A stretch of 64,000 nucleotides of DNA, taken from the NCBI GenBank assembly GCA_965231155.1, contig OZ246418.1, forward strand, positions 42,266 through 106,265, given 5' to 3'. The translations under genes were made by a program, and so were the position numbers. Within the stretch, counting starts at the first letter, position 1. Each line of letters starts with the position of its first letter. The notes below the pieces were generated by a model, which saw only the letters and a list, made by a program, of their open reading frames with translations, was not told the origin of the DNA and searched no databases. The stretch comes from an uncultured Candidatus Saccharibacteria bacterium. Lineage in GTDB: Bacteria; Patescibacteriota; Minisyncoccia; UBA6257; 2-01-FULL-56-20. This document shows positions 1 to 64,000 of the stretch, one piece after another.

Positions 1-274
1 AAACACACTTACTTTCGGAAAAATCTGGGAGGATTAAGATTTTAGCTTGATATCCACACCCCTCAGAGGCAATGGATAAATTCTCCAAGAGAGCACCGAG
101 GGCTACCCACGTTCCCCGATTTCTGTAATTCAAAATCGGATGATCCTTCTCAGGCAAGGCGAATATTTTCAATTTACTTTCCTTAAACTCAAATCGCCAT
201 GGCTGAGAGTTGCTTCCCGAGGGAGCATCCACGGCTATTTCGAGAATTTTTTTTATATCAGATACTGAGACCAT
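1..274 (-). CDS. Nitroreductase-family protein, N-terminal part only (gene continues beyond window start)
   Basis: Minus-strand translation from ATG at 272-274 gives MVSVSDIKKILEIAVDAPSGSNSQPWRFEF..., the classic nitroreductase/SagB-type N-terminal motif (SxSxxQPW). The ORF runs off the window edge. Confidence 0.55.
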   Translation of the reverse strand, partial: MVSVSDIKKILEIAVDAPSGSNSQPWRFEFKESKLKIFALPEKDHPILNYRNRGTWVALGALLENLSIASEGCGYQAKILILPDFSESKCV

Positions 275-295
275 TTTATCAGGCTCCAGTCTACC

Positions 296-2020
296 CTAAA
301 TTTTCCAGACGACATCATGGGCAAACTCCGCCATTTCTCGTTGACGATTTTTGATTTGTTCTTCTGTCCAGGAATCAATCTTCACGATCCTCTCAACGAG
401 TTCTTTGTTGATATGTAATTTTGATTGTTTGTACCACTCAACCTTCTTGATAAGCGATTGATTTCCCATTGAGCCATTAATTTTTTCAGAAATCAAAGTT
501 AAATTTCCTAAACTATCAACGTAGTCTTTGGTATCCTTCTTGAGCAATCCCCACTCAGTAGGGTCTTTTGGTAAGATATGCTCTATATTGACCTTAGAAA
601 AATTAATTACTTGTTCATCGCCGCCCTTAGCTCTCTCTATATTAGCCAGAATATAAACAACGAGAGCGTAGTTTTTATACTCAATATCCATAAACTTTTC
701 GATGAAGAATTCTCTATTAGGAACTTCTAGTCTGTTTTTAAACTCGCTGACTGCACTATTCACACCCGCAAGAATTCGCCCCTGGCTTCTAAGCTGTAAA
801 GATTCTTGAATTTTTCTGGCAGTCTGGAAATATAATTTCTCAACTCTATTTCCTGGTTGCTTGCAAACGGCAGAATAAACAAAATGATAATTCTCGATAG
901 TTTTAAATATTCCGCTCAAATCCATACCAATCTTCTCCCGATTTGCTAGTAAACATAATAAGAGAGGGAAGTTCTGTGTGATACCCATTACTTTAAGCCC
1001 TTGTAAGGCTTCAAATATTTTAGAACCACTCCTACGATCGCCAACTTCATCTTGCCAAACTTTAAGATTATCACTTGCTATTTTGAAATATAGATCGGAA
1101 GAATATTCTAGCTCCTTCAAGAAAGATTCTGGATCTGCAATATTCCTCTTTATTTCCCTGTAGAGATTTCTTTCTGAAACGAATGAGTACTTCGACAGCC
1201 AGTGATATCGAATGAATTTAGACACGCTCAGAGATTTTGCACTCTCGATATTGTTTTCAATATCAATCCAAGCCTCCTTTGCAGAATCAATACCTTCTTC
1301 TGTTCTATTGTGAATCTTGGAGAAAAGGTGATTTTTCAACAAGTCAGCAGCTGTTAGATCAGCTCCTCGAGCATTAACGGTTTCGAAGATAGAGTAAGCA
1401 TCATCGTCCCTATTGATCCTTATCCATATAATTCTAAGATTGGCAAGTTTTTTCTTGATCGAATCAAGGTAATTTATTTTCCTCACTCTTTCATCTATCT
1501 GTTCTAGCTCGTTGGATATTTGTTCTCTTAAGTATTCATAATTTTCTTTAACTCTCTTCTCTTCATTGCGCTTTGGACTGCTTGATAGAATTTGTGCATC
1601 TACAGACTGTATATTCTTTTCAAAAAACTTTACCAGGGTATCCCCGCATTTCAACCGATAAGTGGGTTCACCACTAATGGGATCTCTGAATTCTATTATG
1701 CTTGTCTGTGTCAGATCAGCCTTCTTCTCATCTTTTAATTCCCGATACAGATCTCTTAATACTGCGCTCAATATCGTAAAGGTAATTAAACGTTGCTGAC
1801 CATCAATGACCTCTATAAAGTTTTCCTTCTCTATAAACTCGTAATTAAAAACAAAGGAACCTAAAAAAGAGGTTTCTTCTTCTTTTAAATCATTCCAAAG
1901 ATCAGACACATGATCCTTAGTCCAAGAATATGGCCTCTGGTAGCGAGGAATTCTATATTTCTCTTTCCCAAAAAGTATATCTTGCAAACTCTTATCTTCT
2001 GCATCAAAGAAGTTTGACAT
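296..2020 (-). CDS. GmrSD-family DUF262/DUF1524 protein (type IV modification-dependent restriction endonuclease-like)
   Basis: N-terminal DGQQR motif (IDGQQRLITF) typical of DUF262 ParB-like NTPase domain; C-terminal NIEHILPK His-Me finger motif typical of DUF1524. Start placed at internal MSNFF (ORF-track start 2191 would overlap upstream gene by 100 nt). Confidence 0.7.
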   Translation of the reverse strand: MSNFFDAEDKSLQDILFGKEKYRIPRYQRPYSWTKDHVSDLWNDLKEEETSFLGSFVFNYEFIEKENFIEVIDGQQRLITFTILSAVLRDLYRELKDEKKADLTQTSIIEFRDPISGEPTYRLKCGDTLVKFFEKNIQSVDAQILSSSPKRNEEKRVKENYEYLREQISNELEQIDERVRKINYLDSIKKKLANLRIIWIRINRDDDAYSIFETVNARGADLTAADLLKNHLFSKIHNRTEEGIDSAKEAWIDIENNIESAKSLSVSKFIRYHWLSKYSFVSERNLYREIKRNIADPESFLKELEYSSDLYFKIASDNLKVWQDEVGDRRSGSKIFEALQGLKVMGITQNFPLLLCLLANREKIGMDLSGIFKTIENYHFVYSAVCKQPGNRVEKLYFQTARKIQESLQLRSQGRILAGVNSAVSEFKNRLEVPNREFFIEKFMDIEYKNYALVVYILANIERAKGGDEQVINFSKVNIEHILPKDPTEWGLLKKDTKDYVDSLGNLTLISEKINGSMGNQSLIKKVEWYKQSKLHINKELVERIVKIDSWTEEQIKNRQREMAEFAHDVVWKI

Positions 2021-2090
2021 GAGCTCAATTATATACTCTTTGAATAACAAATAACAACTTCCATCCCAATATGGAGGAAGGATACCCGAT

Positions 2091-3233
2091 CTAATCCTCA
2101 AGTCCAATAATCCCCAAAAAATTCCTCCTCTGTTCCTCTCTATCTTTTTCTGTCTCGGGCAAATGGTATTCAGGATCGAAAACTTCATCAAGATTCACTT
2201 CCATCTTCCCATTTTTCAGCTTTTCTCCAAGAGCTAGACGCTTCACCACATAAGCCACCGCCACGCCAGACAGAGTGGCGGCATCCCCTAGTTGTGGCCA
2301 AGAGTATAAAGTTCGGCCCACTTCTAAAAGCGACTGCTGCATCCGGGTCGTTACGAAGTGCTTCCCGGCGATTTTTGTCGCTAAACGAGGCAGTTCTTGC
2401 GGTGCCATCTTCTGAAACTCCTCCAACGTTAAATGACCGGCTACACCATTAAAGATTTCAAGATTCGGATCAAGATCGTATCGCTCAATATCGAAAATAA
2501 TATTGTCACCATTATCCGTAGCCATCACTACTGGGATACCGCGCTTCTTGGCCTCTATCCTCAATCTAATTTTTAGTTCTAAATTATCAAGCTCTTCAAC
2601 AAGTACATCTAAACCATCAAGAAATTCACCGATATTCTGATCCGTCACTCCCTCGGGATATACGCGTAGATCAGCATATGGATTCATCTGATACACCTGC
2701 TCAGTAACGACATCGCATTTATTCTTATTCACAAACGTAAAATCATACCGAAGACGATTTAAATTCGAACCAGAAATCACATCCGGATCAGCCAAGCGCA
2801 TGTGTTTTCCAGCACCCATCATAGCCAGGGTCAAAGCAGCGTGACTGCCCACACTCAAGCCGGCAACTCCAATCTTGAATTCATAAAACTTCTTTTGTTC
2901 TTCGGCGAGAATGATATTCCGGTTGCGCGCTGTTCGGAGCTCTTGATGCATCTCTTCTGGTAGATAATGCACAATAATTTTGTTCCAAGGAAAATAGAAC
3001 CAAACACCTAATTGTTCTAAGGGCCTACCCGCCGATTGTTCTGCTAAAAAGATTTCGAAATCAGCCTGATAGTCTTTATCAAACTTAAAACGAGGATTCC
3101 TAATCAAAAACAGTTCCTCGAGAAGTTCCCTGTATGCATCGAAAACCTGAGAAACTTCGTGAGATTTCCTAAATTGCTCCAGCGACTGTTCTTCTATGTT
3201 GATAATAATTGGCTTCATGCTTTTTCTACCCAT
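2091..3233 (-). CDS. ThiF/MoeB/E1-like adenylyltransferase with ~110-aa N-terminal extension
   Basis: Rossmann GxGxxG-like motif IGVAGLSVGSHAALTLAMMGAG followed by DPDVISGSNLNRL (E1 family signature D-x-D-x-V-x-x-S-N-L-N-R). The N-terminal extension resembles the architecture of MccB-type peptide-adenylating E1s (inference). Confidence 0.7.
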   Translation of the reverse strand: MGRKSMKPIIINIEEQSLEQFRKSHEVSQVFDAYRELLEELFLIRNPRFKFDKDYQADFEIFLAEQSAGRPLEQLGVWFYFPWNKIIVHYLPEEMHQELRTARNRNIILAEEQKKFYEFKIGVAGLSVGSHAALTLAMMGAGKHMRLADPDVISGSNLNRLRYDFTFVNKNKCDVVTEQVYQMNPYADLRVYPEGVTDQNIGEFLDGLDVLVEELDNLELKIRLRIEAKKRGIPVVMATDNGDNIIFDIERYDLDPNLEIFNGVAGHLTLEEFQKMAPQELPRLATKIAGKHFVTTRMQQSLLEVGRTLYSWPQLGDAATLSGVAVAYVVKRLALGEKLKNGKMEVNLDEVFDPEYHLPETEKDREEQRRNFLGIIGLED

Positions 3234-4732
3234 TTTTGTTTAATACCTGGCTTGAAATAACGACTATGTTCGGCTGGCCAGAAAACGAGATGAGGCAAGG
3301 CCCGCTCTCCAACATGTCGATATAACTCTCTGAACTCCGAGTTCTTATCTTTCATATCTTCAATAATAACCGTTAGAATCTTCTTCTCAAGTTGCTTAGT
3401 TAGCTTCTTCCCAGGTCGAAGTTCTAAGTTGAGTTCCCAGTACTGATCTTGCGAACGATCAAAACGAGTGAACATAGTCAACTTGCCTGTTAAATATTGA
3501 TTGATGGATTTCCTCAGTAATGCCTCTTTTACCACCTCCGGATATATCTGTAATCCATATATGGTGATAGAAAAATCCATCCGCTCATAGATATACACAA
3601 ACGGAAGTTTCTGCAGGTGATCACTAATCTTCGCCTTTTTTGCCTCTTTCTCGAAATCAATGCCATGAATTTTGAACTTGTCCATTATCTCACTAAACTC
3701 ATAGATTCCCCCATGATCTCCAATAGAATATCTGACCAATGGCACCGCACTATCACCAGTCAGCAAAATTTCTCCATTAGGAGCTTCAAACTTGATAAAT
3801 AGTGGATTGTACTGAGCAAGTGTCGGAGTCTTCTTTATTTTCGAAAAAATATCTTCAAAGACATTCCTCTCCTTCAGAGCGAGACGACGGATGAGGATGG
3901 AGGTTGGAGTTTCGTATCCCATTGTCCCAATATCGGCAGATCCATAAATATTCAACGTATCAAAATATGGGTCTTTCACATGAGCCTTCTTGGCCACATA
4001 GTCACGAAAATTCTCAGTAAAAGCCTCGGCTGCAAAAAGCAGTCTGAGATTTAGTTTCTTCAGATTCATCCCAGAAGCCTCTGCCTCATCGAGAACATCT
4101 TTAATAAACGGTGGGTAACCAACGAGTACTGTTTGATGGAATGAAGGCGACAGGCGACGCAAAGCCTTAATAATCTCCGCCTTATTGATACCTGTGGTAA
4201 TAATGGAAACTGGATAGTTTCCTCGCTGACTAGCCAGCTCGAATGCTTTGTATGTGATGAGTCCGGCAATCCAGACACCCATACCAAAACCCACAATCAC
4301 CAGTGTCGACTTATTCATTCTTTCTGAAGTTGCCTTCAGAAAGAATTCATGGAAGATAGAAGACTCCCAATCCAAATCATTGGAACGCAAGAAATAAAAA
4401 GGCTCCCCAGTTGAACCTGATGTCGATGTAAAAACAAATGGTTTATTAAGAGAGCCATCCCAGCACAATTTCTGAAGAGGATACTGCTGGAGATAGTTCT
4501 TCTTGCTTACAGGAGGAATATACTGAAAATCTTTGAAATGCTTGATCTTCTCGGGAGAAACTTTATGACGCTTCAAGAAGTCCTTATACGCAGGTACTCG
4601 TCGAGCCGCTTGATGGAATAAAGAAAGCGCCTTCTCTTCTCCTTGCTTCTTCCAAAATAACTCACCCTTATTTTCTAAAAAAGAGACAATCTGCTGAGCA
4701 GAGTACTCAGTCATATCGACCAATTGTACCAC
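3215..4732 (-). CDS. PaaK/CapK-like (phenylacetate-CoA ligase / F390 synthetase family) adenylate-forming enzyme
   Basis: FVFTSTSGSTGEPFYF P-loop-like adenylation motif (cf. SSGTTGKP of PaaK) and downstream YGSADIGTMGYE. Overlaps the E1-like gene by 19 nt, which suggests translational coupling. Confidence 0.6.
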   Translation of the reverse strand: MVQLVDMTEYSAQQIVSFLENKGELFWKKQGEEKALSLFHQAARRVPAYKDFLKRHKVSPEKIKHFKDFQYIPPVSKKNYLQQYPLQKLCWDGSLNKPFVFTSTSGSTGEPFYFLRSNDLDWESSIFHEFFLKATSERMNKSTLVIVGFGMGVWIAGLITYKAFELASQRGNYPVSIITTGINKAEIIKALRRLSPSFHQTVLVGYPPFIKDVLDEAEASGMNLKKLNLRLLFAAEAFTENFRDYVAKKAHVKDPYFDTLNIYGSADIGTMGYETPTSILIRRLALKERNVFEDIFSKIKKTPTLAQYNPLFIKFEAPNGEILLTGDSAVPLVRYSIGDHGGIYEFSEIMDKFKIHGIDFEKEAKKAKISDHLQKLPFVYIYERMDFSITIYGLQIYPEVVKEALLRKSINQYLTGKLTMFTRFDRSQDQYWELNLELRPGKKLTKQLEKKILTVIIEDMKDKNSEFRELYRHVGERALPHLVFWPAEHSRYFKPGIKQKWVEKA

Positions 4733-4758
4733 AACTCATAAGATTGGTAAGCAGGAAT

Positions 4759-5496
4759 CTATATCCTACTAGAATCAACCAGGAAAGGCTTGAGTATAAT
4801 AGGGCTCGAAAGAAAGGCTAAGAAAATTAAGCCCACTACTCCGATTATCAGATCCAAGCCGTATAAGTGATCACCTCTTGATTCTGAATACAATAAAACA
4901 AATCTCAAAAATACATCAAAAAAACCAAGCAAACCACCAACAACAAGAAATCTAGATAGAATTTTTACTTCACGAGTTTTCCCCTTCTGAGCAAGCTGAG
5001 AAAAAATGTAGATGAAAGATCCTATACTGGCAGCTAGAAGTAGAAAAGTTAATAGGGATACCCTATAGCTAATGTCCCAGTAGAGGCCGCCCTCCGGAGT
5101 TATTACTCCCCGAGGCGCAAAGATTAGGGTAACTAGAATTAATAAAAATCCTAATAAGCCGGTCGCTATCGGACCAAAGTGAAAAGGAAATCTGGGGAAA
5201 AAGATATAATAAACTGAATAAACTCCGAGAGTTGCATGTAACACTAGAGCTACATTCGTGAGAAGCAATACATAAAAAAGACCGACCTGACTGCCGGAGA
5301 AAAGTAATGAACCAAAGCCTAGAATCCCATTTTGTAAGGCTGATAAAAAAATGAATACGCTAATGACCAAACCGATATAACTACTTTGTTGGTTCTCGGT
5401 GGATCTACGGAAAGCTTGGAAGAACCAAAAACTACAAATACTTAAACCAACAAAAAGGAGGGTGAAGGCAATCGATGTAGAGGTGATAACCATCAA
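4759..5496 (-). CDS. Polytopic membrane protein, unknown function (first gene of the E1/PaaK operon)
   Basis: 245 aa dominated by hydrophobic helices (at least 6 predicted TM segments). No recognisable motif. Confidence 0.4.
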   Translation of the reverse strand: MMVITSTSIAFTLLFVGLSICSFWFFQAFRRSTENQQSSYIGLVISVFIFLSALQNGILGFGSLLFSGSQVGLFYVLLLTNVALVLHATLGVYSVYYIFFPRFPFHFGPIATGLLGFLLILVTLIFAPRGVITPEGGLYWDISYRVSLLTFLLLAASIGSFIYIFSQLAQKGKTREVKILSRFLVVGGLLGFFDVFLRFVLLYSESRGDHLYGLDLIIGVVGLIFLAFLSSPIILKPFLVDSSRI

Positions 5497-5512
5497 AGGT
5501 TTCTATGGTTTA

Positions 5513-6295
5513 CTACGCTCCGCCGAATGCAACGGAACCAGAACCAAAGAATGGCTTCTTGTGTGCTTTTTTAGCGTCCTCCCAAGAAAGATCAAAAGCT
5601 TTTTTCAGGGCTTCGGCCATCTCCTGACTCTCAATCACTAACGCGAATTTGTTAACTGGCGACATAAACACAATCTTATTGTCATAGACGCTAATCTCTG
5701 GAGAAACTTTTAATGGAGCGCTATCTTTACTAACTTTCGCGAACTCATGCATGGTCGCCGTCTCTGGAAACAACATCTTCACTTTGACATTTTTCTTGGC
5801 GAGACGATCGTAGTATTTTTCTGGGACAGTTCCTCCTTCATCTTTCGCGGCATAGGCACGAATTGTTTCCAGTGAGCTCAGCGCATCTTCATACACCGTT
5901 TTCATTCCTTCGACGCCTTCGAAGAGTTGTACCTTAGGCATCAAGGAGTTCTCCTTGCCGGCTTCGAGTTTCAGTTTTGGCAAAAGTTCTCGAGCCACAC
6001 TGGCCAGTTCGGTATATTCTTTAGCGCTCCCTTCGAGATACTGGACGAGTTGTTCGGGAGAAATCGAATTGTAGACCTTCACGCCACGTCGTTCGGTAAT
6101 GCTCACCAATCCACGCTTTGATAGGGCGTCTAAAATAACATAGGTGGTGCTACGATTGATGCCCGCTTTTTTGGAGATATCGCTCACAATCGAGGAACCA
6201 AGCTTTAAAAGCGCGGTATAGACCTCCGCTTCTTTCTCGGAAAAACCTGCTTTTCGCAAAACGCCGTCGAGGTTCATAGTGTTCTTATTATACAA
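5513..6295 (-). CDS. TrmB-family transcriptional regulator
   Basis: N-terminal winged HTH: LRKAGFSEKEAEVYTALLKLGSSIVSDISKKAGINRSTTYVILDALSKRGLV, characteristic of TrmB/sugar-specific regulators. Confidence 0.7.
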   Translation of the reverse strand: MYNKNTMNLDGVLRKAGFSEKEAEVYTALLKLGSSIVSDISKKAGINRSTTYVILDALSKRGLVSITERRGVKVYNSISPEQLVQYLEGSAKEYTELASVARELLPKLKLEAGKENSLMPKVQLFEGVEGMKTVYEDALSSLETIRAYAAKDEGGTVPEKYYDRLAKKNVKVKMLFPETATMHEFAKVSKDSAPLKVSPEISVYDNKIVFMSPVNKFALVIESQEMAEALKKAFDLSWEDAKKAHKKPFFGSGSVAFGGA

Positions 6296-6303
6296 TAACT
6301 AAA

Positions 6304-6327
6304 TTTATAATTGTTAATAATTATAAA
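6304..6327. promoter_or_regulatory. AT-rich inverted repeat (TTTATAATT-N6-AATTATAAA) immediately upstream of TrmB-family gene start; candidate operator/promoter element
   Basis: Perfect 9-bp inverted repeat seen directly in sequence, 9-30 nt upstream of the minus-strand start codon at 6295. Confidence 0.25.
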
Positions 6328-6375
6328 CAACAATAATAAACCTGTCAACAAGGGGACACCCGAGTCCAGAAAAGA

Positions 6376-6804
6376 CTATCCCCTGGCCTCGTCTAAGGCC
6401 TTATTGACCATCCGATCAGCAGCTTTATTCAGCTCTCGGGGAATGTGTTTGAACGTCACGCTCTTAAAGTCTAGTCGCAAGTTCCAGATCTGCATAAAAT
6501 AGGGCTGGAGTTTCTCATCTTCGATTTTATAAATTGCATTCATCTGCTTCACGATCAACTCACTATCCATTCTGACTTCAACATCTGTTTGTTTTGCTTT
6601 TGTTTTCCCAAGAAGTGCCTTGGCTTTCTTTAACGCGAAAACCAATGCCAAGTACTCAGCTTGGTTATTCGTCATAATTCCTAAGTACTCTCCGTATTCT
6701 TTTCCACCAACTACCGCGCCCAAAGCCGCTGGCCCAGGATTACCTCGCGATCCCCCATCGGTATAGATAAGAAATTTATTTTCTGTTGGAAAAAGTGAAC
6801 TCAT
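6376..6804 (-). CDS. rnhA: Ribonuclease HI
   Basis: FLIYTDGGSRGNPGPAALGAVV ... TNNQAEYLALVFALKKA: canonical RNase H catalytic D/E/D motifs. Confidence 0.85.
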   Translation of the reverse strand: MSSLFPTENKFLIYTDGGSRGNPGPAALGAVVGGKEYGEYLGIMTNNQAEYLALVFALKKAKALLGKTKAKQTDVEVRMDSELIVKQMNAIYKIEDEKLQPYFMQIWNLRLDFKSVTFKHIPRELNKAADRMVNKALDEARG

Positions 6805-7376
6805 TTGCCAATTAATCGTAAGAAAACCTGATATGTTGTCCGTGCATCATCAATCGCCCGGTGCGCTCGGCCACGATCAACACCAAAATAATTTGCTAAC
6901 TCTCGCAAAGAAAACCTCACTAACGACGGATCGTCCCGCAACTGCAACCAGGCCAACGCAAACGTATCTAGCGGTTTATAAAAATAGTTTCCTTCCAGGT
7001 CGTGATCCCAAAGTGCTTTTTCGAGATGAAGCATATCAACAGAAACATTGTGGCCAACAAGGATCGCGTCCTTGGTGTACCGCAGAAACTCTTCAAGCCC
7101 GGCCTTCATCTCTACTCCTTCCCGCTTCCACTCCTCCTCGTCGTAACCACTAATCTCTAAACCACTCGGATCAGCGTTCTCGATATGCTCTGGTTTAAGC
7201 TTAATGTCTCTCTCATTCAGAATCTCAAAACTACCGGCCTTGGCCTTAACAAGACCAATCTCGGTGATCTCGTGATCAAATCGAAGACCAGTAAACTCAC
7301 AATCAAAAAACACCAAATCGCGATCATGGATGAGGGGCTCGTATTCTGGCTGGATGATATCAGTTTCTTCTGGCAT
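6801..7376 (-). CDS. DEDDh 3'-5' exonuclease (DNA polymerase III epsilon/DnaQ-like)
   Basis: Exo I FFDCEFTGL, Exo II GHNVSVDMLHL, Exo III HRAIDDARTT motifs. Start set at MPEETD to avoid 100-nt overlap with the upstream paralog. Confidence 0.75.
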   Translation of the reverse strand: MPEETDIIQPEYEPLIHDRDLVFFDCEFTGLRFDHEITEIGLVKAKAGSFEILNERDIKLKPEHIENADPSGLEISGYDEEEWKREGVEMKAGLEEFLRYTKDAILVGHNVSVDMLHLEKALWDHDLEGNYFYKPLDTFALAWLQLRDDPSLVRFSLRELANYFGVDRGRAHRAIDDARTTYQVFLRLIGK

Positions 7377-7380
7377 AGAA

Positions 7381-9162
7381 TTAGGCAACTTCCGCCTGGT
7401 AGCACGCTTCGCAGTATACAATCTCCGGTCGATCAGGGCTATAGGAGGTCTGAAAAACATTAGAACACTGCGCTTCTCCATGAGGATGCACTGCCAAATT
7501 AAGATACACTCCTCCGTCTGAACACTTCCCGGAACACTGACAAGTCCGTGGCCATAGTTTAATCGGATTTCTTTCGGCTAAGCGTTCGTAGTGTCGACAG
7601 TTCGAACAGAGATGAGGAGCTGGTATATTCATCTGCCGATAAAACGCCAACTCAGTAGGAATAATCTTAAATACCGTTCCGCACTGATGATTGCACTGAC
7701 CTGCGTGTTCACATGAGACTGTCTGTTCGAGAATAGAGTCATCAATCTCGGTAATAGTATTCGGGAGGTTCTTTGATTGGACGGTTGCTTGGTAGTTTTT
7801 CTCTGTTGCTCCCTTCCACTTCACAGAACCGAGTTTGGCCTGCTCCTGGCTTAATGGTCGCAACTCCTGAGCCACTGTTTCGTTGTACGCAAAAGGAGAA
7901 ATCTGCGCAGGGAAAAACTCTCCGTACTTATACATACGACCACCCTGATCTACATACGGCATCGTATTCATGTGTTCGATAATCTTCGGAACCAGAGCTT
8001 CATACTCCTCTTTTGAGTATTGTTTATTCAAAATACAGTACTGTTTATTCCGTAACCCAACACACCCAAAAAGATAGGAGGAGTTGTGGCAGTTGTATGA
8101 GTACTGTACGTTGTGGCAGTTAAAAATAAATCGAGAGAAAACGGACTTGCTGCCTGGATAGATTGTCGAAATCTCATACGAGAGTTCTGATTTCAAACCA
8201 AAGTGATCACAATCAACACAATCCTTCACACTCGAATAGGCCAACCATAAATAACGGCAATCTTCGGCACCACCAAAAACATCGAACGTCATAAAACAAT
8301 TCTTGGTCTCCTCGAGATTATCACCGAGAGAGTTGATCCCTCTTAATATCCGCGCAAATTTTCGAGGATACTTCTGGGCATGGAGCTTAAACTCGGCTTT
8401 CAGTTTTTGAACAGCCTCATAGTTTCCTAAATCGAACTCCTTGATCTTCTTTTCATACTCCTCCTTTGAATACTGAACATTAAAAATGCAGTAGGATTGA
8501 TTCGAAAGATTGACGCACCCAAAACAATCATGGCAGTTTCTACAGTTCAGAAGAAAAGCAGAATTATAACAACCCTCACAGTACCGACTATAGAGAAGTT
8601 TCGAGCAGTTAATACAGTCGATCGTACTGTAGTTCCATTCACATTTCGTATCCCAGTAACAGTCGGAACATTCTTTACTCTGAAAAATAAATGCAGAGTA
8701 GTTTGTATTTTCATTAAAATCGCCACCAATAACCAAATAACAATTCTTGTTCCCTTCAGTAATGCTGCAATAGTCACTATTCACTGGATTAATATTTAGA
8801 AGGGCTATATCAGGAACCTCTCCCCAAAGTTCCTGTAGTTGAGTAAAAAATGGACGATTGAAATCGTACTCCCTAAAAAAAGTAGCGGCATCCCAAGAAT
8901 CGCTCCACCACTCCTTGTGATCGTACACTTTCTGAGAGTTGTCAGGAGAAAAAATTGAAATCACTTCCTCGGTGTGACCTGGAGCATCACATTTTCTTCG
9001 GTAGAGCGTCCTTTCATTACGGAAAGTCATTCGACGCACAAGCCGACACTCAAAACAGAAGGTTGGCGGAGGCACATCCATCTTCTTATAGAACTCGAAA
9101 TCAGCCGATTCAATCGTGAACGACTGTTTGCAGTTCTGACAGTTTTTAGTCTCTGAGTTCAT
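7381..9162 (-). CDS. Cysteine-rich ~590-aa protein, paralog 1 of 3 (zinc-ribbon-like N- and C-terminal modules, internally repeated Cys-rich core)
   Basis: N-terminal CQNCKQSF-I-DFEFYKKMDVPPPTFCFECR...RN.R.LY.RKC and matching C-terminal module (CNHQCGTVF-I-ELAFYRQMNIPAPHLCSNCR...RNP..L..R.C). The core has two copies of C..C..C..S..L.NC.NC.DCFGCV.L.N..YCI.N.QYSKEEYE. More than 35 Cys residues. Confidence 0.6.
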   Translation of the reverse strand: MNSETKNCQNCKQSFTIESADFEFYKKMDVPPPTFCFECRLVRRMTFRNERTLYRRKCDAPGHTEEVISIFSPDNSQKVYDHKEWWSDSWDAATFFREYDFNRPFFTQLQELWGEVPDIALLNINPVNSDYCSITEGNKNCYLVIGGDFNENTNYSAFIFQSKECSDCYWDTKCEWNYSTIDCINCSKLLYSRYCEGCYNSAFLLNCRNCHDCFGCVNLSNQSYCIFNVQYSKEEYEKKIKEFDLGNYEAVQKLKAEFKLHAQKYPRKFARILRGINSLGDNLEETKNCFMTFDVFGGAEDCRYLWLAYSSVKDCVDCDHFGLKSELSYEISTIYPGSKSVFSRFIFNCHNVQYSYNCHNSSYLFGCVGLRNKQYCILNKQYSKEEYEALVPKIIEHMNTMPYVDQGGRMYKYGEFFPAQISPFAYNETVAQELRPLSQEQAKLGSVKWKGATEKNYQATVQSKNLPNTITEIDDSILEQTVSCEHAGQCNHQCGTVFKIIPTELAFYRQMNIPAPHLCSNCRHYERLAERNPIKLWPRTCQCSGKCSDGGVYLNLAVHPHGEAQCSNVFQTSYSPDRPEIVYCEACYQAEVA

Positions 9163-10952
9163 GTAACTTCGCTATTATAGCATTGCTCACAGTAGATAAT
9201 CTCGGGGCGATCTGGCGCGTAAGAAGTCTGGAAAGTGTTCAGACATTGGGCATCTCCGTGAAAATGAGGCGAGGTATTCGCGAAGGCACCGTTTGAAGAC
9301 CAGGAGCCACTACACTGACACTGTCGTGAATAAAGCGCCAATGGATTTCTCCAGCTGATCCGGTCCACATGACGACAGTTAAAACAAAGTCGTGGCAGCG
9401 GTAGTTGCATCTGACGATAAAATGCGAGTTCTTCAGGCGTGATACGAAAAGCCGTAGTGCAGTTAGAACCACACATACCAGAGTGATTATTTATTTCATC
9501 GTGCATGCAATGAATAATCTCTTTCACTATCGAGTCATCCACCCCGGAAATAGTTTCAGGTAGGTCTTTTGATTCTTTCGTTATCTGATACTCTCTTTTT
9601 TTAGAAGCTTGCCAGCGATAGCCTTGTTCTTCGACTTCTTTTTGTGTGAGGGGAAAATATTCTTGCCCCTGGCTTTCGTTATATCCTATGGGATTTATAT
9701 CGAGCGGAAAAAACTCGCCATACTTATACGTTCTTCCTTTCGAATCGACGTAGGGCATCTCACTCATATGCTTGATAATTCTCGGCACAAGCTCTTCGTA
9801 TTCTTCTTTAGAATACTGCTTATTAAGAACGCAGTACTGCTTACTTTTTAAGCCAACAGAACCAAAGACGTTGCTCACACTTTTGCAGTCCATGATATAC
9901 TGGGAGTCTGTTGCCGTCTCACAGTTCACAGTAAAAAAAGATCGATGAAGACCAAGTCCCGAACAGGAAGTTTCATAAGCAAGCTCCGCATCAACTCCAG
10001 TTGATGTTATATCCATGCAGTCCTTGATAGGGTCAAAGATGATACTCTGGGAGTATGCGCAATTTTGAGCTTCGTTTGCAAAATAACAGTTCTTGAGCTC
10101 GGAGGAGTTATAAATGTAATCCCCCTTACACCCCGCATCCTTTACGCCATGTCGGAAACGAACCGGATTTTTTATCCAAAACTCTTCCGCTTGTTTTCGA
10201 GCTTGATGTACTCCCTCTCGAGATTTCAAGTCGAACTCCTCTAGCTTCTTAACATACCCTTCTTTTGAATAAGGCTGGTTGAAAATATAATAATTTTTAT
10301 TTCGAAGACCACTGCAACCAAAACAGTTAGAACAACCAACACAATCCTGACTCAGCCACACATCACTGCACGAGTTACAGTTTCGGGAATAGAAAGTCTT
10401 ATAGCATTGCGTAAGGTTGATAGAGTAGTAACAAAGCTCTGAATATTTGGTATTAATGGTATCAAAGCAGTTCTTTGCCTTCTGCAAAGTCACGTTATAG
10501 GCACTATCCTCACACTCACCTGAATCAAAACACATATACGAGTTTTTCATGTCTAATCCTTGACCATACTCGCTATTCACACTGTTCGTATTAAATACGC
10601 TCATCGTCGGAACTTTGAAGTAGAGCTCTTTAAACTGCGCAAAAAATGGTCGAGAAAAATCATAGTCAACGCCATATTCTAAAGAATCCCACGCATCACT
10701 GATCCAGTACTGCCGATCATAGACAGGCATCGGCGCGTCCTCGGGAATTAGTGAGAATATTTTTTTACCAGTGGCGTCACACACACGTTCATGCAATGTG
10801 CGCATATTCCGAAATGACATTCGTCGCATCGCGCGGCACCGCCAACACCAGGTCGGCGGTGGAACCTCAATTTTCTTATAGAAATCAAAATCGGCGGGTT
10901 CGATTACAAAATCTAATTTGCAATTCTGACAGCTGCGTGTTTCTAAGTTCAT
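9159..10952 (-). CDS. Cysteine-rich ~597-aa protein, paralog 2 of 3
   Basis: Same architecture as 7381-9162 (MNLETRSCQNCKLDFVIEPADFDFYKKIEVPPPTWCWRCR...). Shares a 4-nt ATGA start/stop overlap with paralog 1. Confidence 0.6.
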   Translation of the reverse strand: MNLETRSCQNCKLDFVIEPADFDFYKKIEVPPPTWCWRCRAMRRMSFRNMRTLHERVCDATGKKIFSLIPEDAPMPVYDRQYWISDAWDSLEYGVDYDFSRPFFAQFKELYFKVPTMSVFNTNSVNSEYGQGLDMKNSYMCFDSGECEDSAYNVTLQKAKNCFDTINTKYSELCYYSINLTQCYKTFYSRNCNSCSDVWLSQDCVGCSNCFGCSGLRNKNYYIFNQPYSKEGYVKKLEEFDLKSREGVHQARKQAEEFWIKNPVRFRHGVKDAGCKGDYIYNSSELKNCYFANEAQNCAYSQSIIFDPIKDCMDITSTGVDAELAYETSCSGLGLHRSFFTVNCETATDSQYIMDCKSVSNVFGSVGLKSKQYCVLNKQYSKEEYEELVPRIIKHMSEMPYVDSKGRTYKYGEFFPLDINPIGYNESQGQEYFPLTQKEVEEQGYRWQASKKREYQITKESKDLPETISGVDDSIVKEIIHCMHDEINNHSGMCGSNCTTAFRITPEELAFYRQMQLPLPRLCFNCRHVDRISWRNPLALYSRQCQCSGSWSSNGAFANTSPHFHGDAQCLNTFQTSYAPDRPEIIYCEQCYNSEVT

Positions 10953-11215
10953 AGAATTTGGAAATCTTTATAATGCTTATGCTCAGCATTTTCGACTTCA
11001 ATCTTCTCGACTCGCGCCTCTCGCGGGCCTTTCTTACACCAAGCAATAAACAAATCCAACTGATCATCATCTCCTTCAACTTCGGCCAAAACTGAACCGT
11101 CTGGCATATTCTTTACATAACCAAACACGCCAATAACTTCTGCCATCTTCTTCGTTGTGTCCCTAAAGAAAACATCCTGGACCTTGCCGTATACTTTAAT
11201 AACGAGATGGTTCAT
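10949..11215 (-). CDS. acyP: Acylphosphatase
   Basis: VKVYGKVQDVFFRDTTKK ... GYVKNMPDGSVLAEVEGDDD: acylphosphatase signatures (V-x-G-x-V-Q-G-V-x-F-R and G-x-V-x-N). Confidence 0.8.
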   Translation of the reverse strand: MNHLVIKVYGKVQDVFFRDTTKKMAEVIGVFGYVKNMPDGSVLAEVEGDDDQLDLFIAWCKKGPREARVEKIEVENAEHKHYKDFQIL

Positions 11216-11220
11216 AGCTC

Positions 11221-12993
11221 TTATACGATTTCGGCATTATAACACTGCTCGCAATACACTATCTCTGGGCGATCTGGGGTGTAGGTCGTTTCAAATTTAT
11301 TCAGGCATCGTCCACCGACATGAGAGGTGTGCTCTTTAGAATTCCTAAAAACTTTGCCATCACATACGCACTGACGACTACAAAGCTTGAATTTATTCCG
11401 CTCTCCAAGACGCTCGTAGTGGCGGCAATTGACGCATAGTTCAGGAATGGGGACACCAAGCTTCTTTAACAATTGAAGCTCTGGAGCGATTAGACGAAAT
11501 ACCTTGGTGCATTGATGATTACAAACTCCTTCATGTCGACACTGAATCAGTTCCTGAAGAATACCCTGGTCCACCTCTTGGATTGATGTAGGGATCTGTG
11601 AAAACTTCATCGTAAAAGTATTCGACTTATCCTTTGCCTCACGCCATATATATCCTCTCTTAACCGCCTCCTCCTTATCTAACGGAAAATATTCTTGAGC
11701 GATGGTTTCGTTGTAGGCAAAAAAAGACATCTCCATAGGGAAAAATTCACCGTAACGATATTCTTTCTTGTGTGAATCAACATATGGCATAGCCATCATA
11801 TGTTCTTTGATCTTTGGCAGAATAGCTTCATATTCTTCTTTGGAATACTGCTTATTCAGAATGCAGTACTGTTTATTCCGAATACCTACGGACCCAAAAC
11901 AATGCGGAGAATTTCGCACAAAATAACAATACTGAGTATCGTAGCTTTCCCAAACATTACCGCAAAAAGCGACATTATGAACCTTAAGTCCGGTATCCAT
12001 AATGTCGTAACTTGATTCAACGAGACCTACGGCGTAAGCGTCATAGAGATCTCTCATCTCAGTCACACCATAGACTAGAAAGCGCGAGTTCTCAGCAGGA
12101 CCTTCCACATCGAAACAATCCTTACAGTCTTTCACGCCATTCAGGTAATCTCCAGTAGAGTTGACGGCTCGACGAGAGTTAGAGAACTTTCTAGGCCGAG
12201 TAAGTAATAATTCTCGGAAACGCTTCTCCACGATAGCCCGACCTGTTTTAGTGTCTAGACGAAGTTCTTTAACTTTTTCCTTGTATTCTTCAGGAGAAAA
12301 CTGCTGATTGAAAATTGAATGTTTGGCGTTTCTTAACCCTACACAACCAATACAATCCTGAGAATTACGGCAGTCATAGCAATATTTTGAATTGATACAT
12401 CCCTCAGAAAGAATGAGGTGATCACTCTCGTAGCAAGCCTCCGAATCAACCAGTTGGTAACAGTGTTCATTTTTCCTAGAACCAAGCATATCAAAACAAT
12501 CTTTGTTTTCGATTGAGTGGTAGAGATACGCCGTGTCTTCGTTCATGTCACTCGCAAAATTCAGATAGCAGTTTTTTGATTCATAGGTAAAGTTGCAATA
12601 ATCGCTTTGAACATCGCTAATGTTAATGAGTGAGATAAGCGGGACTGAGTTTAGAAGCTCTTTCCATTGCTCAAAAAAAGGCCTCGAGAAATCATACTCA
12701 CGCCCATACTGCATAGGATCCCACTCGTCGCTCCACCAGTATTTTGTATCGTATACAGGAATAGCGAGCTCTGGCGGATACATAGTAATAATGGATTCCC
12801 CATGACCCGGAGCATCACATTTTCGCTTATAGAGATTCCTCTCATTCCTCCAGGTTAAACGGCGCATCAAACGACAGTCCGGACAAAAAGTCGGTGGTGG
12901 CACCTGCATTTTTTTGTAGAAATCAAAATCGACTGACTCTATCGTAAATTCTTGTTTACAGTTCTGACAGTTTTTTACTTCTTTTTCGGCCAT
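11221..12993 (-). CDS. Cysteine-rich ~590-aa protein, paralog 3 of 3
   Basis: MAEKEVKNCQNCKQEFTIESVDFDFYKKMQVPPPTFCPDCR... Colinear with paralogs 1 and 2 throughout. Confidence 0.6.
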   Translation of the reverse strand: MAEKEVKNCQNCKQEFTIESVDFDFYKKMQVPPPTFCPDCRLMRRLTWRNERNLYKRKCDAPGHGESIITMYPPELAIPVYDTKYWWSDEWDPMQYGREYDFSRPFFEQWKELLNSVPLISLINISDVQSDYCNFTYESKNCYLNFASDMNEDTAYLYHSIENKDCFDMLGSRKNEHCYQLVDSEACYESDHLILSEGCINSKYCYDCRNSQDCIGCVGLRNAKHSIFNQQFSPEEYKEKVKELRLDTKTGRAIVEKRFRELLLTRPRKFSNSRRAVNSTGDYLNGVKDCKDCFDVEGPAENSRFLVYGVTEMRDLYDAYAVGLVESSYDIMDTGLKVHNVAFCGNVWESYDTQYCYFVRNSPHCFGSVGIRNKQYCILNKQYSKEEYEAILPKIKEHMMAMPYVDSHKKEYRYGEFFPMEMSFFAYNETIAQEYFPLDKEEAVKRGYIWREAKDKSNTFTMKFSQIPTSIQEVDQGILQELIQCRHEGVCNHQCTKVFRLIAPELQLLKKLGVPIPELCVNCRHYERLGERNKFKLCSRQCVCDGKVFRNSKEHTSHVGGRCLNKFETTYTPDRPEIVYCEQCYNAEIV

Positions 12994-14081
12994 GGTCGTT
13001 TTAGAGCCTCAATACCCGGCAACTTCTCACCAGCCAAATAAGCTAACATCGCACCTCCACCAGTGGAAACAAAATTAAACGCCTTATCAAGCTTATTCTC
13101 CTTAATGAACATCACCGTCTCTCCACCACCGGCCAATCGAAAGGCTTTTTTATTTTTAGCGATTTCTTTTATCAGAGCACAGGTCCCATACGAAAACTTC
13201 TTTTTTTCGATAAAGCCGAACGGACCGTTCCAGATAATCGTCCCCGCAGTCTTAATTTTCGGGATAAACGATTTTACCGATTGAGGCCCGGAGTCGAGAA
13301 TTCTTTCTTTTTCCCAAATAAAATCTATAGGCAGTAAGAGATTTTTATAACGTGCAATTTCTTTAACCACTGCTCCGGGATCTTCATCGGCCACTGATCC
13401 CTCAATATCAACTCCCCGTTCTCGAAGAATTGTATTGGCTACTGCTCCACCGAGAATAAAGGTGTCGGCTCTCGTTTTAAAATACTTAATAACCGGTAGC
13501 TTGTCGTGTGCTTTTCCGCCTCCAAAAATAATAACCAGTGGCTTCTGGGCACGCCTCATTACATAGGAAAGATGTCCAATTTCTGACTCTAATTCCAGAC
13601 CACCAAAACTTGGTAAAATTTTTGTAATCGCAGATACCGAAGCGTTGGCTCGGTGTGAAACAGCAAAAGCATCATTAACGTAATAATCTGCCAGCGAGCC
13701 CAGTTGCTTAGCCAACTTGATATCATCCTTCTCCTCTCCTTTTAAAAACCTAAGATTCTCCAGTAGGAATATACTTCCTCTTGGGGATCTCTCTATCTCT
13801 TTTTTGATTTCAGCAAAACGAAAATGTGGAATAAAAGAAACTTTTTTCTTCAAAAGTTTCTCTAGATTCTTAGCGTCTTTCTTTAAACTAAATTTTTCAT
13901 CAACCTCCCGTGGACGACCGCGATGGCTCACAATTACAATCTTCGAAGCCTGCTTCAGAAGAAAATGAATAGTTGGTATTGTCGCCTCCATACGCCATTC
14001 GTCTTCGGTATTGAAATCTAAGCGAAGCAGCGCAGTCCCTCCTAGTTTCTCCGGACTGGCTTGCTTCAGATATTTAATCAT
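12975..14081 (-). CDS. pgk: Phosphoglycerate kinase
   Basis: LLRLDFN...VSHRGRP, AFAVSHRANASV, FIWNGPFGFIEKKKFSYGT, AGGGETV: canonical PGK motifs. Confidence 0.9.
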   Translation of the reverse strand: MIKYLKQASPEKLGGTALLRLDFNTEDEWRMEATIPTIHFLLKQASKIVIVSHRGRPREVDEKFSLKKDAKNLEKLLKKKVSFIPHFRFAEIKKEIERSPRGSIFLLENLRFLKGEEKDDIKLAKQLGSLADYYVNDAFAVSHRANASVSAITKILPSFGGLELESEIGHLSYVMRRAQKPLVIIFGGGKAHDKLPVIKYFKTRADTFILGGAVANTILRERGVDIEGSVADEDPGAVVKEIARYKNLLLPIDFIWEKERILDSGPQSVKSFIPKIKTAGTIIWNGPFGFIEKKKFSYGTCALIKEIAKNKKAFRLAGGGETVMFIKENKLDKAFNFVSTGGGAMLAYLAGEKLPGIEALKRPWPKKK

Positions 14082-14123
14082 TACGGTTTATTATACTCGA
14101 GGTTTTCTATATAATGAAAAGGT

Positions 14124-15389
14124 ATGGAAAGAAAGCGGATAGTCATTCTGGGAGGGGGGTTCGGCGGTCTCACGACCGCTTTTTCCATATCGAAAGAACT
14201 CCACAGCCTCCGACTCCTCGACTCATATGAACTCGTCCTTATTGATCGGAACGAACATCACACCTTTATTCCCCTCTTATATGAGGTGGCAACTACGGCC
14301 AAAGAGACAGCAAATCTTATTCACCTTCATGACCTGGTCACCCACAACCTGACTGAACTAACCACACACTCATCAATCCGTTTCATTCAGGATGAGGTAC
14401 AAAGAATCTCTCCCAAAGAGGGCCTCATCACCCTGAAGAAAAACGGCACTATGAAAGCTGAATACATTGTCCTGGCCTTAGGCTCAGAAGTGAACTACTT
14501 CAATATTCCTGGACTCAAAGAGTATTCCCTGACACTGAAATCATTTTTCGACGCCATCCATCTTCGAGACGCTATCGTCAATCTGGCCGAAAACAAATCA
14601 GTCATTGAAATAGTGGTGGGTGGGGCAGGACCGACAGGAGTTGAGCTGGCTGGAGAACTCACTAACTGGTGTTCACGCTCACTTGGCTGCCAGCTCCATG
14701 TCACACTCATTGAAGCCCAGCCGAATATTCTTTTCGGCTTTCCTTCCAATATTGCTGGCCGAGCAGAAAGACGCCTCCGCGATCTTGGGGTACATATAAA
14801 AACTCAGGCAAAAATTCTTCAACTATCTACTAAGGAAGTGGAACTGGGAAATGGTGAAAAAATACCGTTTGATCTTTTCGTGTGGAGTGGTGGCGTAAAA
14901 ACTCCCGACCTCCTCCTCAACCTCCCTTTAAAAACTGAGACTCGTGGTAGAATCGAAACCCACGAGACTATGGCCTGTCTTCCGCAAACCCCAGATCTAG
15001 AGCTAGGCTGTATGGTTTACGGTATTGGCGACAATGTCTGTTCTTATGATCCTCGCACCAATAAACCAGTTCCGGCGGTTGCTCCGGCAGCTATCGCACA
15101 AGCAGGCGTGGCCGCGCACAACATTATGCAGGATATTAGAAAAGCAGAAGGTCTGCCCCAAACTATTCGCCGAACGTATATTCCAGCCGACTATCCTTAC
15201 GTCATTCCAGTCGGCGGTAAGTACGTTATTGCAAAAATTGGTCCTATTGTCCTTGCCGGAATCTTCGGCTGGATATTTAAAGGACTTGTCGAGTTCTATT
15301 ATCTCACTTCGATTATGCCGAAATCAAAAGCCTTTCGTGTCTGGATTAAAGGACTCCTCGTTTTTATGAAAAACGACAAGCTAGGATAG
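14124..15389 (+). CDS. ndh: Type II NADH dehydrogenase-like FAD/NAD(P)-binding oxidoreductase
   Basis: N-terminal RIVILGGGFGGL dinucleotide-binding motif and second GGAGPTGVELAGEL Rossmann motif. Length and layout match NDH-2. Confidence 0.7.
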   Translation: MERKRIVILGGGFGGLTTAFSISKELHSLRLLDSYELVLIDRNEHHTFIPLLYEVATTAKETANLIHLHDLVTHNLTELTTHSSIRFIQDEVQRISPKEGLITLKKNGTMKAEYIVLALGSEVNYFNIPGLKEYSLTLKSFFDAIHLRDAIVNLAENKSVIEIVVGGAGPTGVELAGELTNWCSRSLGCQLHVTLIEAQPNILFGFPSNIAGRAERRLRDLGVHIKTQAKILQLSTKEVELGNGEKIPFDLFVWSGGVKTPDLLLNLPLKTETRGRIETHETMACLPQTPDLELGCMVYGIGDNVCSYDPRTNKPVPAVAPAAIAQAGVAAHNIMQDIRKAEGLPQTIRRTYIPADYPYVIPVGGKYVIAKIGPIVLAGIFGWIFKGLVEFYYLTSIMPKSKAFRVWIKGLLVFMKNDKLG

Positions 15390-15402
15390 AGAGTAAGACC
15401 TT

Positions 15403-17775
15403 CTACGCTCTTAAACGACGGTGAATCTCTGATTCGACAACTGCCCGATCGGCACCATACTTCAAACGTGAATACTCTTTCATCTTGGTGGCAAGATCAA
15501 CATCCCCTCCCCGCCAGGAGGTGGTGGAGACTTTCATATTGAATGGTCTGGCCGTCTGACCATTAATCAAAAGTTTCACATGGGCATTTAAGTTGTCGAT
15601 ATTAATAAGGTCATTTTCATCAAAAACAGGAGCGAATTGTTTTGCCAAGAACTCAGCGTCCTGGACGCCAACTCGCATGGCCACCTGGGAACCGACGTTT
15701 CCGAATATTGAATCTCGAATCTTCTCCTCGAGCTGGGCGATAAACTGGTGGGCCACTGTTAAATTGAGACGGTACTTTCTGGCCTCCGAAAGAATGGTGG
15801 AGATCGAATCGGTCGTGAAGTTCTGAAACTCGTCAATGTAAAGATAGAAATCACGACGCTTATTCATATCAGGAATGTCACCACGCGAAAGTGCGGCCAT
15901 CAGAATCTTTCCGGTGAAAATCATACCTAACAAACTAGCATTAATATCACCAATCTTTCCTTTCGAAAGATTAATAATCAGAATCTTTCCAGAATCCATT
16001 ACTTCTCTGAAATTAAAAGCTGACTTCGGCTGACCAATGATTGGACGCATATAATCATTGGCAATGAAGTTGTTAAATTTAGAAGTGATATACGGAGTCA
16101 TGTTTGCTAATGACGCCTCACCACCAGCCTTGGCGGCTTCCTTCTCCCAAAAATCAACAACCACAGGATTTTGAATACGCTGTAATTTTCGTTTTCGAAA
16201 TTCGGTATCTGTAAAAATTCGTGGCACCTCAACCAGGGTCGCGGGCTCATTCGGCATATCTTCCATTAAAAGCAACAAGGCATTCCTCATATACTGTTCA
16301 AACATCGGACCCATTGTTTCGGCCACGAATAATTTATTAAAAATGCTTTGCATCTCGTTTACAATAAACGTCTTCTCCTCTGGACGATCAAAGTTGTAGT
16401 CGATCATATTTAATCCTAATGGTCGTGCCAGATCACCAGGGTTGAAGTAGATAAGATCGTCTAAACGTTCTTTGGGAATATGCTCAATCACATTCTCCGC
16501 CACATCACCGTGAGGATCGATGATCGAAACTCCCCGACCAGCCTTAATATCCTCAATGAGCATACTAGCCAAAAGAGTTGTCTTACCAGTTCCAGTCTGA
16601 CCAACAACATAGACATGACGTCGACGATCTTCCTCCATAATGTAGACAGGATGCTCCTGTCCTCGAAAATTGGTCTGGCCCATTAAAAGTCCTGACTTTG
16701 GCAAATCAGCAGGCGGTGGAGCCTCTTTTGATTTCAACCACTTCACTTTTGGTGTCTCGGTTGTGGAAATGGGAAGATGGTAGAGGCTGGCCAGTTCTTC
16801 GGCATTCAGAATCATAGCTTTTTCTTTATCAAATTTTCGGAAGACATACTGGTGCAAAAGCGCTTGGACATTACGCGGTTTTACAATACGAAAACTATTC
16901 CGTCGTGGACTGGTGAACTGACTAAAGGGAGTAGCGATGCCATCAATAATTTCATCAGCCACACGGGTATTCGGGGCCGAAGCGATAATCCGCACGTTTA
17001 CCATAAATAAAGCTTTTTCAATTTTTTGTTCCAGCATTTTCAACCCCTCCTCGTCGACAAGACGTTCATTTTTCCTACGCTCCCGTCCTTCGGCATCGAG
17101 CGCGTGTTTGATTTCTTTTACGTTCCATGGCGTCTTCTGATGAAACACTTTACTTAAGGACTCTCCTCGTTTCATCTCTTTAATATAATTTTCAACCAGT
17201 CGACGAGAGTCGCTCGGCGCTGGCTGAATAATCACCTGCAAGGCAGCTCCCTCGCCAAGCTCCTGGATTTTTGCGAAGCCGTTCAAAATGCCATCGAACG
17301 CATCGGCGCCAATCTCCTCGTACGTTCGAATGGGAAGCGCAAAAGATTCCTTTTGCTCAAAGAAGGCGGCGGTAGTAATTCCCTGAGCATTGAATACATT
17401 GTAGTCGTCCGGCAAAGGCACCACGCTGGCATTCGTCCAAACTCCCTGGACCTGTTTAATCGCCGCCTCGCTCAACTCTCGAGGAATCGCCATATGAAAA
17501 TGAATCTCTTCGCCAATATGAGGCACCGCTACTTCGAAAACAAATGGAGCACGGAAAGAAGCAAGGGAAGCAAAAAGTTGTTCGGTTTTATTAATTTCTC
17601 GCTTGAAGTCGTCAGATGGCCCGCCTTCTTTTTTTGGTTCACGGGGGATTCTAATTAAGAAAAGTTCGAGAGAAAGGGAGGAGAGGAGGGCCTGAGTCTG
17701 CACTCGACGAAAGATAAAGTATCCCCCCGCAACAAGAATGAGACCGATGAGTAAAATGAGAATTATTTCAATCAT
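15403..17775 (-). CDS. TraD/VirD4/TrwB-like type IV coupling-protein ATPase with N-terminal TM anchor
   Basis: N-terminal hydrophobic segment; Walker A VVGQTGTGKTT; DEFQNF and HQFIAQL motifs typical of T4CP/TraG-D C-terminal region. Confidence 0.7.
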   Translation of the reverse strand: MIEIILILLIGLILVAGGYFIFRRVQTQALLSSLSLELFLIRIPREPKKEGGPSDDFKREINKTEQLFASLASFRAPFVFEVAVPHIGEEIHFHMAIPRELSEAAIKQVQGVWTNASVVPLPDDYNVFNAQGITTAAFFEQKESFALPIRTYEEIGADAFDGILNGFAKIQELGEGAALQVIIQPAPSDSRRLVENYIKEMKRGESLSKVFHQKTPWNVKEIKHALDAEGRERRKNERLVDEEGLKMLEQKIEKALFMVNVRIIASAPNTRVADEIIDGIATPFSQFTSPRRNSFRIVKPRNVQALLHQYVFRKFDKEKAMILNAEELASLYHLPISTTETPKVKWLKSKEAPPPADLPKSGLLMGQTNFRGQEHPVYIMEEDRRRHVYVVGQTGTGKTTLLASMLIEDIKAGRGVSIIDPHGDVAENVIEHIPKERLDDLIYFNPGDLARPLGLNMIDYNFDRPEEKTFIVNEMQSIFNKLFVAETMGPMFEQYMRNALLLLMEDMPNEPATLVEVPRIFTDTEFRKRKLQRIQNPVVVDFWEKEAAKAGGEASLANMTPYITSKFNNFIANDYMRPIIGQPKSAFNFREVMDSGKILIINLSKGKIGDINASLLGMIFTGKILMAALSRGDIPDMNKRRDFYLYIDEFQNFTTDSISTILSEARKYRLNLTVAHQFIAQLEEKIRDSIFGNVGSQVAMRVGVQDAEFLAKQFAPVFDENDLINIDNLNAHVKLLINGQTARPFNMKVSTTSWRGGDVDLATKMKEYSRLKYGADRAVVESEIHRRLRA

Positions 17776-17790
17776 GATGAGAGCCTCGAA

Positions 17791-18186
17791 CTACAACACT
17801 CCCCGCTCTTCTAGGTGTGGATATAGTTTCTTCACTAACGCATCATGGAAGGCATCAAGGACAAAGGGGTTGGCCTTTCTGGCTTCACGATCAGCTTTCA
17901 GAATGCCTTGATGAAAAGCGATATCGAGTAAGTATTCCACCTGAAGCTTCGTTTCTGCTGAGGCGTTATCCACATACTGAGGCAAAGGATTCTGTAGGTC
18001 GGTTGGGGTGACCACTGGACCATTGTTCGTATCCGTAAAAGACTGAATAGACTTCTTTAAAAGCGCTTCTCCAGTGAGATGTCTTGTTTCTGGTGCCTCC
18101 TGATGCTTCCCTACTTCACGGGCTAGATGGGTGAGATCATCTTCAAGCGCCTGGTGTTCAAATTCTGGTAGTAATTGTTCAGCCAT
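17791..18186 (-). CDS. Hypothetical acidic protein upstream of the coupling ATPase
   Basis: 131-aa ORF, 16 nt upstream of the ATPase on the same strand. No recognisable motif. Confidence 0.35.
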   Translation of the reverse strand: MAEQLLPEFEHQALEDDLTHLAREVGKHQEAPETRHLTGEALLKKSIQSFTDTNNGPVVTPTDLQNPLPQYVDNASAETKLQVEYLLDIAFHQGILKADREARKANPFVLDAFHDALVKKLYPHLEERGVL

Positions 18187-18205
18187 GTTGTTATTATAGT
18201 ATACA

Positions 18206-19825
18206 ATGACTCGTTATATTTTCGTAACTGGTGGCGTCATGTCGGGGATTGGAAAGGGAGTCTCCACAGCCTCTATCGCCCGCCTCTTACAAGACAAAGG
18301 TTTCAAGACGACAGCGGTAAAGATTGATCCCTATGTAAACGTCGATGCCGGTACAATGAACCCTCTCGAACACGGAGAGGTTTTTGTTACCGAGGATGGT
18401 TTAGAGTGTGATCAGGATATTGGTAACTACGAACGATTTCTTGGTACCAATATTTTTCGCGACAACTACATGACCACTGGCCTGGTCTATCAAACTGTTA
18501 TCAACCGCGAACGAAGCCTGGGATACAACGGACAGTGCGTTCAGGTTGTTCCGGCTATCCCTGACGAAGTGATTCGCCGACTGAAAATCGTTGGCCAAAA
18601 ACAGAAAGCTGATTTTGTACTAATCGAAATTGGTGGCACGGTTGGTGAATATGAGAACCTTCTCTTCCTCGAGGCGGCACGCATGCTCAAGTTGCAGAAC
18701 CCCGAGGCGGTGATGTTTGTCCTTGTGAGTTATCTCCCAATCCCCTCGAAGATTGGAGAGATGAAGACCAAGCCAACCCAGCACGCAGTTCGCAACCTGA
18801 ACGGTGCGGGTATTCAGCCAGATATCATCCTCGCTCGTTCAACGGAACCCATTGATGAACCCCGTAAGAAAAAAATTGCCATCTTTTGTAACGTCTCGGC
18901 AGAAGATATCATCTCTGCCCCCGATGTCGATTTTATCTACGACATTCCTCTGAACTTTGAAAAAGAAGGAATTAGTAATCGTATCCTTAAAAAGTTTGGC
19001 CTCAAACCGAAAAAGATAAATGGTCATGAGTGGAAGACTTTCACAGAGTCTATTCATCGCGCTAAAAAACCACTAAAAATTGCTATCGCAGGAAAGTACT
19101 TTACTACAGGGAACTTCACTCTGAGCGACTCTTATCTTTCAGTTATCGAAGCCATCAAACACGCGGCCTGGCGCGTCGGCCGAAAACCAGAGATTCACTG
19201 GATCGATACGGGGGTTTTTGAAAAATCAAAAGCCAATTTAAAACAATTATCTCAGTATGATGGTTTGATTGTTCCGGGAGGCTTCGGCACGCGCGGCATC
19301 GAAGGAAAGATTCTAGCCATTCAGTATGCCAGAGAGAAAAAGATTCCATTCCTGGGGCTGTGTTATGGCCTCCAGTTAGCCGTCGTAGAATTTGCTCGTA
19401 ATGTGGCTGGGCTGAAAAATGCCCACACCACCGAAGTGGATCCAAAAACTCCTTATCCAGTGATTCATATCCTCCCTGAACAGTTAGAGAATCTACAGAA
19501 ACATAATCTTGGGGGCTCAATGAGACTGGGCGCCTATCCTTGCGAGATTAAAAAGAATACCAAGGCTTTCAAGGCGTACGGCCAGGAGTTGATCACTGAA
19601 CGACATCGCCATCGCTATGAAGTGAATAATCAGTATCGCGACTTGATCGAGAAAAAAGGCCTGACGATTTCTGGAATTAATCCAGAGAAAAACTTAGTGG
19701 AGATTATCGAGATCAAAAACCACCCGTTCTTTATGGCCAGCCAGTTCCACCCTGAGTTAAAATCTCGGCCACTGACTCCTCATCCAATGTTTTTGGACTT
19801 CGTGAAAGCAGCAAGTAAGAAATAA
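18206..19825 (+). CDS. pyrG: CTP synthase
   Basis: YIFVTGGVMSGIGKG..., DPYVNVDAGTMNP, and C-terminal glutamine amidotransferase GLCYGLQ with catalytic Cys. Confidence 0.95.
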   Translation: MTRYIFVTGGVMSGIGKGVSTASIARLLQDKGFKTTAVKIDPYVNVDAGTMNPLEHGEVFVTEDGLECDQDIGNYERFLGTNIFRDNYMTTGLVYQTVINRERSLGYNGQCVQVVPAIPDEVIRRLKIVGQKQKADFVLIEIGGTVGEYENLLFLEAARMLKLQNPEAVMFVLVSYLPIPSKIGEMKTKPTQHAVRNLNGAGIQPDIILARSTEPIDEPRKKKIAIFCNVSAEDIISAPDVDFIYDIPLNFEKEGISNRILKKFGLKPKKINGHEWKTFTESIHRAKKPLKIAIAGKYFTTGNFTLSDSYLSVIEAIKHAAWRVGRKPEIHWIDTGVFEKSKANLKQLSQYDGLIVPGGFGTRGIEGKILAIQYAREKKIPFLGLCYGLQLAVVEFARNVAGLKNAHTTEVDPKTPYPVIHILPEQLENLQKHNLGGSMRLGAYPCEIKKNTKAFKAYGQELITERHRHRYEVNNQYRDLIEKKGLTISGINPEKNLVEIIEIKNHPFFMASQFHPELKSRPLTPHPMFLDFVKAASKK

Positions 19826-19827
19826 AA

Positions 19828-19854
19828 AGTCCCTACATCTTACGATGTGGGACT
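19828..19854. terminator. Hairpin between convergent pyrG and small membrane ORF (candidate bidirectional terminator)
   Basis: AGTCCCTACATC-ttacg-GATGTGGGACT stem-loop, flanked by A-run on the + strand (T-run for the minus strand). Confidence 0.45.
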
Positions 19855-20119
19855 AAAATTGTTCGGGCGAACCTGCGCTCCCGGAATCTTGGGACGGCCA
19901 GAGCATGGAAATCCCGTTCAGACTCACGAGTGCGCCGACAGCTCCGAGAAAAAACATGCTACTCACATAGCCTTTGAGCATGAAGCTACCACCAATAGCC
20001 ACGTAGGTCATCGAAACTAGCTTCGAATCCTTGCTCAAGATACCGATCTTTTCGAGTAGGAGTACCCCAGCTCCAGCGAACCCAATTGGTAGCACGACAT
20101 AATAGTCTGCCCAATTCAT
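19853..20119 (-). CDS. Small membrane protein (2 TM), unknown
   Basis: 88 aa, hydrophobic with GxxxG-like motifs. Confidence 0.35.
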   Translation of the reverse strand: MNWADYYVVLPIGFAGAGVLLLEKIGILSKDSKLVSMTYVAIGGSFMLKGYVSSMFFLGAVGALVSLNGISMLWPSQDSGSAGSPEQF

Positions 20120-20170
20120 AGATCCTCCTTTCAGAATCTGACTGAATTATATTCAGCTAGGGAGTACGTG

Positions 20171-20200
20171 TCAAAAAAATACCAGCGGTTAGGCTGGTAT
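20171..20200 (-). terminator. Rho-independent terminator downstream of rplU
   Basis: Minus-strand reading gives AATACCAGC-ctaac-GCTGGTATT followed by TTTTTTT. The hairpin overlaps the rplU stop codon. Confidence 0.6.
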
Positions 20201-20503
20201 TTTTGTAATTTCTACTTCGGTGAATGGTTGGCGATGACCCTTGCGACGACGCAAGCGAGTCTTTGAGTGATATTTGAAAATAAGCTTCTTTACTCCCCGG
20301 CCTTCAGAGACTACCTTTGCGGCAACGGTTGTTTTGAGGTATGGAGTGCCCACCTCAACCTTGTCGCCATCCGCCACCAGCAGTACTTTATCAAAAGAAA
20401 CCTCGCCGCCAGTAGTGGTTTCGAGCTTCTCGATCTTCAGTTTTTCGCCAGAGACAATCTTATACTGCTTGCCCCCAGTCTCAATAATTGCAAATTGTGC
20501 CAT
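20189..20503 (-). CDS. rplU: 50S ribosomal protein L21
   Basis: MAQFAIIETGGKQYKIVSGEKLKIEKL... matches L21. Start set at MAQF rather than the upstream ORF-track Met. Confidence 0.9.
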   Translation of the reverse strand: MAQFAIIETGGKQYKIVSGEKLKIEKLETTTGGEVSFDKVLLVADGDKVEVGTPYLKTTVAAKVVSEGRGVKKLIFKYHSKTRLRRRKGHRQPFTEVEITKIPA

Positions 20504-20504
20504 A

Positions 20505-20873
20505 TCAATTGACAGTGATAATAGCCCGAAAGGCGACAAAAAGCAAGATGGCCAGGCCTAAAGTAACCGCAGCCACGAACTTCCCCCAAAACCAGTCCCT
20601 ATCCTCCAGTTCTATGGCAATGAAATAGTTACTTATAACAATTACTAAACCAATCAAGCCATACCCCTCTAACTGCCAGAGACTTCCGAACTGATCGATG
20701 CCACTCTTCGTGAAATGAAGGACCAAAGGATCACTCTCGCCCCGAAGGAAGAAAAAAGCCAACCCCTGCGCAAGGAGAATTAACGCAAAGGCTGAACCAC
20801 AAAGCATATTAATCAAAGGATACCCCTGAGCTTTTTTCGCAAAGTCACTCAGTCGTTTTTTTTGTTTGATCAT
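20505..20873 (-). CDS. Membrane protein, unknown
   Basis: 122 aa with 3 hydrophobic helices. Confidence 0.4.
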   Translation of the reverse strand: MIKQKKRLSDFAKKAQGYPLINMLCGSAFALILLAQGLAFFFLRGESDPLVLHFTKSGIDQFGSLWQLEGYGLIGLVIVISNYFIAIELEDRDWFWGKFVAAVTLGLAILLFVAFRAIITVN

Positions 20874-21865
20874 CGTGAAGACTTGAGAAAAGCTGCTACC
20901 GCATCCGGATCGGCAGTATTAATATCTACGCCCGTGGACAACTCAAAACCTGCCGACGTCGAGAGCTGAGGGAATATCTCCATATGCCAGTGGTAGTAGT
21001 GATATTTATCCTGATTTTTGAGTGGTGAAGTGTGAATGAAAAAATTCAGATCTGGGTCATGGAGCTTTTTCCTAATAATAGCGAGACTTTTCTGTAGCAA
21101 GTCGGTCACTCCAGCTAATACTTGAGGCGAAGAACGTTCGAAATATGATAAATGTTTCTTAGGGAAAAGCCTTATCTCGTATGATCGACGAGACACATAG
21201 GGAGCCATTACAATTGCCTCTTCGTTTTCTAAAATGATTCTCTTTCCGATCTTCTTTTCATAAGTCAACATTTCGCAGTGGATACAGGCCTTATTCTTTT
21301 CATAGTATCGCTCTGAACCACTCAGTGAGTGATGAATGTCTGGTGGCACAATCGGTAGCGAAAGAATCTGATAATGCGGATGATAGACGGAAGCCCCAGC
21401 CTTCGGACCCCAGTTAAAAAAGGCAGAGGTATATACAATGCAAGGATCGTCAACAAGTTGCTGATAGCGCATCTGCAGTATTTCTAGTACTTCTCGAGCA
21501 TGTGCCGGAGTAAGCATCGAAATATTTTTATTGTGATCACGTGTAATAATGAGATCGTGATGCCCAATCCCCGTCCTCGCCGCATACGGTCCATCCTTAA
21601 AAACCTCTGAACACTGCTCAATATGGTTCAAGGCGGGAAAACGATTCGGGATAACAATCACTCGCCATTTCCTAGATTTTGGCAAACTTAAAATCGGTGG
21701 CCAGTTAGAAGCCAGAGATAATCTCTTCTCTTCGAAAGGACAGGTATCACGAGAAGCCGGCTTACGCTTTTCCTTCCCCTTACCAAACTCAGAAGGTCGA
21801 GCAGCTCGCTCTGGAGACATGAGTATCCAGTCTCCAGAAACAGGATCTTGTCGAAATTCACTCAT
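20870..21865 (-). CDS. galT: Galactose-1-phosphate uridylyltransferase (HIT family)
   Basis: Zinc-binding C-x-F-C...H motif region (DTCPFE), HCEM and active-site H-x-H-x-E/Q (YHWHMEIFPQ). Overall GalT length. Confidence 0.8.
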   Translation of the reverse strand: MSEFRQDPVSGDWILMSPERAARPSEFGKGKEKRKPASRDTCPFEEKRLSLASNWPPILSLPKSRKWRVIVIPNRFPALNHIEQCSEVFKDGPYAARTGIGHHDLIITRDHNKNISMLTPAHAREVLEILQMRYQQLVDDPCIVYTSAFFNWGPKAGASVYHPHYQILSLPIVPPDIHHSLSGSERYYEKNKACIHCEMLTYEKKIGKRIILENEEAIVMAPYVSRRSYEIRLFPKKHLSYFERSSPQVLAGVTDLLQKSLAIIRKKLHDPDLNFFIHTSPLKNQDKYHYYHWHMEIFPQLSTSAGFELSTGVDINTADPDAVAAFLKSSR

Positions 21866-21894
21866 GAATAGTTAGGATAAAAAATCTAGATGAA

Positions 21895-23829
21895 TCAATC
21901 TTTCGGGGGTCTGACTGTTTCTTTCCCCATCTTATGTAGATAGTACCACTCGAAAACATCTTTGGCGATTGGCAGGGCGTTCAAGCTCCCCTGTTTCGCA
22001 TTCTCTACCAGCACCAGAATAGCTATTTCCGGTTTCTCTATCGGAGCATACCCCACAAAGAAAGCGTTCTCGGCGCGATTGTTATTAATCTGAGCCGTTC
22101 CCGTTTTTCCTGCAACTTTTATAGGCAACTTCACCAAACTGTAACTTGATCCTATGGGCGAAGTCACCGCTAACTCCATTCCTTTCTGGGCCCAGCGAAT
22201 CTCCGGACCAAGATACGTTAGATCTTTCATCACTTCAGGTTCCAGCTCAGCTGAAAAATGAGGACGGTAGAGCGTCCCACCATTCGCCATGGCGGCAATA
22301 TAATTCAGAAGTTGAATTGGGGTGACCTGAAGATCTCCCTGGCCGATACTCACATTATACGTATCACCCAAAGTCCACGGTCGGTTCCGACGAGCCTGCG
22401 ACTCATCTGGTTCGGGAAGCTTGCCCTTGGCCTCACCCACAAAATCAACGCCGGTTAATTTACCTAATCCGAAAACATCCCACCACGCAAGCAGGTGCCC
22501 AATACCCAAACCTTTGATATCACCGAAACCACCGCCCACCTCATAGAAATAAACATTCGAAGACTGAGCAATGGCCGACATTACATTCACATACCCTTGA
22601 GGTCGCCAGTCTAAGAACCGAGAAGGCTTAGAAGGATTATAGGGGTTAGGAATATCGAGATATCCAGGAGAGTAGATAGTTCTCTGAGGCGTAATCACCT
22701 TCTCCTTTAAGGCCGCAACGGCCACCAACGGCTTTATAGTTGAACCAGGACTATAGAATCCAGAAATGACTCGGTTAAAAAAAGGATGGAAAGGCGAATT
22801 GAATATTTCTTGTTTCTCTTTGTTTCTCCCAGGAGAGGAGAGGATATTGTTATCATATGTTGGAAGACTGACCATAGCTAAGATCTCTCCATTTTGAGGA
22901 TTCATAATGAGGCCAGCGCCAGACTGCCGACCAAGAGACTGTAAACCGCTCACCATCCGATTATAAAAATACCGCTGTAGATCGCTATCAATAGTGAGCC
23001 TAAGTGTCTTTCCAGAAACGGGCGGTACTGACTCGGCCTGGTTCAAAGCAGTCCCCCGAGCATCCCGACGCTCAGCCCGATATCCATTCACTCCTCTGAG
23101 ATAGTCGTCATAGTAAGCTTCAATACCTACCTTACCAACCAAGAACTCATTCTTCAGCTTCGGATTTTTTTCTAAGCTCACGGCATCAACCCGGCCAGTA
23201 TAGCCAACAATAGAAGAAAAGATGGGGCCACCAACATAATGACGCTTAAATCCAGACTGCACAGTCACGGGCAAGTTCGGATGAGTTTCGAAGGCAACAA
23301 TCTGTGCTTCATCTAATGCTTCGGAAAGTAAGATCTGATCTTTTTCTTTTTCCAGTCCTTCCACAATCTGATTTTCAATTTCTGCGATGGGAAGATTAAT
23401 TATTCCACTAATCCCCTCGAGAATAGCCTGCTGATCAGAAGTTGGCGCCAGAAAATCTTTCACTCGCAAAAAGGCAAGAAAACTGGGCGCGTTATCAACT
23501 AAGACTACGCCATTCCGATCAGTAATCACTCCCCGAGGAGCAGGATCAATTTTCCTTGCTTCCAAATTAGATTTTGCCCGTACTGAATAATCTTCATAAG
23601 AGAATGGTCCTAAAAATATCACCCGCCCTACCACAATAGTAAGCACTAACACTACCCAAAAACCAAGAACAACAAAAACTCGATTGCGAAGTGGCACTTC
23701 AACGAGTCCAAAACTCCCCAGCGACTCAGTCGCGGAGAGGTCTTCAAAAGCAAAATCAAAATCTGATTTTCTAGAAAAACGCTTCATATGGCTCAGCATT
23801 AAATGTATACCAGGAAGCCGTGTACGCAA
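21895..23829 (-). CDS. mrdA: Penicillin-binding protein 2 (class B transpeptidase)
   Basis: SxxK (SPGSTIKP), SxN, KTG (KTGTAQ) motifs. Follows mreBCD. Confidence 0.85.
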   Translation of the reverse strand: MRTRLPGIHLMLSHMKRFSRKSDFDFAFEDLSATESLGSFGLVEVPLRNRVFVVLGFWVVLVLTIVVGRVIFLGPFSYEDYSVRAKSNLEARKIDPAPRGVITDRNGVVLVDNAPSFLAFLRVKDFLAPTSDQQAILEGISGIINLPIAEIENQIVEGLEKEKDQILLSEALDEAQIVAFETHPNLPVTVQSGFKRHYVGGPIFSSIVGYTGRVDAVSLEKNPKLKNEFLVGKVGIEAYYDDYLRGVNGYRAERRDARGTALNQAESVPPVSGKTLRLTIDSDLQRYFYNRMVSGLQSLGRQSGAGLIMNPQNGEILAMVSLPTYDNNILSSPGRNKEKQEIFNSPFHPFFNRVISGFYSPGSTIKPLVAVAALKEKVITPQRTIYSPGYLDIPNPYNPSKPSRFLDWRPQGYVNVMSAIAQSSNVYFYEVGGGFGDIKGLGIGHLLAWWDVFGLGKLTGVDFVGEAKGKLPEPDESQARRNRPWTLGDTYNVSIGQGDLQVTPIQLLNYIAAMANGGTLYRPHFSAELEPEVMKDLTYLGPEIRWAQKGMELAVTSPIGSSYSLVKLPIKVAGKTGTAQINNNRAENAFFVGYAPIEKPEIAILVLVENAKQGSLNALPIAKDVFEWYYLHKMGKETVRPPKD

Positions 23830-24224
23830 ATACTGACTAATAGACTCATTACAAGAATCTCAAAAAGAAAAAGAGGGGCCGTGAAAAATGCTATCCCTAC
23901 AGTTCCAAGATAAAATAGGCTCACCCCTAGGCTGGCGAGCAAAGGAGAAAGTAAGGGAGAATGCCCTAACACAAATAGTCGCAAAAAGTGACTAAAAGAG
24001 ACTATCACTAAGATTGTAATCAACTCCACAGAGATGACAGGACCGGCCACTACAAGAAATCCACAAAGTGTAAGAATTAATAGATTGATAATTGGAATCC
24101 CCCCCGAAAGAGCAATCAGGCCCATGAGTAAAAGATCGGGCGCATAACCAGACCAGAGAACCATCTTCAACTGAAGGAGTGCGAGGAGAATGGTGAGGAA
24201 AAGTAATATAAAGCCTTTCTTCAT
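23799..24224 (-). CDS. mreD: Rod shape-determining protein MreD (membrane)
   Basis: 141-aa polytopic membrane protein directly between mreC and PBP2. Confidence 0.5.
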   Translation of the reverse strand: MKKGFILLFLTILLALLQLKMVLWSGYAPDLLLMGLIALSGGIPIINLLILTLCGFLVVAGPVISVELITILVIVSFSHFLRLFVLGHSPLLSPLLASLGVSLFYLGTVGIAFFTAPLFLFEILVMSLLVSICVHGFLVYI

Positions 24225-24913
24225 ATCTCAGATTCAACGACAACCTTCAGTAGGTTATTAATATCATACGGAAATTCGATATCAGCTTCCCTGAAAAGTT
24301 GATCGGAAGAAAGGCGAACCTCTCTAAGGCGCCCGATGACGGCGCCATATGGCATTTCAGGAGCAGCGCTCACAATAATATCGCCGGGAGATACTTTCGA
24401 TTCTTTTGGGAGAGTGGTAATTATTGGACTGAGCCCCCCAACGAATAACCCTGATGTTTTTTGATTACCAATTCGAACTGCACTTTTAAAATTATGATCG
24501 AAGACTGTCTTTACAAAACTTTTCGTAGCGGTTGTCTTTGAAATCGTACCAACAAAAAATATACCCGATGAAGATGGTTTTCTTTCAGTTCCGCTTAAAA
24601 ACGCCATAACAGCCGCTCCCTCTTTCACGCCACCACGAGTACCTTTGTCGATAATTAACTCGTGCTTAAAGTTAAGCGGATAGTGCGAGTATACATTCGC
24701 AACAATACCCTCGACACCTGAGACGCGATCGTCATTTTTCATTAACTGATTCTTAAGATAGGCGTTCTCGCCTCGTAGCAGATCAATCTCGTCCTGCACT
24801 GGACTCAGTTGTTGGCCAAAACTATGAAACCGCCAGAGCGTATTTGGAGACCAGGCAACGAGAATAACAAGGAGAATGAGAAAGGCTCCTGGAAGCCAGC
24901 CGTATTCTCTCAT
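24221..24913 (-). CDS. mreC: Rod shape-determining protein MreC
   Basis: N-terminal TM, coiled-coil, then beta-rich domain. Position between mreB and mreD. Confidence 0.7.
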   Translation of the reverse strand: MREYGWLPGAFLILLVILVAWSPNTLWRFHSFGQQLSPVQDEIDLLRGENAYLKNQLMKNDDRVSGVEGIVANVYSHYPLNFKHELIIDKGTRGGVKEGAAVMAFLSGTERKPSSSGIFFVGTISKTTATKSFVKTVFDHNFKSAVRIGNQKTSGLFVGGLSPIITTLPKESKVSPGDIIVSAAPEMPYGAVIGRLREVRLSSDQLFREADIEFPYDINNLLKVVVESEI

Positions 24914-25992
24914 GAAACGCGAATTTCTAACGCTCTTTGAGGGTTATCGAAAAGTGGACGATTTTGATCGATATCCTCGATTAACTGACCCAAACCACGA
25001 GCCACACACAACAATGGATCCTCAACAACTACCGTTTTCACTGACGTCTCTTTCTCAATCAGTCGATCCAGACCCCACAGAAGTGCCCCGCCACCACAAA
25101 GGTGGATACCACGCTCTAAGAGATCGCCGGCCAGTTCCGGAGGAGTTGACTCAATCACTTCCTCGACGCTCTCAACGATGGTTTTCAAGGAACGTTGGAG
25201 AGCTGTTCTCACCTGAGAACTTTTCATTACCACCTCCCGAGGAAGACCAGTTGAAACATCTCGTCCCTTAATAGAAAGCTCGTGTTGTCCTCCGGGCCGA
25301 TGCTCTCCTGGAAGAGCCGAACCAACCATCATTTTTGCCAACTCAGCAGTTGGTTCACCAATAATCAACTTAAACTCGTCTCGAACAAAACGAATAATAT
25401 CATCGTTGAACTTATCCCCCGCAGTCTTCAAAGTCTTCGAGATAACCATACCGCCCATAGAAATAACAGCGATATCGGTGGTGCCTCCACCGATATCAAC
25501 TATCAGACTGGCGGTTGGTGAGTAGATAGGAAGATTTGCCCCAAGTGCGGCGGCGACTGGCGAATCTACTAGATATACCCGAGAGCAACCAGAGTTTAAG
25601 GCGGCATCCTCTACGGACTTTCGTTCTACTTCAGTCAGTCCGTCGGGAATGGCGAGCACTGCACGACGAAATCCAAAAGAAAATCCCTGACTAAATCGTT
25701 TGAAAAAATGACGCAAAAGTTCCTGAGTCATCTCAAAATCAGAAATCACGCCATTCACTAGTGGTCGGATGACTTCGATATGTCCCGGAGTTCGCGCCAG
25801 CATCTTTTTGGCATCATCGCCAACCGCCACAATCTGATTTGCTTTTCGATTAATCGCCGTGACCGATGGTTCGTTCACCACCACACCTCTTCCCTTCACG
25901 TAGATCACGACGTTCGCGGTGCCAAGATCGATACCTATATCGGTGAAAAAATAGTTTAAATAATTCCGAGACATATTCTTTTGAGAAACCAA
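24910..25992 (-). CDS. mreB: Rod shape-determining actin homolog MreB
   Basis: DIGIDLGTANVVIYV..., DIGGGTTDIAV actin-fold phosphate motifs. Confidence 0.9.
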   Translation of the reverse strand: MVSQKNMSRNYLNYFFTDIGIDLGTANVVIYVKGRGVVVNEPSVTAINRKANQIVAVGDDAKKMLARTPGHIEVIRPLVNGVISDFEMTQELLRHFFKRFSQGFSFGFRRAVLAIPDGLTEVERKSVEDAALNSGCSRVYLVDSPVAAALGANLPIYSPTASLIVDIGGGTTDIAVISMGGMVISKTLKTAGDKFNDDIIRFVRDEFKLIIGEPTAELAKMMVGSALPGEHRPGGQHELSIKGRDVSTGLPREVVMKSSQVRTALQRSLKTIVESVEEVIESTPPELAGDLLERGIHLCGGGALLWGLDRLIEKETSVKTVVVEDPLLCVARGLGQLIEDIDQNRPLFDNPQRALEIRVS

Positions 25993-25994
25993 GA

Positions 25995-27257
25995 CTACTC
26001 TCCCTTAATCAATTTTAAAGCTTCTTCGTACGAAACAATTTGCACCTCCTCGCTATTCCGTTTTTTTAGTTCCACTTTATCTCCCAGTTTCGGACTGACG
26101 ACTGCTCGCCAGGGTAGACCAATAAGATCGGCATCGGCGAACTTTTCTCCCGCACTGACCTCTCTGTCGTCATAGAGTACTTCAACGCTCGCAGCTTGTA
26201 AATCTGCATAAAAATCCTCTCCCGAAGCCCCGCCAAGCGCGAGAATATGCACCTTAAATGGAGCCACCGATTCTGGCCAGATAATGCCCTTCTCATCGTG
26301 CCACTTCTCCACAATCACACCCATTAATCGGGAGATACCAATACCATAGCAACCCATAATCACTTCTTTTTCTGAACCATCCTGGTCTTTGTAGGTGAGA
26401 TTAAACGGTGCCGAGTACTTAGTTTTTAGTTTGAAGATATTCCCCACTTCGGCGGCCACATCTTCTTTTAAGTCAGTCGTTCCGCATGAAGGACAGGTTG
26501 ATTGCTCTTCGATAATTTCTTTGTTGATTGCGATCTTGCAGGACTGACAGATATAGATAGTATCCTCACCGGCCGAAGTGAGTGTCTGGAACTCGTGAGA
26601 GTATTTGGCAAAAGTGCCTCCTGATGCAAAGGTAAAATATGTCGACTCTCCTAGGCCCACCGCTTCATAGATGCGAGTATACGCCTCTCTCACTTTTTCA
26701 TAATACTCATCGAGATCGGTTTCGTTCGTATGGAAAGAATAGAGGTCTTTCATTAAGAATTCACGACCACGAAGCAATCCAGACTTGGCACGCTTCTCAT
26801 CGCGGAACTTAGTCTGTACCTGAAAGACGTATTTTGGTAAATCCTGATAAGAAAGAATACTTCGTTTACCCAGTGGCGAGACAATTTCTTCGTGAGTCGG
26901 TCCAAGCGCATACTCGCTTTGTGAGTAGTGACTCGTGAACCGGAATAACGTGTCATAAGTTTCCCATCGTCCAGTTGTCTCCCAGTTCGTTTTTGACTGC
27001 AATGCCGGCATCAAAATTTCCTGGCCTCCGACTGCCTCAATTTCTGTGCGAACAATATTTTCAATATTTCTTAAAGTCCTCAAACCTAATGGTAAAAAAG
27101 TGTAGACACCAGCCATCAACTTATCGACGAAACCAGCGCGCATCAATAACTGCGCATTTAAAGCCAACTCATCCTTCGGAGCCTGTCGTTCTGTTTTTGA
27201 AAAAAGTGTGGACTGTCGCATGAATACTAGGGTATCACGCGAGGCTAGGCTTGGCAA
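25995..27257 (-). CDS. proS: Proline--tRNA ligase (short form)
   Basis: N-terminal MRQSTLFSKTERQAPKD typical of ProRS; class II aaRS motifs; C-terminal anticodon-binding region. Confidence 0.7.
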   Translation of the reverse strand: MPSLASRDTLVFMRQSTLFSKTERQAPKDELALNAQLLMRAGFVDKLMAGVYTFLPLGLRTLRNIENIVRTEIEAVGGQEILMPALQSKTNWETTGRWETYDTLFRFTSHYSQSEYALGPTHEEIVSPLGKRSILSYQDLPKYVFQVQTKFRDEKRAKSGLLRGREFLMKDLYSFHTNETDLDEYYEKVREAYTRIYEAVGLGESTYFTFASGGTFAKYSHEFQTLTSAGEDTIYICQSCKIAINKEIIEEQSTCPSCGTTDLKEDVAAEVGNIFKLKTKYSAPFNLTYKDQDGSEKEVIMGCYGIGISRLMGVIVEKWHDEKGIIWPESVAPFKVHILALGGASGEDFYADLQAASVEVLYDDREVSAGEKFADADLIGLPWRAVVSPKLGDKVELKKRNSEEVQIVSYEEALKLIKGE

Positions 27258-27284
27258 AAACTGATTTCCTCGTAATAGGAGAAG

Positions 27285-27887
27285 TTAGGAGAAATCTCTG
27301 AGTAGAATCTCCCTCGCTCTTCGCAATGCCTGACCACGATGACTCACACTATTCTTCTCTTCAAAAGTAGCCTGAGCCCCTGTCTTTTTTAAGACACTAC
27401 TATAAAACACCGGGTCATAGCCAAAGCCATTTATGCCAACTGGTTCTCTGACGATGACCCCTTCGTACGAACCCTCACAAGTCCTCACTTTATCGTTTTC
27501 TGGATTATAGATCGCTACCACTGCTCGAAAACGCGCTGTCCTTTTTTCATCTGGGATATCTTTCAGTTCTTCTAAAAGTTTTCTGTAACGATCCTCGTCT
27601 GTGCCTGGAGCGTACCGAGCAGTATAGACTCCGGGCCGACCATTCAACGCATCGACTTCCAAACCAGCATCTTCGGCCAGAGTTAAAAGGCCAGTCTTTT
27701 TTCCAATGGTCATAGCTTTAACAATGGCGTTTCCTTCAAAGGTCATGCCGGGTTCTTCCACTTCATAGCCGGGAGGGAGGCCGGAAATATTATTTAAACT
27801 TAAAAATTCGAAAGGGAGATCTTTTAAAAGCGCCACAATCTCTGGAAATTTTCCCTGATTCCGCGTGGCAATTAAAAGTTGCTTCAT
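27285..27887 (-). CDS. rdgB: Non-canonical purine NTP pyrophosphatase (RdgB/HAM1 ITPase)
   Basis: LIATRNQGKFPE and FGYDPVF motifs. Confidence 0.85.
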   Translation of the reverse strand: MKQLLIATRNQGKFPEIVALLKDLPFEFLSLNNISGLPPGYEVEEPGMTFEGNAIVKAMTIGKKTGLLTLAEDAGLEVDALNGRPGVYTARYAPGTDEDRYRKLLEELKDIPDEKRTARFRAVVAIYNPENDKVRTCEGSYEGVIVREPVGINGFGYDPVFYSSVLKKTGAQATFEEKNSVSHRGQALRRAREILLRDFS

Positions 27888-27893
27888 ACCAAA

Positions 27894-28988
27894 CTACAGC
27901 AAAAGAAACTTATCAAGGAAAAATACGACCAGTCCCAAACCACAAGCCAAGGCTGAAATAATCCAAAAACGCATAGTAATCTTCGACTCATGCCAACCGA
28001 CTGCCTCAAAGTGATGATGGAGTGGCGTGGATATAAAAATCTTTTTCTTAAATAGCTTTTTACTGGCGATCTGCACTAATACCGAAATCGACTCAACGAC
28101 AGGAATAAACATGAAAAGTGGAAGAAGTAACGTAGTGTTAGTTAGCATGGCAATCACTCCTAAGGTGATACCCAGCGACATCGAGCCAGTGTCTCCCATA
28201 AACAACTTTGCCGGAAAAATGTTGTGCCAAAGAAATGCCAATAGGCTTCCCATCATTACCCCACCGAATGCTGCGAGGTGATACCGACCAAGCACAAAGG
28301 CAACTGTCGTTAAGGCACCGAACGCAAACAAAGAAACACCGCCCAGGAGACCATCAAGACCATCCGTCTCGTTCGCTGAAAAAGCTGAAGCAATAATAAT
28401 GAAAATAAAAAGTGGGATATACCAAGGACCAATCTCGAAGGTGCCAAACAAAGGAATCGCAATCTGACTAATCCCTAAACGCACATAAAACCACCAAGCC
28501 CCCACAAGCGCGATGACTGCATAAAGCACAAGTTTATAGCGAATTTTTACTCCGCCACCATCTGTGCCAATTCTCATCACACCAAGGCCATCATCAATAA
28601 GTCCCAGCACCGCAGCGATGAATAAAGTGGCGAGAGGAAGATAAGTTTCTCCTCGATCGATAAAATTAATAAAAGAAAATTGTGGCCATAAATGTCCAAA
28701 CAAAATGTCTAGTACCGCAAAAATAAGTGCCAAAGAGATGACTGTTCCCCAGATGACCACTCCACCAGCGGTTGGCGTACCCGCCTTTTTCTGATGAAGC
28801 CCGTGAAACACAGGAGCATTTTCCGGAGGTCGAATCTGCTTCCCAATATGATATTTATTCAGAATCTTAAACCAAGCTGGAGTTATAAAAAGAGTAACGA
28901 TAAAAGCCACTGCCATAAGTCCAATGATCCGAATGGATTCAAGAGGAATGAGTAAACGAGTGATACCAGTAAAATTCTCAGGACTCAT
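27894..28988 (-). CDS. mraY: MraY/WecA-family phospho-sugar transferase (likely phospho-MurNAc-pentapeptide translocase)
   Basis: NETDGLDGL motif and a 10-TM-type profile. Located in a cell-wall gene neighbourhood. Confidence 0.6.
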   Translation of the reverse strand: MSPENFTGITRLLIPLESIRIIGLMAVAFIVTLFITPAWFKILNKYHIGKQIRPPENAPVFHGLHQKKAGTPTAGGVVIWGTVISLALIFAVLDILFGHLWPQFSFINFIDRGETYLPLATLFIAAVLGLIDDGLGVMRIGTDGGGVKIRYKLVLYAVIALVGAWWFYVRLGISQIAIPLFGTFEIGPWYIPLFIFIIIASAFSANETDGLDGLLGGVSLFAFGALTTVAFVLGRYHLAAFGGVMMGSLLAFLWHNIFPAKLFMGDTGSMSLGITLGVIAMLTNTTLLLPLFMFIPVVESISVLVQIASKKLFKKKIFISTPLHHHFEAVGWHESKITMRFWIISALACGLGLVVFFLDKFLLL

Positions 28989-28996
28989 TTTTTTAT

Positions 28997-30046
28997 TTAT
29001 TCATAGTTTTGCTTAAACCAATCAAGAAGCGTTGAGGTGTCATCAAAACGATTAGAACTATTCAAAACTACAATCAACACCGGCCGTCTTTTCACTGAAA
29101 AAATAGAAAGGAGATTACCTCCAGCTTCGTCAATAAACCCGGTCTTGCCACCAATAAAATCAGATCGGCCTGCAAAGACATTAATGGGTAAGATACTTCG
29201 TTCCCGTTTTGATTTTTGCTCAACCACTCGAACACCAGACTGATGTGTAATATCCAAGATATCTTCATGGTGACTCACCAACTGGAAGGCCAACTTCTCC
29301 AAGTCGGTAACTGACGACTGATTCACTGGAGAAAGGCCAGAAGGATCATAATAGTAGGTCTGTGTCATTCCCCAGATCTTTGCCTGATCATTCATCTTTG
29401 AAAGAAAATCCTCTCGTCCATATGCCTGAGCGAGGGCCTCGGCTGCAGCATTGTCTGAGGCGATAAGCATAATTTCCATGAGATCGCGAACAGTGAACTC
29501 ATCCCCTGCCTTGAGTGCTCGCGTACTCGAACCTTCTTCTTTTGGAAAATTCTCTGGACTTATCGTGATGACTGTCTCTGGCGATAGAACCTTACTGGCG
29601 ATGACTGCAGTCATCAACTTCGTGATAGAAGCAATCGGCCAGTGCCGACTAATTCCCTTCTCAAGATAGTGCGTACCGCTATTCAGATCACCAACCAAAG
29701 CAATCCCTGCCTGTATTTCTGGTGGGTAGATTTCAGCACGCTGGATGAATGGTGATGTAAACGCATTCGTTGACGCAGCCAAGGCACCAACCATCAGTGC
29801 CTCCGTATTACCACCATCCTTGAGTCGGTTGCTATGAATACCCACAGCCATCTCTTTGTCAGACGTTTCGAGTGTAGGGATAGCGGCAGCCTGACTCTGA
29901 AGAGATGATAGAGAGGCGACTCCTGGATTAGTTTGTAACTTATCATTAGCAGTGATCGTCTTACCTTTTTGAGGGACCGTGTTAGCCCAAAAAGCAACAA
30001 GAACCATTACGACGAGCAAAGCAATTTTTTTATGAGTGATAATCAT
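28997..30046 (-). CDS. D-alanyl-D-alanine carboxypeptidase (S11 low-MW PBP)
   Basis: SITKLMT (SxxK), SDN, KTG motifs. N-terminal signal/TM. Confidence 0.8.
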   Translation of the reverse strand: MIITHKKIALLVVMVLVAFWANTVPQKGKTITANDKLQTNPGVASLSSLQSQAAAIPTLETSDKEMAVGIHSNRLKDGGNTEALMVGALAASTNAFTSPFIQRAEIYPPEIQAGIALVGDLNSGTHYLEKGISRHWPIASITKLMTAVIASKVLSPETVITISPENFPKEEGSSTRALKAGDEFTVRDLMEIMLIASDNAAAEALAQAYGREDFLSKMNDQAKIWGMTQTYYYDPSGLSPVNQSSVTDLEKLAFQLVSHHEDILDITHQSGVRVVEQKSKRERSILPINVFAGRSDFIGGKTGFIDEAGGNLLSIFSVKRRPVLIVVLNSSNRFDDTSTLLDWFKQNYE

Positions 30047-30057
30047 GAGCGATAAGG

Positions 30058-30594
30058 CTACCCGGAAAATGAAGCAAGAAGTTCTCGGAATTTTTCATAC
30101 TCAGGAAGTTGCACTTGTTTCTCAAGTCCTAGATGTTTCAGCGTATCAAAACTGGCCTGATATACAAAAGAATTCGCTCGGCTAGGATCCGAAGAACGCT
30201 CAACCAGTCCTCGCACTAAAAGTGAACGAAGGATGAACATAGAGTTCACTCCGCGCAGATACTCAATTCGTGTTCGAGAGATTGGTCCAAGATAAAGAAT
30301 AATAGAAAGCGTCTCAAGGCTGGCAGGAGTCAGATCTTCGCTCAACTCTTTTTTCATAAACACCTCGAGAAGTTTATGGAATTCTGGCTTGGTTACCAAC
30401 TGGACCTTGCCCTCATGACGAATCAGTCGCACACCACGCTCGGCGCGTTTTAACTCTTCTTCAAACTGATCAAGAAGCGTCTCACATTCTTCAAGTGGCA
30501 AGTTTAAAACCTCGCTCATCTTTTTCAGAGAGAGTGGTTCACCGTGTAAAAAAAGAAGGGCCTCGCATTCGGCGAGTAAATTTCTTGAGCTCAT
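30058..30594 (-). CDS. scpB: Segregation and condensation protein B
   Basis: ALLFLHGEPLSLKKMSEVL winged-helix ScpB signature. Confidence 0.8.
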   Translation of the reverse strand: MSSRNLLAECEALLFLHGEPLSLKKMSEVLNLPLEECETLLDQFEEELKRAERGVRLIRHEGKVQLVTKPEFHKLLEVFMKKELSEDLTPASLETLSIILYLGPISRTRIEYLRGVNSMFILRSLLVRGLVERSSDPSRANSFVYQASFDTLKHLGLEKQVQLPEYEKFRELLASFSG

Positions 30595-31340
30595 AGATTT
30601 TGAGAATTACGCGTAATGATTATATCAGAAAAATGTTCAGATTGTTCAAGGGTAATCGCCTGCTCACGAGCCAAGTGGAGAATAGCCAAAAAAGAAACGA
30701 CTATTTCCGAACGATCAGCGGTGGCGGAAAGTTCTGAGAAAGTTGTGTTTTCGATCTGTCGCAAACGCCCCAAAATAGTGTGCATCTGCTCTTCGAGGGT
30801 AACGACGGCTTCGCGCATCGTCTCCTCTTCTAAAATAATTTTTTCTAGAGATTGCGCCAGTCGCCCGAGGCCAGTTAATAAATTTTCCAGAGATAAGGTC
30901 TGGCCAGGATAAAAAAGTTTCTGTTCTGCTTCTCTTGGTAAATTTTTTGCAATAGAAAGAAAGTAAGGACGGCTGGCCTCATAGGCATCTTTCTGCCAGA
31001 GTTTCTGCACGAGCTTACTGGCCTCCTTAAACTCTCGATAGGCTTTCAGTCTCTCTTCTAGTTGATCTAAACTCCCCTCCTCTTCGGAAGTGAGCGGTAG
31101 TTCGGGTAAAAGGGATTTTGATTTGAGGAGAATCAACTGACTACCCACAACAATAAAATCAGCCAGAAGGGCCGGCGGAGTGTGTTCCAGTTTTTCGATA
31201 TGACGCAAGAAGTCGTCAGTGACCTTGGCCAGACTCAGACGACTGACATCAAGTTTTTCAGATTCGATAAGTTGCAGGAGTTTATCCAGTGGTCCGGAAA
31301 ACTCTCCGAGGCGTAATTCGTAGGGAGATAGTGGCGTCAT
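30591..31340 (-). CDS. scpA: Segregation and condensation protein A (kleisin)
   Basis: YELRLGEFSGPLDKLLQLIESEKLDV N-terminal ScpA signature. 4-nt overlap with scpB. Confidence 0.8.
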   Translation of the reverse strand: MTPLSPYELRLGEFSGPLDKLLQLIESEKLDVSRLSLAKVTDDFLRHIEKLEHTPPALLADFIVVGSQLILLKSKSLLPELPLTSEEEGSLDQLEERLKAYREFKEASKLVQKLWQKDAYEASRPYFLSIAKNLPREAEQKLFYPGQTLSLENLLTGLGRLAQSLEKIILEEETMREAVVTLEEQMHTILGRLRQIENTTFSELSATADRSEIVVSFLAILHLAREQAITLEQSEHFSDIIITRNSQNL

Positions 31341-31433
31341 ACGTTAGTGGCATTATAGGAAAAAATGCCAATGAAATCAAAGAAAAAATGAAATAATTTG
31401 TCTCGTCTTTGAAATACCCCTATAATCCTTTTT

Positions 31434-32570
31434 ATGGCTCTCGCATATCACCGTAAGTATCGACCGAAAAAACTCGACGAACTCGTCGGACAGGAAGAAA
31501 ATATTGAGATTCTCAGAAACGCCGCCAAAGAAGATCGTCTTGGTCAGGCCTACCTTTTTTATGGTTCACGTGGCACAGGCAAAACCACCACCGCACGCTT
31601 GGTGGCAAAACTCCTCAACTGCGAGAAACGCGTCAGCGATCCGAAGTTTGCCAAACTCGGCGAGCCTTGTGGCGAGTGTCAGTCATGCTTAGAGATTGAT
31701 TCGGCCAATGCCATCGACCTTATTGAAATCGACGCCGCTTCAAATCGTGGTATCGACGAGATTCGAAATCTCAAAGAGAATATTCGCACTGCTCCCACCT
31801 CAAGTAAGTACAAGGTCTACATTATAGATGAAGCGCACATGCTCACTCGTGAGGCTTCGAACGCACTCCTCAAAACACTCGAGGAACCTCCGGCGCACAC
31901 TACTATTATCCTCGCCACCACTGAATACGAAAAACTCCCTCCGACCATCACCTCGCGCACGCAACGCTTCCTCTTTAAAAAACTGACCAAACCAAAAATT
32001 ATTGAAAAACTTCAACGCATCGTTGATGAAGAAAAAATTAATATTGAGCCTGACGCCTTAGAGCTCATCGCCGCGCTCGGCGAAGGCAGTCTCCGCGACG
32101 CCGAATCGCTCCTTGATCAGATGGCGTCTTTCTCTGGTGCACTGGCTAAAAAGAAAGAGGATCTTCTGACCGTTGCCTTAGTTGAAAAACTTACTGGCCG
32201 AGTGGGTATGAAAAAAATTCACGGTCTCTCGGAGCTGATCTTAAAAAACGACGCCAAAACTGTAGTCGAATATCTGGAAAAAGTTGACGAAGAAGGACAC
32301 GACTTGGTGCGATTTACCAAAGATTTAATCCACTATCTTCGCAAAGTCATCGCCCTCAATGTGAGCGCGGAATTAGAGAAAGATTTCCAGTCAGAAATGA
32401 CCGACGAGGAGATTAAAAAACTGAAAAGCCTGGCCAGCCTTATTCATCGAGAAAAACATATCGCTCTGCTACGCAATCTCATTCGAGCCTATGCCGATAT
32501 GCGATACTCACCTTTTGCGCTGATTCCCTTGGAGATTACCCTTGTCGAACACTTGGAATCGAAGAAATAA
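31434..32570 (+). CDS. dnaX: DNA polymerase III subunit gamma/tau (short form)
   Basis: YRPKKLDELVGQE, Walker A GSRGTGKTT, zinc module CGECQSC, sensor motifs. Confidence 0.85.
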   Translation: MALAYHRKYRPKKLDELVGQEENIEILRNAAKEDRLGQAYLFYGSRGTGKTTTARLVAKLLNCEKRVSDPKFAKLGEPCGECQSCLEIDSANAIDLIEIDAASNRGIDEIRNLKENIRTAPTSSKYKVYIIDEAHMLTREASNALLKTLEEPPAHTTIILATTEYEKLPPTITSRTQRFLFKKLTKPKIIEKLQRIVDEEKINIEPDALELIAALGEGSLRDAESLLDQMASFSGALAKKKEDLLTVALVEKLTGRVGMKKIHGLSELILKNDAKTVVEYLEKVDEEGHDLVRFTKDLIHYLRKVIALNVSAELEKDFQSEMTDEEIKKLKSLASLIHREKHIALLRNLIRAYADMRYSPFALIPLEITLVEHLESKK

Positions 32571-32600
32571 AAAGAGCGATTCTGTAAAAAGATCGCCCTA

Positions 32601-34025
32601 TTAGATAGAAAGCCTTTTCGTGATGATTGTGCGTCGGAGAGCAAATGCCCGATGCACAATCTCAGCGCCAGATTCTGAAGCATCCCTCGCGTGAGGTTGG
32701 AGTGAGTAGCGTCCTCCTTCCGTTCCCGCGTTGTCGTTCTTCAGAACAACACCGAGCTGGACAAGTCGGAGAATGGTCTTCCGAGTCGGTTCCCGCTCTA
32801 AGCCATGAGCTGATGCCGCCTTCAAGAGATCTCGTTCCCCAATTCGACGCATCCCGACATATGGTTCGTGACGGCCGGGACGAAGAAGAATGAGAATGAT
32901 CTCCTTAGCTAGACCCTCATCAACATCCTCAGGCAAGAGGCCTGCGACATCAAAGAGATCGAAGATCCTTACCCGTTCTTCGGAAGAGTGGATGATTTCT
33001 TCGACTGCATCAGAATGAGGGAGTTCCTCCGGCATCTCGTCTGGCCAGACGAGACTTCTGGCATCGAGAATACGATGTCGAGCTTTCCGCAGTCGTCGCA
33101 TTGTATCTGGAAGATCAAGCTCTGCGATGTATCCACGGATTTGCTCCTCAGACTCCTCTGAGGGTGCAAGAAAGAGGAGTCTTCTCAATTCCTCGATGAT
33201 GCCCTCACACTCAGAGTGAATCTCCTCAGGAGTAATCTCTGGCGTAGGTTCGGGATGTGGGCAAGGAGGACCCGCGAAAGGAATCCTCTGTCTCTTTGGT
33301 CTTGGCAAAGAAGGCGAAGGTGGTCGATACACCTGTCGAGCTGGTTTTACAATTCGCCTCTGCTTTCTCCTCCTCACCATAATGAAACCGAGCACAGTGA
33401 GCGCCGACAGTCCGCCGGTCATTGAAGCAATGACAAACGGGAAATCGGTGATTAGTGGTTCGATCTTCGGAGTCAGGAGAGTCTGAATCTCCTCATCTCC
33501 AAGTTTCAGAATGGAAACAAGCTCAGAAACACCGACTGGCGTCTTCACGTATAAATTGAAGGCGACCTGATAGGATCTCTCTCCGTGATCATGGAGACCT
33601 GTTCGGTCGATATACTCCTTGCCTTCCGGAGACACTCGCCTGAAACCAAGGTAGGGGCTCCCGGGGGCGGTGGGTGGAAGCAGGACTTCGAACTGAATGT
33701 ATGCTTCCCGTTTCCGGAGCGTATCGCCCGAAGACCCTTCATTCAACCAGATGATATGCGCCAACCGAAGATCGAAAGAAGAGAGACTCACTCCTTGCGG
33801 AGCAGGCACTCGCTTCTCCTGCTGATCCTTGAGCTGTTTCTGATCTTCCTCGGGAACATTGTCTTCCAGCGTTCCCACCTCAGCAACAACTCTGAGTTTC
33901 CTCGCCTGCAAAACCTCCTCGAGACGAGAAAGATTTTCCAGAACCTTGACCTCTCCAGCTATCGCCCGGTTAGACCCCGCACAAAGGAGCCAGCCGAACA
34001 AAAAAGCTGAAACCAACCTTTTCAT
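32601..34025 (-). CDS. Secreted/membrane-anchored hypothetical protein, compositionally GC-rich
   Basis: Signal peptide MKRLVSAFLFGWLLCAGSNRAIAG, one internal TM, Arg/Pro/Glu-rich C-terminal half. Codon usage is visibly more GC-rich than neighbours. Confidence 0.4.
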   Translation of the reverse strand: MKRLVSAFLFGWLLCAGSNRAIAGEVKVLENLSRLEEVLQARKLRVVAEVGTLEDNVPEEDQKQLKDQQEKRVPAPQGVSLSSFDLRLAHIIWLNEGSSGDTLRKREAYIQFEVLLPPTAPGSPYLGFRRVSPEGKEYIDRTGLHDHGERSYQVAFNLYVKTPVGVSELVSILKLGDEEIQTLLTPKIEPLITDFPFVIASMTGGLSALTVLGFIMVRRRKQRRIVKPARQVYRPPSPSLPRPKRQRIPFAGPPCPHPEPTPEITPEEIHSECEGIIEELRRLLFLAPSEESEEQIRGYIAELDLPDTMRRLRKARHRILDARSLVWPDEMPEELPHSDAVEEIIHSSEERVRIFDLFDVAGLLPEDVDEGLAKEIILILLRPGRHEPYVGMRRIGERDLLKAASAHGLEREPTRKTILRLVQLGVVLKNDNAGTEGGRYSLQPHARDASESGAEIVHRAFALRRTIITKRLSI

Positions 34026-34160
34026 ACCCTACCCCTTTCTCCCATATGGGAATGACTATGATCTACCCGCAGTATAGCAGAGAACTAATCCCCTTCAAGG
34101 TTCCTCGAAAAATAGTCCGAAGGTTGAAAAATATCCAATTTCTTACTACCATACGAAAGC

Positions 34161-34187
34161 TACACTATATTCTTGCAATATAGTGTT
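34161..34187. repeat. Perfect 9-bp inverted repeat (ACACTATAT-N7-ATATAGTGT) just upstream of tRNA-Gln
   Basis: Seen directly in sequence; located in the divergent region between the 32601-34025 gene start and the tRNA. Confidence 0.3.
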
Positions 34188-34195
34188 TTCTTACT

Positions 34196-34266
34196 TGCCG
34201 GGTCGTCTAATGGTAGGACAACGGACTCTGAATCCGTTTATCTTGGTTCGAATCCAGGCCCGGCAG
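34196..34266 (+). tRNA. tRNA-Gln (anticodon CTG)
   Basis: Manual cloverleaf: acceptor TGCCGGG/CCCGGCA, D-arm GTCT-AATGGTA-GGAC, anticodon arm ACGGA-CTCTGAA-TCCGT (anticodon CTG), T-arm CTTGG-TTCGAAT-CCAGG, discriminator G. Confidence 0.8.
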
Positions 34267-34360
34267 CAGTCTAGTTTAGTATCGATGGACCAGGAGCTGT
34301 AATAAATGACACCCAATAACCTGGACGGGTTATTAAGAAAACTATACTCTTGTTCTCATA

Positions 34361-37300
34361 ATGTTTGACGCTTCTGACTTACAGCTTAATCCCAAAGAAA
34401 TAGATCCTCCCGGAAGTCCGGATAAGTTCGAAGCTTTCTGTTGCGCACTAGTACGAGAAGTCTGGAAGGATCCTACAGCTGGACGCATTGGACGATCAGG
34501 ACAGAAGCAGAACGGGCTCGATGTTATTGCCCGTTACAACATGGGAGCAGAATATTGGGGACTACAGAGCAAGAACAAGGATTCTTTAACAGGCTCCCTC
34601 TCAAGGAGCGATGTAGAAGTAGAAGTGGAAAAAGCTAAAGGATTCACACCCCCACTGAAATGTTTTTACATTGTAACCACTCTTCCACGAGATCAAGCCC
34701 TTCAAGCTATCGCACGAGATATTACATCTAAGAATCTTTCTCTTGGACTTTTTTCTGTACACTTTTGGTTTTGGGAAGATATTTGCGAGCACCTTCTCGA
34801 ACATCGAGAGCTTCTTTACATCTATTGGCCTCATTTACGTCCTGGGACACAAACTAATCCGAGCAGTGCTCCTTCTTCTATCAAGAAAGGTACCGAGAAG
34901 ATTCTTGAAGATGAGGCAAATCTTCGGGAAACCAATATCACGAACTCTGGAACTGGCACCATTAACATCGCCATCGGAGATGGCGGGACCGTTACTGTTA
35001 TCCCCGACGAAAAGAAAGAGATCCACGCCAAACTCGATATAATTCGAAATTACATCGATGAAAATATCCCCATAACAGCCCTGCGTGAATTGGAGCAGAT
35101 CAAAAAGGATCACTGGGTAACCGCAGATAGTATATTGAAATTCAGAATTCTAACTAACATTGCCGCTTCAGAATCGAAGGTAGGCAAAGAAAGTGACGCT
35201 GGGAAACATTTCATCGAAGCTCTTCAATACAATCCTAATGACGAAAAGGCTTTATGCAATGCGGCAACCGGTTATCTTATTCAAGAAGATAAAGAAGAAG
35301 CACGGAAATATATTCAGAAGGCATTGATGATAAACCCAGCTAGCGACCGTGCTTTTTCTTTAACGATTTACGCTGCGCCTACTGGTGCATTTATCGAAGA
35401 ACTTCAAAAGAATATCCCTTCGATAAACCTAAGGTCTGCCCCTGTTTCTTATGCCATTGGATTCGTCTTAAGAGCTAGGGGTGAACTTGAGGAATCAATC
35501 CCATGGTTCAGACAAGCAGCCGATATGGCACCTACGGATATAGAGATGAGCACTTCGTTAGCTGAGACATTACTTCAGACAATTATTGATGATCAGTCTG
35601 TTGTGTTCGGCCAACAATTGACTGAAAAAACACGAAACCTCTTAAACGAGATTGATGACATATTTAAGAAAGCGTGGAATACAGTGTCCAACAAAGAGAT
35701 AAAAGTATATAGAACAAGCTGGCTTTTGAATCGCAGTCTCGTAAATAAATTATTGAGCAACTACGATATTGCAATTCGGACAGTAGACGAGGCGCTTGAG
35801 TTAAGACCAGATGATCTGAGTGTGATTAAGCAAAAAGCGATTCTTCTCTTTGAAGGCGGAAGGAAAGATGAAGCTCTTGTGTTTATTAAGGATATAATCA
35901 AAGATACCTCAAAACCGGAGATGGTTATCCCGGCCGCTGCGCTCCTTGCAAGCACATCTCATTATGATGAGGCGCTCGAGATACTTAATAGTTTAAAAAA
36001 TAAAACTGACGACAAGAAAGCTATCGCCGAAGCAAACCGGATGCTCGTTGATTTACTAGGAGCGGTGGGCAAATTTGAGGATGCTAGAATCTTGTCTGAC
36101 CAAATAATGATTGCGGAACCTGATAATATTGGATATTACATTGATCGAGCGAATCTTCACTCAGCAATAAAAGATACGGACGGAGTCCAAAAATATATTG
36201 ACCAAGCAAAAATTCGGGCAAATGAAAGTTCTTCCAAAAGAGAGCTGATCGAACTAGCCAATGCCTTATATAAATTTGAGAAATTTGCTGATGCAAGTGA
36301 TATCTTCACTTTGGTTGCTGATAAAAACACAGACTCCGATCTCACGCGAAAGCTACTTAATAGTTATTACCGCGCCGGCAAACTGGGGGAAGCTCTGAAA
36401 GTGATCCAAGCTCTTAAGGCCGGAACTGTGTCTTCCAATAAATATCTTGTAGAAATGGAATCCTCAATTTATGAGGAGATTGGAAACTGGCAAAAGGCGA
36501 AAGAAATATGCCTCGAATTCTTCAAAAAGAATCCCGAAGACAACGAGATTAAGATTCGATATGCCGCTGCCTTATTGAGGAGTAGCACCACGGAAGACCT
36601 AAAAGAACTTGATGAACTACTCGACTCGGAAATTGATACTTCTGATTTCTCTTTTAATTTATGGATGCAACTGATAAATCTATATGAATTTCGGGGACGA
36701 GTAGGACGTGCGATTGCTTCAGCATATGAAGCCCGAAGAAAGTTCTTCAATATGCCCGAAGCACATATTCAATACGTTGGTGTTTTTTTCCGGCGCGAGA
36801 AAGTCCTCGACCCAGAGCTTAACTGTTTGGAAGCACAGGAGAATTCAGCGATCCTTTTGGGAGATGGCTTATCCAACGACTGGTTTATACTTGAAAAACG
36901 AAAAGATTCTGACTTAAATAAAAAAGAAATAAATCCCGATCATCCTCTATTTTCTCTTTTACTTGGGAAGAAGACTGGTGATGAAATTATTGTGCAAAAC
37001 ACGGGACCAATCCCTGACAAGAGAAAGATACAAGAGATTAAACATAAATTTGTTTATGCCCTGCACGATAGTTTAAATAATTTCAGTTCTAGATTCCCTA
37101 CGGCTGGTGGTCTTTGGGGTATTAAAGTAGGCACTACAACAGACTCCTCTGAGGGAGAGGCGCCTAACGGGATAAAGCTAATACTTGATCAAGTTTCTAA
37201 GCATGACAATTTCATCCATAAGGTAGAGGATTATTACAATAAGGGTCGGCTCACTCTTGGGGCATTCGGCAAGTTAATTGGGAAAGATGTATTGACTGTC

Positions 37301-38335
37301 TGGGGCGGTATCATTTCTTCTCAAGGCTCTGGAATCCAAGCTTCTCTTGGAACTCCTCAAGAACTTAAAGAAAGCACCCTACTCCTAAGACGCGTCCCTC
37401 CATTGAAACTAGTTATTGATCCTGTTTCTATTATGACAATTCACGGTATGGGAATGGCCGATAGTCTGATAAAGATATTTGGACGACCGATAGTTACTTC
37501 CTCAACAGTTGATCTCATTCGAGTTGCTATTGCAGAGAAAGGAGGTCTCGGCTCAGACGGCTATATGAGCATCGCTAAGGAAGGAGACAAGTTCGTTAGA
37601 AACGAAGTTACTCCTGAGCAAATGACAAAACATATTCAGTATCTCGATTCGATTGCGAAATGGATTGAGAATAATTGCGACATACTTCCTTGTGAACCCG
37701 CTCTCTCTATAGACAGAGATATCCGAAAAAAGAACGAAGAGATTCTAGGCAGAGAATCCTATGAAACAATATTACTTGCGGCTCAACCTGGAAACCTTTT
37801 ATATTCTGACGATGAACGACTTCGCGCGCTCGCTCGGAATGACTACAATTGTACTCCTGGTGTTTGGACTCAACTCTTGATGATGGAGATGCGAGAGAAG
37901 AATGTCATTACAAAAGAAGCGTACGCACAAGCTATTCTTAAACTACTCAACTCTAAATATCGACACACAAGTGTTAGCAAGGAAGTGATGGTAGAAGCAG
38001 CAATTCAGGCCTCATGGAAGATCCGGGAGCCACTCACAAGCGTCCTCGCAAAACTTAAAGAAGGAGATGCTGATACCAAATCAGCCGCGGCAGTAAGCGC
38101 AGAGTTTCTTTTAGAGATTTGGAATAAAGAAAATGCTATGTCTCCCGAAGAGAAGGAAAATATGACGAGTTATCTAGCTGGAGTTCTGGTAGAGAATCGG
38201 TCGTTCACAGATGTGCTCTTCCAATTGAGAGCCGAGCTTGCACGAGTTTTCAAGAGTAATTCTCTTGAAAAAGAAGAGGTGATGTCGGCATTACGTGCTT
38301 GGGCCAAAGAGAGCGGTATCACTTACGAAATTTAG
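34361..38335 (+). CDS. Giant multi-domain protein: N-terminal Mrr-cat-like (PD-D/ExK) nuclease domain, central TPR array, C-terminal alpha/beta domain of unknown function (possibly PIN-like)
   Basis: N-terminus FEAFCCALVREVW...GRSGQKQNGLDVIA...EYWGLQSKNK matches Mrr_cat pattern (FE..L...G....RSG..DgGiDvia....vQcK). More than 12 TPR-like helical repeats in residues 230-760. C-terminal LKLVIDPVSI...LYSDDERL is suggestive of a PIN-like acidic pattern. No Walker A found. Confidence 0.55.
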   Translation: MFDASDLQLNPKEIDPPGSPDKFEAFCCALVREVWKDPTAGRIGRSGQKQNGLDVIARYNMGAEYWGLQSKNKDSLTGSLSRSDVEVEVEKAKGFTPPLKCFYIVTTLPRDQALQAIARDITSKNLSLGLFSVHFWFWEDICEHLLEHRELLYIYWPHLRPGTQTNPSSAPSSIKKGTEKILEDEANLRETNITNSGTGTINIAIGDGGTVTVIPDEKKEIHAKLDIIRNYIDENIPITALRELEQIKKDHWVTADSILKFRILTNIAASESKVGKESDAGKHFIEALQYNPNDEKALCNAATGYLIQEDKEEARKYIQKALMINPASDRAFSLTIYAAPTGAFIEELQKNIPSINLRSAPVSYAIGFVLRARGELEESIPWFRQAADMAPTDIEMSTSLAETLLQTIIDDQSVVFGQQLTEKTRNLLNEIDDIFKKAWNTVSNKEIKVYRTSWLLNRSLVNKLLSNYDIAIRTVDEALELRPDDLSVIKQKAILLFEGGRKDEALVFIKDIIKDTSKPEMVIPAAALLASTSHYDEALEILNSLKNKTDDKKAIAEANRMLVDLLGAVGKFEDARILSDQIMIAEPDNIGYYIDRANLHSAIKDTDGVQKYIDQAKIRANESSSKRELIELANALYKFEKFADASDIFTLVADKNTDSDLTRKLLNSYYRAGKLGEALKVIQALKAGTVSSNKYLVEMESSIYEEIGNWQKAKEICLEFFKKNPEDNEIKIRYAAALLRSSTTEDLKELDELLDSEIDTSDFSFNLWMQLINLYEFRGRVGRAIASAYEARRKFFNMPEAHIQYVGVFFRREKVLDPELNCLEAQENSAILLGDGLSNDWFILEKRKDSDLNKKEINPDHPLFSLLLGKKTGDEIIVQNTGPIPDKRKIQEIKHKFVYALHDSLNNFSSRFPTAGGLWGIKVGTTTDSSEGEAPNGIKLILDQVSKHDNFIHKVEDYYNKGRLTLGAFGKLIGKDVLTVWGGIISSQGSGIQASLGTPQELKESTLLLRRVPPLKLVIDPVSIMTIHGMGMADSLIKIFGRPIVTSSTVDLIRVAIAEKGGLGSDGYMSIAKEGDKFVRNEVTPEQMTKHIQYLDSIAKWIENNCDILPCEPALSIDRDIRKKNEEILGRESYETILLAAQPGNLLYSDDERLRALARNDYNCTPGVWTQLLMMEMREKNVITKEAYAQAILKLLNSKYRHTSVSKEVMVEAAIQASWKIREPLTSVLAKLKEGDADTKSAAAVSAEFLLEIWNKENAMSPEEKENMTSYLAGVLVENRSFTDVLFQLRAELARVFKSNSLEKEEVMSALRAWAKESGITYEI

Positions 38336-38340
38336 ATTCA

Positions 38341-39627
38341 CTATTCTAGGGTTAACTTCTTGTCTATTAAGATCAACTTACTTCTAAATGATTGCATCAA
38401 CTCTCGCTTCTCTTCTAAGATTCCATCTTTAAGTAGGTATTTCGCATACGATCGCAAGTCAGTTTTGTTTTGCTCTAACCTTTCTTTCTCGTCTAGGCCA
38501 AGCACCTTATTTCGAAAGTGACCGAACCGCTCCATCTCTTTTTCCAACTTCTGTCTTATGCCAATAGAATTGAGATCAATTTTATCCATAAGCTCCAAGA
38601 GTTGGGCAATTAAGACTTTTTCTTCAATATATCCGCCCTTGCAATTTCTATCTTTGAACCGAGTACAGCCATAATAGATATATTTTGCTATTGTTCCATC
38701 TTTAAGATTCTTATACTTCTCCTCTGCCGATATCCCCGAACCACAAAGCCCGCAGGACATAAGACGAGTGAATGCAAACTCTCCATGCTTTGTCCTGACT
38801 TTCCGCTGAAGCTGCAATTGCTTCTGTGTTGAGTCAAATAGTTCTTTTGTAATAATCGGAATGTGTTTTCCTTGAAACCATCTTCCACTCCCCCGAGGAT
38901 ATTCGTATCTTCCGTAGTAGAAAGTATTGTTAAAAAGAATGTACACATTACTCAACGTAAATGGTTTCCCATTTCTTGATACAAATTTTATTTCACGAAG
39001 CCATTCGTAAACTTTTCTGCCGCTCCAACCCGTTAAAGCAACTTTCTCGAACATTTCTTTTACAATAGGAGCGCGCTCAGGATCAATGAAAATATGGCCC
39101 TTCTCGTCGACATTTTTTGAATTCAGATAGCCAGTAGGCGCTACCGATGGCCAAAGCCCCATCTCGCACTTGGTTTTCAATCCCCTTTTTACATTTATGC
39201 TCTTATTGTCATTCTCTAGTTTTGCCTGGGAGCCAAGAATCATGAGGAGAAATTTCTCATTAGGATTATCAGTGAACCTCTGACTGTAAGTCTTGATCTC
39301 AACTAGTTTCTTTTGATCAAAGAGGTCAACAATTGCTCCGAGATCGCCTGCGTTGCGACTCAGTCGATCTGGATGCCAGACTAGGATACCATTGAACTTA
39401 TCCTCCCGAATGTCGTTAAGAAGCTTGTTGAATACTGGACGTTGTCCACAGTCTTTAGCTGAGTGTGATTCTCTGTAAATATCAGTAACGTTCAGATTGT
39501 CTCGCTGCGCCACCAACAACATCTCCTTTGTTTGAGAGTCTATCGAAAGAGCCTGCTTCTCCTCTGCTTCGCTAGATTTCCTCGCATAGAGGCAGTAACG
39601 GACCTCCTGAGCTATTTCTGTATCCAT
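38341..39627 (-). CDS. Large serine recombinase (resolvase N-domain + recombinase domain + zinc ribbon)
   Basis: YCLYARKSSEAEEKQALSIDSQ catalytic Ser region, then recombinase domain and C-terminal CGLCG...C..C zinc ribbon. 428 aa. Confidence 0.85.
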   Translation of the reverse strand: MDTEIAQEVRYCLYARKSSEAEEKQALSIDSQTKEMLLVAQRDNLNVTDIYRESHSAKDCGQRPVFNKLLNDIREDKFNGILVWHPDRLSRNAGDLGAIVDLFDQKKLVEIKTYSQRFTDNPNEKFLLMILGSQAKLENDNKSINVKRGLKTKCEMGLWPSVAPTGYLNSKNVDEKGHIFIDPERAPIVKEMFEKVALTGWSGRKVYEWLREIKFVSRNGKPFTLSNVYILFNNTFYYGRYEYPRGSGRWFQGKHIPIITKELFDSTQKQLQLQRKVRTKHGEFAFTRLMSCGLCGSGISAEEKYKNLKDGTIAKYIYYGCTRFKDRNCKGGYIEEKVLIAQLLELMDKIDLNSIGIRQKLEKEMERFGHFRNKVLGLDEKERLEQNKTDLRSYAKYLLKDGILEEKRELMQSFRSKLILIDKKLTLE

Positions 39628-39669
39628 ACCCCAATGGATGACGCAGACCTCCGAGGAAGTCCAGGGCTC

Positions 39670-40344
39670 TCAAGAACCCTTTATCAGCCTCACTAATTCG
39701 GCAAACTGATTTGCTCCAATATTTCCTTCGCTAATATATGGCTTTTGAGGATTGCATGTGGCGTATGGAATCTTGGTTAAAAAAGGAACAGCTTCTCTCC
39801 AAATCCGTTCACCGCGCATAACGATGACGACTGGGTTTCTTTTTAAGGCATTCCCAACAAGATGCACCGAGTAACGCTGCGAGGGTAGTAGCTCTCCTTT
39901 CCATTGATACTTAACCGAGTGATAAGGAAAGTACTCAACGCAAAATATCTTTTTGGATAGCTCTTCCCACCCTACATTCACTGCACGCATGAGCGGCCCA
40001 ACCCTTCCTTTCCACCACTCATGCCCGGCTTGCGATACCTCAGCGAGTGCCGGGTTGAAGGGATAAAAAGGATAGTCATCAAACTGATGTAAGAAGTTTG
40101 ATCGAGCAATACTACTGAATAATTCACAGGCTTTTTCTGACCCAGTTTCTAATCCATATCCAGGATTGAGGTTAAGGAGAATAATTGGCGCGTCTGGATT
40201 ACCGACATAAGGAGATGGCAGCTGATCTAATAATATCTTCCCTTTGGGATCACGACATCGATCATTGAAGACTTCGATTGCCTTTTCATCTTCAGAAAAG
40301 ATAAATGGCGGAACTGTAGGCAGATGCGTCCAAGGATTTCTCAT
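39670..40344 (-). CDS. Hypothetical protein (weak uracil-DNA-glycosylase-superfamily-like N-terminal motif)
   Basis: PYVGNPDAPIILLNLNPGYG loosely resembles UDG family motif A. Otherwise ORFan. Confidence 0.35.
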   Translation of the reverse strand: MRNPWTHLPTVPPFIFSEDEKAIEVFNDRCRDPKGKILLDQLPSPYVGNPDAPIILLNLNPGYGLETGSEKACELFSSIARSNFLHQFDDYPFYPFNPALAEVSQAGHEWWKGRVGPLMRAVNVGWEELSKKIFCVEYFPYHSVKYQWKGELLPSQRYSVHLVGNALKRNPVVIVMRGERIWREAVPFLTKIPYATCNPQKPYISEGNIGANQFAELVRLIKGS

Positions 40345-40365
40345 AGCCCGAGGGGATAGGAGTCG

Positions 40366-41178
40366 CTACTCCCCAAATCCATTTTCGACCTTTTCAATAA
40401 ACCCTTCCTTTATAAATGTTTTTCCAGACTCTACCCCAATGCCACTTAGTTTATAGTGGAATTCTCCGAATCCAGGCACGCGATTACAATACTGTCTCTC
40501 CCCTTTTTTAAGATTGTAGAGAGAATGAGATGAAGCTCTTAGTGGGTCATCGAACTCAAAAAGAAAGTTATGAGTCATCAGCCTCCAAAGAGTCCCATTT
40601 TCACTAATACTGAATTCGATATTCTTAATATCCTCAGTCCCATCGTTAAAAAGTTCGAGCATCTTATAACTACGATTAAGACCAAATCTAACATCCACAC
40701 TCGGAATCCGATCGAATTGCAATCCCGCCGTAATAGCTGGAAAATCAGGGTGAATCTGGGAGTGTTTCATAAATAACGGAGCTAACACTTGAGCGGTTAA
40801 AGTCCCCGAGCTCCACTTGTACGAAGCGGCTTCTTCTCGAATAAGATCAATGACCTCAACCGGCAAATCATCTGGAGTGATGAACATCCACTCCTTAATT
40901 CGTAGGCCAATCTTTTTTTGACTTATAGCTTCAGCTAGCTTGCCGATATCTTCTCTTATTTTATTCCGATACTGAGAAAGTTCTTTACGCTCGGGATACA
41001 TCGGACAGTAAACTGCGCAAACAATCTGCTCATTTTTAATGTAACCGTCCACTCCCGAATCATGCCACTCTTTAAGACTTTGAAAGTTCTTTCCGTACTC
41101 AGCTCCTAAGACAGTATTTACCAATCTTTTAAACTCAATCGGATCTTCTATTTTCCGGATACGTGCGTATATATTCAT
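40366..41178 (-). CDS. Hypothetical protein with Mrr-cat-like N-terminal segment
   Basis: EFKRLVNTVLGAEYGKNF...HDSGVDGYI resembles restriction-endonuclease-like core (FE..l...G....DgGiDg). Remainder unknown. Confidence 0.35.
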   Translation of the reverse strand: MNIYARIRKIEDPIEFKRLVNTVLGAEYGKNFQSLKEWHDSGVDGYIKNEQIVCAVYCPMYPERKELSQYRNKIREDIGKLAEAISQKKIGLRIKEWMFITPDDLPVEVIDLIREEAASYKWSSGTLTAQVLAPLFMKHSQIHPDFPAITAGLQFDRIPSVDVRFGLNRSYKMLELFNDGTEDIKNIEFSISENGTLWRLMTHNFLFEFDDPLRASSHSLYNLKKGERQYCNRVPGFGEFHYKLSGIGVESGKTFIKEGFIEKVENGFGE

Positions 41179-41339
41179 AGGTTGGAGTGATTATATTCCT
41201 ACCCCATCTCAATATCCAGTTGAAAGACTGGACGAAGAGCTGTCGACAACTCCCCCTTCGCAAGGTCCCAGATCTAAGCTAGGAATGGACAAGAAAGGTC
41301 GAAAATCGGTACAATTCCTTTACAACTAAATAGCCGTAA

Positions 41340-41545
41340 GGCAGAGACCTAAACCCTCGGAGCAATCCGGCGGCATGGTCTACGAAGTCCCTTGGAAGAC
41401 ACTGAACCCCGCGTTCAGCGACTCTTCCAAGGGCCATACTGGGAAACTGGTATGGGGTCGTAAGACCTAGCTGATGCGGGGTTTAGTGTTTCTCCACCCC
41501 GCAAGACATAAACCACCTCTGTCGGGGTGAATACTATTTATTAAT
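41340..41545. ncRNA. Candidate structured non-coding RNA (nested hairpins, two GNRA tetraloops), strand undetermined
   Basis: Perfect 11-bp stem CCCTTGGAAGA...TCTTCCAAGGG enclosing inner 6-bp stem CTGAAC/GTTCAG (41389-41433); CCATACTGG-GAAA-CTGGTATGG (41434-41456); GGTC-GTAA-GACC; GCGGGGT...ACCCCGC. No ORF of at least 60 aa in a 370-bp gap between divergent genes. Confidence 0.3.
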
Positions 41546-41548
41546 TTT

Positions 41549-42229
41549 ATGCGTCTCATCTACGAAGAACCGCAGTCCATGGGAGGAGTTCTCAAAATCT
41601 ACGAGGACAAGATCGTCTACAAATCCGCCTATCTCAACCCAGAACAAACAATCCTTACCAAGCAAATTGTTTCCGTAAATCTTTCTGCTTTGCTACCTCA
41701 AGTGATTTTGGAAATGACGGGTAATCAGAAAGTTTCCATCACCACTAGCGACAAAGAAAAGATCCGAGAAACTATTCTGGATGTCATTAGTGGGACCGCC
41801 AAACCCCACCACGCAGAAGAAGTTTCTCCAGTCAGTGAACCAGAGCAACAGGAAGAAAAACCAGAACATGATGCTACCAAGAAGAAATGGGCGATATTTG
41901 GATTTGTCATTATCCTCATATGCGTAGTCGGAATATTCACAAGCGGGAGTAATTCATCACTAGTCTCTTCACTTCAAGGGAATAGATTTATGGCCGCCGC
42001 CGAAGCCGAGGGCTACGCCAAAGATCTACTTCGAAAAGAAGGATACTTAAATATAAAGCTTGGATCTTTCCCGACGATTAACGAGAATCCAGAAAAGACC
42101 ACATTCTATATCGAAAATACCTTCTCGGCAGAGATCTATGCCCGAGGTATACAAGGGACTTATGTAGCCATCGTTTCCTTCGCCCATGGTTCATATGAAG
42201 TAACAGATATCGCTTTCGAGAGAGACTAA
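41549..42229 (+). CDS. Single-pass membrane protein, unknown (N-terminal PH-like beta region, acidic linker, TM, C-terminal domain)
   Basis: TM segment WAIFGFVIILICVVGIF. No catalytic motif. Confidence 0.4.
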   Translation: MRLIYEEPQSMGGVLKIYEDKIVYKSAYLNPEQTILTKQIVSVNLSALLPQVILEMTGNQKVSITTSDKEKIRETILDVISGTAKPHHAEEVSPVSEPEQQEEKPEHDATKKKWAIFGFVIILICVVGIFTSGSNSSLVSSLQGNRFMAAAEAEGYAKDLLRKEGYLNIKLGSFPTINENPEKTTFYIENTFSAEIYARGIQGTYVAIVSFAHGSYEVTDIAFERD

Positions 42230-42233
42230 TTTC

Positions 42234-42620
42234 TTAAGAGATTGGAGGATCATCTCTATCCTTATCCAGTCGCGCCACATCTTCGAGAAGTTTCTTGAAC
42301 AATTCAGTTGCCTCTCTCATCTGCGAATTATTTTCCTCCCGGGATCTCATGTAGCGAGGATGGTTGTTATCGAGATAATACTTCGTCGCGGGAAAACTCC
42401 CTTTTTGAGCCATGACTAAGAGATTCCCTTCCATGAGATCGTTCTTATTATCCCTGCCACGTCCTAGGGCCTTGCCCATCTCCCTATCAAATCGAGAATC
42501 CCCATCTCTCCATCGGTAAATATGCGCTCGCGAGATACCGGCACGCTTCGAAGCAATACTGATATTGGCAGTTTCCTCTAGGACCTCCAGAAACTTCTTT
42601 TTATCCGCATGGCTTTTCAT
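42234..42620 (-). CDS. HTH protein resembling phage terminase small subunit
   Basis: SIASKRAGISRAHIYRWRDGD helix-turn-helix. Size, basic charge and position directly downstream of a ParB-methylase are typical of phage packaging modules. Confidence 0.4.
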   Translation of the reverse strand: MKSHADKKKFLEVLEETANISIASKRAGISRAHIYRWRDGDSRFDREMGKALGRGRDNKNDLMEGNLLVMAQKGSFPATKYYLDNNHPRYMRSREENNSQMREATELFKKLLEDVARLDKDRDDPPIS

Positions 42621-43956
42621 CTATTTTTACCGCTTTTTCTCCCGTTAGTTTTTCCCATCTTTTCTTGATCACCTCGGCGTAGATTGGCTGCTTCTCCATG
42701 AGATAGCATCGTCGCTTCATCCGGGTGGCGGCAATAAGCGTACTGCCACTTCCTCCAAAGGGTTCAACGATCAGATCGCCACGCTTGGTAAGGACTTTGA
42801 TGTAGGGAATAAGAATCTCCAATGGCTTTGTCCCGAATATAATCCCCTGTCCCGAGCTTTTCTCATCTGATGCCTTGTACCCTATGAAATCAGTTGGCTG
42901 GATCTTCTTCCCATGTTCGTAGCCTTCCCACTGGGGCTTCCCGGAGATGGCATAGAGGGCCGTTTCATATTCTTCTTGGAGGAGCTGATCTTCTGGTTCC
43001 ATGTGCATGTTCTCTTTGTCTTCTGAACTTCCAACCATAGCGATATCGTGCTTAGAGAAGAACTTGTACTTGGCCGCGAACCCTTGGGTACGGTTAGGTA
43101 GGTGCCACACGATCATGTTTTTGACCTTCCAGTACTTTTCCATCTCACCCCAGATGATCCGGAGATTCTTCCAATTCTCGTAGACAATGATGTGGAAGTT
43201 CGGCTTGGCAATCTCGGCGATGTTCGCCATCCAGAGTTCAGTGAAGTTGGATGGCAAGGTATCGGTGCCAATATATCTACGATCACGCTTCAAGCCAAAG
43301 CCTTCGATTGCTTCACCATGCTTCTTCTTGCCCTTCAGATAGTCGAGAATGTACGGTGGGTCAGTGAAACACATGTCGGCTCGTTCCTCCCCCATGAGCT
43401 TCAAGACGTCATCTCTCTCCATACTGTCCCCGCACATGAGACGCGAACCGCCAAGATCATAAACATCACCAAGCTTGGTCTCGATACTGTTGATATCCAA
43501 CTTCTCTAGTTCTTTCTGGATATCAAAGACTTCTGGCGTTTCTTCTTCCGGAAAGATGTCATCTAACTCTTCACTTGAGAAACCAATGTCCTTCAGTAAC
43601 GACTCATCGAACTCGGCCAACAAGGAGAGGTCGAACTCTCCGGTATTCTTGTTGAGCCGGATGATCAACTCTTCTTCTTTCTTCAGATCAGCAATGTGGA
43701 CATAAACGACGGGGATCTCCTCGAGGCCCATCGACTTCGCAACCTCGAAACGGAAGTTGCCGCCCACGATCACCCCCTCCCGACCCTCGGCCGAGTTGAC
43801 GATCAAAGGATCAACTAACCCATGCTGCTCGATACTTTCCCTCAACTGCGCCGTGGCCTCCTTAGACCAGACTCGTGGATTCCGTTCCGGATGTCGAAGG
43901 GACGACAAGGGAACATAACTAACCTGCAGCTTATCGCTGCTTTGTGTTGTGTACAT
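42601..43956 (-). CDS. ParB-like nuclease domain fused to beta-class N4/N6 DNA methyltransferase
   Basis: N-terminal ParB/Srx motif (GGNFRFEVAKSMG); MTase motif IV FTDPPY precedes motif I VEPFGGSGST (beta-class order). Confidence 0.8.
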   Translation of the reverse strand: MYTTQSSDKLQVSYVPLSSLRHPERNPRVWSKEATAQLRESIEQHGLVDPLIVNSAEGREGVIVGGNFRFEVAKSMGLEEIPVVYVHIADLKKEEELIIRLNKNTGEFDLSLLAEFDESLLKDIGFSSEELDDIFPEEETPEVFDIQKELEKLDINSIETKLGDVYDLGGSRLMCGDSMERDDVLKLMGEERADMCFTDPPYILDYLKGKKKHGEAIEGFGLKRDRRYIGTDTLPSNFTELWMANIAEIAKPNFHIIVYENWKNLRIIWGEMEKYWKVKNMIVWHLPNRTQGFAAKYKFFSKHDIAMVGSSEDKENMHMEPEDQLLQEEYETALYAISGKPQWEGYEHGKKIQPTDFIGYKASDEKSSGQGIIFGTKPLEILIPYIKVLTKRGDLIVEPFGGSGSTLIAATRMKRRCYLMEKQPIYAEVIKKRWEKLTGEKAVKIDEKPCG

Positions 43957-44297
43957 AAGTTTATATGAACTATTACTTTTTTCCGACAGATATCTACAAC
44001 TGAAAGAACAACCTAGACACCATTTTCAATTTTTTAATTAGCAACCTACCAACGAAGATGTCCGCAATGTAAAAAAGCATTACCAGACATAAATTTTCCA
44101 TTTTCCATATTTATTTTGTCTGTACAATGCTCCTTTACGCTGCAGGCATATAAAGAAGCTATCTCGCGTGCTCTTCCGATAAGGAAGCGCTCTATGATTC
44201 ACGTTACTTTTATTCGACCTTTAGGGTTATTATAGTGTGCTAGATAGTTCTGGCAAGTGCTATTGTGCACAACTCTCCCCCGTGATACTCTTATCCC

Positions 44298-44639
44298 ATG
44301 AAGCTTTCTGAGCTTACCGCTAAGATACGGAGTCTTCCGGCCAAACAACAAGTTGGCTTATGGGTCATCCTCAATAAATTCCACAAAGAAAAGGGAACTT
44401 GGTTTACGACGGGCGACTTCTCTCTAGAAATGCAGAACTACCTCACTCCCGATGATCCTAATCGGTTAGCCAGGATTATGGGTGGCATTATGAGTAGCTT
44501 GTTAAGAAACGGAGTTATTGAACAATTCACCGGCGGACAGAAACCAGTCTGGACGGTCTCCCCTCAAATCCATAAGTATGCAAAAGAAATAAAAGATTCT
44601 ATCTTCCCTGTAATCACCTACTGGGAAGAAGGACGGTAG
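44298..44639 (+). CDS. Hypothetical protein
   Basis: 113-aa ORF after an AT-rich 340-bp gap. No motif. Confidence 0.3.
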   Translation: MKLSELTAKIRSLPAKQQVGLWVILNKFHKEKGTWFTTGDFSLEMQNYLTPDDPNRLARIMGGIMSSLLRNGVIEQFTGGQKPVWTVSPQIHKYAKEIKDSIFPVITYWEEGR

Positions 44640-44643
44640 ATTC

Positions 44644-45117
44644 TTACCAAACTTTCTTACTGGCTAGCTTCGGAAACGCTAACGTGAAGAGTCCCAGTAA
44701 GACGCTGGTAATTAAAAAATAAAACAAGAAAGACGGTAGGATCATTATGATCCATATCGAATTAACGTAGGCGGCGGTGTTCACCTGAAGTGAAAACTGA
44801 GACATCGGTATTGGGCCCTTCGCAACTAGCGTAAATAACGTCGGGATACAAAAACTTGCAATCCCAAGAAGCAATAACCAATTCAGTGTCTGTAAAACCA
44901 ACTTAAGTGGTGGAAGCAACTTCACTATCTGGAAGCAAACATAACTCCCAATATAGAATCCGATTAATGGAGAAAATATAAACGCATTCTTCTTTTCTTC
45001 TGGAGAACCTCCGACGATATCGAAATAAGTGAGCATGAGGACTGCAAAAAACATCGCGATAGTCAGTGAAACCTCGAATCGCTTTTCCACGCCTTCGGTG
45101 AGCTCTTTCGTAGACAT
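44644..45117 (-). CDS. Membrane protein, unknown
   Basis: Four hydrophobic helices. Start set at MSTKEL to avoid overlap. Confidence 0.35.
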   Translation of the reverse strand: MSTKELTEGVEKRFEVSLTIAMFFAVLMLTYFDIVGGSPEEKKNAFIFSPLIGFYIGSYVCFQIVKLLPPLKLVLQTLNWLLLLGIASFCIPTLFTLVAKGPIPMSQFSLQVNTAAYVNSIWIIMILPSFLFYFLITSVLLGLFTLAFPKLASKKVW

Positions 45118-45131
45118 CAAAGTGTTGGATG

Positions 45132-45332
45132 CTAGAACCACCGTTTCACCCCCTTGTGATGAGAACAAGTTCCTTGGCGAGTTTTACTCGTGCTGTACGT
45201 TCCATCTTTACACTGGGCGGTAATACGCGGCTGTTTATATACGGGAATGGAAGTCTTAGCCTGCACCGGAGAGGAAGCTGCTGGGATTAAGAGCATGCCA
45301 AGTGCCATGCCGAAAAACAACTTATTCTTCAT
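45132..45332 (-). CDS. Small secreted DUF3761-like protein
   Basis: Signal peptide, then CKDGTYSTSKTRQGTCSHHKGVKRW, matching the DUF3761 C-DG-YS-S...GTCS-HGGV-W pattern. Confidence 0.55.
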   Translation of the reverse strand: MKNKLFFGMALGMLLIPAASSPVQAKTSIPVYKQPRITAQCKDGTYSTSKTRQGTCSHHKGVKRWF

Positions 45333-45431
45333 GCCCTCATCCTACTCCTTTAAGGCTTCCTGACAAGCTGTGTCGCACAATCATATGTTGTATGACCACA
45401 CAATAAGCTATTAGAATGGTCCTATAAGGGC

Positions 45432-46025
45432 ATGGAAATTGATATAAGATTTTACTTAGGAATTATTGCGGGGGTAATTTCATTTGGTGCGTACCTTATT
45501 TATTTCCGCTCAATACTAAAAGGTGAGTCAAAGCCTAACCGCGTTACCTGGTGGATCTGGACATTTATGGGAGCGATTCTTGCTTTGAGTTACTACTATT
45601 CTGGAGCAGAAAACACCATCTGGACGCCGATAGTTGAATTTATCGGTCCTTTCTTAACGGCGCTCCTCTCAATTAAATATGGAGAGGGAGGAACGGTGGA
45701 TAAGACAGATATAGTTTGCCTCTGTGGAGGGATAGTCAGCATCTTACTTTGGATTGTTACCGGAAATCCTGTCCTCGCTCTTATATTAAATCTTGCAATA
45801 GATCAGTTTGCGTTGATTCCCACGATGAAGAAATCATATCTACGACCCGAGGGAGAAAGCTTTTGGGCATGGGTTGGCACCAGCTTGGGAGATTTCGTAA
45901 ATATATTAGCGATAGAGAAATTTACCTTTGCTGTTGTGGTTTACCCAATCTGGATGTTTATTGATGATGTGATTATCGTATGGTTCCTGGGAATGGGTAA
46001 AAGAAAAGCAAGAAATAGAACATGA
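45432..46025 (+). CDS. Membrane protein, unknown
   Basis: 197 aa with 5-6 TM segments. Confidence 0.35.
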   Translation: MEIDIRFYLGIIAGVISFGAYLIYFRSILKGESKPNRVTWWIWTFMGAILALSYYYSGAENTIWTPIVEFIGPFLTALLSIKYGEGGTVDKTDIVCLCGGIVSILLWIVTGNPVLALILNLAIDQFALIPTMKKSYLRPEGESFWAWVGTSLGDFVNILAIEKFTFAVVVYPIWMFIDDVIIVWFLGMGKRKARNRT

Positions 46026-46046
46026 AACTTGCGGAACCGAGAGTGA

Positions 46047-47264
46047 TCACTGACGCTTCACTCCCGCTCTCCAAAATAGTCCTAGAAGAATTGTGCCTAC
46101 TCCCGCAACGATAAGGGCAGTAGTAGAAAAACCCATAATATCAAGCAGGATACCAAGAAGAAGTGGGGCAGTCAGATCGCCAAGGTTAATAATCCCTTCG
46201 AAGGCACTCCCCCGTTCGCCGTAGGTAGCCGGTGAACTGAATGATGTTACCAAACCTTTCTGGATGATAGCGAACCACTCAAGAACAATTCCCAAAATAA
46301 AGCTGGCCAGAAGCTTGAACCCATAATCCGGAAAAAGCACGAGACCGATCGTAACTCCTACAATGGTTACCAAGCCCAGAGCAATCAACTGATATTTATT
46401 ATGATGATCGGCAACTTTTCCCAGTGCATATCCAAATAGTGATGGGATAGTCCCTACGATACCCAACAGAATCACCATGGCCGGTTGAGCACCATCAATA
46501 TAAGCATCGATCGGAATAAAGAAGGAGATCAAAGTGCCAATAAGGGAAGAAAAGAACATAAGGGTACCCAGAAGGCGCAGATCTCCATTCCAACTGATCC
46601 ATTCCTGAATGGCCATCCGATAGGAAGCGAGCACTGAAGCTTTTCCGGATTCCGCAACCGGAGGTACTACATCGTCTGGAGCTTTCAAGGCTATAAAGAA
46701 GGCCAGCAATGCAAACGGAATAATTCCCCCAAGTAAGTAGTAAATTGGTACAAATTTGACTAGGGCCATACCAATCAAGGCTGAGCCGATCCAACCAAAG
46801 TTAGCGACCATATCCATGTATCCAAAAGATGAGTTCACATCAGTCGAATCGGTACTCCGGCGATAATAGGTATCCACCCCAATATTATTCATGCTCCACC
46901 CTATGCCGTTCACTACCCGAGCAAATACCACAAAGATTGCCATCCCAGTCATCCCCGCAAGCAGATAACCAAAACCTACCAACGGATATAGGAGTAAAGA
47001 AAAAAGGATTATTTTCTTGGCGGAACTCCGGTCGGCCCACTCACCGACTAAAGGAAGACATAGCAAACCGGTAATGTCTATAAGGGAACGAAAAAGCCCC
47101 GCTTCCGCGAATGTCTGAGAAAAATGGAATAAAAAAAGCGGGATAAGAGACTCGCCAAATCCCCAGCCAATCCAATGAGCCGTACGAGCCCAAGCAATGA
47201 TCCGCACCCCTTGGGATAGTGATCCTTTCTTGTGTTTGCGGGAGAAGGCACCGTGCAGTGACAT
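46047..47264 (-). CDS. MFS transporter
   Basis: 12-TM profile with MFS-type loop motif between TM2 and TM3 (GEWADRSSAKK). Confidence 0.65.
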   Translation of the reverse strand: MSLHGAFSRKHKKGSLSQGVRIIAWARTAHWIGWGFGESLIPLFLFHFSQTFAEAGLFRSLIDITGLLCLPLVGEWADRSSAKKIILFSLLLYPLVGFGYLLAGMTGMAIFVVFARVVNGIGWSMNNIGVDTYYRRSTDSTDVNSSFGYMDMVANFGWIGSALIGMALVKFVPIYYLLGGIIPFALLAFFIALKAPDDVVPPVAESGKASVLASYRMAIQEWISWNGDLRLLGTLMFFSSLIGTLISFFIPIDAYIDGAQPAMVILLGIVGTIPSLFGYALGKVADHHNKYQLIALGLVTIVGVTIGLVLFPDYGFKLLASFILGIVLEWFAIIQKGLVTSFSSPATYGERGSAFEGIINLGDLTAPLLLGILLDIMGFSTTALIVAGVGTILLGLFWRAGVKRQ

Positions 47265-47272
47265 AGCCTCGA

Positions 47273-47914
47273 TTATATCATCTGTTCCGTATATCCCAAT
47301 TCGATAAGTCGCTCATAAGCTTTCCAAATATCGTCTGGAATTTCCTGAGCAATTTGGAATCCATTTTCGCCATAGAGTTTGATTCGCTGAAGATCGCCAA
47401 CCATAATGTTTATAACATCTTCTTTGGAGCGAAGATGGTCGGGATACTCTTCGAATGATATCGGCGGCGAAGTCACAATGACATCTTTCTCCGGCCATCG
47501 TTTTCTGAAAGTAGCATACGATCGTCGCTCCATGTACGGTTTCTGGACGACAATAAACTTTTGTAGGTCAATTCCTTTTTCTTCTAAGAGCTTCCTTGTG
47601 AATAAAATATTCTCTCCGGTATTCGTAGACTTGTTTTCTACGATGATCTTATCTTCGGGAACTCCCATTTTGATTGCAATTTCTGCGAACCTATCCCCTT
47701 CTGTTTTATCCCATAATCCTTCGGTTAGTCTGCCTAGACCACCGGAGAAGATAATCAGCGGTGCCCAGTCTTCGAGAAGCAGTTTGCTGGCATATTCCGC
47801 CACTCGTTCGTCGTGACTCCCGAGGACTAAAATACATTCAGCTTTTTCGAGCTTCTGATTCATGTGGTGGTAGTCCCAAATCTTTTTGGCGAGAGTCTCA
47901 ATTTCGGATTCCAT
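47273..47914 (-). CDS. DUF218 (YdcF/SanA-family) protein
   Basis: ILVLGSHDERV...IFSGG...TNTGENI pattern of DUF218. Confidence 0.55.
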   Translation of the reverse strand: MESEIETLAKKIWDYHHMNQKLEKAECILVLGSHDERVAEYASKLLLEDWAPLIIFSGGLGRLTEGLWDKTEGDRFAEIAIKMGVPEDKIIVENKSTNTGENILFTRKLLEEKGIDLQKFIVVQKPYMERRSYATFRKRWPEKDVIVTSPPISFEEYPDHLRSKEDVINIMVGDLQRIKLYGENGFQIAQEIPDDIWKAYERLIELGYTEQMI

Positions 47915-47916
47915 AT

Positions 47917-48243
47917 CTATTTCTGATTTTCTAATCTGTCCATTTCTTGCATAATCAAGCCATAAAGATCCTCCTCTCCTTCCTGATGAGCTTGGAGTCT
48001 GGTCTCTTCATAGGTTTCCAATGCTTCTTCCTTGTAGCCAGCCGAGGCAAGCACAAAAGCTCGTTCGATATTCACAATGATGTTTGCTCTGCTGGTATTC
48101 ACTGCATCAGCAATTCTTTCTTGCTGGATGATGTAGTCGACAAATAATTGCCTTGCTTCAAGGTCTTCGATTTTCTTATTTCGAAGAGTCTCAATGACTT
48201 TCTCCTGACTAATGGTTTCCTGATTAGGAATGGATTCTTTCAT
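47917..48243 (-). CDS. Hypothetical protein
   Basis: 108-aa acidic helical ORF. Confidence 0.3.
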   Translation of the reverse strand: MKESIPNQETISQEKVIETLRNKKIEDLEARQLFVDYIIQQERIADAVNTSRANIIVNIERAFVLASAGYKEEALETYEETRLQAHQEGEEDLYGLIMQEMDRLENQK

Positions 48244-48506
48244 TAGACGTGGCTGATGGATTGATGGCTCTCTTTACGCCATTCTCTCCGTAAAGATACA
48301 AGGTCGAGGTTCTGTTTTTCTAATTCAAACTGTTGTACAAAAACCGGAAACCAATTATCGGAAGAAGTAGGTCTACCTTCTCCATCGTAGGCTGCGTTTC
48401 CTTTTCTTTTGCTTTGAAAGTTCATGGTTCCGAAACTCTCTGAGTCGGTATTAGTAAAGAAGACTTCTCCTTGTTGAGTTTCGGGATGCATGAACTCTTT
48501 AACCAT
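48243..48506 (-). CDS. Hypothetical protein
   Basis: 87-aa ORF. Confidence 0.3.
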   Translation of the reverse strand: MVKEFMHPETQQGEVFFTNTDSESFGTMNFQSKRKGNAAYDGEGRPTSSDNWFPVFVQQFELEKQNLDLVSLRREWRKESHQSISHV

Positions 48507-48558
48507 TCCCCTATTATATCACTGGTTCAACTCCGAGCATCTAAACAAATAAAAAAAC

Positions 48559-49224
48559 CTATACCCGATTTCCAAATATAGGCTTTTTCTTTTTTGCCAC
48601 AATGAAATTATTTAAACGATAAGAAAATACTCTCTCTATATTAAATCCTGCCCCTTCTAAGAGCTTGCCCAACTCAGTTTGATCGTACACATGTTTTTGA
48701 ATCTCGAAAATTGGTCCCAGATATCGGAAAATAAGTTTTCCCAAAAAAGTATCGGCTCCGGGATCGGCCAAAAGAAATCTCCCCTCCCCTCGTAATACGC
48801 GAAATATTTCTCGAAGCGTCTGCTCCGGATTCCAAAAGTGGTGAAAAGCCTCGGATGAAATAACAAGATCGAATGATTCTTTTTCAAAGGGCATAGACTC
48901 CACACCGCCCAGGACGAAGGAAGTAGTGGCGGTGCCCTCTGTCTTCCTCTTTGCCTCGGCGACCATCTGAGGCGAGGCGTCGATTCCCACAAACTGACTC
49001 TCTGGATATGCCCTTGCTAAACGGGCAAGAACCTCTCCCGTACCACAAGCCACATCAAGCACGCGAGACTGCCTGTGAATCAAATGCTCCCCCTCGATTA
49101 TTTCAATTAGTTTCTTATACAAAGGTTCAAAATAAAACCTGGAAATACGTGAGTCGTACTGGCTAGCCATGCGATTAAATAACGCCGTGGTCTTACTTTC
49201 AAATTTTATTTTTTGGTCGTCCAT
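48559..49224 (-). CDS. Class I SAM-dependent methyltransferase
   Basis: Motif I VLDVACGTGEV, motif post-I GIDASPQMV. Confidence 0.75.
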   Translation of the reverse strand: MDDQKIKFESKTTALFNRMASQYDSRISRFYFEPLYKKLIEIIEGEHLIHRQSRVLDVACGTGEVLARLARAYPESQFVGIDASPQMVAEAKRKTEGTATTSFVLGGVESMPFEKESFDLVISSEAFHHFWNPEQTLREIFRVLRGEGRFLLADPGADTFLGKLIFRYLGPIFEIQKHVYDQTELGKLLEGAGFNIERVFSYRLNNFIVAKKKKPIFGNRV

Positions 49225-49227
49225 GTT

Positions 49228-49662
49228 TTACCAGTTTTTACAGCACTCAATAATTTTTTGACCAATTCTCCGCCAACGAGGATGCGCGTATAAAACAAAG
49301 ATGCCACCGAATATTATCCATAACCCGACAAGGAGAGGCATGGTTAAATTTATATCCGTCGTTTGCTTTCCGATCAGCCAGTAGGCAGTCGCAAAGAAAG
49401 TAAGGAGTGTCGGAAATTTGAAGATCTGATACTTCTCGGAAGCCTTAGAAAAAAGATAGTACATTCCCCCGACTGCGCTTCCCCCGAGGAGAATACCAAG
49501 AAGAATCGGATCGCCCTCTTCGTAAAACCAGTAATTATAGAGGAGAATGAGCCACGTCAAACTAACCGAAATACAAAGGGCGCATATTTTTTTACTAACA
49601 ATCTCTCGGGCAAGTAACCCCAGAAGAAAAAAACCGATAAGAATGACGACGGCAAAGGTCAT
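49228..49662 (-). CDS. Membrane protein with CxxC (CALC) and C-terminal CC motifs
   Basis: Four TM segments. Cys pairs possibly metal/thiol-active. Adjacent to copper cluster. Confidence 0.35.
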   Translation of the reverse strand: MTFAVVILIGFFLLGLLAREIVSKKICALCISVSLTWLILLYNYWFYEEGDPILLGILLGGSAVGGMYYLFSKASEKYQIFKFPTLLTFFATAYWLIGKQTTDINLTMPLLVGLWIIFGGIFVLYAHPRWRRIGQKIIECCKNW

Positions 49663-50180
49663 AGGAAGATTTGGATGAGCGCTGAGACTATGATCAAGAG
49701 CGCGAAGGTAATGCTTACTCCTTGATACGGCAAGAACTTTCCCTTTCTTAAAGTGGTTACAAGTCGGCTCACGTACGGCGCGATCAGAATGATTACCGCA
49801 CCAATCGCCACCCCCACCAAGAAAAGATCGATGGTATAGGTATTATGAAATAACGTTCCATATTTTCCCCACCAACTGATGTAGAGCGGATCGTAATCCC
49901 GGATCAATGGCATGATGGGGATAATCGTGCCCAAGAAAATTAAAATGGAAAGGATACAATACTGCGCCGGAATATACTTTTTCTTTGGCAGCCCAGCAAG
50001 CCACATACCCAAGGCTAACGCGAACGCCCCAATCATGACGCCAACAATCACCGAAGAAATTCCCAGAGATACCGCGAGAACCGCGAGCACGCCGGCTCCA
50101 GCTGTACACAAGGGACAGTGGGCCAGAGCCAACTTAGGGAAAAACAACAACGATAGAGGTAGCCAAAGAAATTTCTTCAT
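49659..50180 (-). CDS. Membrane protein with N-terminal HCPLC motif
   Basis: Signal/TM then CPLC. Four further TM segments. 4-nt overlap with preceding gene. Confidence 0.35.
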   Translation of the reverse strand: MKKFLWLPLSLLFFPKLALAHCPLCTAGAGVLAVLAVSLGISSVIVGVMIGAFALALGMWLAGLPKKKYIPAQYCILSILIFLGTIIPIMPLIRDYDPLYISWWGKYGTLFHNTYTIDLFLVGVAIGAVIILIAPYVSRLVTTLRKGKFLPYQGVSITFALLIIVSALIQIFL

Positions 50181-50182
50181 AG

Positions 50183-50674
50183 TTAGTATTTCATGAACTC
50201 ACCGATCGAACCGTCTTTTCCCAGGGCAAAGATAGTCCACTCTCCGGTTTTCTGACCAGGCATACCAGGTGATCCCGCAGGCATGCCGGGCAAAGCGATA
50301 CCCTTGATATCCGGCTTTTCGGTCAGTAGTTTATTAATGATCTCAAGCGGAATATGGCCTTCGATCACATAGTCTCCGATCACCGTCGTATGACAGCTCT
50401 GTAGATTGGCTGGAATACCATACTGGTTTTTGATCGGAGTAAGATCAGGAAGATTTTCTATTTTCACCGACAGGCCTTCGTGCTTCAGATATTCAGCGTA
50501 GACCTGACAACAGCCGCAGGTGGGAGTTTTGTAGACGGTCGCCTGAAGGGCTAATCCCACAGTACCAGTTTTTGGAGCCTCCTGACTATTCGTAAAGGTA
50601 CCGATAAGAACCAGACCGCCGATCACCACCACCGCTCCGAGAAACAAGATTTTGTTTGTAGCATATTTTTTCAT
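50183..50674 (-). CDS. DUF411-like periplasmic metal-binding protein
   Basis: Signal anchor, then TCGCC motif characteristic of DUF411 proteins, often found in copper-resistance loci. Met/Pro/Gly-rich GMPAGSPGMPG segment. Confidence 0.5.
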   Translation of the reverse strand: MKKYATNKILFLGAVVVIGGLVLIGTFTNSQEAPKTGTVGLALQATVYKTPTCGCCQVYAEYLKHEGLSVKIENLPDLTPIKNQYGIPANLQSCHTTVIGDYVIEGHIPLEIINKLLTEKPDIKGIALPGMPAGSPGMPGQKTGEWTIFALGKDGSIGEFMKY

Positions 50675-50687
50675 GAGTGAGTGATTT

Positions 50688-51290
50688 TTATTTGGACCAA
50701 GCCTTTTCCCAACTCCGCATCATCTCAATCTCTTTGGACTGCGAGGTGATAATCTGATCGGCCAATTCTTTCATCTCCGCCCGATCGGTTGTCGAGGCAA
50801 GCATCCGGGCCATCATCACCGCCATCTCGTGATGCGGAATCATCTGTCGGATAAACTCTAAGTCAAAATCTTTGGCGCTACTTAAAACATCTAAATCTCC
50901 ACTCATACTATCCATATGCATCATACCGCCACCCATCATACCCATACTTTGATTCGTTGCCGGAACCTGCGCGCCAAACCAATTCTCGTACCATCCTTTC
51001 ATACTCACGATCTCGCGCTGTTGTGCTTCAATAATTCCATTCGCCAAAGAAAGTATCTCCGGCCGTTTTGATTTTTTGAGCGCCAGTTCGGCCATCGCGA
51101 TCGCCCCGTCGTGATGCGGAATCATCTGCTCAATGAAATGCTGATCGATATTTCCCATCATTGATCCGCTTGAACCTCGATAGAAACCTCCCATCATTCC
51201 TCTCATTCCCCATCCACCGAAGAGCAGTGGCGTAAGAAGTACGCCGACTAACACTCCTCCTAAACCAACGATTATGTTTTCTTTTGTCAT
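50688..51290 (-). CDS. DUF305 protein (tandem duplicated, copper-resistance associated)
   Basis: Two copies of the MIPHHxxA...M motif (MIPHHDGAIAMA and MIPHHEMAVMMA). Met/Gly-rich linker. Confidence 0.7.
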   Translation of the reverse strand: MTKENIIVGLGGVLVGVLLTPLLFGGWGMRGMMGGFYRGSSGSMMGNIDQHFIEQMIPHHDGAIAMAELALKKSKRPEILSLANGIIEAQQREIVSMKGWYENWFGAQVPATNQSMGMMGGGMMHMDSMSGDLDVLSSAKDFDLEFIRQMIPHHEMAVMMARMLASTTDRAEMKELADQIITSQSKEIEMMRSWEKAWSK

Positions 51291-51301
51291 GTTTTTATTA
51301 T

Positions 51302-53287
51302 TTATAAAGTTTTCTGTCGCAGTAGCACAGCATTCACCGCCACAATTACTGTGGAGAGGGACATGAGTGCTGCTGCTAATGCTGGCTCAAGAAACAATCC
51401 CCACGTCGCGAATACTCCAGCAGCTAACGGAATGGCAATCACGTTGTACCCCGTAGCCCAGAAAAGATTCTGGATCATCTTCCGATAGGTCAGACGAGAA
51501 AGTTTGATGATCTTCACAATGTCTCTCGGATCATTTCTGACGAGAATTATTCCCGCTGATTCAATGGCCACATTCGTTCCTGCGCCAATTGCTATCCCCA
51601 AGTCTGCTTGTGTGAGCGCCGGAGCGTCATTGATCCCATCCCCCACCATAGCGACCTTTTTGCCCTGTTCTTGAAGCAGTTTCACTTTTTCCGATTTATC
51701 TTTCGGCATAACGCGGGCAAAGTAGTCATCAAGGTTCAATTCTTTGGCCACCCAGCGAGCGACATCCTCAGCATCTCCCGTAATCATCATCACCTTTACT
51801 CCTGTGCTCTGAAGGTCACGGACCGCATCCCGGGATTCTTCGCGAATAATATCGGCGAGAGCGATAGCACCAACAAGCGCATCATTTTGGATAACATACA
51901 CAACAGTTTTTCCTTCTTCGGAAAGCGTGGCGACTTTCCGCTTGAACTCCTCTCCTCCTGCAATATGCTTACCTAGAATCAACGACTCGCTCCCCACCAC
52001 TACTTTATTTCCGCCGACTGTCGCGGCCGATCCCTGTCCGGGTAAACGAGTAAATTCTTCGATTCGCGGCAAAGAAATGTTTCTCTTCTCGGCTTCGCGA
52101 ATGATTGACTTGGCGATGGGATGCTCCGACTGGCTATCAACGGCGGCGGCCAAAGCGAGAACTTCTTCCTCGCTCTTGCTTTCTGCGGGAATGATATTAG
52201 AAACTCCGAACTCACCGCGAGTGAGCGTTCCTGTCTTATCGAATAGAACCGTATCAATATTTCTGGCCGCTTCGAGCGCCAAACGTTGCTTTACCAAAAA
52301 TCCATTCTGAGCAGCTTTCGTTGTAGATATAGAAGCCACTAACGGAATGGCCAAACCAAGTGCATGGGGACAAGCGATGACCAAAACCGCGACCATCCGC
52401 TCGATCGCAAACGAAGGCTCGGCAAAGAAAAGCCAAGCAATTAAAGTAGCTAAGCCGGTCGCGATAGCAATGATCGTGAGGTAATATGCGGCTCTATCTG
52501 AAAGTATCTGCAAGCGAGACTTCGAGGCTTGAGCTTCGGAAACAAGCCGCATCACTCCAGCTAAAAATGTATGCTCACCAATTTTATTTATTTTAACGGT
52601 GAGGGAGCCATCACCATTTACTGTTCCAGCGATTACCTCATCTCCTTCTTTTTTAGAGACTGGCTTTGATTCTCCGGTCGCTACTGACTCGTTTACTTCG
52701 GAGGTTCCTTCTAGGACCATACCATCAGCAGGAATTGTGCTTCCAGGTCGGACCAAAACCATATCTCCTTCCTTGAGTTGATCGAGAGGAATCACCACTG
52801 TCTTACCATCACGAATAACCTCGGCTTGATCCGGCAGAAGTTTAGAAAGCTCCTTCAAAGCACCTTGAGCACCGGAGACTGCTCGCATTTCGATCCAGTG
52901 TCCAAGAAGCATGATCGTAATCAGAGTTGCTAGTTCCCAGAAAAGAGTATGCGATTCTCCTCTTAAGAAAATGTAAAGACTATAGATATATGCTACCGAA
53001 ATCGCGAGAGAAATCAGGGTCATCATTCCCGGCAGTTTGGCCTTGATTTCGTTCTGGGCGCTTTTTATAAATACCCACCCTCCATACAAGAAGATGATTG
53101 AAGAAAGTATCGGAGAAATAAACTGCCACCCAGGAAACAAAGGTGGTTGCCAGTTAAAAAGCATCGGGACGATATCCGAGTAAAGTAATACCGGAATCGT
53201 TAATACAAAAGATACGAGGAATTTCTTTTTGAAGGCTTCCGTATGATGCCCAGCGTGCTTATTGAACTTATGTATATTGTGGTCCAT
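51302..53287 (-). CDS. copB: Copper-translocating P1B-type ATPase (CopB-like, His-rich N-terminus, no HMA domain)
   Basis: CPH motif in TM6 (IACPHALGLA), DKTGTLT phosphorylation site, GDGINDAP hinge. N-terminal HKFNKHAGHH. Confidence 0.9.
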   Translation of the reverse strand: MDHNIHKFNKHAGHHTEAFKKKFLVSFVLTIPVLLYSDIVPMLFNWQPPLFPGWQFISPILSSIIFLYGGWVFIKSAQNEIKAKLPGMMTLISLAISVAYIYSLYIFLRGESHTLFWELATLITIMLLGHWIEMRAVSGAQGALKELSKLLPDQAEVIRDGKTVVIPLDQLKEGDMVLVRPGSTIPADGMVLEGTSEVNESVATGESKPVSKKEGDEVIAGTVNGDGSLTVKINKIGEHTFLAGVMRLVSEAQASKSRLQILSDRAAYYLTIIAIATGLATLIAWLFFAEPSFAIERMVAVLVIACPHALGLAIPLVASISTTKAAQNGFLVKQRLALEAARNIDTVLFDKTGTLTRGEFGVSNIIPAESKSEEEVLALAAAVDSQSEHPIAKSIIREAEKRNISLPRIEEFTRLPGQGSAATVGGNKVVVGSESLILGKHIAGGEEFKRKVATLSEEGKTVVYVIQNDALVGAIALADIIREESRDAVRDLQSTGVKVMMITGDAEDVARWVAKELNLDDYFARVMPKDKSEKVKLLQEQGKKVAMVGDGINDAPALTQADLGIAIGAGTNVAIESAGIILVRNDPRDIVKIIKLSRLTYRKMIQNLFWATGYNVIAIPLAAGVFATWGLFLEPALAAALMSLSTVIVAVNAVLLRQKTL

Positions 53288-53299
53288 AGATCTAAAAAT

Positions 53300-53569
53300 T
53301 TATTTCTTCTTTGATCGTTTATAGACGGTCATAATCTCCTTCATAGCCTGTGCCTCCTTACCACTCTTCATCTGCTCAACCACATGAGTCGTGAGGTGAT
53401 TTTCTAATAAAAGATCTTCGACACTCGATAAGGCCTCTTTGATCGCCGAAGACTGAGTGATGATGTCTATGCAATATTTCTCCTCATCGACCATGCGCTC
53501 CAATCCCCGTACCTGTCCCTCGATCCGATGCAACCGAGAAGTTAATTTATTTTTAATGTCTTTTCTCAT
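53300..53569 (-). CDS. csoR: CsoR/RcnR-family metal-sensing repressor
   Basis: RLHRIEGQVRGLERMVDEEKYCIDIITQSSAIKEA: CsoR signature with Cys (C-x-D-I) and the His/Cys ligand set. Confidence 0.8.
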   Translation of the reverse strand: MRKDIKNKLTSRLHRIEGQVRGLERMVDEEKYCIDIITQSSAIKEALSSVEDLLLENHLTTHVVEQMKSGKEAQAMKEIMTVYKRSKKK

Positions 53570-53574
53570 AACCC

Positions 53575-53599
53575 CATTATACCCCCCTAGGGTATAATG
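53575..53599. promoter_or_regulatory. 25-bp palindrome CATTATACCCCCCTAGGGTATAATG: CsoR-box-like operator (ATACCC-N-GGGTAT) with symmetric -10 TATAAT hexamers on both strands (divergent promoter)
   Basis: Perfect 10-bp arms around a CCCTAGGG core, seen directly. Sits 6 nt upstream of the csoR start and about 180 nt upstream of the first cassette gene on the + strand. Confidence 0.5.
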
Positions 53600-53616
53600 T
53601 CAACATCCTGTTAAAA

Positions 53617-53756
53617 CTGTCTCATTTGTCTCATTTAGCCCTAGACCGAGACGGGTCAGTTATTACCCTATTCTGACCCCCAAAGAACCCTTATACTGAT
53701 TGAAAGTTCCTGGTACTAGACCGAGGAACACAGCCACCTTGAGATAGGTTCCTCGG
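53617..53756 (+). repeat. Leader repeat copy 1 (modules W gtctcatttgtctcattt, X gaccgagacgggtcag, Z tatactgattgaaagttcctggtactagaccgaggaacacag...ccaccttgagataggtt) upstream of gene 53777
   Basis: Roughly 140 nt, highly similar to 59288-59470 upstream of unrelated gene 59515. Ends in hairpin CCTCGG-gtc-CGAGG that pairs with the GAGGAG RBS. Confidence 0.5.
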
Positions 53757-53776
53757 GTCCGAGGAGCATTAAAGAT

Positions 53777-54439
53777 ATGTTTGAATGGCTAAAAGATAAA
53801 ACAATCGGAAAGTTCAGGCGCTGGAAGTCTCGACTATTTCTACGTATTATCGGAGAACTACATAAAGAACGCATGCGCGAACGCTTAAAAGACGTCCCCG
53901 CAGAACTGAAAGAGTATCATGCCAGAGAGACCATAATGAATGGAAATAGCACCGCACTGCATAATCTTTATAGAAAGGCCAAAGATAGCAAAAAGTTTCA
54001 GGAGGCATTTTTGTATTTTTTCTATGAGTTTGAAATAAATCTTAAGCATATGATCATGTCCGAGATGATGGTTGCAAACAGCATGGAGGCACTCAAACGT
54101 GACGAGAATAATCATTTCCCCATATATTCGGAAGATGAGGTATTAAAAATTCAAAAAATTGGACATATTTCCACTCTGATAGAAAAATTTTCCTCCGTTC
54201 ATGGTGATGAGATTGAAGATAGCTTAAAGGCCATCAACGACGCAAGAAATTTCATCATTCACAACATGCTAAAGGAGGAAATGAACGAAGGGCAGATTGA
54301 AAAATCATTTGAATACTTCTTCGTAGCCACCAATGGTCACATCAATAAAGCTTATAGATTTTTTGATAAAACGCTCGAAGAAAGACCCGAAAAAATACTG
54401 GCTACAGTGAAAAAGATTGCAGTAGAGAAGATACGCTAG
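53777..54439 (+). CDS. Hypothetical alpha-helical protein with HEPN-type R-N-x3-H motif
   Basis: C-terminal KAINDARNFIIHNML (RNxxxH). Mostly helical composition. Cassette 1 of the array. Confidence 0.4.
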   Translation: MFEWLKDKTIGKFRRWKSRLFLRIIGELHKERMRERLKDVPAELKEYHARETIMNGNSTALHNLYRKAKDSKKFQEAFLYFFYEFEINLKHMIMSEMMVANSMEALKRDENNHFPIYSEDEVLKIQKIGHISTLIEKFSSVHGDEIEDSLKAINDARNFIIHNMLKEEMNEGQIEKSFEYFFVATNGHINKAYRFFDKTLEERPEKILATVKKIAVEKIR

Positions 54440-54463
54440 AATTCCGTCCGAGGAGCATCAGAA

Positions 54464-54823
54464 ATGGAAGATTCAATATCATTGCAACTCGCAAAACAGT
54501 ATCTCGGAAAAGAGGTTGAGGTGACTATGGACCGACCGCTTGGAACTAAACATCCCAAGCATGGCTTTATATATGAAGCGAACTACGGTTTTATTGAAGG
54601 AGTAGAAGCTCCTGACGGAGAAGATCTGGACGCCTACTACCTGGGAGTGCAAACACCTCTTCAACAAGCAAAAGGAGTTTGTATTGCAATAGCCCATCGC
54701 AGAGACAATGACGACGACAAACTGATTGTCGTTCCCAAAGGAACTAAATTAACAGATGAGCAGATTATGCTTGCAATCCATTTCCAAGAGCAGTGGTTTG
54801 ATACAGGAATCGTTAGAAAATGA
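54464..54823 (+). CDS. Small protein with degenerate inorganic-pyrophosphatase-like acidic motif
   Basis: APDGEDLDAYY resembles family I PPase D-x-D-x-x-D signature in degenerate form. 119 aa. Confidence 0.3.
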   Translation: MEDSISLQLAKQYLGKEVEVTMDRPLGTKHPKHGFIYEANYGFIEGVEAPDGEDLDAYYLGVQTPLQQAKGVCIAIAHRRDNDDDKLIVVPKGTKLTDEQIMLAIHFQEQWFDTGIVRK

Positions 54824-54868
54824 CCCGTCCGAGGAGGGTCAAAAGGTAAGATAAAGAAACTTAAGAAA

Positions 54869-54914
54869 AGCCTCTGGTGGTCTCACTTTTTAAATATCCG
54901 AGACCGAGGAGGCC
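54869..54914 (+). repeat. Y-module hairpin copy 1 (CCTCTGGTGGTCTC-actttttaaatatcc-GAGACCGAGGAGG) pairing RBS with upstream CCTC
   Basis: One of three near-identical copies (also at about 55605-55650 and 56735-56773), each 10-20 nt upstream of a different start codon. Confidence 0.5.
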
Positions 54915-54922
54915 AGACGGCC

Positions 54923-55558
54923 ATGGGCCTTGAACAACGTAATAACGGAAGCGATATACTTAAGCTAATGGAACCAGAAATTAAACTTGTAGTCGAAGAA
55001 TCATTAACAAAAGTAAAGCGCATTTTCAACGTGGAAGATGTTTCAGCTCAAGTCGAAGAAGATCCCTCCCAGGTGATTCCTGAAACCGGCGCAGGCGGCT
55101 CCACTCCCGACTCACATACCATCTGCGTCTATTACGACTCCAACAATAAAAATCTTAGGAAAAATTTTCGGGAGGAAATCAAGAGCACGGTAACGCATGA
55201 ATTCCACCATGCAATCAGGAATAGGACCTACAACTGGAAGGAAGATACACTGCTTGGCGCGATAATCAGCGAAGGACTTGCCGATCACTTTGATATAGAA
55301 GTAAACAGTGGAAAACCAAAACCTTGGTCTGTTGCCCTAACTGATACTGAGCTAGAAAGAGTTGAAGAAATTGCTACCCCTGAATTGAATAGTCGCGAAT
55401 ACAACCACGCGGATTGGTTCTTCGGTTCGAAAAAAAGAAATATTCCCAGATGGGCAGGGTATGCGATGGGTTTTAAACTTGTGGGCGAATACCTGAAAAA
55501 GACCGGCAAGAAAGCTTCTGCGTTAGTTGCCGAACCTGCGAGATCTTTCTTTGACTAG
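54923..55558 (+). CDS. Putative zincin-like metallopeptidase (HExxH)
   Basis: THEFHHAIRN HExxH motif with downstream Glu/Asp-rich segment. Roughly DUF2268-like arrangement (inference). Confidence 0.35.
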   Translation: MGLEQRNNGSDILKLMEPEIKLVVEESLTKVKRIFNVEDVSAQVEEDPSQVIPETGAGGSTPDSHTICVYYDSNNKNLRKNFREEIKSTVTHEFHHAIRNRTYNWKEDTLLGAIISEGLADHFDIEVNSGKPKPWSVALTDTELERVEEIATPELNSREYNHADWFFGSKKRNIPRWAGYAMGFKLVGEYLKKTGKKASALVAEPARSFFD

Positions 55559-55604
55559 TGCTCGAGATGGATTGGAACGGTAGCATAAAGAAACCTCAGA
55601 AAAA

Positions 55605-55650
55605 CCTCTGGTGGTCTCACTTTTAAAATATCCGAGATCGAGGAGGCCAG
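55605..55650 (+). repeat. Y-module hairpin copy 2
   Basis: cctctggtggtctcacttttaaaatatccgagatcgaggaggccag; followed by an X-like gagaccgagacggatca segment. Confidence 0.5.
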
Positions 55651-55727
55651 CACGAGTCAGCGCGGTATCGTATGAGACCGAGACGGATCATATTTTGCTA
55701 ATTCTTGAAAAAGATTAGAATGGGAGC

Positions 55728-56156
55728 ATGTCTCAGGATTTGCCACAAAAAGAATTGATAATCGCCGTAGTGGAAAAAGACAGCGCTTTATTAATGCGAA
55801 AAAAGCCAGCTGGATCTCCTCCGTATGTAGAAACCTGGTATTCGCTGGGATGCGATCGAATTCCCGGCCAGGATGATCCAACCACTATAAAGAATTATTT
55901 GAAATCAGAAGTTGGCATCGACGTTGAAGTTGATCCTAAATCGATTCCCTTTGGAACTGAAATTAAAGAAGATCACGATGGCATTACCAAGAATTTTATC
56001 TACGTTAACCTCCTTTGTCATTATCTCGGCGGCACACCCAAGATACCCAAAGGCGCTGAAAAAATTGAATGGCTACCAAAAAATAGTTTGGGATCATTTG
56101 ATATCGTACCACCCTCAATAAATCTTTTTAAATCTCTTGGGTATCTAAATTCTTAA
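55728..56156 (+). CDS. Hypothetical protein, weak NUDIX-like layout
   Basis: ELIIAVVEKDSALLMRKK...G(x5)...SEVGI weakly resembles a Nudix fold start. Low confidence. Confidence 0.25.
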   Translation: MSQDLPQKELIIAVVEKDSALLMRKKPAGSPPYVETWYSLGCDRIPGQDDPTTIKNYLKSEVGIDVEVDPKSIPFGTEIKEDHDGITKNFIYVNLLCHYLGGTPKIPKGAEKIEWLPKNSLGSFDIVPPSINLFKSLGYLNS

Positions 56157-56157
56157 A

Positions 56158-56688
56158 ATGCGCAAAAGAAATCTTGGGAAGCTTGAACAATACGATTATA
56201 TCGATGACGAATTTATTGGAGAAACCAGCCCTGATTATATCGAAGCTATCGGCCTATTTGTGCTTGAATTTAGCGCTCTGGAACATGAAATAAATTTACG
56301 AATTGCAGATCAAATTAACGATAGAGCACACTTTCAAGGATATCAGGTCATTGAACTTTTATCCTCAAAAGATAAGATTGATTTATTTTCGAGATGGGTT
56401 GGCGCTTATATGGTCATGGGCAATAGTAAAAAGAAAACTCGATTTAATCGCCTCGTTCAAAAGCTTCGAGAATTAAATGCATTTCGAAATAAAGTTCTGC
56501 ATGCCAATTGGATGTCTGCGGCTAAGGATGGCACAGTTAGAACTCGTATCGTCATCAACGAGGGAGAAGGCGCTGTTCGCTTCGAGAGAACAAAAATCAC
56601 TCCAACATTAATTAATAAAAAATCGGAAGAATGCTCCAGGGCGAGAGATGAGCTCGATGAGATTATGGAGGGAGCTTATAACAGCTAG
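56158..56688 (+). CDS. Hypothetical protein with HEPN-type R-N-x3-H motif
   Basis: LRELNAFRNKVLHANWM (RNxxxH), very similar in local context to the motif in gene 53777 (N-[DA]-[AF]-R-N-x-[IV]-[IL]-H-[NA]-N). Start codon overlaps previous stop (TAAAATG). Confidence 0.4.
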   Translation: MRKRNLGKLEQYDYIDDEFIGETSPDYIEAIGLFVLEFSALEHEINLRIADQINDRAHFQGYQVIELLSSKDKIDLFSRWVGAYMVMGNSKKKTRFNRLVQKLRELNAFRNKVLHANWMSAAKDGTVRTRIVINEGEGAVRFERTKITPTLINKKSEECSRARDELDEIMEGAYNS

Positions 56689-56734
56689 ACCGAGACGGGT
56701 CAGTTACTCCCCTACTACGACCCTCAGAAAACCC

Positions 56735-56773
56735 TTTGGTGGTCTCACTTTTTAAATATCCGAGACCGAGGAG
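56735..56773 (+). repeat. Y-module hairpin copy 3, preceded by X-module copy (56686-56736)
   Basis: tagaccgagacgggtcagttactcccc...aaccctttggtggtctcactttttaaatatccgagaccgaggag. Confidence 0.5.
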
Positions 56774-56877
56774 TCCCATTATAAAAAACGGCGTATTCAG
56801 GTTTTGAATGACTAGACTTAATGTCATTTATATCTCATAATTTCCCCAGCTTTTCCAAAACCTTAGGGAGGACACTC

Positions 56878-58188
56878 ATGGCACAAGAAAACACTGCGGT
56901 TCAAGACGCTGGAGCTTCCCCAATGGAAGCGGATCTTCGAAACATTCCCATTGATCTCATCGATCCAGATCCTCGTCAACCCCGCACCGACTTCGACGAA
57001 GAAGCCCTAAATGCGCTGGCCGAGAACATAGAGGCAGTAGGGGGCTTACTCCAAACCGTTGTAGTTCGTCCATCACCTACTGATCCGGGTCGCTTCATGC
57101 TGATCGGTGGCGAACGGCGATACCGTGCTTCGAAAAAAGCCGGGTCAAGCACTCTTCCTTGCATCGTCCGGCAGGGCGATAGGATTCCCTTCGTCATGTC
57201 TATGGTTGAGAACATGCTCCGGGCAAGTCTCAACCCCATCGAAGAGGCGCGCGCCTTTAGACGATGCCACGACGAGTATGGGATGTCGTATCACGAGATT
57301 GACCGAACTTTCAAATTCAAACGAAAGAAATCGGAAAACGTGGTGCGCCTTCTGGAACTGCCGGAAGAAATTCAGCAAATGGTGGAGAACGGCACATTGC
57401 CGCCAAGCTATGCGCTGGGTTTACATCAGTACGCTGAAACCCGAGACGTCGTCGCCATGGCCTACGCCCTTGCCGATGGACGTGATCCCGGGGTTGTCTT
57501 GCCAAAACGGAAGACAAAATATGTTAAAGGTGAGCCGAAACCAACGGAGTTTCGAGAGTATTTCCTGTTAGCCAAACAGAGTGATCGTGTGAGAAGACTC
57601 GCCGATGCACTTCTGGCACACGACACAGGGATACAGCGTCGGGCGTGGATGAAGAACTCACGCACGAGCAGAACGAACCTTCAACTCAATCTTCGTGCCA
57701 TGGCAATTGCCTTCGGGCAAATGACTGCTCGACTCGAAGATCTCGAGAAACCATCAACAGTAACGTTCTCGCCTGCGTCAGAAGCCAAGTCGAGCCCTCT
57801 TACTCGGCCGACAACTCCGCCCAAGAAACCGACGCAGGAAAAATGGTTACCTCTCCCGGACGAAAGCACCTTCGAAAAAATCGCTGGAGTAATTCGATTG
57901 GTCTCCTTTGATCGCAGGGGAGGTAGACTTGCCTACCTGAGCGAAGAACGTCTCAAGCGGAAGGGATGCTCACCGGAACTCCTCCTCGAAGCCTTACGAG
58001 TTTTTCGAGATCAGTGGAATCGAGAACCGGCCACAGGGAATACTCAGGTAGAACGAGAATTCCTGGGGTTTCTCAAGGGAACTCGCGAAAATTCCGGGTG
58101 TAACCAGTTTTTCAGTTTTATCGGAAAACTCAGAGATCTAGATACCTCCGAAGATCCAGTTCCTCTGAGCCCCCTATCAGACGACTAA
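56878..58188 (+). CDS. ParB/Srx-domain protein with long Pro/Thr/Arg-rich C-terminal extension (GC-rich gene)
   Basis: LIDPDPRQPR...LLQTVVVRP...LIGGERRYRASKKAG: ParB N-terminal domain with GERRxRA motif. RBS AGGGAGG 7 nt upstream of ATG at 56878. Codon usage distinctly GC-rich. Confidence 0.65.
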   Translation: MAQENTAVQDAGASPMEADLRNIPIDLIDPDPRQPRTDFDEEALNALAENIEAVGGLLQTVVVRPSPTDPGRFMLIGGERRYRASKKAGSSTLPCIVRQGDRIPFVMSMVENMLRASLNPIEEARAFRRCHDEYGMSYHEIDRTFKFKRKKSENVVRLLELPEEIQQMVENGTLPPSYALGLHQYAETRDVVAMAYALADGRDPGVVLPKRKTKYVKGEPKPTEFREYFLLAKQSDRVRRLADALLAHDTGIQRRAWMKNSRTSRTNLQLNLRAMAIAFGQMTARLEDLEKPSTVTFSPASEAKSSPLTRPTTPPKKPTQEKWLPLPDESTFEKIAGVIRLVSFDRRGGRLAYLSEERLKRKGCSPELLLEALRVFRDQWNREPATGNTQVEREFLGFLKGTRENSGCNQFFSFIGKLRDLDTSEDPVPLSPLSDD

Positions 58189-58212
58189 AACCCTCATCGT
58201 GAGGGTTTTTTA
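58188..58212. terminator. Rho-independent terminator shared by convergent ParB-like and sigma54-activator genes
   Basis: AAAACCCTCA-tcg-TGAGGGTTTT followed by TTATT. Begins at the ParB-like stop codon. Confidence 0.8.
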
Positions 58213-58240
58213 TTACTGAAAATAAAAATCCGTCATAAGG

Positions 58241-59206
58241 TTATGACGGAAGTTGAACTGGTGAACCGCTACTTTGATACTCACTCAAACGGTTATAAAG
58301 AGTCTTCAAAGAAATTCCCAGGCTTGCTGATGCCGCTTGCTTATTGCCTTTATGGTATTCAAGCGCTGCCAAGATGTGTTCTCTCTCGATATCAACCAGC
58401 GGGCGCGGGGTATGAGATGGTGCAAGTTGATTCTTAACCGGAGAGCCTCCTCGAACACGATCCGGAATATGCTCAAGACCAACTTCCCTTTCAGAAAGTA
58501 CGGTTGCCCGCTCCATAACGTTCAGCAGCTCCCGAACATTGCCGGGCCAGCTGTAACGCAGGAGATGAGTCAAGGCATCCTTGGCGATAGTCTTCCGATA
58601 GATCTCGAGTCTGTTCCTGATCAAGACTTCAATATCTTCTGGACGATCGCGCAACGCAGGCATGGTCAGATCGAGAACGCTCAGACGATAAAAGAGATCT
58701 TCTCGGAACGTTTGTTCTCGGACCATTTTCCACAGATCCCGATTTGTTGCTGCAATAATACGAACATCGGTCTTCTGCGCCTGATCGCTGCCCAAGGCGA
58801 AAATCTCACCATTATCTAGGAAGCGAAGTAGCTTTGATTGAAGCGACAAGGACAACTCCCCTATCTCTTCCAACAAAACCGTACCCCCATTAGCAGTCAT
58901 CAATACTCCTGGCCTATTTTCTAACGCTCCGGTGAACGACCCTCGAGTATGACCAAAAGCCATGGAATGCCAGAGATCTTCTTGGTGGATATATGTTCCA
59001 TCAACCACGGCCAGTGATTTGTGCTCTTGCCCTCGAGGACTTTTTTCGTGGATAAACTGAGCCAGTGCGGACTTGCCTGTGCCCGTTTCTCCGCCAATCA
59101 GTATGACACTACCAGTTTGAGCAAAACGTTCTGCTCGTGCCAAAGCTTCCTGCATGAGACGACTCGCCGCAACCCATTTCATATGAACTCCCCTCTCATC
59201 GAACAA
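58241..59206 (-). CDS. Sigma-54-dependent transcriptional activator, AAA+ core plus Fis-type HTH, no sensory/receiver domain (PspF-like)
   Basis: GETGTGKSALAQ Walker A, GSFTGAL (GAFTGA equivalent), GTVLLEEIGEL Walker B, RIIAATN, FREDLFYRL, WPGNVREL, C-terminal ASLGISLKTLYNRL HTH. Probable true start at internal MKWVAASR (59182). Confidence 0.85.
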   Translation of the reverse strand: MFDERGVHMKWVAASRLMQEALARAERFAQTGSVILIGGETGTGKSALAQFIHEKSPRGQEHKSLAVVDGTYIHQEDLWHSMAFGHTRGSFTGALENRPGVLMTANGGTVLLEEIGELSLSLQSKLLRFLDNGEIFALGSDQAQKTDVRIIAATNRDLWKMVREQTFREDLFYRLSVLDLTMPALRDRPEDIEVLIRNRLEIYRKTIAKDALTHLLRYSWPGNVRELLNVMERATVLSEREVGLEHIPDRVRGGSPVKNQLAPSHTPRPLVDIEREHILAALEYHKGNKQAASASLGISLKTLYNRLSEYQSSGSPVQLPS

Positions 59207-59287
59207 CTGCCTCTATCTAAGAGGAAATACTTTCTCCTGTCAAACACAAAGAGTCACTCAGTGTCGATATCGTTGCAAGTCTCAAAA

Positions 59288-59470
59288 ACCGTCTCGTTTG
59301 TCTCATTTTTACCCGACCAAGGTGGGTCAGCAACTCCCCTGTTCCTACCCAAAAAACCCTTACACTGATTGAAAGTTCCCAGTACTAGACCAAGGAACAC
59401 AGTAACTGAGCGAGAGCGAAGGAGTACTGAGGTTAGTAGGCCGAATGTGCCACCTTGAGATAGGTTTCCA
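59288..59470 (+). repeat. Leader repeat copy 2 (W-X-Z modules with a ~45-nt insertion) upstream of gene 59515
   Basis: gtctcgtttgtctcattttt...gggtcag...aacccttacactgattgaaagttcccagtactagaccaaggaacacag...ccaccttgagataggtt; compare 53617-53756. Confidence 0.5.
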
Positions 59471-59514
59471 GTGCTTCTATTCGGGAACGGGCTCTTCTAA
59501 ACTATAATGGAAGA

Positions 59515-59784
59515 ATGAAAGAAACTGCCAAATCATTCCCTGATGCAGAAATGAACCCCCGTCAAAAAGATTCTCAGGGGTTAGACTTCTGGGCTACCAG
59601 CCTACTCGAAAACAACCTTATTAGTAAAAGGGAATATGACGAGTTCATCGAAAAAAATAATTCGAAGGAAAAAATGATGGAAGAGAGAAGGTTGCCCCAG
59701 CTCAAACACTATGGAGAATTTACTTCGACCGAACAAATAAGAAAAAAGATTAGACCGCAAGAGGAAGAAAAATTTATTATATGA
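59515..59784 (+). CDS. Hypothetical small charged protein
   Basis: 89-aa Lys/Glu-rich ORF behind leader repeat copy 2. Confidence 0.3.
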   Translation: MKETAKSFPDAEMNPRQKDSQGLDFWATSLLENNLISKREYDEFIEKNNSKEKMMEERRLPQLKHYGEFTSTEQIRKKIRPQEEEKFII

Positions 59785-59895
59785 TGCACCTCAAAGAAAA
59801 ATGGAGAGATCAAAAGACTAATCGACGCAAACCTAGATGAAGTTTGCGACTTCGCAGACAAACTTCCTGGTGGATTTGAATATTGGGATGTCGAG

Positions 59896-60246
59896 GTGAA
59901 AGAATTCGTCAAAAGTATTGCAGCTGGCACGATCATTGTCTCCCCAAACGGCAGGACAATAATTGAAACGTGGCATGGTCCACATTATCTGAATACTACA
60001 AATGTTCCAAAGTATCATGCCGAGTTTGATCCCGATCAATTCCATATGCACTTTAATTGGAAAGGGCCAGAAGAAGCTCGTGATCTGCCCGAGATGCAGA
60101 ACTATGCCTTAAAAGCATTGCGCTATTTTTTCCGGCATCTAAAACCAAGAGAGAACGAACCTATATACGCAGAGTATGGAGTGAAAGCTAGTGGGGAGAT
60201 TTATTTTATTGAAGCAAACGACTCCTCCTTGTTAACTGGAAAATAA
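59896..60246 (+). CDS. Hypothetical protein
   Basis: 116-aa ORF. No motif. Confidence 0.3.
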   Translation: MKEFVKSIAAGTIIVSPNGRTIIETWHGPHYLNTTNVPKYHAEFDPDQFHMHFNWKGPEEARDLPEMQNYALKALRYFFRHLKPRENEPIYAEYGVKASGEIYFIEANDSSLLTGK

Positions 60247-60287
60247 AACTGAACGGCCAAGATGGGGCAACTTCTCTCCCTAATCTC

Positions 60288-60776
60288 CTAACCCCGACGG
60301 GCTGCGTCTATGGTAGCGACGTCAATCTTCTTCATTGTCATCATCGCTTTAAATGCACGTTCTGTTGCTGCGCCACCAACAGCGAGAGCTTCAATAAGCG
60401 TTCGTGGAGTAATCTGCCAGGATACTCCCCAACGATCCTTACACCACCCACACGCACTCTCCTGTCCACCGTTTCCAACAATTGCATTCCAGTAGCGATC
60501 TGTTTCCTCCTGATTATCAGTAGCGATCTGGAAAGAAAATGCTTCACTTTGTTTAAACGCTGGTCCGCCGTTCAGACCAATACAGGGAATTCCACAGACC
60601 GTGAAATCCACCGTGAGCGCGTCGCCTTTCTTGCCATCCGGGAAATCACTGGGTGCATAAAAAACAGCGTTCACCTTACTATCAGGAAAAGTCGCCGCGT
60701 AAAAGTTTGCCGCTGCTTCCGCATCCTTATCAAACCAGAGACAGATCGTGTTTTTAGGTATTTGATTCATATGCAA
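60288..60776 (-). CDS. VOC-superfamily (PhnB/3-demethylubiquinone-9 3-methyltransferase-like glyoxalase fold) protein
   Basis: ICLWFDKDAEAAANFY...GDALTVDFTV...RWGVSWQI pattern typical of PhnB-like VOC proteins. Confidence 0.65.
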   Translation of the reverse strand: MHMNQIPKNTICLWFDKDAEAAANFYAATFPDSKVNAVFYAPSDFPDGKKGDALTVDFTVCGIPCIGLNGGPAFKQSEAFSFQIATDNQEETDRYWNAIVGNGGQESACGWCKDRWGVSWQITPRTLIEALAVGGAATERAFKAMMTMKKIDVATIDAARRG

Positions 60777-60864
60777 CTATCTTAACGCACCCCCGAATAG
60801 CTCACAAATAAAAATCCCACCATCGGATTCTTCCTTTGGTGGGATTGGATAAATTGTTTTGTAC

Positions 60865-61500
60865 TCACAGAAGGAAGGCGCCTCCCCTAGCCTTCTCTTC
60901 GCTGGTCATCCAAGCGTCGTAGGCAGCTGCGACACAACCGTCGACAACCATGCCAGCGATCATCTTGTCATACCAAGACTGAACGCCAGAACAAGCGACG
61001 ACCAAACCACTACGCTTCACCCCTCCCCAGAAAGGTGTGTCGCCGGGGAAGAGGAGATGCGGCATGACGTCGGTACGGTCGTCATTCCGATCGTGCCAGA
61101 GCTGAAGCGCCTTACAACGAGCGATATCGCTATAGGGGTGCTCCCACTCCTTCGGGTTACCGAACGAGCGCTCGTAAAGCGCCATCGGCTCGATGACGTA
61201 GTTCGGCCACTTCGGATAATCTCCAGCCCGATCATTTTCCATCGAGGGAACAAGAATCACAACGTGGCAGTGTTGCCGTTTCGGACCGAAGGGGCTGGGT
61301 CGACTCTCGGTACCCATGGCCAACCTCAGAACCTCCTCGACGACAACCTCCGCAACCTCTCGGTTGAGGAACCGAGGAACAAGCTTACCGGACATACAGC
61401 TCCTTTCAATCACTCCCAGATCCTGAGAGTTACTAATTAATTTTATAATACACAAATAAACATTTGTCAATTCTGAAAGACGCGGAGTTTTCTCCCTCAC
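60865..61500 (-). CDS. Hypothetical protein (GC-rich)
   Basis: 211-aa ORF with GC-rich codon usage. No recognisable motif. Start uncertain (several internal Met). Confidence 0.3.
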   Translation of the reverse strand: MREKTPRLSELTNVYLCIIKLISNSQDLGVIERSCMSGKLVPRFLNREVAEVVVEEVLRLAMGTESRPSPFGPKRQHCHVVILVPSMENDRAGDYPKWPNYVIEPMALYERSFGNPKEWEHPYSDIARCKALQLWHDRNDDRTDVMPHLLFPGDTPFWGGVKRSGLVVACSGVQSWYDKMIAGMVVDGCVAAAYDAWMTSEEKARGGAFLL

Positions 61501-61594
61501 TCTAATTTATCCTTGTATAAATTTGGATACTTTTCTGGAAATAGTCTGAAATATTTTCCATCCTACGTGTTAAAGTTATTGTATATTTAGTTAA

Positions 61595-61831
61595 ATGAGC
61601 AAAATGCACATCCTTCCTCCAGATCTCAAAAAAGCTATTCAGTCGAATAAAAAAGTAAAAAATCTTTGGGAAGATATCACACCGCTCGCTCGCAATGAAT
61701 GGATCTGCTGGGTGACTTCGGGGAAAAAATCTGAAACGCGAAATATACGAATTGCAAAAGCGCTCTCTAAAATGCAGACGGGTATGCGTCGTCCTTGTTG
61801 TTGGGCAGGTTGTCCGCATCGAAATACTTAA
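61595..61831 (+). CDS. YdeI/OmdA-family small protein
   Basis: WEDITPLARNEWICWVTSGKKSETRNIRIAKA matches the YdeI/OmpD-associated C-terminal domain pattern (NEWI.WV.SAKK.ETR..RI). Confidence 0.55.
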   Translation: MSKMHILPPDLKKAIQSNKKVKNLWEDITPLARNEWICWVTSGKKSETRNIRIAKALSKMQTGMRRPCCWAGCPHRNT

Positions 61832-61892
61832 AAAATAACCTGTGCGGAAAATAAAAGATTTCATATGACTTGAGTTGCGGTATACTTAATCT

Positions 61893-63608
61893 ATGAATCT
61901 CAGCGTATTCGCCGAAATTGGAATACTGATCAGCATCGCCACCCTCGTTTCTCTCTTGATGCGGTTGTTGCGACAACCACTCATCATCGGACACATCTTT
62001 ACCGGACTCCTCGTTGGTAGTTTTGCCCTAGAACTTTTTGATAGCACCGAAACCTTAGAACTTTTTAGTCAGCTCGGTATCGCCTTCCTATTATTTAGCG
62101 TTGGCCTCACCCTGAATCCAAAAATACTACGCGATTACGGCAAAGCCTCTCTCGTTACGGGGTTCGGTCAGGTCCTTCTCACCGGCAGTGTTGGTATCAT
62201 CGCCTGCCTCCTACTAGGGTTCAACTGGATAACTTCTCTGTATGTTGGTGTCGCCCTGGCTTTCTCGAGCACCGTTATCGTCCTTAAACTTCTTTCAGAT
62301 AAGGGCGATCTGGACAAGCTCTATGTAAAACTTTCGATCGGCTCACTCCTCCTCCAAGACATCATTGCTATTGTTCTTCTGTTTATTATTCCTTTTATTA
62401 CCGGCTCTCAAGGAAGTGGCTTTGAACTCATACGAACAATTGGCTTGGGAGTGACGACTGGTTTTGGAGTCTTCCTCTTCGCTCATTACATTATCCGCCA
62501 CCTTCATTCTTACCTCACCCGCTCACAAGAACTACTCTTTTTATTTGCCAACGCCTGGGGCATGGGCGTCGCCGCCTTATTCGCACAAGTTGGCTTCTCT
62601 CTCGAAGGTGGTGCCTTGATTGCCGGTGTGGCTCTTTCCACACTCCCGAGTCGCCATGAAATTAGTGCTCGACTGGCGCCACTCCGCGACTTCTTCATTG
62701 TCGCTTTCTTCATTCTCCTCGGCACACGAATGGTGGTCGGAAACTTCAGCGAGATCCTCGTCCCGGCGCTCATCCTCTCTGCGTTTGTTCTTATCGTGAA
62801 TCCCTTGCTCCAGTTAATTGTTATGGGAGCTCTTGGATATCGTCGAAAGACAAGTTTCCAAACTGGAATGATGGCTGCGCAGATCAGCGAGTTCTCGCTT
62901 ATCCTCATTGCACTCGGTGTTTCTCTTGGTCAGGTCGCACCGGCCGTTCTCTCGATGGTAACGCTCGTTGGACTCATCACAATTTTCATCTCCAGTTATC
63001 TCATTCTATATTCCGATATCCTCTACCGTTACGTCGCTCCCTACCTCCGCATCTTCGAACGTAAAGGATTATCTGCTGAACGTTCTCCTCGTACCAAGGC
63101 CTACGCCGCACTCCTTATAGGAAGTAATCGTATTGGTTTTGATTTCATTAAACTCTTCAAGGAAAGAAAACTAAGATTCTTGGTTCTTGATCATGATCCA
63201 GAAGTCATCGGCCAACTCGCTCATGAAAAAATAGCGCACGAGTATGGTGATGCGCAGGATCCTGATTTACTCGAAGAACTAAAAATTCACAAAACGAAAC
63301 TGGTTGTCTCGACCATCCCCGACCTCGAAACCAATCTCGTCATTCTTTCCTGTGCAAAACGGAATGGCCAGGGACCTATTGTGATGATGGTGGCTCATAG
63401 TATCTCCAACGCACTCGCACTCTATGAAGCAGGTGCTGACTATGTCATCCTTCCACACTTCCTCGGAGGAACACACGGTGCCTCGCTGGCTCGTCGGTTT
63501 GCTGAAGATGCAACCGAGATACGATCAATCAAAGTAGATCACATTAGCGATCTACAAACTCGTTTGGCTCATGGTCATGAGCATCCTCAACTTGAACGGT
63601 GGCGATAA
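61893..63608 (+). CDS. Cation:proton antiporter (CPA2/Kef-type) with C-terminal RCK/TrkA-N domain
   Basis: 12-13 TM antiporter core followed by IGSNRIGFDFIKLF Rossmann-like RCK motif. Confidence 0.8.
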   Translation: MNLSVFAEIGILISIATLVSLLMRLLRQPLIIGHIFTGLLVGSFALELFDSTETLELFSQLGIAFLLFSVGLTLNPKILRDYGKASLVTGFGQVLLTGSVGIIACLLLGFNWITSLYVGVALAFSSTVIVLKLLSDKGDLDKLYVKLSIGSLLLQDIIAIVLLFIIPFITGSQGSGFELIRTIGLGVTTGFGVFLFAHYIIRHLHSYLTRSQELLFLFANAWGMGVAALFAQVGFSLEGGALIAGVALSTLPSRHEISARLAPLRDFFIVAFFILLGTRMVVGNFSEILVPALILSAFVLIVNPLLQLIVMGALGYRRKTSFQTGMMAAQISEFSLILIALGVSLGQVAPAVLSMVTLVGLITIFISSYLILYSDILYRYVAPYLRIFERKGLSAERSPRTKAYAALLIGSNRIGFDFIKLFKERKLRFLVLDHDPEVIGQLAHEKIAHEYGDAQDPDLLEELKIHKTKLVVSTIPDLETNLVILSCAKRNGQGPIVMMVAHSISNALALYEAGADYVILPHFLGGTHGASLARRFAEDATEIRSIKVDHISDLQTRLAHGHEHPQLERWR

Positions 63609-63615
63609 CTTATCT

Positions 63616-64000
63616 ATGTTCCTCGAATTTATTGATCAGAAAACAATCTATCTCATCGCTCATATCTTCGGCGTAGCACTTGGCGCCGGCGGTGCTTTCG
63701 CGAGCGACACAATGTTTTTCAGTACCATAAAAGACGGGCGTATCCAGAAACACGAACTCCGTTTTATGAAACTGGGTGGCAGACTTGTTTGGCTGGGACT
63801 CGCAGTTCTTTTTGTCTCAGGAATACTTCTTGTTCTCACTGATCCCACTGGATATCTTTCTTCAAGCAAATTCCTGGCCAAAATCTCTATCGTTGGCGTG
63901 ATCGTCTTAAACGGCATCATCTTCCACTTCATACATATTCCCCACATTCATAATCATCTTGGTCTCAAGTTTGCCGACTCTCCCACGTTCGTAAAAAGAG
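63616..64000 (+). CDS. Membrane protein, partial (continues beyond window end)
   Basis: ATG at 63616, then MFLEFIDQKTIYLIAHIFGVALGAGGAFASD... with multiple TM segments. No stop before window end. Confidence 0.35.
   Translation, partial: MFLEFIDQKTIYLIAHIFGVALGAGGAFASDTMFFSTIKDGRIQKHELRFMKLGGRLVWLGLAVLFVSGILLVLTDPTGYLSSSKFLAKISIVGVIVLNGIIFHFIHIPHIHNHLGLKFADSPTFVKR

Follow-up and report, generated by a model that had tools for sequence, protein, structure and literature searches.

Which pathway is served by a Patescibacterial locus in which an adenylate-forming enzyme, an E1-like enzyme and a nitroreductase-family protein are encoded close together on one strand? The question is raised by the beginning of a 64,000-nt stretch of DNA from an uncultured Candidatus Saccharibacteria bacterium (contig OZ246418.1, positions 42,266 to 106,265; hereafter the window), for which a preliminary description had proposed a peptide or small-molecule modification pathway. 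The best reading is a variant oxazolone pathway whose usual N-acyl amino acid synthase is replaced by an ATP-dependent ligase. We give a probability of roughly 60% to a Patescibacteria-wide biosynthetic cassette with a split cyclase/oxidase of the TrzS type (Rv1355c, TyzB plus TyzC, OxzB) at its core, and with the ligase and kinase steps proposed below. The four-gene cassette of PaaK-like ligase, cyclase, oxidase and membrane sensor kinase appears to be undescribed in this form.

Layout of the locus

Table 1. Genes at the start of the window (positions count from its first nucleotide).
Feature	Position	Strand	Remarks
Flavin-dependent oxidase (by homology), first 91 codons	1-274	minus	Pfam Nitroreductase; gene runs past the window start
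GmrSD-type (DUF262/DUF1524) type IV restriction / HEC-06-like gene	296-2020	minus	574 aa, complete; Pfam and PADLOC
ThiF/E1-like ATP-dependent cyclase (by homology)	2091-3218	minus	375 aa; N-terminal half of NF005901; longer 380-aa ORF at 2091-3233
PaaK-like adenylate-forming enzyme	3215-4732	minus	505-aa ORF; weak NCBIfam matches and PaaK fold
Orphan 8-TM protein gene	4759-5496	minus	245 aa; ORF and TM prediction
TrmB-family HTH regulator (possible)	5513-6295	minus	Pfam TrmB 8.6e-18

The three minus-strand reading frames that had been called overlapping, those of the membrane protein, the PaaK-like enzyme and the E1-like enzyme, are all present, but only the latter two overlap; between the 8-TM and the PaaK-like gene there is a gap of 26 nt. 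The overlap takes the form ATGA if the cyclase starts at 3218, the start used by orthologs and by P0001, the database protein. For the PaaK-like protein a GTG at 4732 gives 505 aa and an ATG at 4714 gives 499 aa, the latter start being used in the database protein P0121. The nitroreductase-family gene does lie at the window edge as described. The operon does not abut it, since the previously unreported GmrSD-type gene stands in between.

A probable split oxazolone synthetase

The cyclase matches the N-terminal part of the NCBIfam model NF005901 "Rv1355c family" (4.3e-91, 306 bits, profile positions 23-348 of 722). Its Pfam ThiF match is limited to residues 103-238 of the 380-aa ORF, which agrees with the N-terminal extension of about 110 aa claimed before; the extension is real, comprises approximately 100 aa and is the one common to the Rv1355c/TrzS family. 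In 20 orthologs the residues of the adenylation site are invariant (Gly-rich loop, DxD, SNLNR, Lys and the ExxDN aspartate), and the last of these is the presumed counterpart of the Asp217 required for TrzS activity. The AF2 model (pLDDT 85.5) has its nearest solved folds in AclA (9egb), PaaA, MoeB, ThiF and the MccB core.

The window fragment of the oxidase gave a Pfam Nitroreductase match of 9.2e-6. The full protein of 355 aa, taken from the identical contig L001 (12945-14012), covers the other half of NF005901 (150 bits, positions 377-713 of 722) and also matches NF011424 (172 bits) and NF047509 (121 bits), the latter being the model of the Acg-family FMN oxidoreductases. It is thus not the SagB-type nitroreductase that had been suggested. 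Its best solved relative is Acg (2YMV), which is likewise the closest solved oxidase relative of TrzS (PMC12856293), and the motif APSxxNxQPW and several Arg residues are invariant in 64 orthologs. By homology, a TrzS/Rv1355c-type oxazolone synthetase is divided here between two proteins, with the cyclase as its N-terminal half and the oxidase, which has an Acg-like tandem nitroreductase fold, as its C-terminal half; together they follow the domain order of TrzS from position 23 to 713 of the model. Summed, the split pair reaches 456 bits, slightly below the curated cut-off of 476. Single fused genes occur in four related loci (L013, L061, L065, L078), and fused Patescibacterial proteins match the model end to end with 451 (L013), 452 (L061) and 534 bits (L078), the last above the cut-off. 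Among the curated models compared, that of the Rv1355c family is the one nearest to the proteins of the window.

TrzS, identical with Rv1355c, has been shown biochemically to cyclise N-acyl tryptophan with ATP and then to desaturate it with O2 and FMN; it acts on N-acyl amino acids, not on peptides, and TrzAS serves N-acyl tryptazolone biosynthesis in Mycobacterium tuberculosis and M. smegmatis (PMC12856293). N-acyl tyrosine is the substrate of TyzB/TyzC and OxzB, which carry out the same chemistry (PMC10404671; bioRxiv 10.1101/2020.06.11.147165), TyzACB for the tyrazolone of M. tuberculosis (PMC10404671) and OxzAB as the oxazolone synthetase of Pseudoalteromonas rubra (bioRxiv 10.1101/2020.06.11.147165). 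In all of these systems, cyclase and oxidase lie side by side or form one protein: TyzB (ThiF-like) is encoded next to TyzC (flavin-dependent oxidase) by a gene of its own, which resembles the split form in the window, and OxzB is the fused form. Unlike in TrzS, the domains are separate genes here, as in most Paceibacteria-type loci, with the GmrSD gene between them in this genome. Tyz and Oxz systems are always accompanied by an N-acyl amino acid synthase using acyl-CoA (TyzA/OxzA, FeeM / AHL-synthase fold), whereas none was found among the recurrent neighbours of the cassette within 8-10 kb of flank per side. Compared to TrzAS, the TrzA-type N-acyltransferase is missing here and the PaaK-like enzyme stands in its place, a 7TM histidine kinase belongs to the cassette, and the host is an ultra-small Patescibacterium instead of a mycolic-acid actinobacterium.

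Conservation of the cassette in Patescibacteria

We compared 80 related Patescibacteria loci, with flanks of 8-10 kb covered on each side. The conserved order is PaaK-like gene, cyclase, oxidase and 7TM histidine kinase, with median gaps of 13, 6 and 7 nt along the cassette. In nearly all loci the first three genes lie on one strand and overlap or are separated by a few bases, which supports the earlier proposal that they belong to one pathway. Among the fetched loci, cyclase/oxidase were counted in 82, the PaaK-like gene in 75 and the kinase in 73, on one strand throughout, and no other gene family occurs in more than 25. The gene immediately 5' of the PaaK-like gene encodes a leucine-dehydrogenase-like (LeuDH-like) enzyme in 23 and a HisC-like aminotransferase in 15 of 66 loci (together 38/66); in this genome such a gene is absent beside the cassette and from the whole window. 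The wider surroundings include the housekeeping genes for GrpE-DnaK-DnaJ, tRNA synthetases and ScpAB.

The conserved part of the cassette begins with the PaaK-like gene, upstream of the cyclase. Its product had been named a PaaK-like adenylating enzyme, and this is borne out by weak NCBIfam matches to PaaK (6.2e-13, 48 bits with a curated cut-off of 646) and, similarly weak, to F390 synthetase, together with the PaaK fold. At the sequence level the protein is very divergent, with no Pfam match. Its AF2 model (pLDDT 83.6) matches PaaK1/2, BT_0428, 2-hydroxyisobutyryl-CoA ligase and ClxA, and in 20 orthologs the stretches TSGSTGxP, YGSA, GD, ERxD and a C-terminal GxK are invariant, which we read as the core motifs of adenylate-forming enzymes. 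ClxA is a solved PaaK-fold enzyme whose structure (PDB 9s3l/9s45) holds an aromatic acid and its adenylate. The shared fold (Foldseek E 2e-13 to ClxA, 2e-19 to PaaK1) is consistent with a proposed role like that of ClxA-type ligases, in which a carboxylic acid is adenylated and passed to a nucleophile ahead of the ring-closing enzyme. Sequence identity to these ligases, however, is low at about 15%, and direct amide formation by the Patescibacterial family, which lacks a Pfam match, is putative. NatL2 of benzoxazole biosynthesis is another PaaK-fold ligase that provides a heterocycle precursor without the classical paa pathway.

The kinase gene starts within a few bases of where the oxidase gene ends, or the two overlap, and in 62 orthologs the 7TM region is conserved to the same degree as the catalytic core. 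A CheY-like receiver gene adjoins the cassette in some loci. Autoinducer systems such as agrBDCA and comCDE likewise combine biosynthesis and a membrane sensor histidine kinase in a compact operon; no homology exists to these, and the likeness would be one of gene organisation only.

Proposed pathway

The roles of cyclase and oxidase are assigned from characterised relatives of family-level similarity; those of ligase and kinase we infer. In a first step, the PaaK-like enzyme may adenylate a carboxylic acid and use it, directly or via a thioester, to acylate the amino group of an amino acid with a hydrophobic or aromatic side chain. One of these building blocks could be supplied in many relatives by the adjacent LeuDH-like dehydrogenase or HisC-like aminotransferase, which would interconvert amino acid and 2-oxo acid. 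As expected from TrzS, the cyclase would then adenylate the N-acyl amino acid at its free carboxylate, and ring closure by the amide oxygen would give the 5(4H)-oxazolone in an ATP-dependent manner. Subsequently, the Acg-like flavin-dependent oxidase would desaturate the C-alpha/C-beta bond to an alkylidene or arylidene oxazolone, which after hydrolysis would give an N-acyl dehydro-amino acid. Finally, and as the weakest part of the scheme, the 7TM histidine kinase might sense the product or control the operon. The characterised oxidases use O2 and many Patescibacteria inhabit anoxic groundwater; hence, the reaction or its acceptor may differ here.

Alternative interpretations

The same core enzymes could act on another substrate, such as a cell-envelope precursor or a peptide or protein at its C-terminus; the cassette would then be part of the core physiology of Patescibacteria and not a route to a secondary metabolite or signal. 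The median identity of ligase and cyclase is 54-56% across two classes and many reduced genomes; such conservation is high for secondary metabolism and might indicate a core function in the cell. The housekeeping surroundings and the lack of the usual N-acyl amino acid synthase among the recurrent neighbours fit this idea as well, and oxazolone formation should be chemically open to any N-acylated C-terminal residue. However, the cassette contains no conserved gene for a candidate protein or peptide substrate, and the nearest characterised relatives all use small N-acyl amino acids (PMC12856293, PMC10404671). Moreover, a PaaK-fold ligase together with an amino-acid/2-oxo-acid enzyme is better suited to small-molecule assembly. 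We regard a different substrate as unlikely.

Less probable still, synteny alone would explain the presence of the PaaK-like gene, of the kinase gene or of both; the functional unit would then consist of cyclase and oxidase only, which would obtain their acyl-amino acid from an enzyme encoded elsewhere or from a host. Patescibacteria scavenge many metabolites, housekeeping synteny is present in the flanks within sub-lineages, and flanks of 8-10 kb leave room for a distant N-acyl amino acid synthase. The conservation of gene order could in part be inherited synteny. Nevertheless, the start and stop codons overlap or lie a few nt apart, and the counts of the PaaK-like and kinase genes far exceed those of any flanking family. 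Furthermore, the linkage is kept in lineages with different flanking genes, in loci from which the PaaK-like gene has been displaced by a few kb, and after local rearrangements (L004, L012, L015, L026, L037, L039, L048).

We consider it very improbable that the cyclase serves classical sulfur-carrier chemistry, activating a ThiS/MoaD-like protein in the manner of ThiF/MoeB, or tRNA chemistry as a t6A dehydratase of the TcdA kind, with unrelated neighbours. ThiF, MoeB and TcdA models give significant, sub-threshold matches, TcdA structures are among the structural matches, and the source annotation of some orthologs reads "tRNA threonylcarbamoyladenosine dehydratase". TcdA also forms an oxazolone ring in its reaction (PMC12596934), which brings its chemistry close to that of the cyclase. 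Yet, compared to the 306 bits for the Rv1355c family, the scores are far under the cut-offs of the NCBIfam ThiF and MoeB models (75 bits for PRK08644, the best ThiF-type match, cut-off 159) and of TcdA (34 bits, cut-off 304). No ThiS/MoaD-like gene is adjacent to the cyclase, whose sequence in this genome contains just one Cys, which is not conserved, and lacks a CxxC zinc motif; no Cys is invariant across the 20 orthologs. The obligate linkage or fusion to a flavin oxidase is foreign to ThiF, MoeB and TcdA.

ThiF-fold and nitroreductase-fold proteins do occur as pairs in TOMM/RiPP clusters. By this analogy, the E1-like protein would be a docking or cyclodehydratase partner like SagC/McbB, and the oxidase an azoline dehydrogenase of the SagB/McbC type with a ribosomal peptide as its substrate. 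This reading is largely refuted: there is no YcaO among the called genes of this genome within approximately 10 kb on either side of the cyclase or among the recurrent neighbours at the 80 loci, the intergenic gaps, 26 nt at most, are too short for a precursor ORF, the oxidase is of the Acg/TrzS type with no SagB-domain match at E<=0.01, and the E1-like protein has all ATP-site residues, unlike TOMM docking proteins. The RiPP-type enzymes MccB and PaaA, although among its structural matches, superpose on the ThiF core only (TM ~0.44); the suggested analogy to MccB is not supported.

Further genes at the locus

The GmrSD gene (Pfam GmrSD_N 1.9e-37, GmrSD_C 1.1e-24; PADLOC HEC-06 9e-105, alignment beginning at ORF residue ~58) was found only in L001-L003, which represent the same genome, with no copy in the 80 related loci. 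Its GC content is 0.36 compared to 0.40-0.44 in the flanks, a promoter-like site lies just 5' of it (2057..2028), and no flanking repeats were found. It is a lineage-specific gene outside the pathway, inserted between the cyclase and oxidase genes of this genome with both partners at full length; a defence gene with its own promoter-like site has landed there.

The membrane protein had been counted as a member of the operon. It has 8 predicted TM helices, no match in Pfam, NCBIfam or PADLOC, no similarity to the 7TM region of the kinase and no homolog in the 80 loci; among 5.8 billion proteins only one other homolog was detected (41% identity). It is a lineage-specific orphan and not a conserved member of the cassette, occupying the slot that relatives usually fill with the dehydrogenase or aminotransferase gene.

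Directly upstream of the 8-TM gene and on the same strand lies the TrmB-family gene, preceded by a promoter at 6348..6320 (TTGACA-17-TATAAT) that agrees with the consensus at 12/12 positions. TrmB homologs (cluster c13) occur within 8 kb of the cassette in nine loci, three of them copies of this genome, and directly adjoin it in several. The TrmB protein is a possible regulator, and the promoter possibly marks the start of operon transcription in this genome.

Gene organization at the start of the window

All genes named in the preliminary description exist at the start of the window, but it had left unreported a GmrSD-type gene, which lies between the ThiF-like gene (here called the cyclase gene) and the nitroreductase-fold gene at the edge (the oxidase gene). 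The second Met of the 380-aa cyclase ORF, at position 3218, is the start that agrees with the orthologs and with P0001, a database protein identical to the window cyclase; it gives an ATGA overlap with the stop of the PaaK-like gene. P0001 is encoded on the contigs L001-L003 of the same genome, where the edge gene is present in full and encodes a protein of 355 aa. On these contigs the oxidase gene is followed, with an overlap of 17 nt, by the gene of a 542-aa histidine kinase with the domains HisKA_7TM, HisKA and HATPase_c, and further downstream by a 97-aa ORF on the opposite strand and then rpsL-rpsG-fusA. No RNA was found by an Rfam scan of positions 1-8000 of the window.

Features at and near the start of the window, in the direction of transcription
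Feature	Position	Strand	Basis
Cys-rich paralog, third	11221-12993	-	
Cys-rich paralog, second	9159-10952	-	
Cys-rich paralog, first	7381-9162	-	
Promoter upstream of TrmB-family gene	6348..6320	-	TTGACA-17-TATAAT, 12/12 consensus
TrmB-family regulator	5513-6295	-	ORF call
245-aa protein, 8 predicted TM segments	4759-5496	-	ORF call
505-aa PaaK-like protein	3215-4732	-	ORF call
380-aa ThiF-like protein (longest ORF)	2091-3233	-	ORF call
Promoter-like site before GmrSD-type gene	2057..2028	-	
GmrSD-type gene	296-2020, within long ORF 296-2191	-	Pfam, PADLOC
Nitroreductase-fold edge fragment	2-274; gene start 274, continues past window start	-	profile match

A putative split TrzS-type enzyme

The cyclase matches the NCBIfam model NF005901, 'Rv1355c family protein', at 4.3e-91 (306 bits) over profile positions 23-348 of 722, its N-terminal extension included, and the full oxidase matches positions 377-713 of the same model with 150 bits. 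The oxidase also scored 172 bits with PRK14851 and 121 bits with the Acg family of FMN oxidoreductases; only Rv1355c-type, PRK14851/14852 and Acg-family models were obtained in its NCBIfam scan at E<=0.01. Its best solved relative is Acg (2YMV), and it retains APSxxNxQPW and several invariant Arg; R113, R117 and R329 are among its conserved residues. Acg is likewise the nearest solved relative of the oxidase part of TrzS, which converts N-acyl tryptophan to N-acyl tryptazolone by ATP-dependent cyclisation and subsequent O2-dependent desaturation (PMC12856293). Oxazolones do not survive acids or alcohols (PMC12856293). N-acyl tyrosine is the substrate for the same chemistry in TyzB/TyzC (PMC10404671) and OxzB (bioRxiv 10.1101/2020.06.11.147165; review PMC12596934). 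Two features are common to these ThiF-FDO oxazolone synthetases (TrzS/Rv1355c, TyzB+TyzC, OxzB) and the genes described here: an intact ThiF adenylation site, and an Acg-like tandem nitroreductase-fold oxidase that is fused to or adjoins the ThiF-like gene. Because the cyclase and the oxidase match the two halves of the Rv1355c model, whose function has been characterised as TrzS, the window appears from sequence to bear a split TrzS-type enzyme and not a TOMM pair.

The two genes are fused in four related loci (L013, L061, L065 and L078), where one protein of 731-743 aa is encoded. Fused orthologs match NF005901 end to end with 452.5, 450.6 and 534.2 bits, and the scores of the split window proteins give 456 bits as a simple sum. 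Since these values straddle the curated cut-off of 476 bits, the Patescibacterial family lies, as far as profile scores tell, on the edge of the curated model. In ten loci (L007, L014, L028, L032, L034, L035, L048, L053, L055 and L064) an additional oxidase paralog, shorter at about 304-342 aa, was seen between the first oxidase and the kinase.

The adenylation site of the cyclase is intact: its Gly-rich loop, the DxD and SNLNR motifs, a Lys and the Asp of ExxDN are invariant in 20 orthologs. This Asp, D211 of P0001, presumably corresponds to Asp217 of TrzS. The single Cys is not conserved, CxxC pairs are absent and no Cys is invariant in the 20 orthologs, hence the residue pattern would fit direct adenylation and cyclisation without a thioester.

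The N-terminal extension claimed for the E1-like protein proved to be real, since the Pfam ThiF domain (6.6e-23) is limited to residues 103-238 of the 380-aa ORF. In the confident predicted model (pLDDT 85.5) it forms, with high confidence, a compact a/b domain of the order b-a-b-a-a-b-b-a. The model matches solved structures of AclA (9egb), PaaA, MoeB, ThiF, MccB and TcdA, in all cases through the Rossmann core only (TM to the query 0.41-0.55). The closest of them is AclA from Tenacibaculum discolor (PDB 9egb/9egc), a 2025 entry entitled 'AclA in complex with substrate'; nothing relevant on its function was found in the literature searched. Should AclA prove to cyclise small molecules, it may shed light on how the cyclase described here works.

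A conserved four-gene cassette in Patescibacteria

Database searches gave 2250 matches for the cyclase (the top 120 at 56-72% identity) and 2608 for the PaaK-like protein (55-66%); the homologs with a named source organism belong to Patescibacteria-group lineages. In a scan with one genome per species, 296 stretches encoded a relative. We fetched 80 of these loci, examined flanks of 8-10 kb on each side, and compared their ORFs by BLAST mapping and all-against-all clustering. The loci are labelled Liptonbacteria, Wolfebacteria, Kaiserbacteria, Lloydbacteria, Paceibacterota, Magasanikbacteria, Doudnabacteria and others, a few of them carrying other submitter labels.

The dominant pattern, on one strand, is PaaK-like gene, cyclase, oxidase and 7TM kinase. 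The PaaK-like ligase was present in 75 loci (median identity to the window protein 54%), the cyclase/oxidase cluster in 82 (56% for the cyclase, 37% for the oxidase) and the 7TM histidine kinase in 73 (40%), compared with at most 25 loci for any other gene family. The median gaps between the successive genes are 13, 6 and 7 nt in the relatives, and the 7TM region of the kinase is conserved to the same degree as its catalytic core. The PaaK-like or the kinase gene could possibly be only syntenic with the cyclase and oxidase genes. For the 8-TM protein, the other loci held no homolog, and a single one turned up among 5.8 billion proteins. Two ideas about it were dropped, a conserved transporter of the cassette, as it is essentially an orphan, and a stand-alone copy of the 7TM sensor of the kinase, to which it shows no similarity.

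The PaaK-like ligase has the PaaK fold and, judged by profile and model, is a very divergent ligase and not a PaaK ortholog. Its predicted model (pLDDT 83.6) matches PaaK1/2, BT_0428, 2-hydroxyisobutyryl-CoA ligase and ClxA, with a Foldseek E-value of 1.9e-19 for PaaK1 (2y27). The putative core motifs of adenylate-forming enzymes, according to our own reading of the stretches, are invariant in the orthologs. Fold and motifs are thus common to PaaK phenylacetate-CoA ligase, whereas curated score and operon context do not match: the protein lacks a Pfam match, its NCBIfam matches, to PaaK, F390 synthetase and related ligases, are all weak, with TIGR02155 scoring highest at 48 bits against a cut-off of 646.3, and no paa genes were found near its gene in the window genome or the related loci.

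The gene before the PaaK-like gene was visible in 66 loci. In 23 of them it belongs to the Glu/Leu/Phe/Val-dehydrogenase family, in 15 it encodes a class I/II aminotransferase resembling HisC or phenylalanine aminotransferase, and in 4 a CheY-like receiver; no homologs of these three were found in the 64-kb window. The dehydrogenase and the aminotransferase alike convert between a hydrophobic or aromatic amino acid and the corresponding 2-oxo acid. The closest solved relatives of the dehydrogenase are leucine dehydrogenases (246 bits), followed by tryptophan dehydrogenase (207 bits) and phenylalanine dehydrogenase (126 bits). A tryptophan-specific reading, suggested by ScyB as the best NCBIfam match of the dehydrogenase and by TrpRS downstream in some loci, was dropped, since the enzyme is closer to leucine dehydrogenases and the tRNA synthetase looks like plain synteny.

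Proposed pathway and its significance

In the literature searched, ThiF-oxidase oxazolone systems are described from Proteobacteria, Actinomycetota and Planctomycetota, in every case together with an N-acyl amino acid synthase. No Patescibacterial form is mentioned there, nor is a PaaK-like partner or a linked 7TM kinase. The known systems adjoin this synthase (OxzA/TyzA/TrzA/NasY), whereas the cassette has the PaaK-like ligase as its conserved partner. No such synthase was seen among the recurrent neighbours in the 80 loci and their 8-10 kb flanks; every neighbour cluster present in at least nine loci either turned out to be a different protein or stayed classed as a small membrane protein.

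From its conserved linkage and fold, the PaaK-like enzyme might adenylate the acid partner to give an N-acyl amino acid, and would then stand in for the synthase that uses acyl-CoA in the known systems. The linked dehydrogenase or aminotransferase might supply or remove one of the building blocks. By homology, the ThiF-like enzyme would close a 5(4H)-oxazolone ring on the N-acyl amino acid at the expense of ATP, and the oxidase would carry out a flavin-dependent C-alpha/C-beta desaturation; both reactions have been shown in homologs. The operon structure suggests that the 7TM kinase could sense the product or regulate the operon. We consider with a probability of roughly one in five that the cassette is a self-contained module for synthesis and sensing of a signal, in which ligase, cyclase and oxidase turn a scavenged amino acid or 2-oxo acid into a diffusible signal, an oxazolone or a dehydro-amino acid, by a CoA-independent N-acyl amino acid route, and the co-translated 7TM kinase is the receptor. 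The same chemistry might also be applied to a substrate other than a small molecule. Two points call for caution about the proposed pathway: the ligase is very divergent, and the known oxidases depend on O2, whereas many Patescibacteria inhabit anoxic habitats.

The first reports of enzymatic oxazolone formation by a ThiF-like cyclase paired with a flavin oxidase date from 2020-2021. What the products do for the cell has yet to be established (PMC12856293), and a signalling role has earlier been proposed for mycobacterial oxazolone loci. A few hundred Patescibacteria genomes, counted at species level, share the version described here; these organisms have very little biosynthetic capacity. If the cassette is a signal module, it would represent a circuit resembling quorum sensing, or one for sensing the host, in ultra-small bacteria that depend on a host. 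The tightly linked sensor kinase offers a direct handle on the purpose of oxazolones. Furthermore, the different acyl-activating enzyme could reveal a new ATP-driven route to the N-acyl amino acid precursor. The result also corrects the labels 'ThiF/MoeB', 'tRNA t6A dehydratase' and 'phenylacetate-CoA ligase' on thousands of metagenomic proteins.

TOMM, MccB and sulfur-carrier readings

The preliminary description had raised a possible peptide or small-molecule modification pathway, which is partly supported, and in this general sense only; its specific TOMM and MccB analogies are not supported. TOMM/RiPP, MccB-like and ThiF/MoeB/TcdA readings all fail, as at least one defining feature is missing in each. 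A TOMM system would combine YcaO, a SagC-type E1-like protein and a SagB-type dehydrogenase. The supposed SagB-type nitroreductase next to the ThiF-like gene turned out to be of the Acg/Rv1355c type, and no SagB-type dehydrogenase domain was detected in the full 355-aa protein at E<=0.01 (NCBIfam). YcaO was absent both from the genes called up to about 10 kb to each side of the E1-like gene in the window genome and from the recurrent neighbours of the 80 loci. A precursor peptide gene was not found either: the cassette gaps measure at most 26 nt in the window and 6-13 nt (medians) in the relatives, and there is no conserved small-ORF cluster. The TOMM reading was rejected on these three grounds.

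The comparison with MccB, a peptide-adenylating E1 with an RRE-like N-terminal clamp and a short precursor gene, was rejected on both features. In the whole-model fold search, MccB aligns with the core of the cyclase only (TM 0.43-0.45), and alignments reaching the N-terminus (about 350 columns) have an rmsd of at least 12 A. The extension is common to the Rv1355c model, its order of elements differs from what we take to be the RRE order, and, as predicted by this comparison, it does not behave as an MccB-type clamp. A plain ThiF/MoeB-type sulfur-carrier activator was rejected as well, since the ThiF, MoeB, TcdA and MoeZ models score far below their NCBIfam cut-offs, no small ubiquitin-like (ThiS/MoaD) gene adjoins the cyclase gene in the window or the same-genome contigs, and a catalytic Cys or zinc motif is lacking.

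The GmrSD insertion

The oxidase gene adjoins the ThiF-like gene in about 75 related loci, normally with a gap of 2-11 nt (interquartile range), and is separated from it by a 1.8-kb insertion in the window genome. The inserted gene, a defence gene, carries both domains of a GmrSD type IV restriction enzyme, GmrSD_N (DUF262; Pfam 1.9e-37) and GmrSD_C (DUF1524; 1.1e-24), and matches HEC-06 in PADLOC (9e-105). It was delimited within the longer ORF because homology starts only at about residue 58. Its GC content of 0.36 is below that of the flanks, and among the loci compared it is confined to the window genome (L001-L003); it is a lineage-specific insertion, and the two genes that it exactly separates exist as a fusion in some lineages. 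No repeats flanking the insertion were found. The -10 box of the promoter-like site ends a few nt ahead of the ATG, and from this position the GmrSD transcript may be leaderless. Because neither half of the core enzyme is truncated in this genome, the insertion need not have inactivated the pathway.

Other neighbouring genes

The further recurrent neighbours of the cassette are of the housekeeping kind: GrpE-DnaK-DnaJ, TrpRS, an Asp/Asn/Lys-type tRNA synthetase, ArgRS, DHODH, ScpA/B, a D-Ala-D-Ala carboxypeptidase, L25, an ABC exporter and ApbE. In about seven loci (L022, 4483-5226; L048, 1102-1890; others of ORF cluster c19) the gene immediately before the PaaK-like or the dehydrogenase/aminotransferase gene encodes an ApbE-family flavin transferase; this may be relevant to flavinylation or be plain synteny. 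Radical SAM/SPASM-domain genes, the sole RiPP-like element near any copy of the cassette and not conserved, were seen in two or three loci, close upstream of it and on the opposite strand (L029, 5245-6360 (-); L073, with two copies ahead of the PaaK-like gene).

In the window, the TrmB-family gene heads the gene string and is preceded by a full-consensus promoter. At several other loci, too, a TrmB homolog adjoins the cassette, placed before the PaaK-like gene or divergently after the kinase gene. The three tandem paralogs beyond it are Cys-rich proteins of about 590 aa with many CxxC-like pairs and form one cluster in L001; a Pfam scan of the first of them, the one scanned, gave no significant match. 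An 88-aa acylphosphatase gene sits between the second and the third paralog.

Follow-up and report, generated by a model that had tools for sequence, protein, structure and literature searches.

The three Cys-rich proteins encoded side by side in the window (the whole 64-kb stretch of DNA that was analysed), here called A, B and C, are on good support ancient and diverged paralogs. An equally well supported common plan unites them: either end is a basic double-zinc module, and the body has two Cys-rich cores that are homologous to each other. What is new lies at the level of the protein family and its architecture only. As to function, gene neighbourhoods and sequence features lead us to a tentative preference for non-enzymatic partners, either adaptors or cargo, of orphan VirD4/TrwB-like ATPases.

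All three open reading frames described in the earlier note are present on the minus strand and encode proteins of 590–597 aa, with 32–38 Cys each (5.4–6.4% of residues). In the direction of transcription, the genes discussed here are the following.

15403..17775, minus strand: membrane-anchored VirD4/TrwB/HerA-like ATPase fused to DUF8128, 790 aa, 2.4 kb upstream of C
12975..14081, minus strand: pgk (phosphoglycerate kinase; Pfam PGK 7e-96)
11221..12993, minus strand: paralog C, 590 aa, first family gene after pgk (ORF and gene call)
10949..11215, minus strand: acyP (acylphosphatase, 88 aa), between C and B (Pfam 5e-25)
9159..10952, minus strand: paralog B, 597 aa (ORF and gene call)
7381..9162, minus strand: paralog A, 593 aa, the copy used for the structure model (ORF)
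6801..7376, minus strand: DEDDh 3'-5' exonuclease (exo), called product 191 aa (Pfam RNase_T 4e-21; gene call)
6376..6804, minus strand: RNase H (rnh), last gene of the tightly packed unit (Pfam)

The overlaps proposed for pgk and acyP were confirmed: the pgk stop and the C start overlap by 19 nt, and acyP and B by 4 nt (ATGA). B and A also overlap by 4 nt (ATGA), and a 5-nt gap separates C from acyP. The overlap with the DnaQ-like gene is an artefact that arises when the longest ORF is taken; as called, the exonuclease starts 4 nt past the A stop. A promoter and terminator scan of positions 6000–18500 gave counts equal to the shuffle background, and a perfect sigma-70 consensus promoter at 6348–6320, after RNase H, belongs to the next gene. 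No further family copy is found within the 64-kb window.

Full-length alignments give identities of 45% (A/B), 49% (A/C) and 41% (B/C). Each copy is nearer to a copy elsewhere than to its neighbours, which contradicts the local tandem triplication proposed earlier. The orthologs of A (loci L001 and L002) show 73–76% identity, the closest ortholog of B (L067) 57% and that of C (L020) 65%, the last lying directly downstream of a short-type ATPase. The pattern is general, as the closest relative of 206 of 207 copies is a copy in another genome. In the suggested dN/dS comparison of the three copies, synonymous differences are saturated (pS 0.84–0.93); this fits an old divergence and makes the ratios upper bounds only. 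Strong purifying selection acts on the family copies. The three copies, earlier called a large investment, are a small array, other genomes having 8–9 or more in a row, and family slots are variable, with 0–9 copies.

The family comprises 4,604 clusters at 50% identity, and all reliably named sources are Paceibacteria-type Patescibacteria. Many Paceibacteria hold 3 to 9 or more diverged 1.75-kb copies, up to about 2% of coding capacity. A phage origin is ruled out by the near-absence from viral contigs, where one fragment was found among 2.9 million. Matches longer than 1.8 kb, considered as inteins or insertions, were an artefact of joined adjacent paralogs.

The earlier note did not recognise the family, and indeed it is without a curated family, a solved structure or a paper. 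Pfam and NCBIfam searches with the full proteins returned only sub-threshold noise (WXG100, Med15, uteroglobin), and Pfam models are absent for three-quarters of the protein length. In PDB sequence searches the whole protein gave no match and the module profile only weak LIM half-matches, none of the three proteins matched a PADLOC model at E ≤ 0.1, and literature searches by Pfam name and for tandemly arranged Cys-rich paralogs of Patescibacteria yielded no paper on the family. The observation named in advance as refuting, a confident hit to a housekeeping family with one copy per genome, did not arise. The AlphaFold2 model of A is confident (pLDDT 90.5, pTM 0.91) and has short strands every ~12 residues of the core. 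Its best fold matches are weak, all of them beta-solenoids, and no solved or viral structure resembles it. It is well supported that the cores are narrow beta-solenoids with an interior lined by Cys and Ser. The known narrow beta-solenoids used for comparison were insect and plant antifreeze proteins, curli CsgA and left-handed beta-helix acyltransferases. The proteins are neither hexapeptide-repeat acyltransferases, defined by the [LIV]-G-x4 hexapeptide (Pfam Hexapep) and a trimeric LbH fold, nor beetle-type antifreeze beta-helices, which are secreted and built of 12-residue TCTxSxxCxxAx coils with one disulfide per coil.

The architecture is best described for A, in which the following segments can be distinguished.

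8977..9162, minus strand: N-terminal treble-clef zinc finger, basic, residues 1–62 (C8, C11, C36, C39)
8452..8808, minus strand: core 1, residues 119–237, narrow solenoid with ~12 residues per coil, ending in QYSKEEYE
7999..8313, minus strand: core 2, residues 284–388, homologous to core 1
7816..7962, minus strand: YGEFFP...YNET...W segment, residues 401–449, strongly conserved
7384..7713, minus strand: C-terminal double-zinc module, residues 484–593, homologous to the N module

The internal duplication suspected earlier is clear, since core 1 and core 2 of A are 41% identical over 107 aa (E 4e-24) and both end in QYSKEEYE; the Cys period of core 1 is 12. The N- and C-terminal zinc modules of A share 35% identity over 52 aa (E 3e-11). 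Zinc-ribbon-like modules at both ends had also been claimed, together with an N-terminal motif that occurs as written. Both ends indeed carry them, but the second zinc site of the N module is missing in all three copies. In A only C58 of this site is left, while the first-site Cys of the N-terminal module are 95–99% conserved in the family. Cys at N-module positions 61/81/84 are all-or-none, occurring in 48% of copies and missing from those in the window. The C module of A has site 1 (C484/C494/C519/C522) and site 2 (C541/C566/C584/C587), the latter with a C-x-C...H-x-H insertion. The terminal modules are basic (median charge +4 and +7) on an acidic body, and the whole proteins are acidic (pI 5.6–6.0) and have no signal peptide. 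Stretches of constant framework are interspersed with coils that vary. The YGEFFP...YNET...W segment has a mean paralog identity of 53% against 42% overall, with G414, F416, P418, Y426, N427 and W449 near-invariant. No catalytic signature is conserved in the family; apart from Cys, conservation falls mainly on aromatic residues, Asn, Pro and Gly, which look structural.

Sequence comparison gives good support to the assignment of each end as a putative PF13451 treble clef followed by a PF23477/CxxC-x17-CxxC finger, ~85 aa in length. PF13451 (zf_Tbcl; gathering score 24 bits; two CxxC pairs ~25 residues apart) is covered nearly entirely by the window copies, at scores of 14.5–15.9 bits (E 0.013–0.034) that lie below the cut-off, and 35 of 60 family modules match it at E<0.1 (best E 5.7e-9). 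PF23477 (zf_Tbcl_2; cut-off 27 bits; CxxC, ~17 residues, CxxC; signature P..RP.[VI]YC..C) is matched above its cut-off by the best family member (32.1 bits, E 9e-8) and below it by the C module of A (14.5 bits, E 0.029). The lack of a PF23477 match for B and C is attributed to the C-x-C...H-x-H insertion. A domain-architecture survey with a 44-aa PF23477 query gave a single match only, the search being word-index based and the query short. Zinc binding has been demonstrated experimentally for the CxxC-x17-CxxC domain type (PMC12704099). The ~85-aa module thus puts one PF13451-type and one PF23477-type finger in series. In their known members these domains mostly make up a small protein by themselves or a short tail of some other protein, whereas here a ~420-aa body without any family match bears one module at each end. 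Site 2 (C-x2-C...VYC-x2-CY) also weakly resembles the second LIM finger (PDB CRP1, E 0.004), but the match covers half a LIM domain and is below the Pfam threshold.

The terminal modules are predicted to form four-Cys zinc sites, their tetrads being won or lost all-or-none. N-module positions 61/81/84 co-occur (phi 0.96–1.0) and C494/C519/C522 of the C module co-vary (phi 0.86–0.95). The Cys of the cores are uncorrelated (phi <0.4) and undergo single swaps to Ser, Val, Leu, Thr or Ala. Because they exchange independently with Ser, Val and Leu, they are not metal ligands, and this behaviour fits the interior of a narrow beta-solenoid; co-variation thus contradicts the suggestion that the cores are metal centres. 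A metal-storage, iron-sulfur or redox protein with core Cys as ligands is highly improbable. It could be argued from the 32–38 Cys per protein and from the C207-x2-C210-x2-C213-x2-C216 run at the end of core 1, which is 80–96% conserved and too invariant for the co-variation test. However, the equivalent run in core 2 retains just two of the four Cys, the core Cys lack co-occurrence and are replaced one at a time, and neither a ferredoxin-type CxxCxxCxxxCP motif nor a Pfam Fe-S match was found.

The neighbourhood in the window proved less informative than it appeared. Sharing an operon with pgk and acyP has no meaning for the family as a whole: pgk is found in 6 of 77 related loci and acyP, although present in the closest relative (L079), in none. 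On these counts a functional link to pgk or acyP, including a HypF-like acylphosphatase-plus-zinc-finger idea, was rejected. The exo and rnh genes lie near the family in 4 of the 77 loci each, on a conserved backbone that also exists without the family, and the slot between pgk and exo/rnh holds 0, 1, 2 or 3 family copies in relatives with the same backbone. We infer that the window copies occupy a secondary, variably filled slot and not the core locus. More can be learned from VirD4-like ATPases and the Hsp70 operon, neighbours that could not be seen from the window alone.

A VirD4-like ATPase is the sole strongly recurrent neighbour, with 68 genes in 41 of the 77 loci by clustering and 37 of 77 by tblastn. 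All but one of these genes (67/68) are co-oriented with the family; 23 directly precede and 16 directly follow a family gene, at gaps of a few to tens of nt. The adjacency occurs on different backbones, namely the Hsp70 operon, SecDF/DUF8128 and arrays in Jorgensenbacteria. A C-terminal PF23477 finger, the same domain as family site 2, is present on 20 of 50 flanking ATPases, whose tails score 47–57 bits. In a reciprocal sample of eight genomes picked via the long-type ATPase, family copies lie within 10 kb in seven and directly between long and short ATPases in six, but these ATPases are 85–90% identical and the eight genomes are not independent. Neither long nor short ATPases have a transmembrane segment of their own.

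The proteins could instead have no functional tie to their neighbours and serve an independent structural or scaffold role, accumulating in permissive intergenic slots. Related genomes differ in the number of copies per slot (0 to 6 or more), arrays, which outside the window reach nine genes, sit on at least four different backbones, 40 of 77 loci have no ATPase neighbour, and the promoter and terminator scan stayed at background. We nevertheless consider such independence unlikely: ATPase adjacency far exceeds the ~5% expected (an estimate that takes a genome of ~0.8 Mb to have about two such genes), keeps a common orientation and is seen again on backbones unrelated to each other, and the PF23477 finger is common to ATPase and family.

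In seven of the eight genomes sampled, the grpE–dnaK interval, the dnaK–dnaJ interval or both contain family copies, and in most the short ATPase is 8–44 nt upstream of dnaJ. By analogy with Hsp33 or the DnaJ zinc-finger domain, the proteins might then be zinc-centred holdases or co-chaperones of the Hsp70 system, with proposed co-expression with GrpE, DnaK and DnaJ. The weak likeness of site 2 to LIM protein-interaction fingers would agree with this, and the family shares an operon with DnaJ in many genomes. Yet it has no CXXCXGXG repeat, and neither the DnaJ zinc finger (PF00684, DnaJ_CXXCXGXG) nor Hsp33 was matched in Pfam by full proteins or by 60 isolated modules. An Hsp70-system gene occurs in only 11 of 77 family-centred loci and nowhere in the window, a CIRCE/HrcA operator was not found in the window or any locus at up to three mismatches, and dozens of ancient paralog groups are not usual for chaperones. 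A chaperone role of this kind appears quite improbable.

A role in nucleic-acid handling with FtsK/HerA/TrwB-type translocases would exploit the charge pattern. The two basic terminal modules might clamp DNA or RNA, or the acidic solenoid might mimic DNA, as acidic beta-solenoids such as pentapeptide-repeat proteins can. Treble-clef and zinc-ribbon folds often bind nucleic acid, neighbouring ATPases match the TrwB DNA-binding-domain family, and in the window a DEDDh exonuclease and RNase H come next. However, the proteins as a whole are acidic, they match none of the known nucleic-acid-binding families, and the rarity of exo and rnh near the family, on a backbone that can lack it, weakens the last argument. 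We regard this role as rather unlikely, and judge in the same way its particular form in which nucleotide-auxotrophic cells would take up and process foreign nucleic acid.

We therefore return to the partner role, which we favour with reservation. The motors would be soluble or membrane-tethered VirD4/TrwB-like hexameric ATPases, which Paceibacteria encode apart from any type IV secretion system (T4SS) channel and often within the dnaK-dnaJ operon. The parts that stay constant (zinc modules, YGEFFP...YNET segment and the final coils of the solenoids) may dock on common machinery, while those that vary, the inter-core helix and the first coils of each core, could confer paralog-specific specificity. 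The proteins would either serve as adaptors, bringing different clients to the motor, or themselves be translocated as cargo. As with VirD4/TrwB coupling proteins, motor genes flank the arrays in the same orientation, and as with the effector and adaptor sets of T4SS, many diverged paralogs lie beside a translocation-type motor. In contrast to T4SS, no VirB4 channel is near the family, the N-terminal membrane domain usual for such proteins is missing from the flanking ATPases, most Patescibacteria VirD4-like ATPases are orphans, and typical effectors are conserved far less than this family. Of 5,713 VirD4-like proteins in Patescibacteria only 148 are near virB4, and exaptation has been suggested (PMC12102498). 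Several points count against an ATPase partnership. The window has no long- or short-type ATPase, and orthologs of its own fused ATPase rarely adjoin the family; 40 of 77 loci have no ATPase within 8 kb, and the long and short ATPases lack a transmembrane segment. Secreted effectors do not usually show such strong purifying selection or such old and stable paralogs, a fold stabilised by zinc is poorly suited to export that depends on unfolding, and genes in tiny genomes are tightly packed regardless of function.

More speculatively, and with considerable doubt, the family and the VirD4-like ATPases of the dnaK-dnaJ operon, both long (zinc-tailed) and short, might together form an undescribed, Paceibacteria-specific trafficking machine. 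A chaperone-fed hexameric motor would then use dozens of ancient zinc-capped solenoid paralogs interchangeably, as adaptors or as exported, possibly DNA-mimicking cargo in host-cell interaction. If true, this would assign a function to the orphan homologs of type IV coupling proteins, of which Patescibacteria have thousands.

Patescibacteria have genomes below 1 Mb and have shed most biosynthesis, and the family probably matters to these ultra-small cells. A large, conserved, lineage-restricted and nameless family without structural relatives is a sizeable gap in the picture of Patescibacteria. Its placement beside orphan VirD4-like ATPases in the Hsp70 operon provides a testable lead on T4SS-free coupling-protein homologs, and on what these epibionts do with proteins or nucleic acids where they meet the host.

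The 790-aa ATPase of the window was rejected as a meaningful partner. It is of a different subtype, with only 38% identity to the array-flanking group, and its orthologs rarely adjoin the family (3 of 39 loci downstream, 4 more upstream). Its Pfam matches are DUF87, TrwB_AAD_bind, TraG-D_C, T4SS-DNA_transf and PF26449 (DUF8128), and among PADLOC models it matches mad8 (1e-17) and, weakly, HerA.

The three genes that the earlier note had placed side by side are present on the minus strand at exactly these coordinates, each as an open reading frame and as a gene call on an independent assembly:

11221–12993, minus strand, paralog C (590 aa)
9159–10952, minus strand, paralog B (597 aa)
7381–9162, minus strand, paralog A (593 aa)

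On that strand the order is pgk, C, acyP, B, A, a DEDDh exonuclease gene (exo) and an RNase H gene (rnh). The genes overlap by 19 nt at pgk/C and by 4 nt at acyP/B, B/A and exo/rnh, with gaps of 5 nt at C/acyP and 4 nt at A/exo. The overlap of A with a DnaQ-like gene, reported previously, was a product of taking the longest open reading frame and is absent with the called start. End-to-end pairwise identities are 45% (A/B), 49% (A/C) and 41% (B/C), each protein contains 32–38 cysteines, and no further family copy was found in the 64-kb window. A TATAAT box (14082–14103) precedes the start codon of pgk by about 9 nt, and its position suggests that the pgk leader would be very short or absent. 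The pgk-to-rnh unit ends at a perfect sigma-70 consensus (TTGACA-17-TATAAT; 6320–6348, minus strand) that lies upstream of a TrmB-like regulator gene (5513–6295).

The first description did not recognise the family, and it remains without a curated, PDB-sequence or structural match. Searches of Pfam, NCBIfam and PADLOC with whole A, B and C gave nothing above threshold, a PDB sequence search with the whole proteins gave no match, and literature searches found no description of the family. The family is huge, lineage-restricted and strongly conserved. A sequence search over 5.8 billion clustered proteins gave at least 7,991 significant matches among the 8,000 candidates listed; the top 120, all named "hypothetical protein", are 54–100% identical and free of Pfam domains. 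When 1.84 billion representatives at 50% identity were searched exhaustively with a profile, 4,604 clusters emerged, 1,986 of them at E ≤ 1e-30, almost all full length at 550–600 aa. Relatives are encoded by 303 stretches in species-representative genomes. The best 77 of these loci all belong to Patescibacteria of the Paceibacteria/Parcubacteria type (Staskawicz-, Nomura-, Jorgensen-, Lipton-, Brenner- and Harrisonbacteria, Minisyncoccia, Paceibacterota), and among 2.9 million viral contigs the family is all but missing. Many third-party (TPA) assemblies with the family are labelled 'uncultured Candidatus Saccharibacteria', and these labels look generic. One full-length member lies on a 4.3-kb contig (L074; JBBAAQ010000027.1) binned as 'Candidatus Woesearchaeota archaeon'; this assignment is probably a binning error and not a sign of the family in archaea.

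The proteins are zinc-capped, two-core solenoids, with the order zinc module, core 1, helix, core 2, conserved segment, zinc module. The internal module duplication proposed earlier is seen in both pairs of parts of paralog A: its two zinc modules match each other (35% over 52 aa, E 3e-11), and so do core 1 (about 136–237) and core 2 (about 284–388; 41% over 107 aa, E 4e-24), with QYSKEEYE closing both cores. An AlphaFold2 model from a 135-sequence alignment has a mean pLDDT of 90.5 and a pTM of 0.91, with lower pLDDT in the cores (67–88). In the model the cores form short strands about every 12 residues, which is also the period of the cysteines. Foldseek found no similar solved structure in the PDB (E ≥ 0.056, TM < 0.1); among viral models, small phage "zinc-ribbon domain" proteins superpose on the terminal fingers only.

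Aligned together, 30 modules from each terminus prove to be a single homologous unit of about 85 aa with two four-cysteine sites. Site 1 (CxxC...F.I...FY.K..P.P..CxxCR..RR) corresponds to PF13451, "probable treble clef", which 35 of the 60 modules match (best E 5.7e-9). Site 2 (C.xC...Y.P.RPE.VYC..CY) corresponds to PF23477, named CxxC-x17-CxxC domain by NCBI, for which the best family member scores 32 bits against a cut-off of 27 bits. A, B and C themselves fall below threshold for both models. Zinc has been found by ICP-MS in small Methanosarcina proteins of the PF23477 type (PMC12704099). Beyond these two small zinc-finger domains the family belongs to no described kind, and it is new at the level of family and architecture.

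Across 227 full-length copies, the terminal-module cysteines come and go as sets. Cys61, Cys81 and Cys84 co-occur (phi 0.96–1.0) and are present in 48% of copies; A, B and C lack them and retain only C58. Cys494, Cys519 and Cys522 co-vary with phi 0.86–0.95. The core cysteines do not co-occur (phi < 0.4) and are swapped singly for Ser, Val, Leu, Thr or Ala, a pattern that fits buried ladder positions of a narrow solenoid and does not fit metal ligands, the role implicit in the earlier note; the run C207-x2-C210-x2-C213-x2-C216 is near-invariant, so co-variation cannot judge it. Metal or redox chemistry in the cores is accordingly highly improbable. Beyond the zinc sites, conservation falls mainly on aromatic residues, Asn, Pro and Gly, and a catalytic signature does not appear to be present.

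The view of a recent tandem triplication was not borne out. In every comparison, whether between A, B and C or with the closest ortholog of each, synonymous sites are saturated (pS 0.84–0.93), with dN of 0.18–0.56; for the dN/dS comparison proposed earlier to separate recent duplication from ancient diversification, this gives an upper bound, ω being well below about 0.2 if dS is at least 3. For 206 of the 207 copies with a paralog at the same locus, the most similar copy is found in a different genome, and the highest within-locus identity is 58%. The closest orthologs are 73–76% identical for A (L001, L002), 65% for C (L020) and 57% for B (L067). Saturated pS together with nearest relatives in other genomes indicates ancient, stably diverged paralogs without recent duplication or gene conversion. 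The 227 copies fall into 52 groups at about 48% identity, and conservation among paralogs is a mosaic. Mean identity is 47–57% in the constant parts: the two zinc modules, the linker after the N-terminal module (residues 85–118), the YGEFFP...YNET segment and, in each core, the final coils together with the QYSKEEY helix. It is 26–33% in the variable parts, namely the linkers, the helix between the cores and the opening coils of core 1 and core 2.

These ancient repertoires occupy slots of variable copy number. By tblastn, related loci hold runs of 1 to 9 or more full-length copies (at least 9 in 17.8 kb in L002, 7 running off the contig in L008, 8 each in L043 and L045), compared with which the window's three are a small array. 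The backbone of small ORF, fused DUF8128-ATPase gene, ndh, pgk, ..., exo, rnh is kept in relatives, and the slot after pgk holds no copy in L092, L135 and L147, one in L145, two plus acyP in L079 and three plus acyP in the window. The linkage to pgk and acyP emphasised at first is therefore local rather than a property of the family: among the 77 loci, pgk occurs in 6, acyP in none, and exo and rnh in 4 each.

The sole strongly recurrent neighbour on clustering is a VirD4/TrwB/HerA-like ATPase (68 genes in 41 of 77 loci); every other neighbour cluster is found in at most 10 loci. All but one of the 68 genes are co-oriented with the family; 23 lie directly upstream and 16 directly downstream of a family gene, with short gaps. 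Two types make up the single group of array-flanking ATPases, whose ATPase domains are about 60% identical: a long type of 600–830 aa with a C-terminal PF23477 finger (47–57 bits; 20 of 50 P-loop proteins), the zinc-finger type shared with the family, and a short type of about 490 aa without it. The long-type C-terminus combines this CxxC-x17-CxxC finger with a low-complexity tail. In some lineages a DUF8128 membrane protein is encoded ahead of these ATPases, as in Staskawiczbacteria (SecD-SecF-sigma/HARE-HTH-DUF8128-long ATPase-family) and Jorgensenbacteria (DUF8128-HEPN-ATPase, then seven family genes). DUF8128 and the VirD4-like ATPase are two adjacent genes in other lineages (L030:4420–7938; L008:2357–5781), with a HEPN (Swt1-like) gene between them in L008. 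The window's own ATPase (15403–17775, minus strand; 790 aa) is a third type, a DUF8128 fusion 38% identical to the flanking group. It was rejected as a meaningful partner because its orthologs seldom adjoin the family (family copies downstream of them in 3 of 39 loci, upstream of them in 4 further loci).

A survey counted 5,713 VirD4-like coupling-protein homologs across 2,918 Patescibacteria genomes, only 148 of them near virB4, and its authors raised exaptation as a possibility (PMC12102498). From these counts chance adjacency is estimated at about 5% per 18-kb locus, against the observed 48–53%. The conserved, co-oriented adjacency leads us to propose, tentatively and with somewhat less than even confidence, that the family proteins are non-enzymatic partners of orphan VirD4-like ATPases. 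The constant parts would dock on the common ATPase machinery, the variable coils would confer each paralog's own specificity, and the paralogs would act as adaptors or as cargo. Counting against this proposal, the window has neither the long nor the short ATPase, half of the loci have no ATPase, and family conservation is above that usual for effectors. An independent structural role in merely permissive slots would fit loci without an ATPase, and is unlikely given the recurrent adjacency elsewhere. Nucleic-acid binding or DNA mimicry alongside a DNA translocase is a doubtful alternative; the window copies have an acidic body (net −14 to −17, pI 5.6–6.0), and the zinc modules at the two ends are basic, with family medians of +4 and +7. 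For minimal genomes the family is a large and conserved investment, and its placement beside the ATPases is a specific, testable genomic lead.

A long or short ATPase is found in 37 of the 77 family-centred loci, an Hsp70-system gene in 11 and both in 9. The long type is 85–94% identical over more than 120 protein clusters, and its source annotation includes "CxxC-x17-CxxC domain-containing protein". Eight genomes reached through it (L160–L167), close kin and thus not independent, show rpsM-rpsK-rpsD-rpoA-rplQ-rplM-rpsI followed by grpE-[0–3 family genes]-PaaX-like regulator (opposite strand)-dnaK-long ATPase-[0–3 family genes]-short ATPase-dnaJ. Family copies lie within 10 kb in seven of the eight (tblastn-confirmed), the exception being L163 with none, and directly between the two ATPases in six. 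The adjacency to ATPases is nonetheless repeated on different backbones, those of the Staskawiczbacteria and Jorgensenbacteria loci given above. Location inside the grpE-dnaK-dnaJ operon is thus frequent and could reflect an Hsp70-linked holdase or co-chaperone role, which is improbable with Hsp70 genes in so few of the family-centred loci. No CIRCE operator was found in the window or any locus. No paper that we found describes the pair of VirD4/TrwB-like ATPase genes that Paceibacteria carry between dnaK and dnaJ (e.g. L160:10001–12019 and 16182–17657). In L167 (19660–22298) a DnaB helicase gene has an intein carrying a LAGLIDADG endonuclease.

Downstream of the operon (296–5496, minus strand) lie genes for a GmrSD-type restriction endonuclease (296–2191), a ThiF-family E1-like protein (2091–3233), a 505-aa protein without a Pfam match (3215–4732) and a 245-aa multi-pass membrane protein (4759–5496), which may form a defence or modification islet. 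A tRNA gene (34196–34266) is followed by a gene for a 1324-aa TPR protein (34361–38335) with the PIN domain of the TPR-GreAB-C-PIN system and by a large serine recombinase gene (38341–39627); the arrangement resembles that of an element inserted at the tRNA. A full-length LOOT RNA (Rfam RF03000; 41346–41468, plus strand; 77.5 bits) lies near a ParB_N-DNA methylase fusion gene (42601–43956, minus strand). A sigma-54 interaction-domain activator (Sigma54_activat + HTH_8) is encoded at 58241–59206 (minus strand), which seems unusual for a reduced Patescibacteria genome.

What the first reader, a model, noticed from the sequence alone, without database searches (positions are those of the whole stretch)
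34196..44000. tRNA-Gln-adjacent integrated element with serine recombinase, phage packaging/methylase remnants and several ORFans
Immediately 3' of tRNA-Gln lie a 4-kb giant-protein gene, a large serine recombinase (convergent), two ORFans, a structured RNA-like gap, a membrane protein, a terminase-small-like HTH gene and a ParB-MTase fusion, a combination typical of phages. This looks like a degraded prophage or phage-inducible island carrying cargo. Its cargo genes are the most likely place for a new defence or anti-defence function.
Basis: partly seen in the sequence, partly recalled or inferred. Interest (0 to 1): 0.65.

Follow-up and report, generated by a model that had tools for sequence, protein, structure and literature searches.

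The report
Phage-derived defence island at tRNA-Gln
A mobile island of about 10 kb sits at the very end of a tRNA-Gln gene in a tiny-genome (Patescibacteria/CPR) bacterium; it was inserted by a serine recombinase, is a stripped-down relative of temperate phages, and carries several anti-phage genes plus a structured RNA (LOOT) that the papers I could search describe only as metagenome-derived.

Summary
Confirmed. Directly 3' of tRNA-Gln(CTG) lies an integrated element of about 10 kb (34268 to about 44268) in a Patescibacteria (CPR) genome. Its 428-aa large serine recombinase belongs to a CPR-wide clade whose genes almost always lie beside the 3' end of a tRNA gene. A conserved element end (AGTCTAGTTTAGTATCGATGGACC) abuts tRNA-Gln in about 30 loci. 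The same end also occurs joined to non-tRNA DNA (attP-like forms). Two relatives have tRNA-Gln without it.

The backbone is a ParB-methylase, a TerS-like HTH protein and the recombinase. Relatives share it and also encode a large terminase. The window's element lacks terminase, structural, lysis and replication genes. It belongs to a separate terminase-less lineage, so it is a prophage-derived island and possibly a satellite.

The cargo looks like defence:
- a 1324-aa Mrr-nuclease/TPR/GreA/B-C/PIN ('TGP') protein;
- a Brig1-related UDG-fold glycosylase and a restriction-endonuclease-fold protein (the two 'ORFans');
- a single-pass membrane protein.

The 'structured gap' is LOOT RNA (Rfam RF03000). 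Here it is a promoter-proximal leader of variable membrane or exclusion genes. The right boundary is uncertain (44.25-45.4 kb). Every part is of a known kind; the combination and the LOOT context appear new.

The parts
34196..34267 (+). tRNA-Gln (anticodon CTG); the integration target. The gene is left intact.
   Evidence: ARAGORN; Rfam tRNA 63.1 bits.
34268..34305 (.). Left junction (attL) and conserved element end (P' arm): AGTCTAGTTTAGTATCGATGGACC...
   Evidence: The same roughly 35 nt follow tRNA-Gln genes of differing sequence in L001-L008, L011 and L047 and in about 19 metagenome loci. In about 8 metagenome loci they follow non-tRNA DNA.
34361..38335 (+). Cargo 1: a 1324-aa 'TGP' protein with four parts: N-terminal Mrr-like PD-(D/E)xK nuclease (about aa 15-160), TPR array (about 240-760), GreA/B-C-like region (about 885-927, weak) and PIN domain (1018-1159).
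   Evidence: PF20698 PIN-TPR-GreABC 8e-31 plus many TPR families. GreA_GreB E=0.14. The N-terminal domain has 2960 cluster representatives; 10 of 14 aligned homologues hit Mrr_cat_2 (best 3e-6), and D54, Q69 and K71 are conserved.
38341..39627 (-). Large serine recombinase (integrase), 428 aa, apparently intact.
   Evidence: Pfam Resolvase, Recombinase and Zn_ribbon_recom. phrog_95 integrase 4e-68. Sequence match to SPbeta SprA/YokA and TP901-1 integrase structures. 47 related loci, nearly all from Patescibacteria MAGs.
39670..40344 (-). Cargo 2: a 224-aa DNA glycosylase of the UDG superfamily fold, distantly related to Brig1.
40366..41178 (-). Cargo 3: a 270-aa protein with an N-terminal restriction-endonuclease-like fold and a C-terminal beta-sandwich.
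41286..41345 (+). Promoter-like site (TGGACA-18-TACAAT) and putative transcript start ACAACTAAATAG, upstream of LOOT.
   Evidence: Consensus scan. The -10 box followed by ACAAYTnAATA, and an upstream TAAGCTAGG box, recur in most of 25 LOOT loci.
41346..41470 (+). LOOT RNA (Rfam RF03000).
   Evidence: 77.5 bits against a gathering score of 46.4. My own covariance model scores 99 bits. In the 14 instances from recombinase loci, 97.9% of cells are paired and 24 of 27 pairs show compensatory changes.
41471..41510 (+). Conserved block 3' of the Rfam LOOT model (consensus YTGGCGGGGAGCTTTnTG; here GCGGGGTTTAGTG). It can form a hairpin.
   Evidence: Present in 23 aligned instances. Its role was not determined.
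41549..42229 (+). Cargo 4: a 226-aa single-pass membrane protein read from the LOOT leader. Probable moron or exclusion-type gene.
   Evidence: No Pfam family. Weak phrog_14275 hit. The genes at this position in L054 and L026 match Sie-like phrog_8545 at 2.6e-24 and 2.2e-16. Proteins at this position elsewhere are variable, and several of those inspected have one hydrophobic span.
42234..42620 (-). 128-aa HTH protein, TerS-like. Member of the terminase-less clade.
   Evidence: phrog_4044 terminase small subunit 2.6e-7. Homologues lie between the ParB-methylase and TerL in relatives. NJ tree separates the terminase-less elements.
42601..43956 (-). ParB_N-N6/N4 DNA methyltransferase fusion, 451 aa. 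The DPPY and FGGSGST motifs are present.
   Evidence: Pfam; phrog_498 6.5e-78; motifs read from the translation.
43957..44256 (-). Near-consensus promoter (TTGCCA-16-TATAAT, 44256-44229) and a leader of about 270 nt for the ParB-methylase operon. This is the best-conserved DNA of the locus.
   Evidence: Promoter scan 11/12. 92-97% identity to L128, against 64-75% for housekeeping flanks. Fold z-score -2.66 on the - strand.
44244..44297 (.). Probable right junction (attR). Positions 44270-44297 (CAACTC..GTGATA..TTATCCC) are homologous to the DNA directly 3' of tRNA-Gln in relatives that lack the element end.
   Evidence: The exact crossover was not resolved.
44298..45168 (.). Two small genes of uncertain membership: o113 (44298-44639 +) and the membrane protein m174 (44644-45168 -). 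They may be flank or part of the island complex.
   Evidence: They are co-conserved with the ParB-methylase as one block of 85-97% identity between the window and L128. The block ends at 45117.

Best explanation
The region is an integrated mobile element of about 10 kb with temperate-phage ancestry. A large serine recombinase (LSR) placed it at the extreme 3' end of tRNA-Gln in a Patescibacteria genome, and it now serves mainly as a carrier of anti-phage genes.

Mechanism, with shown and inferred steps marked:
1. Shown: the junction lies immediately after the tRNA, so the tRNA is not disrupted and no long direct repeat is formed.
2. Inferred: the LSR pairs an attB site, made of the last bases of the tRNA plus downstream DNA, with an attP site whose P' arm is AGTCTAGTTTAGTATCGATGGACC. 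It exchanges strands at a short core in or next to ...GCAGCAG.
3. Shown: the element keeps a phage packaging-initiation module (ParB-methylase and a TerS-like HTH protein, behind a strong promoter and long leader). It has no large terminase, capsid, tail, lysis or replication genes, so it cannot form particles on its own.
4. Shown: variable cargo sits in three slots, and their contents differ between related elements. The slots are between att and the recombinase gene, between the recombinase gene and LOOT, and downstream of LOOT.
5. Inferred from family membership:
   - The Brig1-like glycosylase removes modified bases from phage DNA.
   - The endonuclease-fold protein cuts DNA.
   - The membrane protein acts in exclusion.
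6. Position shown, function inferred: LOOT is the structured 5' leader of the transcript that expresses the variable membrane gene.
For: **LSR identity**
- Domain, PHROG and structure-sequence matches.

**Clade-wide tRNA adjacency**
- In most of the 47 genomic relatives that have enough sequence, a tRNA lies on the opposite strand just past the recombinase stop codon.
- Eight of the nine loci with recombinases at least 67% identical to the window's have tRNA-Gln there; the ninth has tRNA-Ser. More distant loci have Ser, Trp, Lys, Met, Pro or Asn.

**Precise junction**
- The conserved element end begins right after tRNA-Gln, although the tRNAs differ in sequence.
- The same holds for a tRNA-Ser subgroup that has its own conserved end.

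**Other forms of the site**
- A scan for the P' arm found 29 metagenome loci. About 19 are tRNA-joined and about 8 are joined to non-tRNA DNA.
- Four of the non-tRNA loci share an arm that I read as an imperfect inverted repeat of P'.
- L122 has such a site followed by a cargo gene and the recombinase.
- L058 (DnaX 97% identical) and L055 (81%) have tRNA-Gln followed by CAACTCGTGATAGG...TTATCCC rather than the element end.
- Homologous sequence lies at window 44270-44297.

**Phage ancestry**
- The order ParB-methylase, HTH, TerL, recombinase is seen in L009, L014, L021, L032, L035, L037, L038, L052, L053, L076, L085-L089.
- More distant phage contigs continue from TerL into long same-strand gene runs, which I did not annotate (L090, L091, L093).

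**Cargo**
- Identities.
- Turnover in the same slots: a 1189-aa helicase-nuclease, a 308-aa protein and a Sie-like protein in L054; type I or type II restriction-modification genes and DGR genes elsewhere.
Against: - No excision junction or empty site was found for this very strain. All contigs carrying its flank genes also carry the element, or break inside the tRNA, which is probably only a k-mer branching effect.
- The right end is not pinned down. The block from the ParB-methylase through the intergenic region, o113 and m174 is conserved as one unit across the proposed attR.
- The proposed P arm matches no other locus.
- Within the 10 kb visible on either side of the terminase-bearing relatives I found no capsid or portal genes. 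'Prophage' ancestry therefore rests on the packaging genes, PHROG matches, IMG/VR membership and more distant phages.
- All defence roles are inferred from homology or fold. None of the four cargo proteins reaches a curated family threshold, apart from the PIN domain of the TGP protein.
Confidence: 0.8

Rival explanations
1. The element is an active helper-dependent phage satellite, like a PICI or tycheposon, rather than a decayed prophage. It keeps the integrase, a TerS-like protein and the ParB-methylase so that it can be excised and packaged by a helper phage that supplies TerL and the capsid.
For: - The terminase-less layout recurs in unrelated hosts and in viral contigs: window, L003, L026, L045, L066, L070, L073.
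- The HTH proteins of those elements form their own clade, apart from the HTH proteins of TerL-bearing elements. The compact form is therefore inherited, not the result of repeated decay.
- There is no room for a lost TerL: only 4 nt separate the HTH gene from the converging membrane gene.
- The recombinase, HTH protein and methylase are intact.
- The size of about 10 kb is typical of satellites.
- PICI-like tRNA-targeting elements with terS, a minority of which use an LSR, are documented.
Against: - No replication module, repressor or excisionase-like (RDF) gene was recognised.
- No helper phage was identified.
- The NJ tree has no support values, and some 'TerL-less' labels may only reflect the ends of loci.
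- The ParB-methylase is split into two ORFs in the sister element L054, which suggests decay there.
Confidence: 0.3
2. The element is a 'grounded' remnant. It no longer moves, is inherited vertically, and is kept only because its cargo is useful. Variation arises by homologous recombination between relatives.
For: - The same tRNA-Gln site is occupied in a genome whose DnaX is 84% identical (L054/L128), and part of the element is about as diverged as the host flanks: 71% nt for the recombinase and glycosylase region against 64-75% for the flanks.
- The pattern is mosaic. Recombinase 58% aa and HTH 52% aa, against methylase 87%, o113 93% and the intergenic region 97%. This implies module exchange that could have left mismatched att arms.
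- L047 shows a fully decayed copy, with only a recombinase fragment left.
Against: - The recombinase ORF is intact and full length.
- The P' arm is identical to the family consensus.
- attP-like forms of close relatives exist in metagenomes.
Confidence: 0.35
3. The locus is a composite hotspot. The LSR element (34268 to about 44268) sits next to the remains of a second inserted unit that begins at CAACTC... (44270) and includes o113 and m174, perhaps extending to about 45430. The genes from m197 to DUF218 are a further variable stretch before host synteny resumes at o108.
For: - CAACTC..GTGATA..TTATCCC directly follows tRNA-Gln in L058 and L055, as the end of an inserted unit would.
- o113 and m174 are 88-93% identical between the window and L128, well above housekeeping levels. 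The shared block ends at gene borders, as phage mosaic modules do.
- Between m174 and o108 the two genomes carry different genes.
Against: - No second recombinase or phage gene lies to the right of 44270.
- The blastp link between m174 and element-borne membrane proteins (cluster c16) was not reproduced by tblastn and may be compositional.
- o113 has no detectable relatives in the loci examined.
Confidence: 0.3
4. The region is ordinary, conserved chromosomal DNA that happens to lie next to a tRNA. The recombinase is a stray gene.
For: Base composition does not differ from the rest of the window, and there are no direct repeats.
Against: - The element end is conserved across hosts.
- Occupancy differs between relatives.
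- The tRNA linkage holds across the recombinase clade.
- The backbone is phage-derived.
Confidence: 0.02

Closest known systems
Temperate phages and islands integrated by large serine recombinases (SPbeta SprA, TP901-1, A118, phiC31 types)
   Same: - Three-domain LSR, with sequence matches to the SprA/YokA and TP901-1 integrase structures.
- No long direct repeats at the ends.
- The integrase gene lies next to one end of the element.
   Different: - The target is the extreme 3' end of a tRNA gene and leaves the gene intact. From my own knowledge, the classic LSR phages insert inside protein-coding genes.
- No recombination directionality factor was recognised.
- The host is a Patescibacteria bacterium.
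Serine-recombinase genomic islands at the ssrA (tmRNA) 3' end in Dehalococcoides (recalled from McMurdie et al. 2011; not re-read here)
   Same: A serine recombinase targets the 3' end of a small stable-RNA gene, and the islands carry variable cargo.
   Different: - The recombinase clade and host phylum differ.
- As I recall, those islands leave about 20-bp direct repeats of the ssrA end. Here the window shows no repeat of the tRNA end.
- The cargo here is defence genes, not dehalogenases.
Tycheposons and PICI-like satellites (bioRxiv 10.1101/2020.12.28.424599); defence hotspots in P4-like satellites and P2 prophages (from my own knowledge)
   Same: - Small elements inserted at tRNA genes with site-specific integrases.
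- Some carry a terS-type packaging gene but no capsid or terminase large subunit.
- Conserved core genes frame slots with fast-changing cargo.
   Different: - 910 of 937 tycheposon-type elements use tyrosine recombinases; here the integrase is an LSR.
- No replication genes are recognisable here.
- Helper dependence has not been shown.
TGP (TPR-GreA/B-C-PIN) conflict proteins; Bab/Agp anti-phage system of E. coli ECOR25 (bioRxiv 10.1101/2024.11.07.622273)
   Same: - TPR array followed by the family-specific PIN domain (PF20698, 8e-31).
- A weak GreA/B C-terminal match lies between them.
- Carried in a prophage-like island.
- N-terminal fusion to a defence-type domain, as that paper describes for the family.
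   Different: - I did not look for an N-terminal BASS11 amyloid motif. No small ORF of at least 60 aa adjoins the gene.
- The N-terminal module is instead an Mrr-like nuclease.
- Activity is untested.
Brig1 anti-phage DNA glycosylase (NCBIfam NF047634)
   Same: - 45 of 46 family members match the Brig1 model.
- Single-gene cargo in a mobile element.
   Different: - Scores 35 bits against a cut-off of 230, so it is a distant relative and not an equivalog.
- Substrate and catalytic residues are unknown.
LOOT RNA (Rfam RF03000)
   Same: Full-length match above the gathering score, with strong covariation.
   Different: - The Rfam 14 paper lists LOOT only among metagenome-based RNAs, and I found no paper on its function.
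- Here it has a defined context: behind a conserved promoter, pointing away from the LSR gene, with an extra conserved 3' block, leading into a variable membrane or exclusion gene in elements mostly from Patescibacteria MAGs and in IMG/VR viral contigs.

Membership tests
Large serine recombinase (integrase) | N-terminal resolvase catalytic domain, then recombinase domain, then zinc-ribbon domain | tested here: met
   PF00239 2.2e-24 (aa 13-157), PF07508 2.5e-17 (183-272), PF13408 4.2e-6 (286-346). phmmer matches SprA/YokA over aa 18-397.
Large serine recombinase (integrase) | Recombination between attP and attB at a 2-bp core, without long direct repeats | tested here: inconclusive
   No direct repeat of the tRNA end is present. 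attL is defined to within a few nt. The attR crossover is not resolved. No biochemistry was possible.
Integrated mobile element | Presence/absence or alternative occupancy at the same site in relatives | tested here: met
   L058 and L055 have tRNA-Gln without the element end. L054/L128 has a mosaic relative with different cargo.
Integrated mobile element | The same element end occurs in different hosts and in an unintegrated (attP) context | tested here: met
   The P' arm follows tRNA-Gln genes of differing sequence. About 8 metagenome loci have it joined to non-tRNA DNA, and L122 has cargo and the recombinase beside such a site.
Complete prophage | Terminase large subunit, portal, capsid, tail, lysis and replication genes | tested here: not met
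   None was found between 34268 and 45170 with Pfam, PHROGs or NCBIfam. TerL is present in relatives but absent here.
Phage satellite (PICI-like) | Integrase, a packaging-redirection gene (such as terS) and a small size | tested here: met
   LSR, TerS-like HTH protein (phrog_4044, 2.6e-7) and about 10 kb. The terminase-less elements form a separate HTH clade.
Phage satellite (PICI-like) | Own replication module and repressor; induction and packaging by a helper phage | tested here: not met
   No primase, helicase, Rep or repressor family was detected. Helper dependence cannot be tested with these tools.
TGP (TPR-GreA/B-C-PIN) system | TPR repeats and the family-specific PIN domain | tested here: met
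   PF20698 at 107.6 bits against a cut-off of 27.8; many TPR families above their cut-offs.
TGP (TPR-GreA/B-C-PIN) system | GreA/B C-terminal (RNA-polymerase-binding) domain between the TPR array and the PIN domain | tested here: inconclusive
   PF01272 scores only E=0.14, 12.6 bits, at about aa 885-927.
Brig1 DNA glycosylase | Score above the NCBIfam equivalog cut-off | tested here: not met
   35.2 bits against a cut-off of 230. I therefore treat it as a distant relative only.
UDG superfamily | UDG alpha/beta fold | tested here: met
   [not shown]
Lamassu (LmuA effector) | LmuA together with the SMC-like LmuB (and LmuC) partner genes | tested here: not met
   The only signal is a 29-bit partial LmuA hit on the 270-aa protein. 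No SMC-like gene is in the element. The similarity reflects a shared endonuclease fold.
PD-(D/E)xK restriction-endonuclease fold (270-aa protein) | Core fold and catalytic D...(D/E)xK residues | tested here: inconclusive
   [not shown]
LOOT RNA (RF03000) | Score above the Rfam gathering threshold, with the consensus structure | tested here: met
   77.5 bits against 46.4, model positions 1-121. Covariation in related loci.

The most novel reading that the evidence does not exclude
The window's element may represent a previously unrecognised family of phage satellites, found mostly in Patescibacteria MAGs. In this reading, the terminase-less lineage integrates at tRNA 3' ends with a dedicated clade of serine integrases. 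It is packaged with the help of its ParB-methylase and TerS-like module by terminase-bearing relatives, and it acts as an exchangeable platform for defence genes. In the same reading, LOOT RNA is the family's regulatory leader. Candidate roles are an immunity RNA, an antitermination RNA or a translational-control RNA, by analogy (recalled, not tested) with P4 CI, P1 c4 or HK022 put. It would control the exclusion or moron operon that faces away from the integrase gene.
Probability: 0.2. Interest if true: 0.7.

Novelty: new variant of a known kind. Interest (0 to 1): 0.5.

Why it matters
- **Defence in minimal genomes.** Patescibacteria have very small genomes; the source contig here is about 0.8 Mb. 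According to the abstract of one paper I saw (PMC6509639), they rarely encode CRISPR-Cas, and how they resist phages is an open question. This locus devotes about 1.2% of that contig to one island with three or four candidate anti-phage genes.
- **A place to look for more.** The same slots in related elements hold restriction-modification systems, diversity-generating retroelement (DGR) genes and large helicase-nucleases. The slots are a defined place to search for defence genes in this phylum.
- **New integrases.** The recombinase clade offers serine integrases with short, well-defined targets at tRNA ends. Different members target at least seven tRNA species.
- **A context for LOOT.** LOOT RNA gains a genomic context in elements mostly from Patescibacteria MAGs and in IMG/VR viral contigs, with a conserved promoter and downstream genes. 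This makes its function testable.

Tried and rejected
- **Direct or inverted repeats as att sites.** None involves the tRNA region. Scans for a copy of the tRNA 3' half or an inverted copy of the P' arm found nothing.
- **Similarity to catalogued phages.** Megablast of the region found no match.
- **Left-flank gene as a probe for empty sites in JGI metagenomes.** No relatives were found. I used DnaX instead.
- **Contig breaks at the tRNA as evidence of polymorphism.** Logan contigs break at about 34227-34232 from both sides in several samples. This is most simply explained by k-mer branching at a conserved tRNA, so I do not count it.
- **Crossover at GGCA-AG (44252-57).** The resemblance of 'GGCAAG' to the tRNA end lost weight once that sequence proved to be the -35 box (TTGCCA) of a near-consensus promoter on the other strand.
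- **Finding the window's P arm elsewhere.** No match in any fetched locus.
- **m174 as an element gene.** The blastp cluster c16 was not reproduced by tblastn, so I dropped it as evidence.
- **o113 against the 113-aa gene upstream of the methylase in L026.** No similarity.
- **Homology between the TGP N-terminal nuclease and the 270-aa protein.** hhalign probability 0.3%.
- **Sequence searches of PDB.** The two small cargo proteins, their profiles and the TGP N-terminal profile gave nothing. Fold comparison was needed.
- **Capsid or portal genes upstream of the methylase in terminase-bearing relatives.** I found methylase, endonuclease and unknown proteins instead.
- **Pairing between the LOOT 'CCUAAACC' internal loop and the conserved 3' block.** Complementary in the window, but by eye it does not co-vary across loci. 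I did not pursue it.
- **Co-occurrence of the glycosylase and 270-aa families.** Homologues elsewhere are not adjacent to each other, so I do not treat them as a two-gene system.

Full report
**Observation**

ARAGORN and Rfam place a tRNA-Gln(CTG) at 34196-34267.
- a 1324-aa ORF (34361-38335, +);
- a converging 428-aa large serine recombinase (38341-39627, -) with Resolvase, Recombinase and Zn-ribbon domains;
- two ORFs with no Pfam family (39670-40344 and 40366-41178, -);
- a 370-nt gap;
- a 226-aa ORF with one hydrophobic span (41549-42229, +);
- a 128-aa HTH protein (42234-42620, -) that matches PHROG terminase small subunits;
- a ParB_N + N6/N4 methylase fusion (42601-43956, -).

To the left lie housekeeping genes: a D-Ala-D-Ala carboxypeptidase, ScpB, ScpA and DnaX. 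GC content does not mark the region.

**Host and recombinase clade**

A scan of species-representative genomes with the recombinase returned 47 loci, nearly all from Patescibacteria (CPR) MAGs, at 44-74% identity. The identical DnaX protein sits on an 808-kb NCBI contig.

In most loci with enough sequence, a tRNA gene lies on the opposite strand just beyond the recombinase stop codon. Of the nine loci with recombinases at least 67% identical to the window's, eight have tRNA-Gln there (one has tRNA-Ser). More distant loci have tRNA-Ser, Trp, Lys, Met, Pro or Asn. The spacing from the recombinase stop to the tRNA ranges from about 140 nt to several kb.

**Left junction**

I aligned tRNA-Gln plus 130 nt from 14 loci. 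The tRNAs differ from one another, for example in the acceptor stem. Yet about 35 nt directly after the tRNA are nearly identical in the window, L001-L008, L011 and L047: AGTCTAGTTTAGTATCGATGGACCTAGAGGGGTCA. This is the element's end.

A tRNA-Ser subgroup has its own conserved end of about 115 nt, starting at the same place relative to the tRNA.

An exact-pattern scan of metagenomes for the end found 29 loci:
- In about 19, tRNA-Gln precedes it.
- In about 8 (L099, L111, L112, L117, L119, L121, L122, L125), non-tRNA DNA precedes it.
- In four of those the preceding DNA is ...GTTCCAACATCGTACCAGACGGCCAGCAGTC or a close variant. I read this arm as an imperfect inverted repeat of the P' arm, as expected of an attP site.
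- In L122 such a site is followed by a cargo gene and the recombinase, and preceded by a run of small same-strand genes.

The window has no direct repeat of the tRNA end. That fits a serine recombinase.

**Occupancy in relatives**

I fetched genome contexts through DnaX homologues:
- L058 (DnaX 97% identical) and L055 (81%) have tRNA-Gln followed by CAACTCGTGATAGG...TTATCCC, not by the element end.
- L054/L128 (84%) has a related element at the same tRNA, with different cargo:
  - a 1189-aa AAA_11/AAA_12/MTES_1575 helicase in place of the 1324-aa protein;
  - a 308-aa protein in place of the 270-aa one;
  - a Sie-like OB-fold protein in place of the 226-aa one;
  - a split ParB/methylase.

**Right boundary**

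Window 44270-44297 (CAACTCTCCCCCGTGATACTCTTATCCC) is homologous to the DNA that follows tRNA-Gln in L058 and L055. It shares three ordered blocks of 6, 6 and 7 nt. My rough estimate of the chance expectation in a 340-nt region is about 1e-7. This places attR at about 44244-44270, just outside the -35 box of a near-consensus promoter (TTGCCA-16-TATAAT, 44256-44229, - strand) that would drive the ParB-methylase operon through a leader of about 270 nt.

The rest of the L054 contig (L128) complicates this. The stretch from the ParB-methylase through the intergenic region, o113 and m174 (42567-45117) forms one block:

| Segment | Identity, window vs L128 |
|---|---|
| ParB-methylase | 87% aa |
| Intergenic region | 92-97% nt |
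| o113 | 93% aa |
| m174 | 88% aa |
| Housekeeping flanks | 64-75% nt |
| Recombinase | 58% aa |
| HTH protein | 52% aa |

There are two readings. A recombination tract may span attR. Alternatively, o113 and m174 belong to the island complex. Host-level synteny resumes only at o108 (47917-48243). I report 34268 to about 44268 as the recombinase element and 44298-45168 as of uncertain membership.

**Backbone and ancestry**

A tblastn search and gene clustering of the loci show a recurrent order: ParB-methylase (often with a second methylase), HTH, a roughly 500-aa protein, recombinase, tRNA. The roughly 500-aa protein is a large terminase (phrog_38, 1.8e-65). The HTH protein is thus a TerS-like partner. 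More distant IMG/VR contigs continue from TerL into long same-strand gene runs (L090, L091, L093), which I did not annotate.

The window's element has no TerL and no room for one. It also has no structural, lysis or replication genes.

The terminase-less layout recurs in L003, L026, L045, L066, L070 and L073. In a neighbour-joining tree their HTH proteins, together with the window's, form a clade separate from the terminase-bearing elements. The compact form is therefore a lineage and not repeated accidental decay. This keeps a satellite-like lifestyle in play. Against it, no replication or regulatory module was recognised.

**Cargo**

1. *The 1324-aa protein.* It carries the PIN domain specific to TPR-GreA/B-C-PIN ('TGP') proteins (PF20698, 8e-31), a long TPR array and a weak GreA/B C-terminal match (E=0.14).
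   - Its first roughly 160 residues form a module found in 2960 cluster representatives, many of them about 1300 aa long.
   - Ten of 14 aligned homologues match Mrr_cat_2 (best 3e-6), and D54, Q69 and K71 are conserved. The protein is thus an Mrr-nuclease-TGP fusion.
   - According to the Bab/Agp preprint, TGP proteins were predicted by Kaur and colleagues to be conflict systems, and one of them (Agp, with Bab) protects E. coli from T5.
2. *The 224-aa protein.* It belongs to a 52-cluster family.
   - 45 of 46 members match the Brig1 anti-phage glycosylase model, all far below the family cut-off.
3. *The 270-aa protein.* It belongs to a 33-cluster family.
   - The weak PADLOC LmuA hit reflects that fold, not a Lamassu system.
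4. *The 226-aa membrane protein.* It sits where L054 and L026 have Sie-like proteins (phrog_8545).

The two small cargo families are not linked elsewhere.

Related elements carry other genes in the same slots:
- type I restriction-modification genes with an AAA ATPase and an M48 peptidase;
- a type II methylase with an endonuclease;
- diversity-generating retroelement (DGR) reverse transcriptase with Avd.

**The structured gap**

The gap holds a full-length LOOT RNA (RF03000, 77.5 bits). The Rfam 14 paper describes LOOT only as a metagenome-based RNA, and I found no paper on its function.

- A covariance model built from six instances found LOOT in 13 of the loci fetched with the recombinase (12 genomic, one weak and truncated) and in L054.
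- A pattern scan of IMG/VR followed by the model found 12 more.
- Structure support is strong: 97.9% of cells are paired, 24 of 27 pairs show compensatory changes, and slid controls give 32-43%.

The layout is constant: recombinase gene on one strand; LOOT on the other, pointing away from it; then, 45-90 nt after LOOT in most instances, a variable ORF that converges on the (TerL)-HTH-methylase operon. Several of the downstream proteins I inspected have a single hydrophobic span.

Upstream of LOOT lies a conserved promoter: a -10 box, then 7-8 nt, then ACAAYTnAATA, with a further TAAGCTAGG box upstream. In the window this is TGGACA-18-TACAAT at 41286-41315. Downstream of the Rfam model lies a conserved block, YTGGCGGGGAGCTTTnTG.

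LOOT therefore looks like the 5' leader of a moron or exclusion transcript and not a free-standing gene. What it does is unknown.

**Assessment**

Each component is of a known kind, so this is a new variant and not a new category.

These points appear to be new, judged against the papers I could search:
- a Patescibacteria-centred clade of serine integrases that target the extreme 3' ends of tRNA genes;
- a heritable terminase-less element type with three cargo slots;
- a genomic context for LOOT RNA.

Three things remain unresolved: the exact right end, whether the element still moves, and all biochemical functions.

Noticed in passing
window 41286-41548; L003, L005, L008, L009, L010, L014, L017, L020, L021, L023, L024, L026, L054, L065-L087 (LOOT coordinates): LOOT RNA has a conserved promoter (-10 box, then 7-8 nt, then ACAAYTnAATA; upstream TAAGCTAGG box). 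It also has a conserved 3' block (YTGGCGGGGAGCTTTnTG) outside the Rfam model. The block contains a GGAG-like motif 4 nt before an A/G/T-TG triplet in all but one instance, so it could be a ribosome site plus the start of a tiny leader ORF, or a protein or RNA binding site.
   Followed up: partly
window 43957-44297: The 340-nt non-coding stretch between the ParB-methylase and o113 is 92-97% identical to L128, while neighbouring coding DNA is 70-90% identical and housekeeping genes 64-75%. It holds a near-consensus promoter on the - strand and a long imperfect hairpin (fold z-score -2.66). Only two sequences are available, so covariation could not be tested.
   Followed up: partly
L058 4700-5103; L055 19835-20172: In two relatives, an 82-85-aa GIY-YIG ORF lies immediately 5' of tRNA-Gln. 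In L058 it is preceded by an interrupted copy of the tRNA 5' end (TTGCCGGATCG, then 39 nt, then GTCTAATGGTA). This looks like a small homing-endonuclease-type insertion beside the same tRNA.
   Followed up: no
L047 10001-12136: This locus has a full tRNA-Gln, a spacer of about 45 nt, a duplicated roughly 23-nt tRNA 3' end, and then the conserved element end. Only a roughly 130-nt fragment of the recombinase gene is left. It appears to be a decayed, perhaps tandem, insertion.
   Followed up: partly
L002, L003, L004, L006, L023, L024, L010, L016, L017, L020, L021, L053, L054, L116, L124: The cargo slots of related elements hold type I restriction-modification genes with an AAA ATPase and an M48 peptidase, a type II methylase with an endonuclease, DGR reverse transcriptase with Avd, a 1189-aa AAA_11/AAA_12/MTES_1575 helicase, and unannotated proteins of 760-1600 aa.
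   Followed up: partly
window 32601-34025: The 474-aa ORF 5' of the tRNA has no Pfam family and lies in the highest-GC kilobase of this part of the window (0.53). It is absent from L058 and L054 and has only a 30%-identical homologue in L055. The 5' side of the tRNA is therefore also variable.
   Followed up: partly
window 45432-47914, compared with L128 2869-5195: Between m174 and the conserved o108 gene, the window has a 197-aa membrane protein, an MFS transporter and a DUF218 protein. The relative has four different genes there (an AAA_18 protein and proteins of 219, 221 and 79 aa). The variable zone next to tRNA-Gln therefore extends to about 47.9 kb.
   Followed up: no
L101, L106, L107, L108, L110: Some metagenome loci have tRNA-Gln followed by the same conserved element end, but no recombinase gene in the sequence available beyond it (up to about 12 kb in L107). 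Runs of small same-strand genes follow instead. Either the recombinase lies farther away in those elements, or a different element type shares this end.
   Followed up: no
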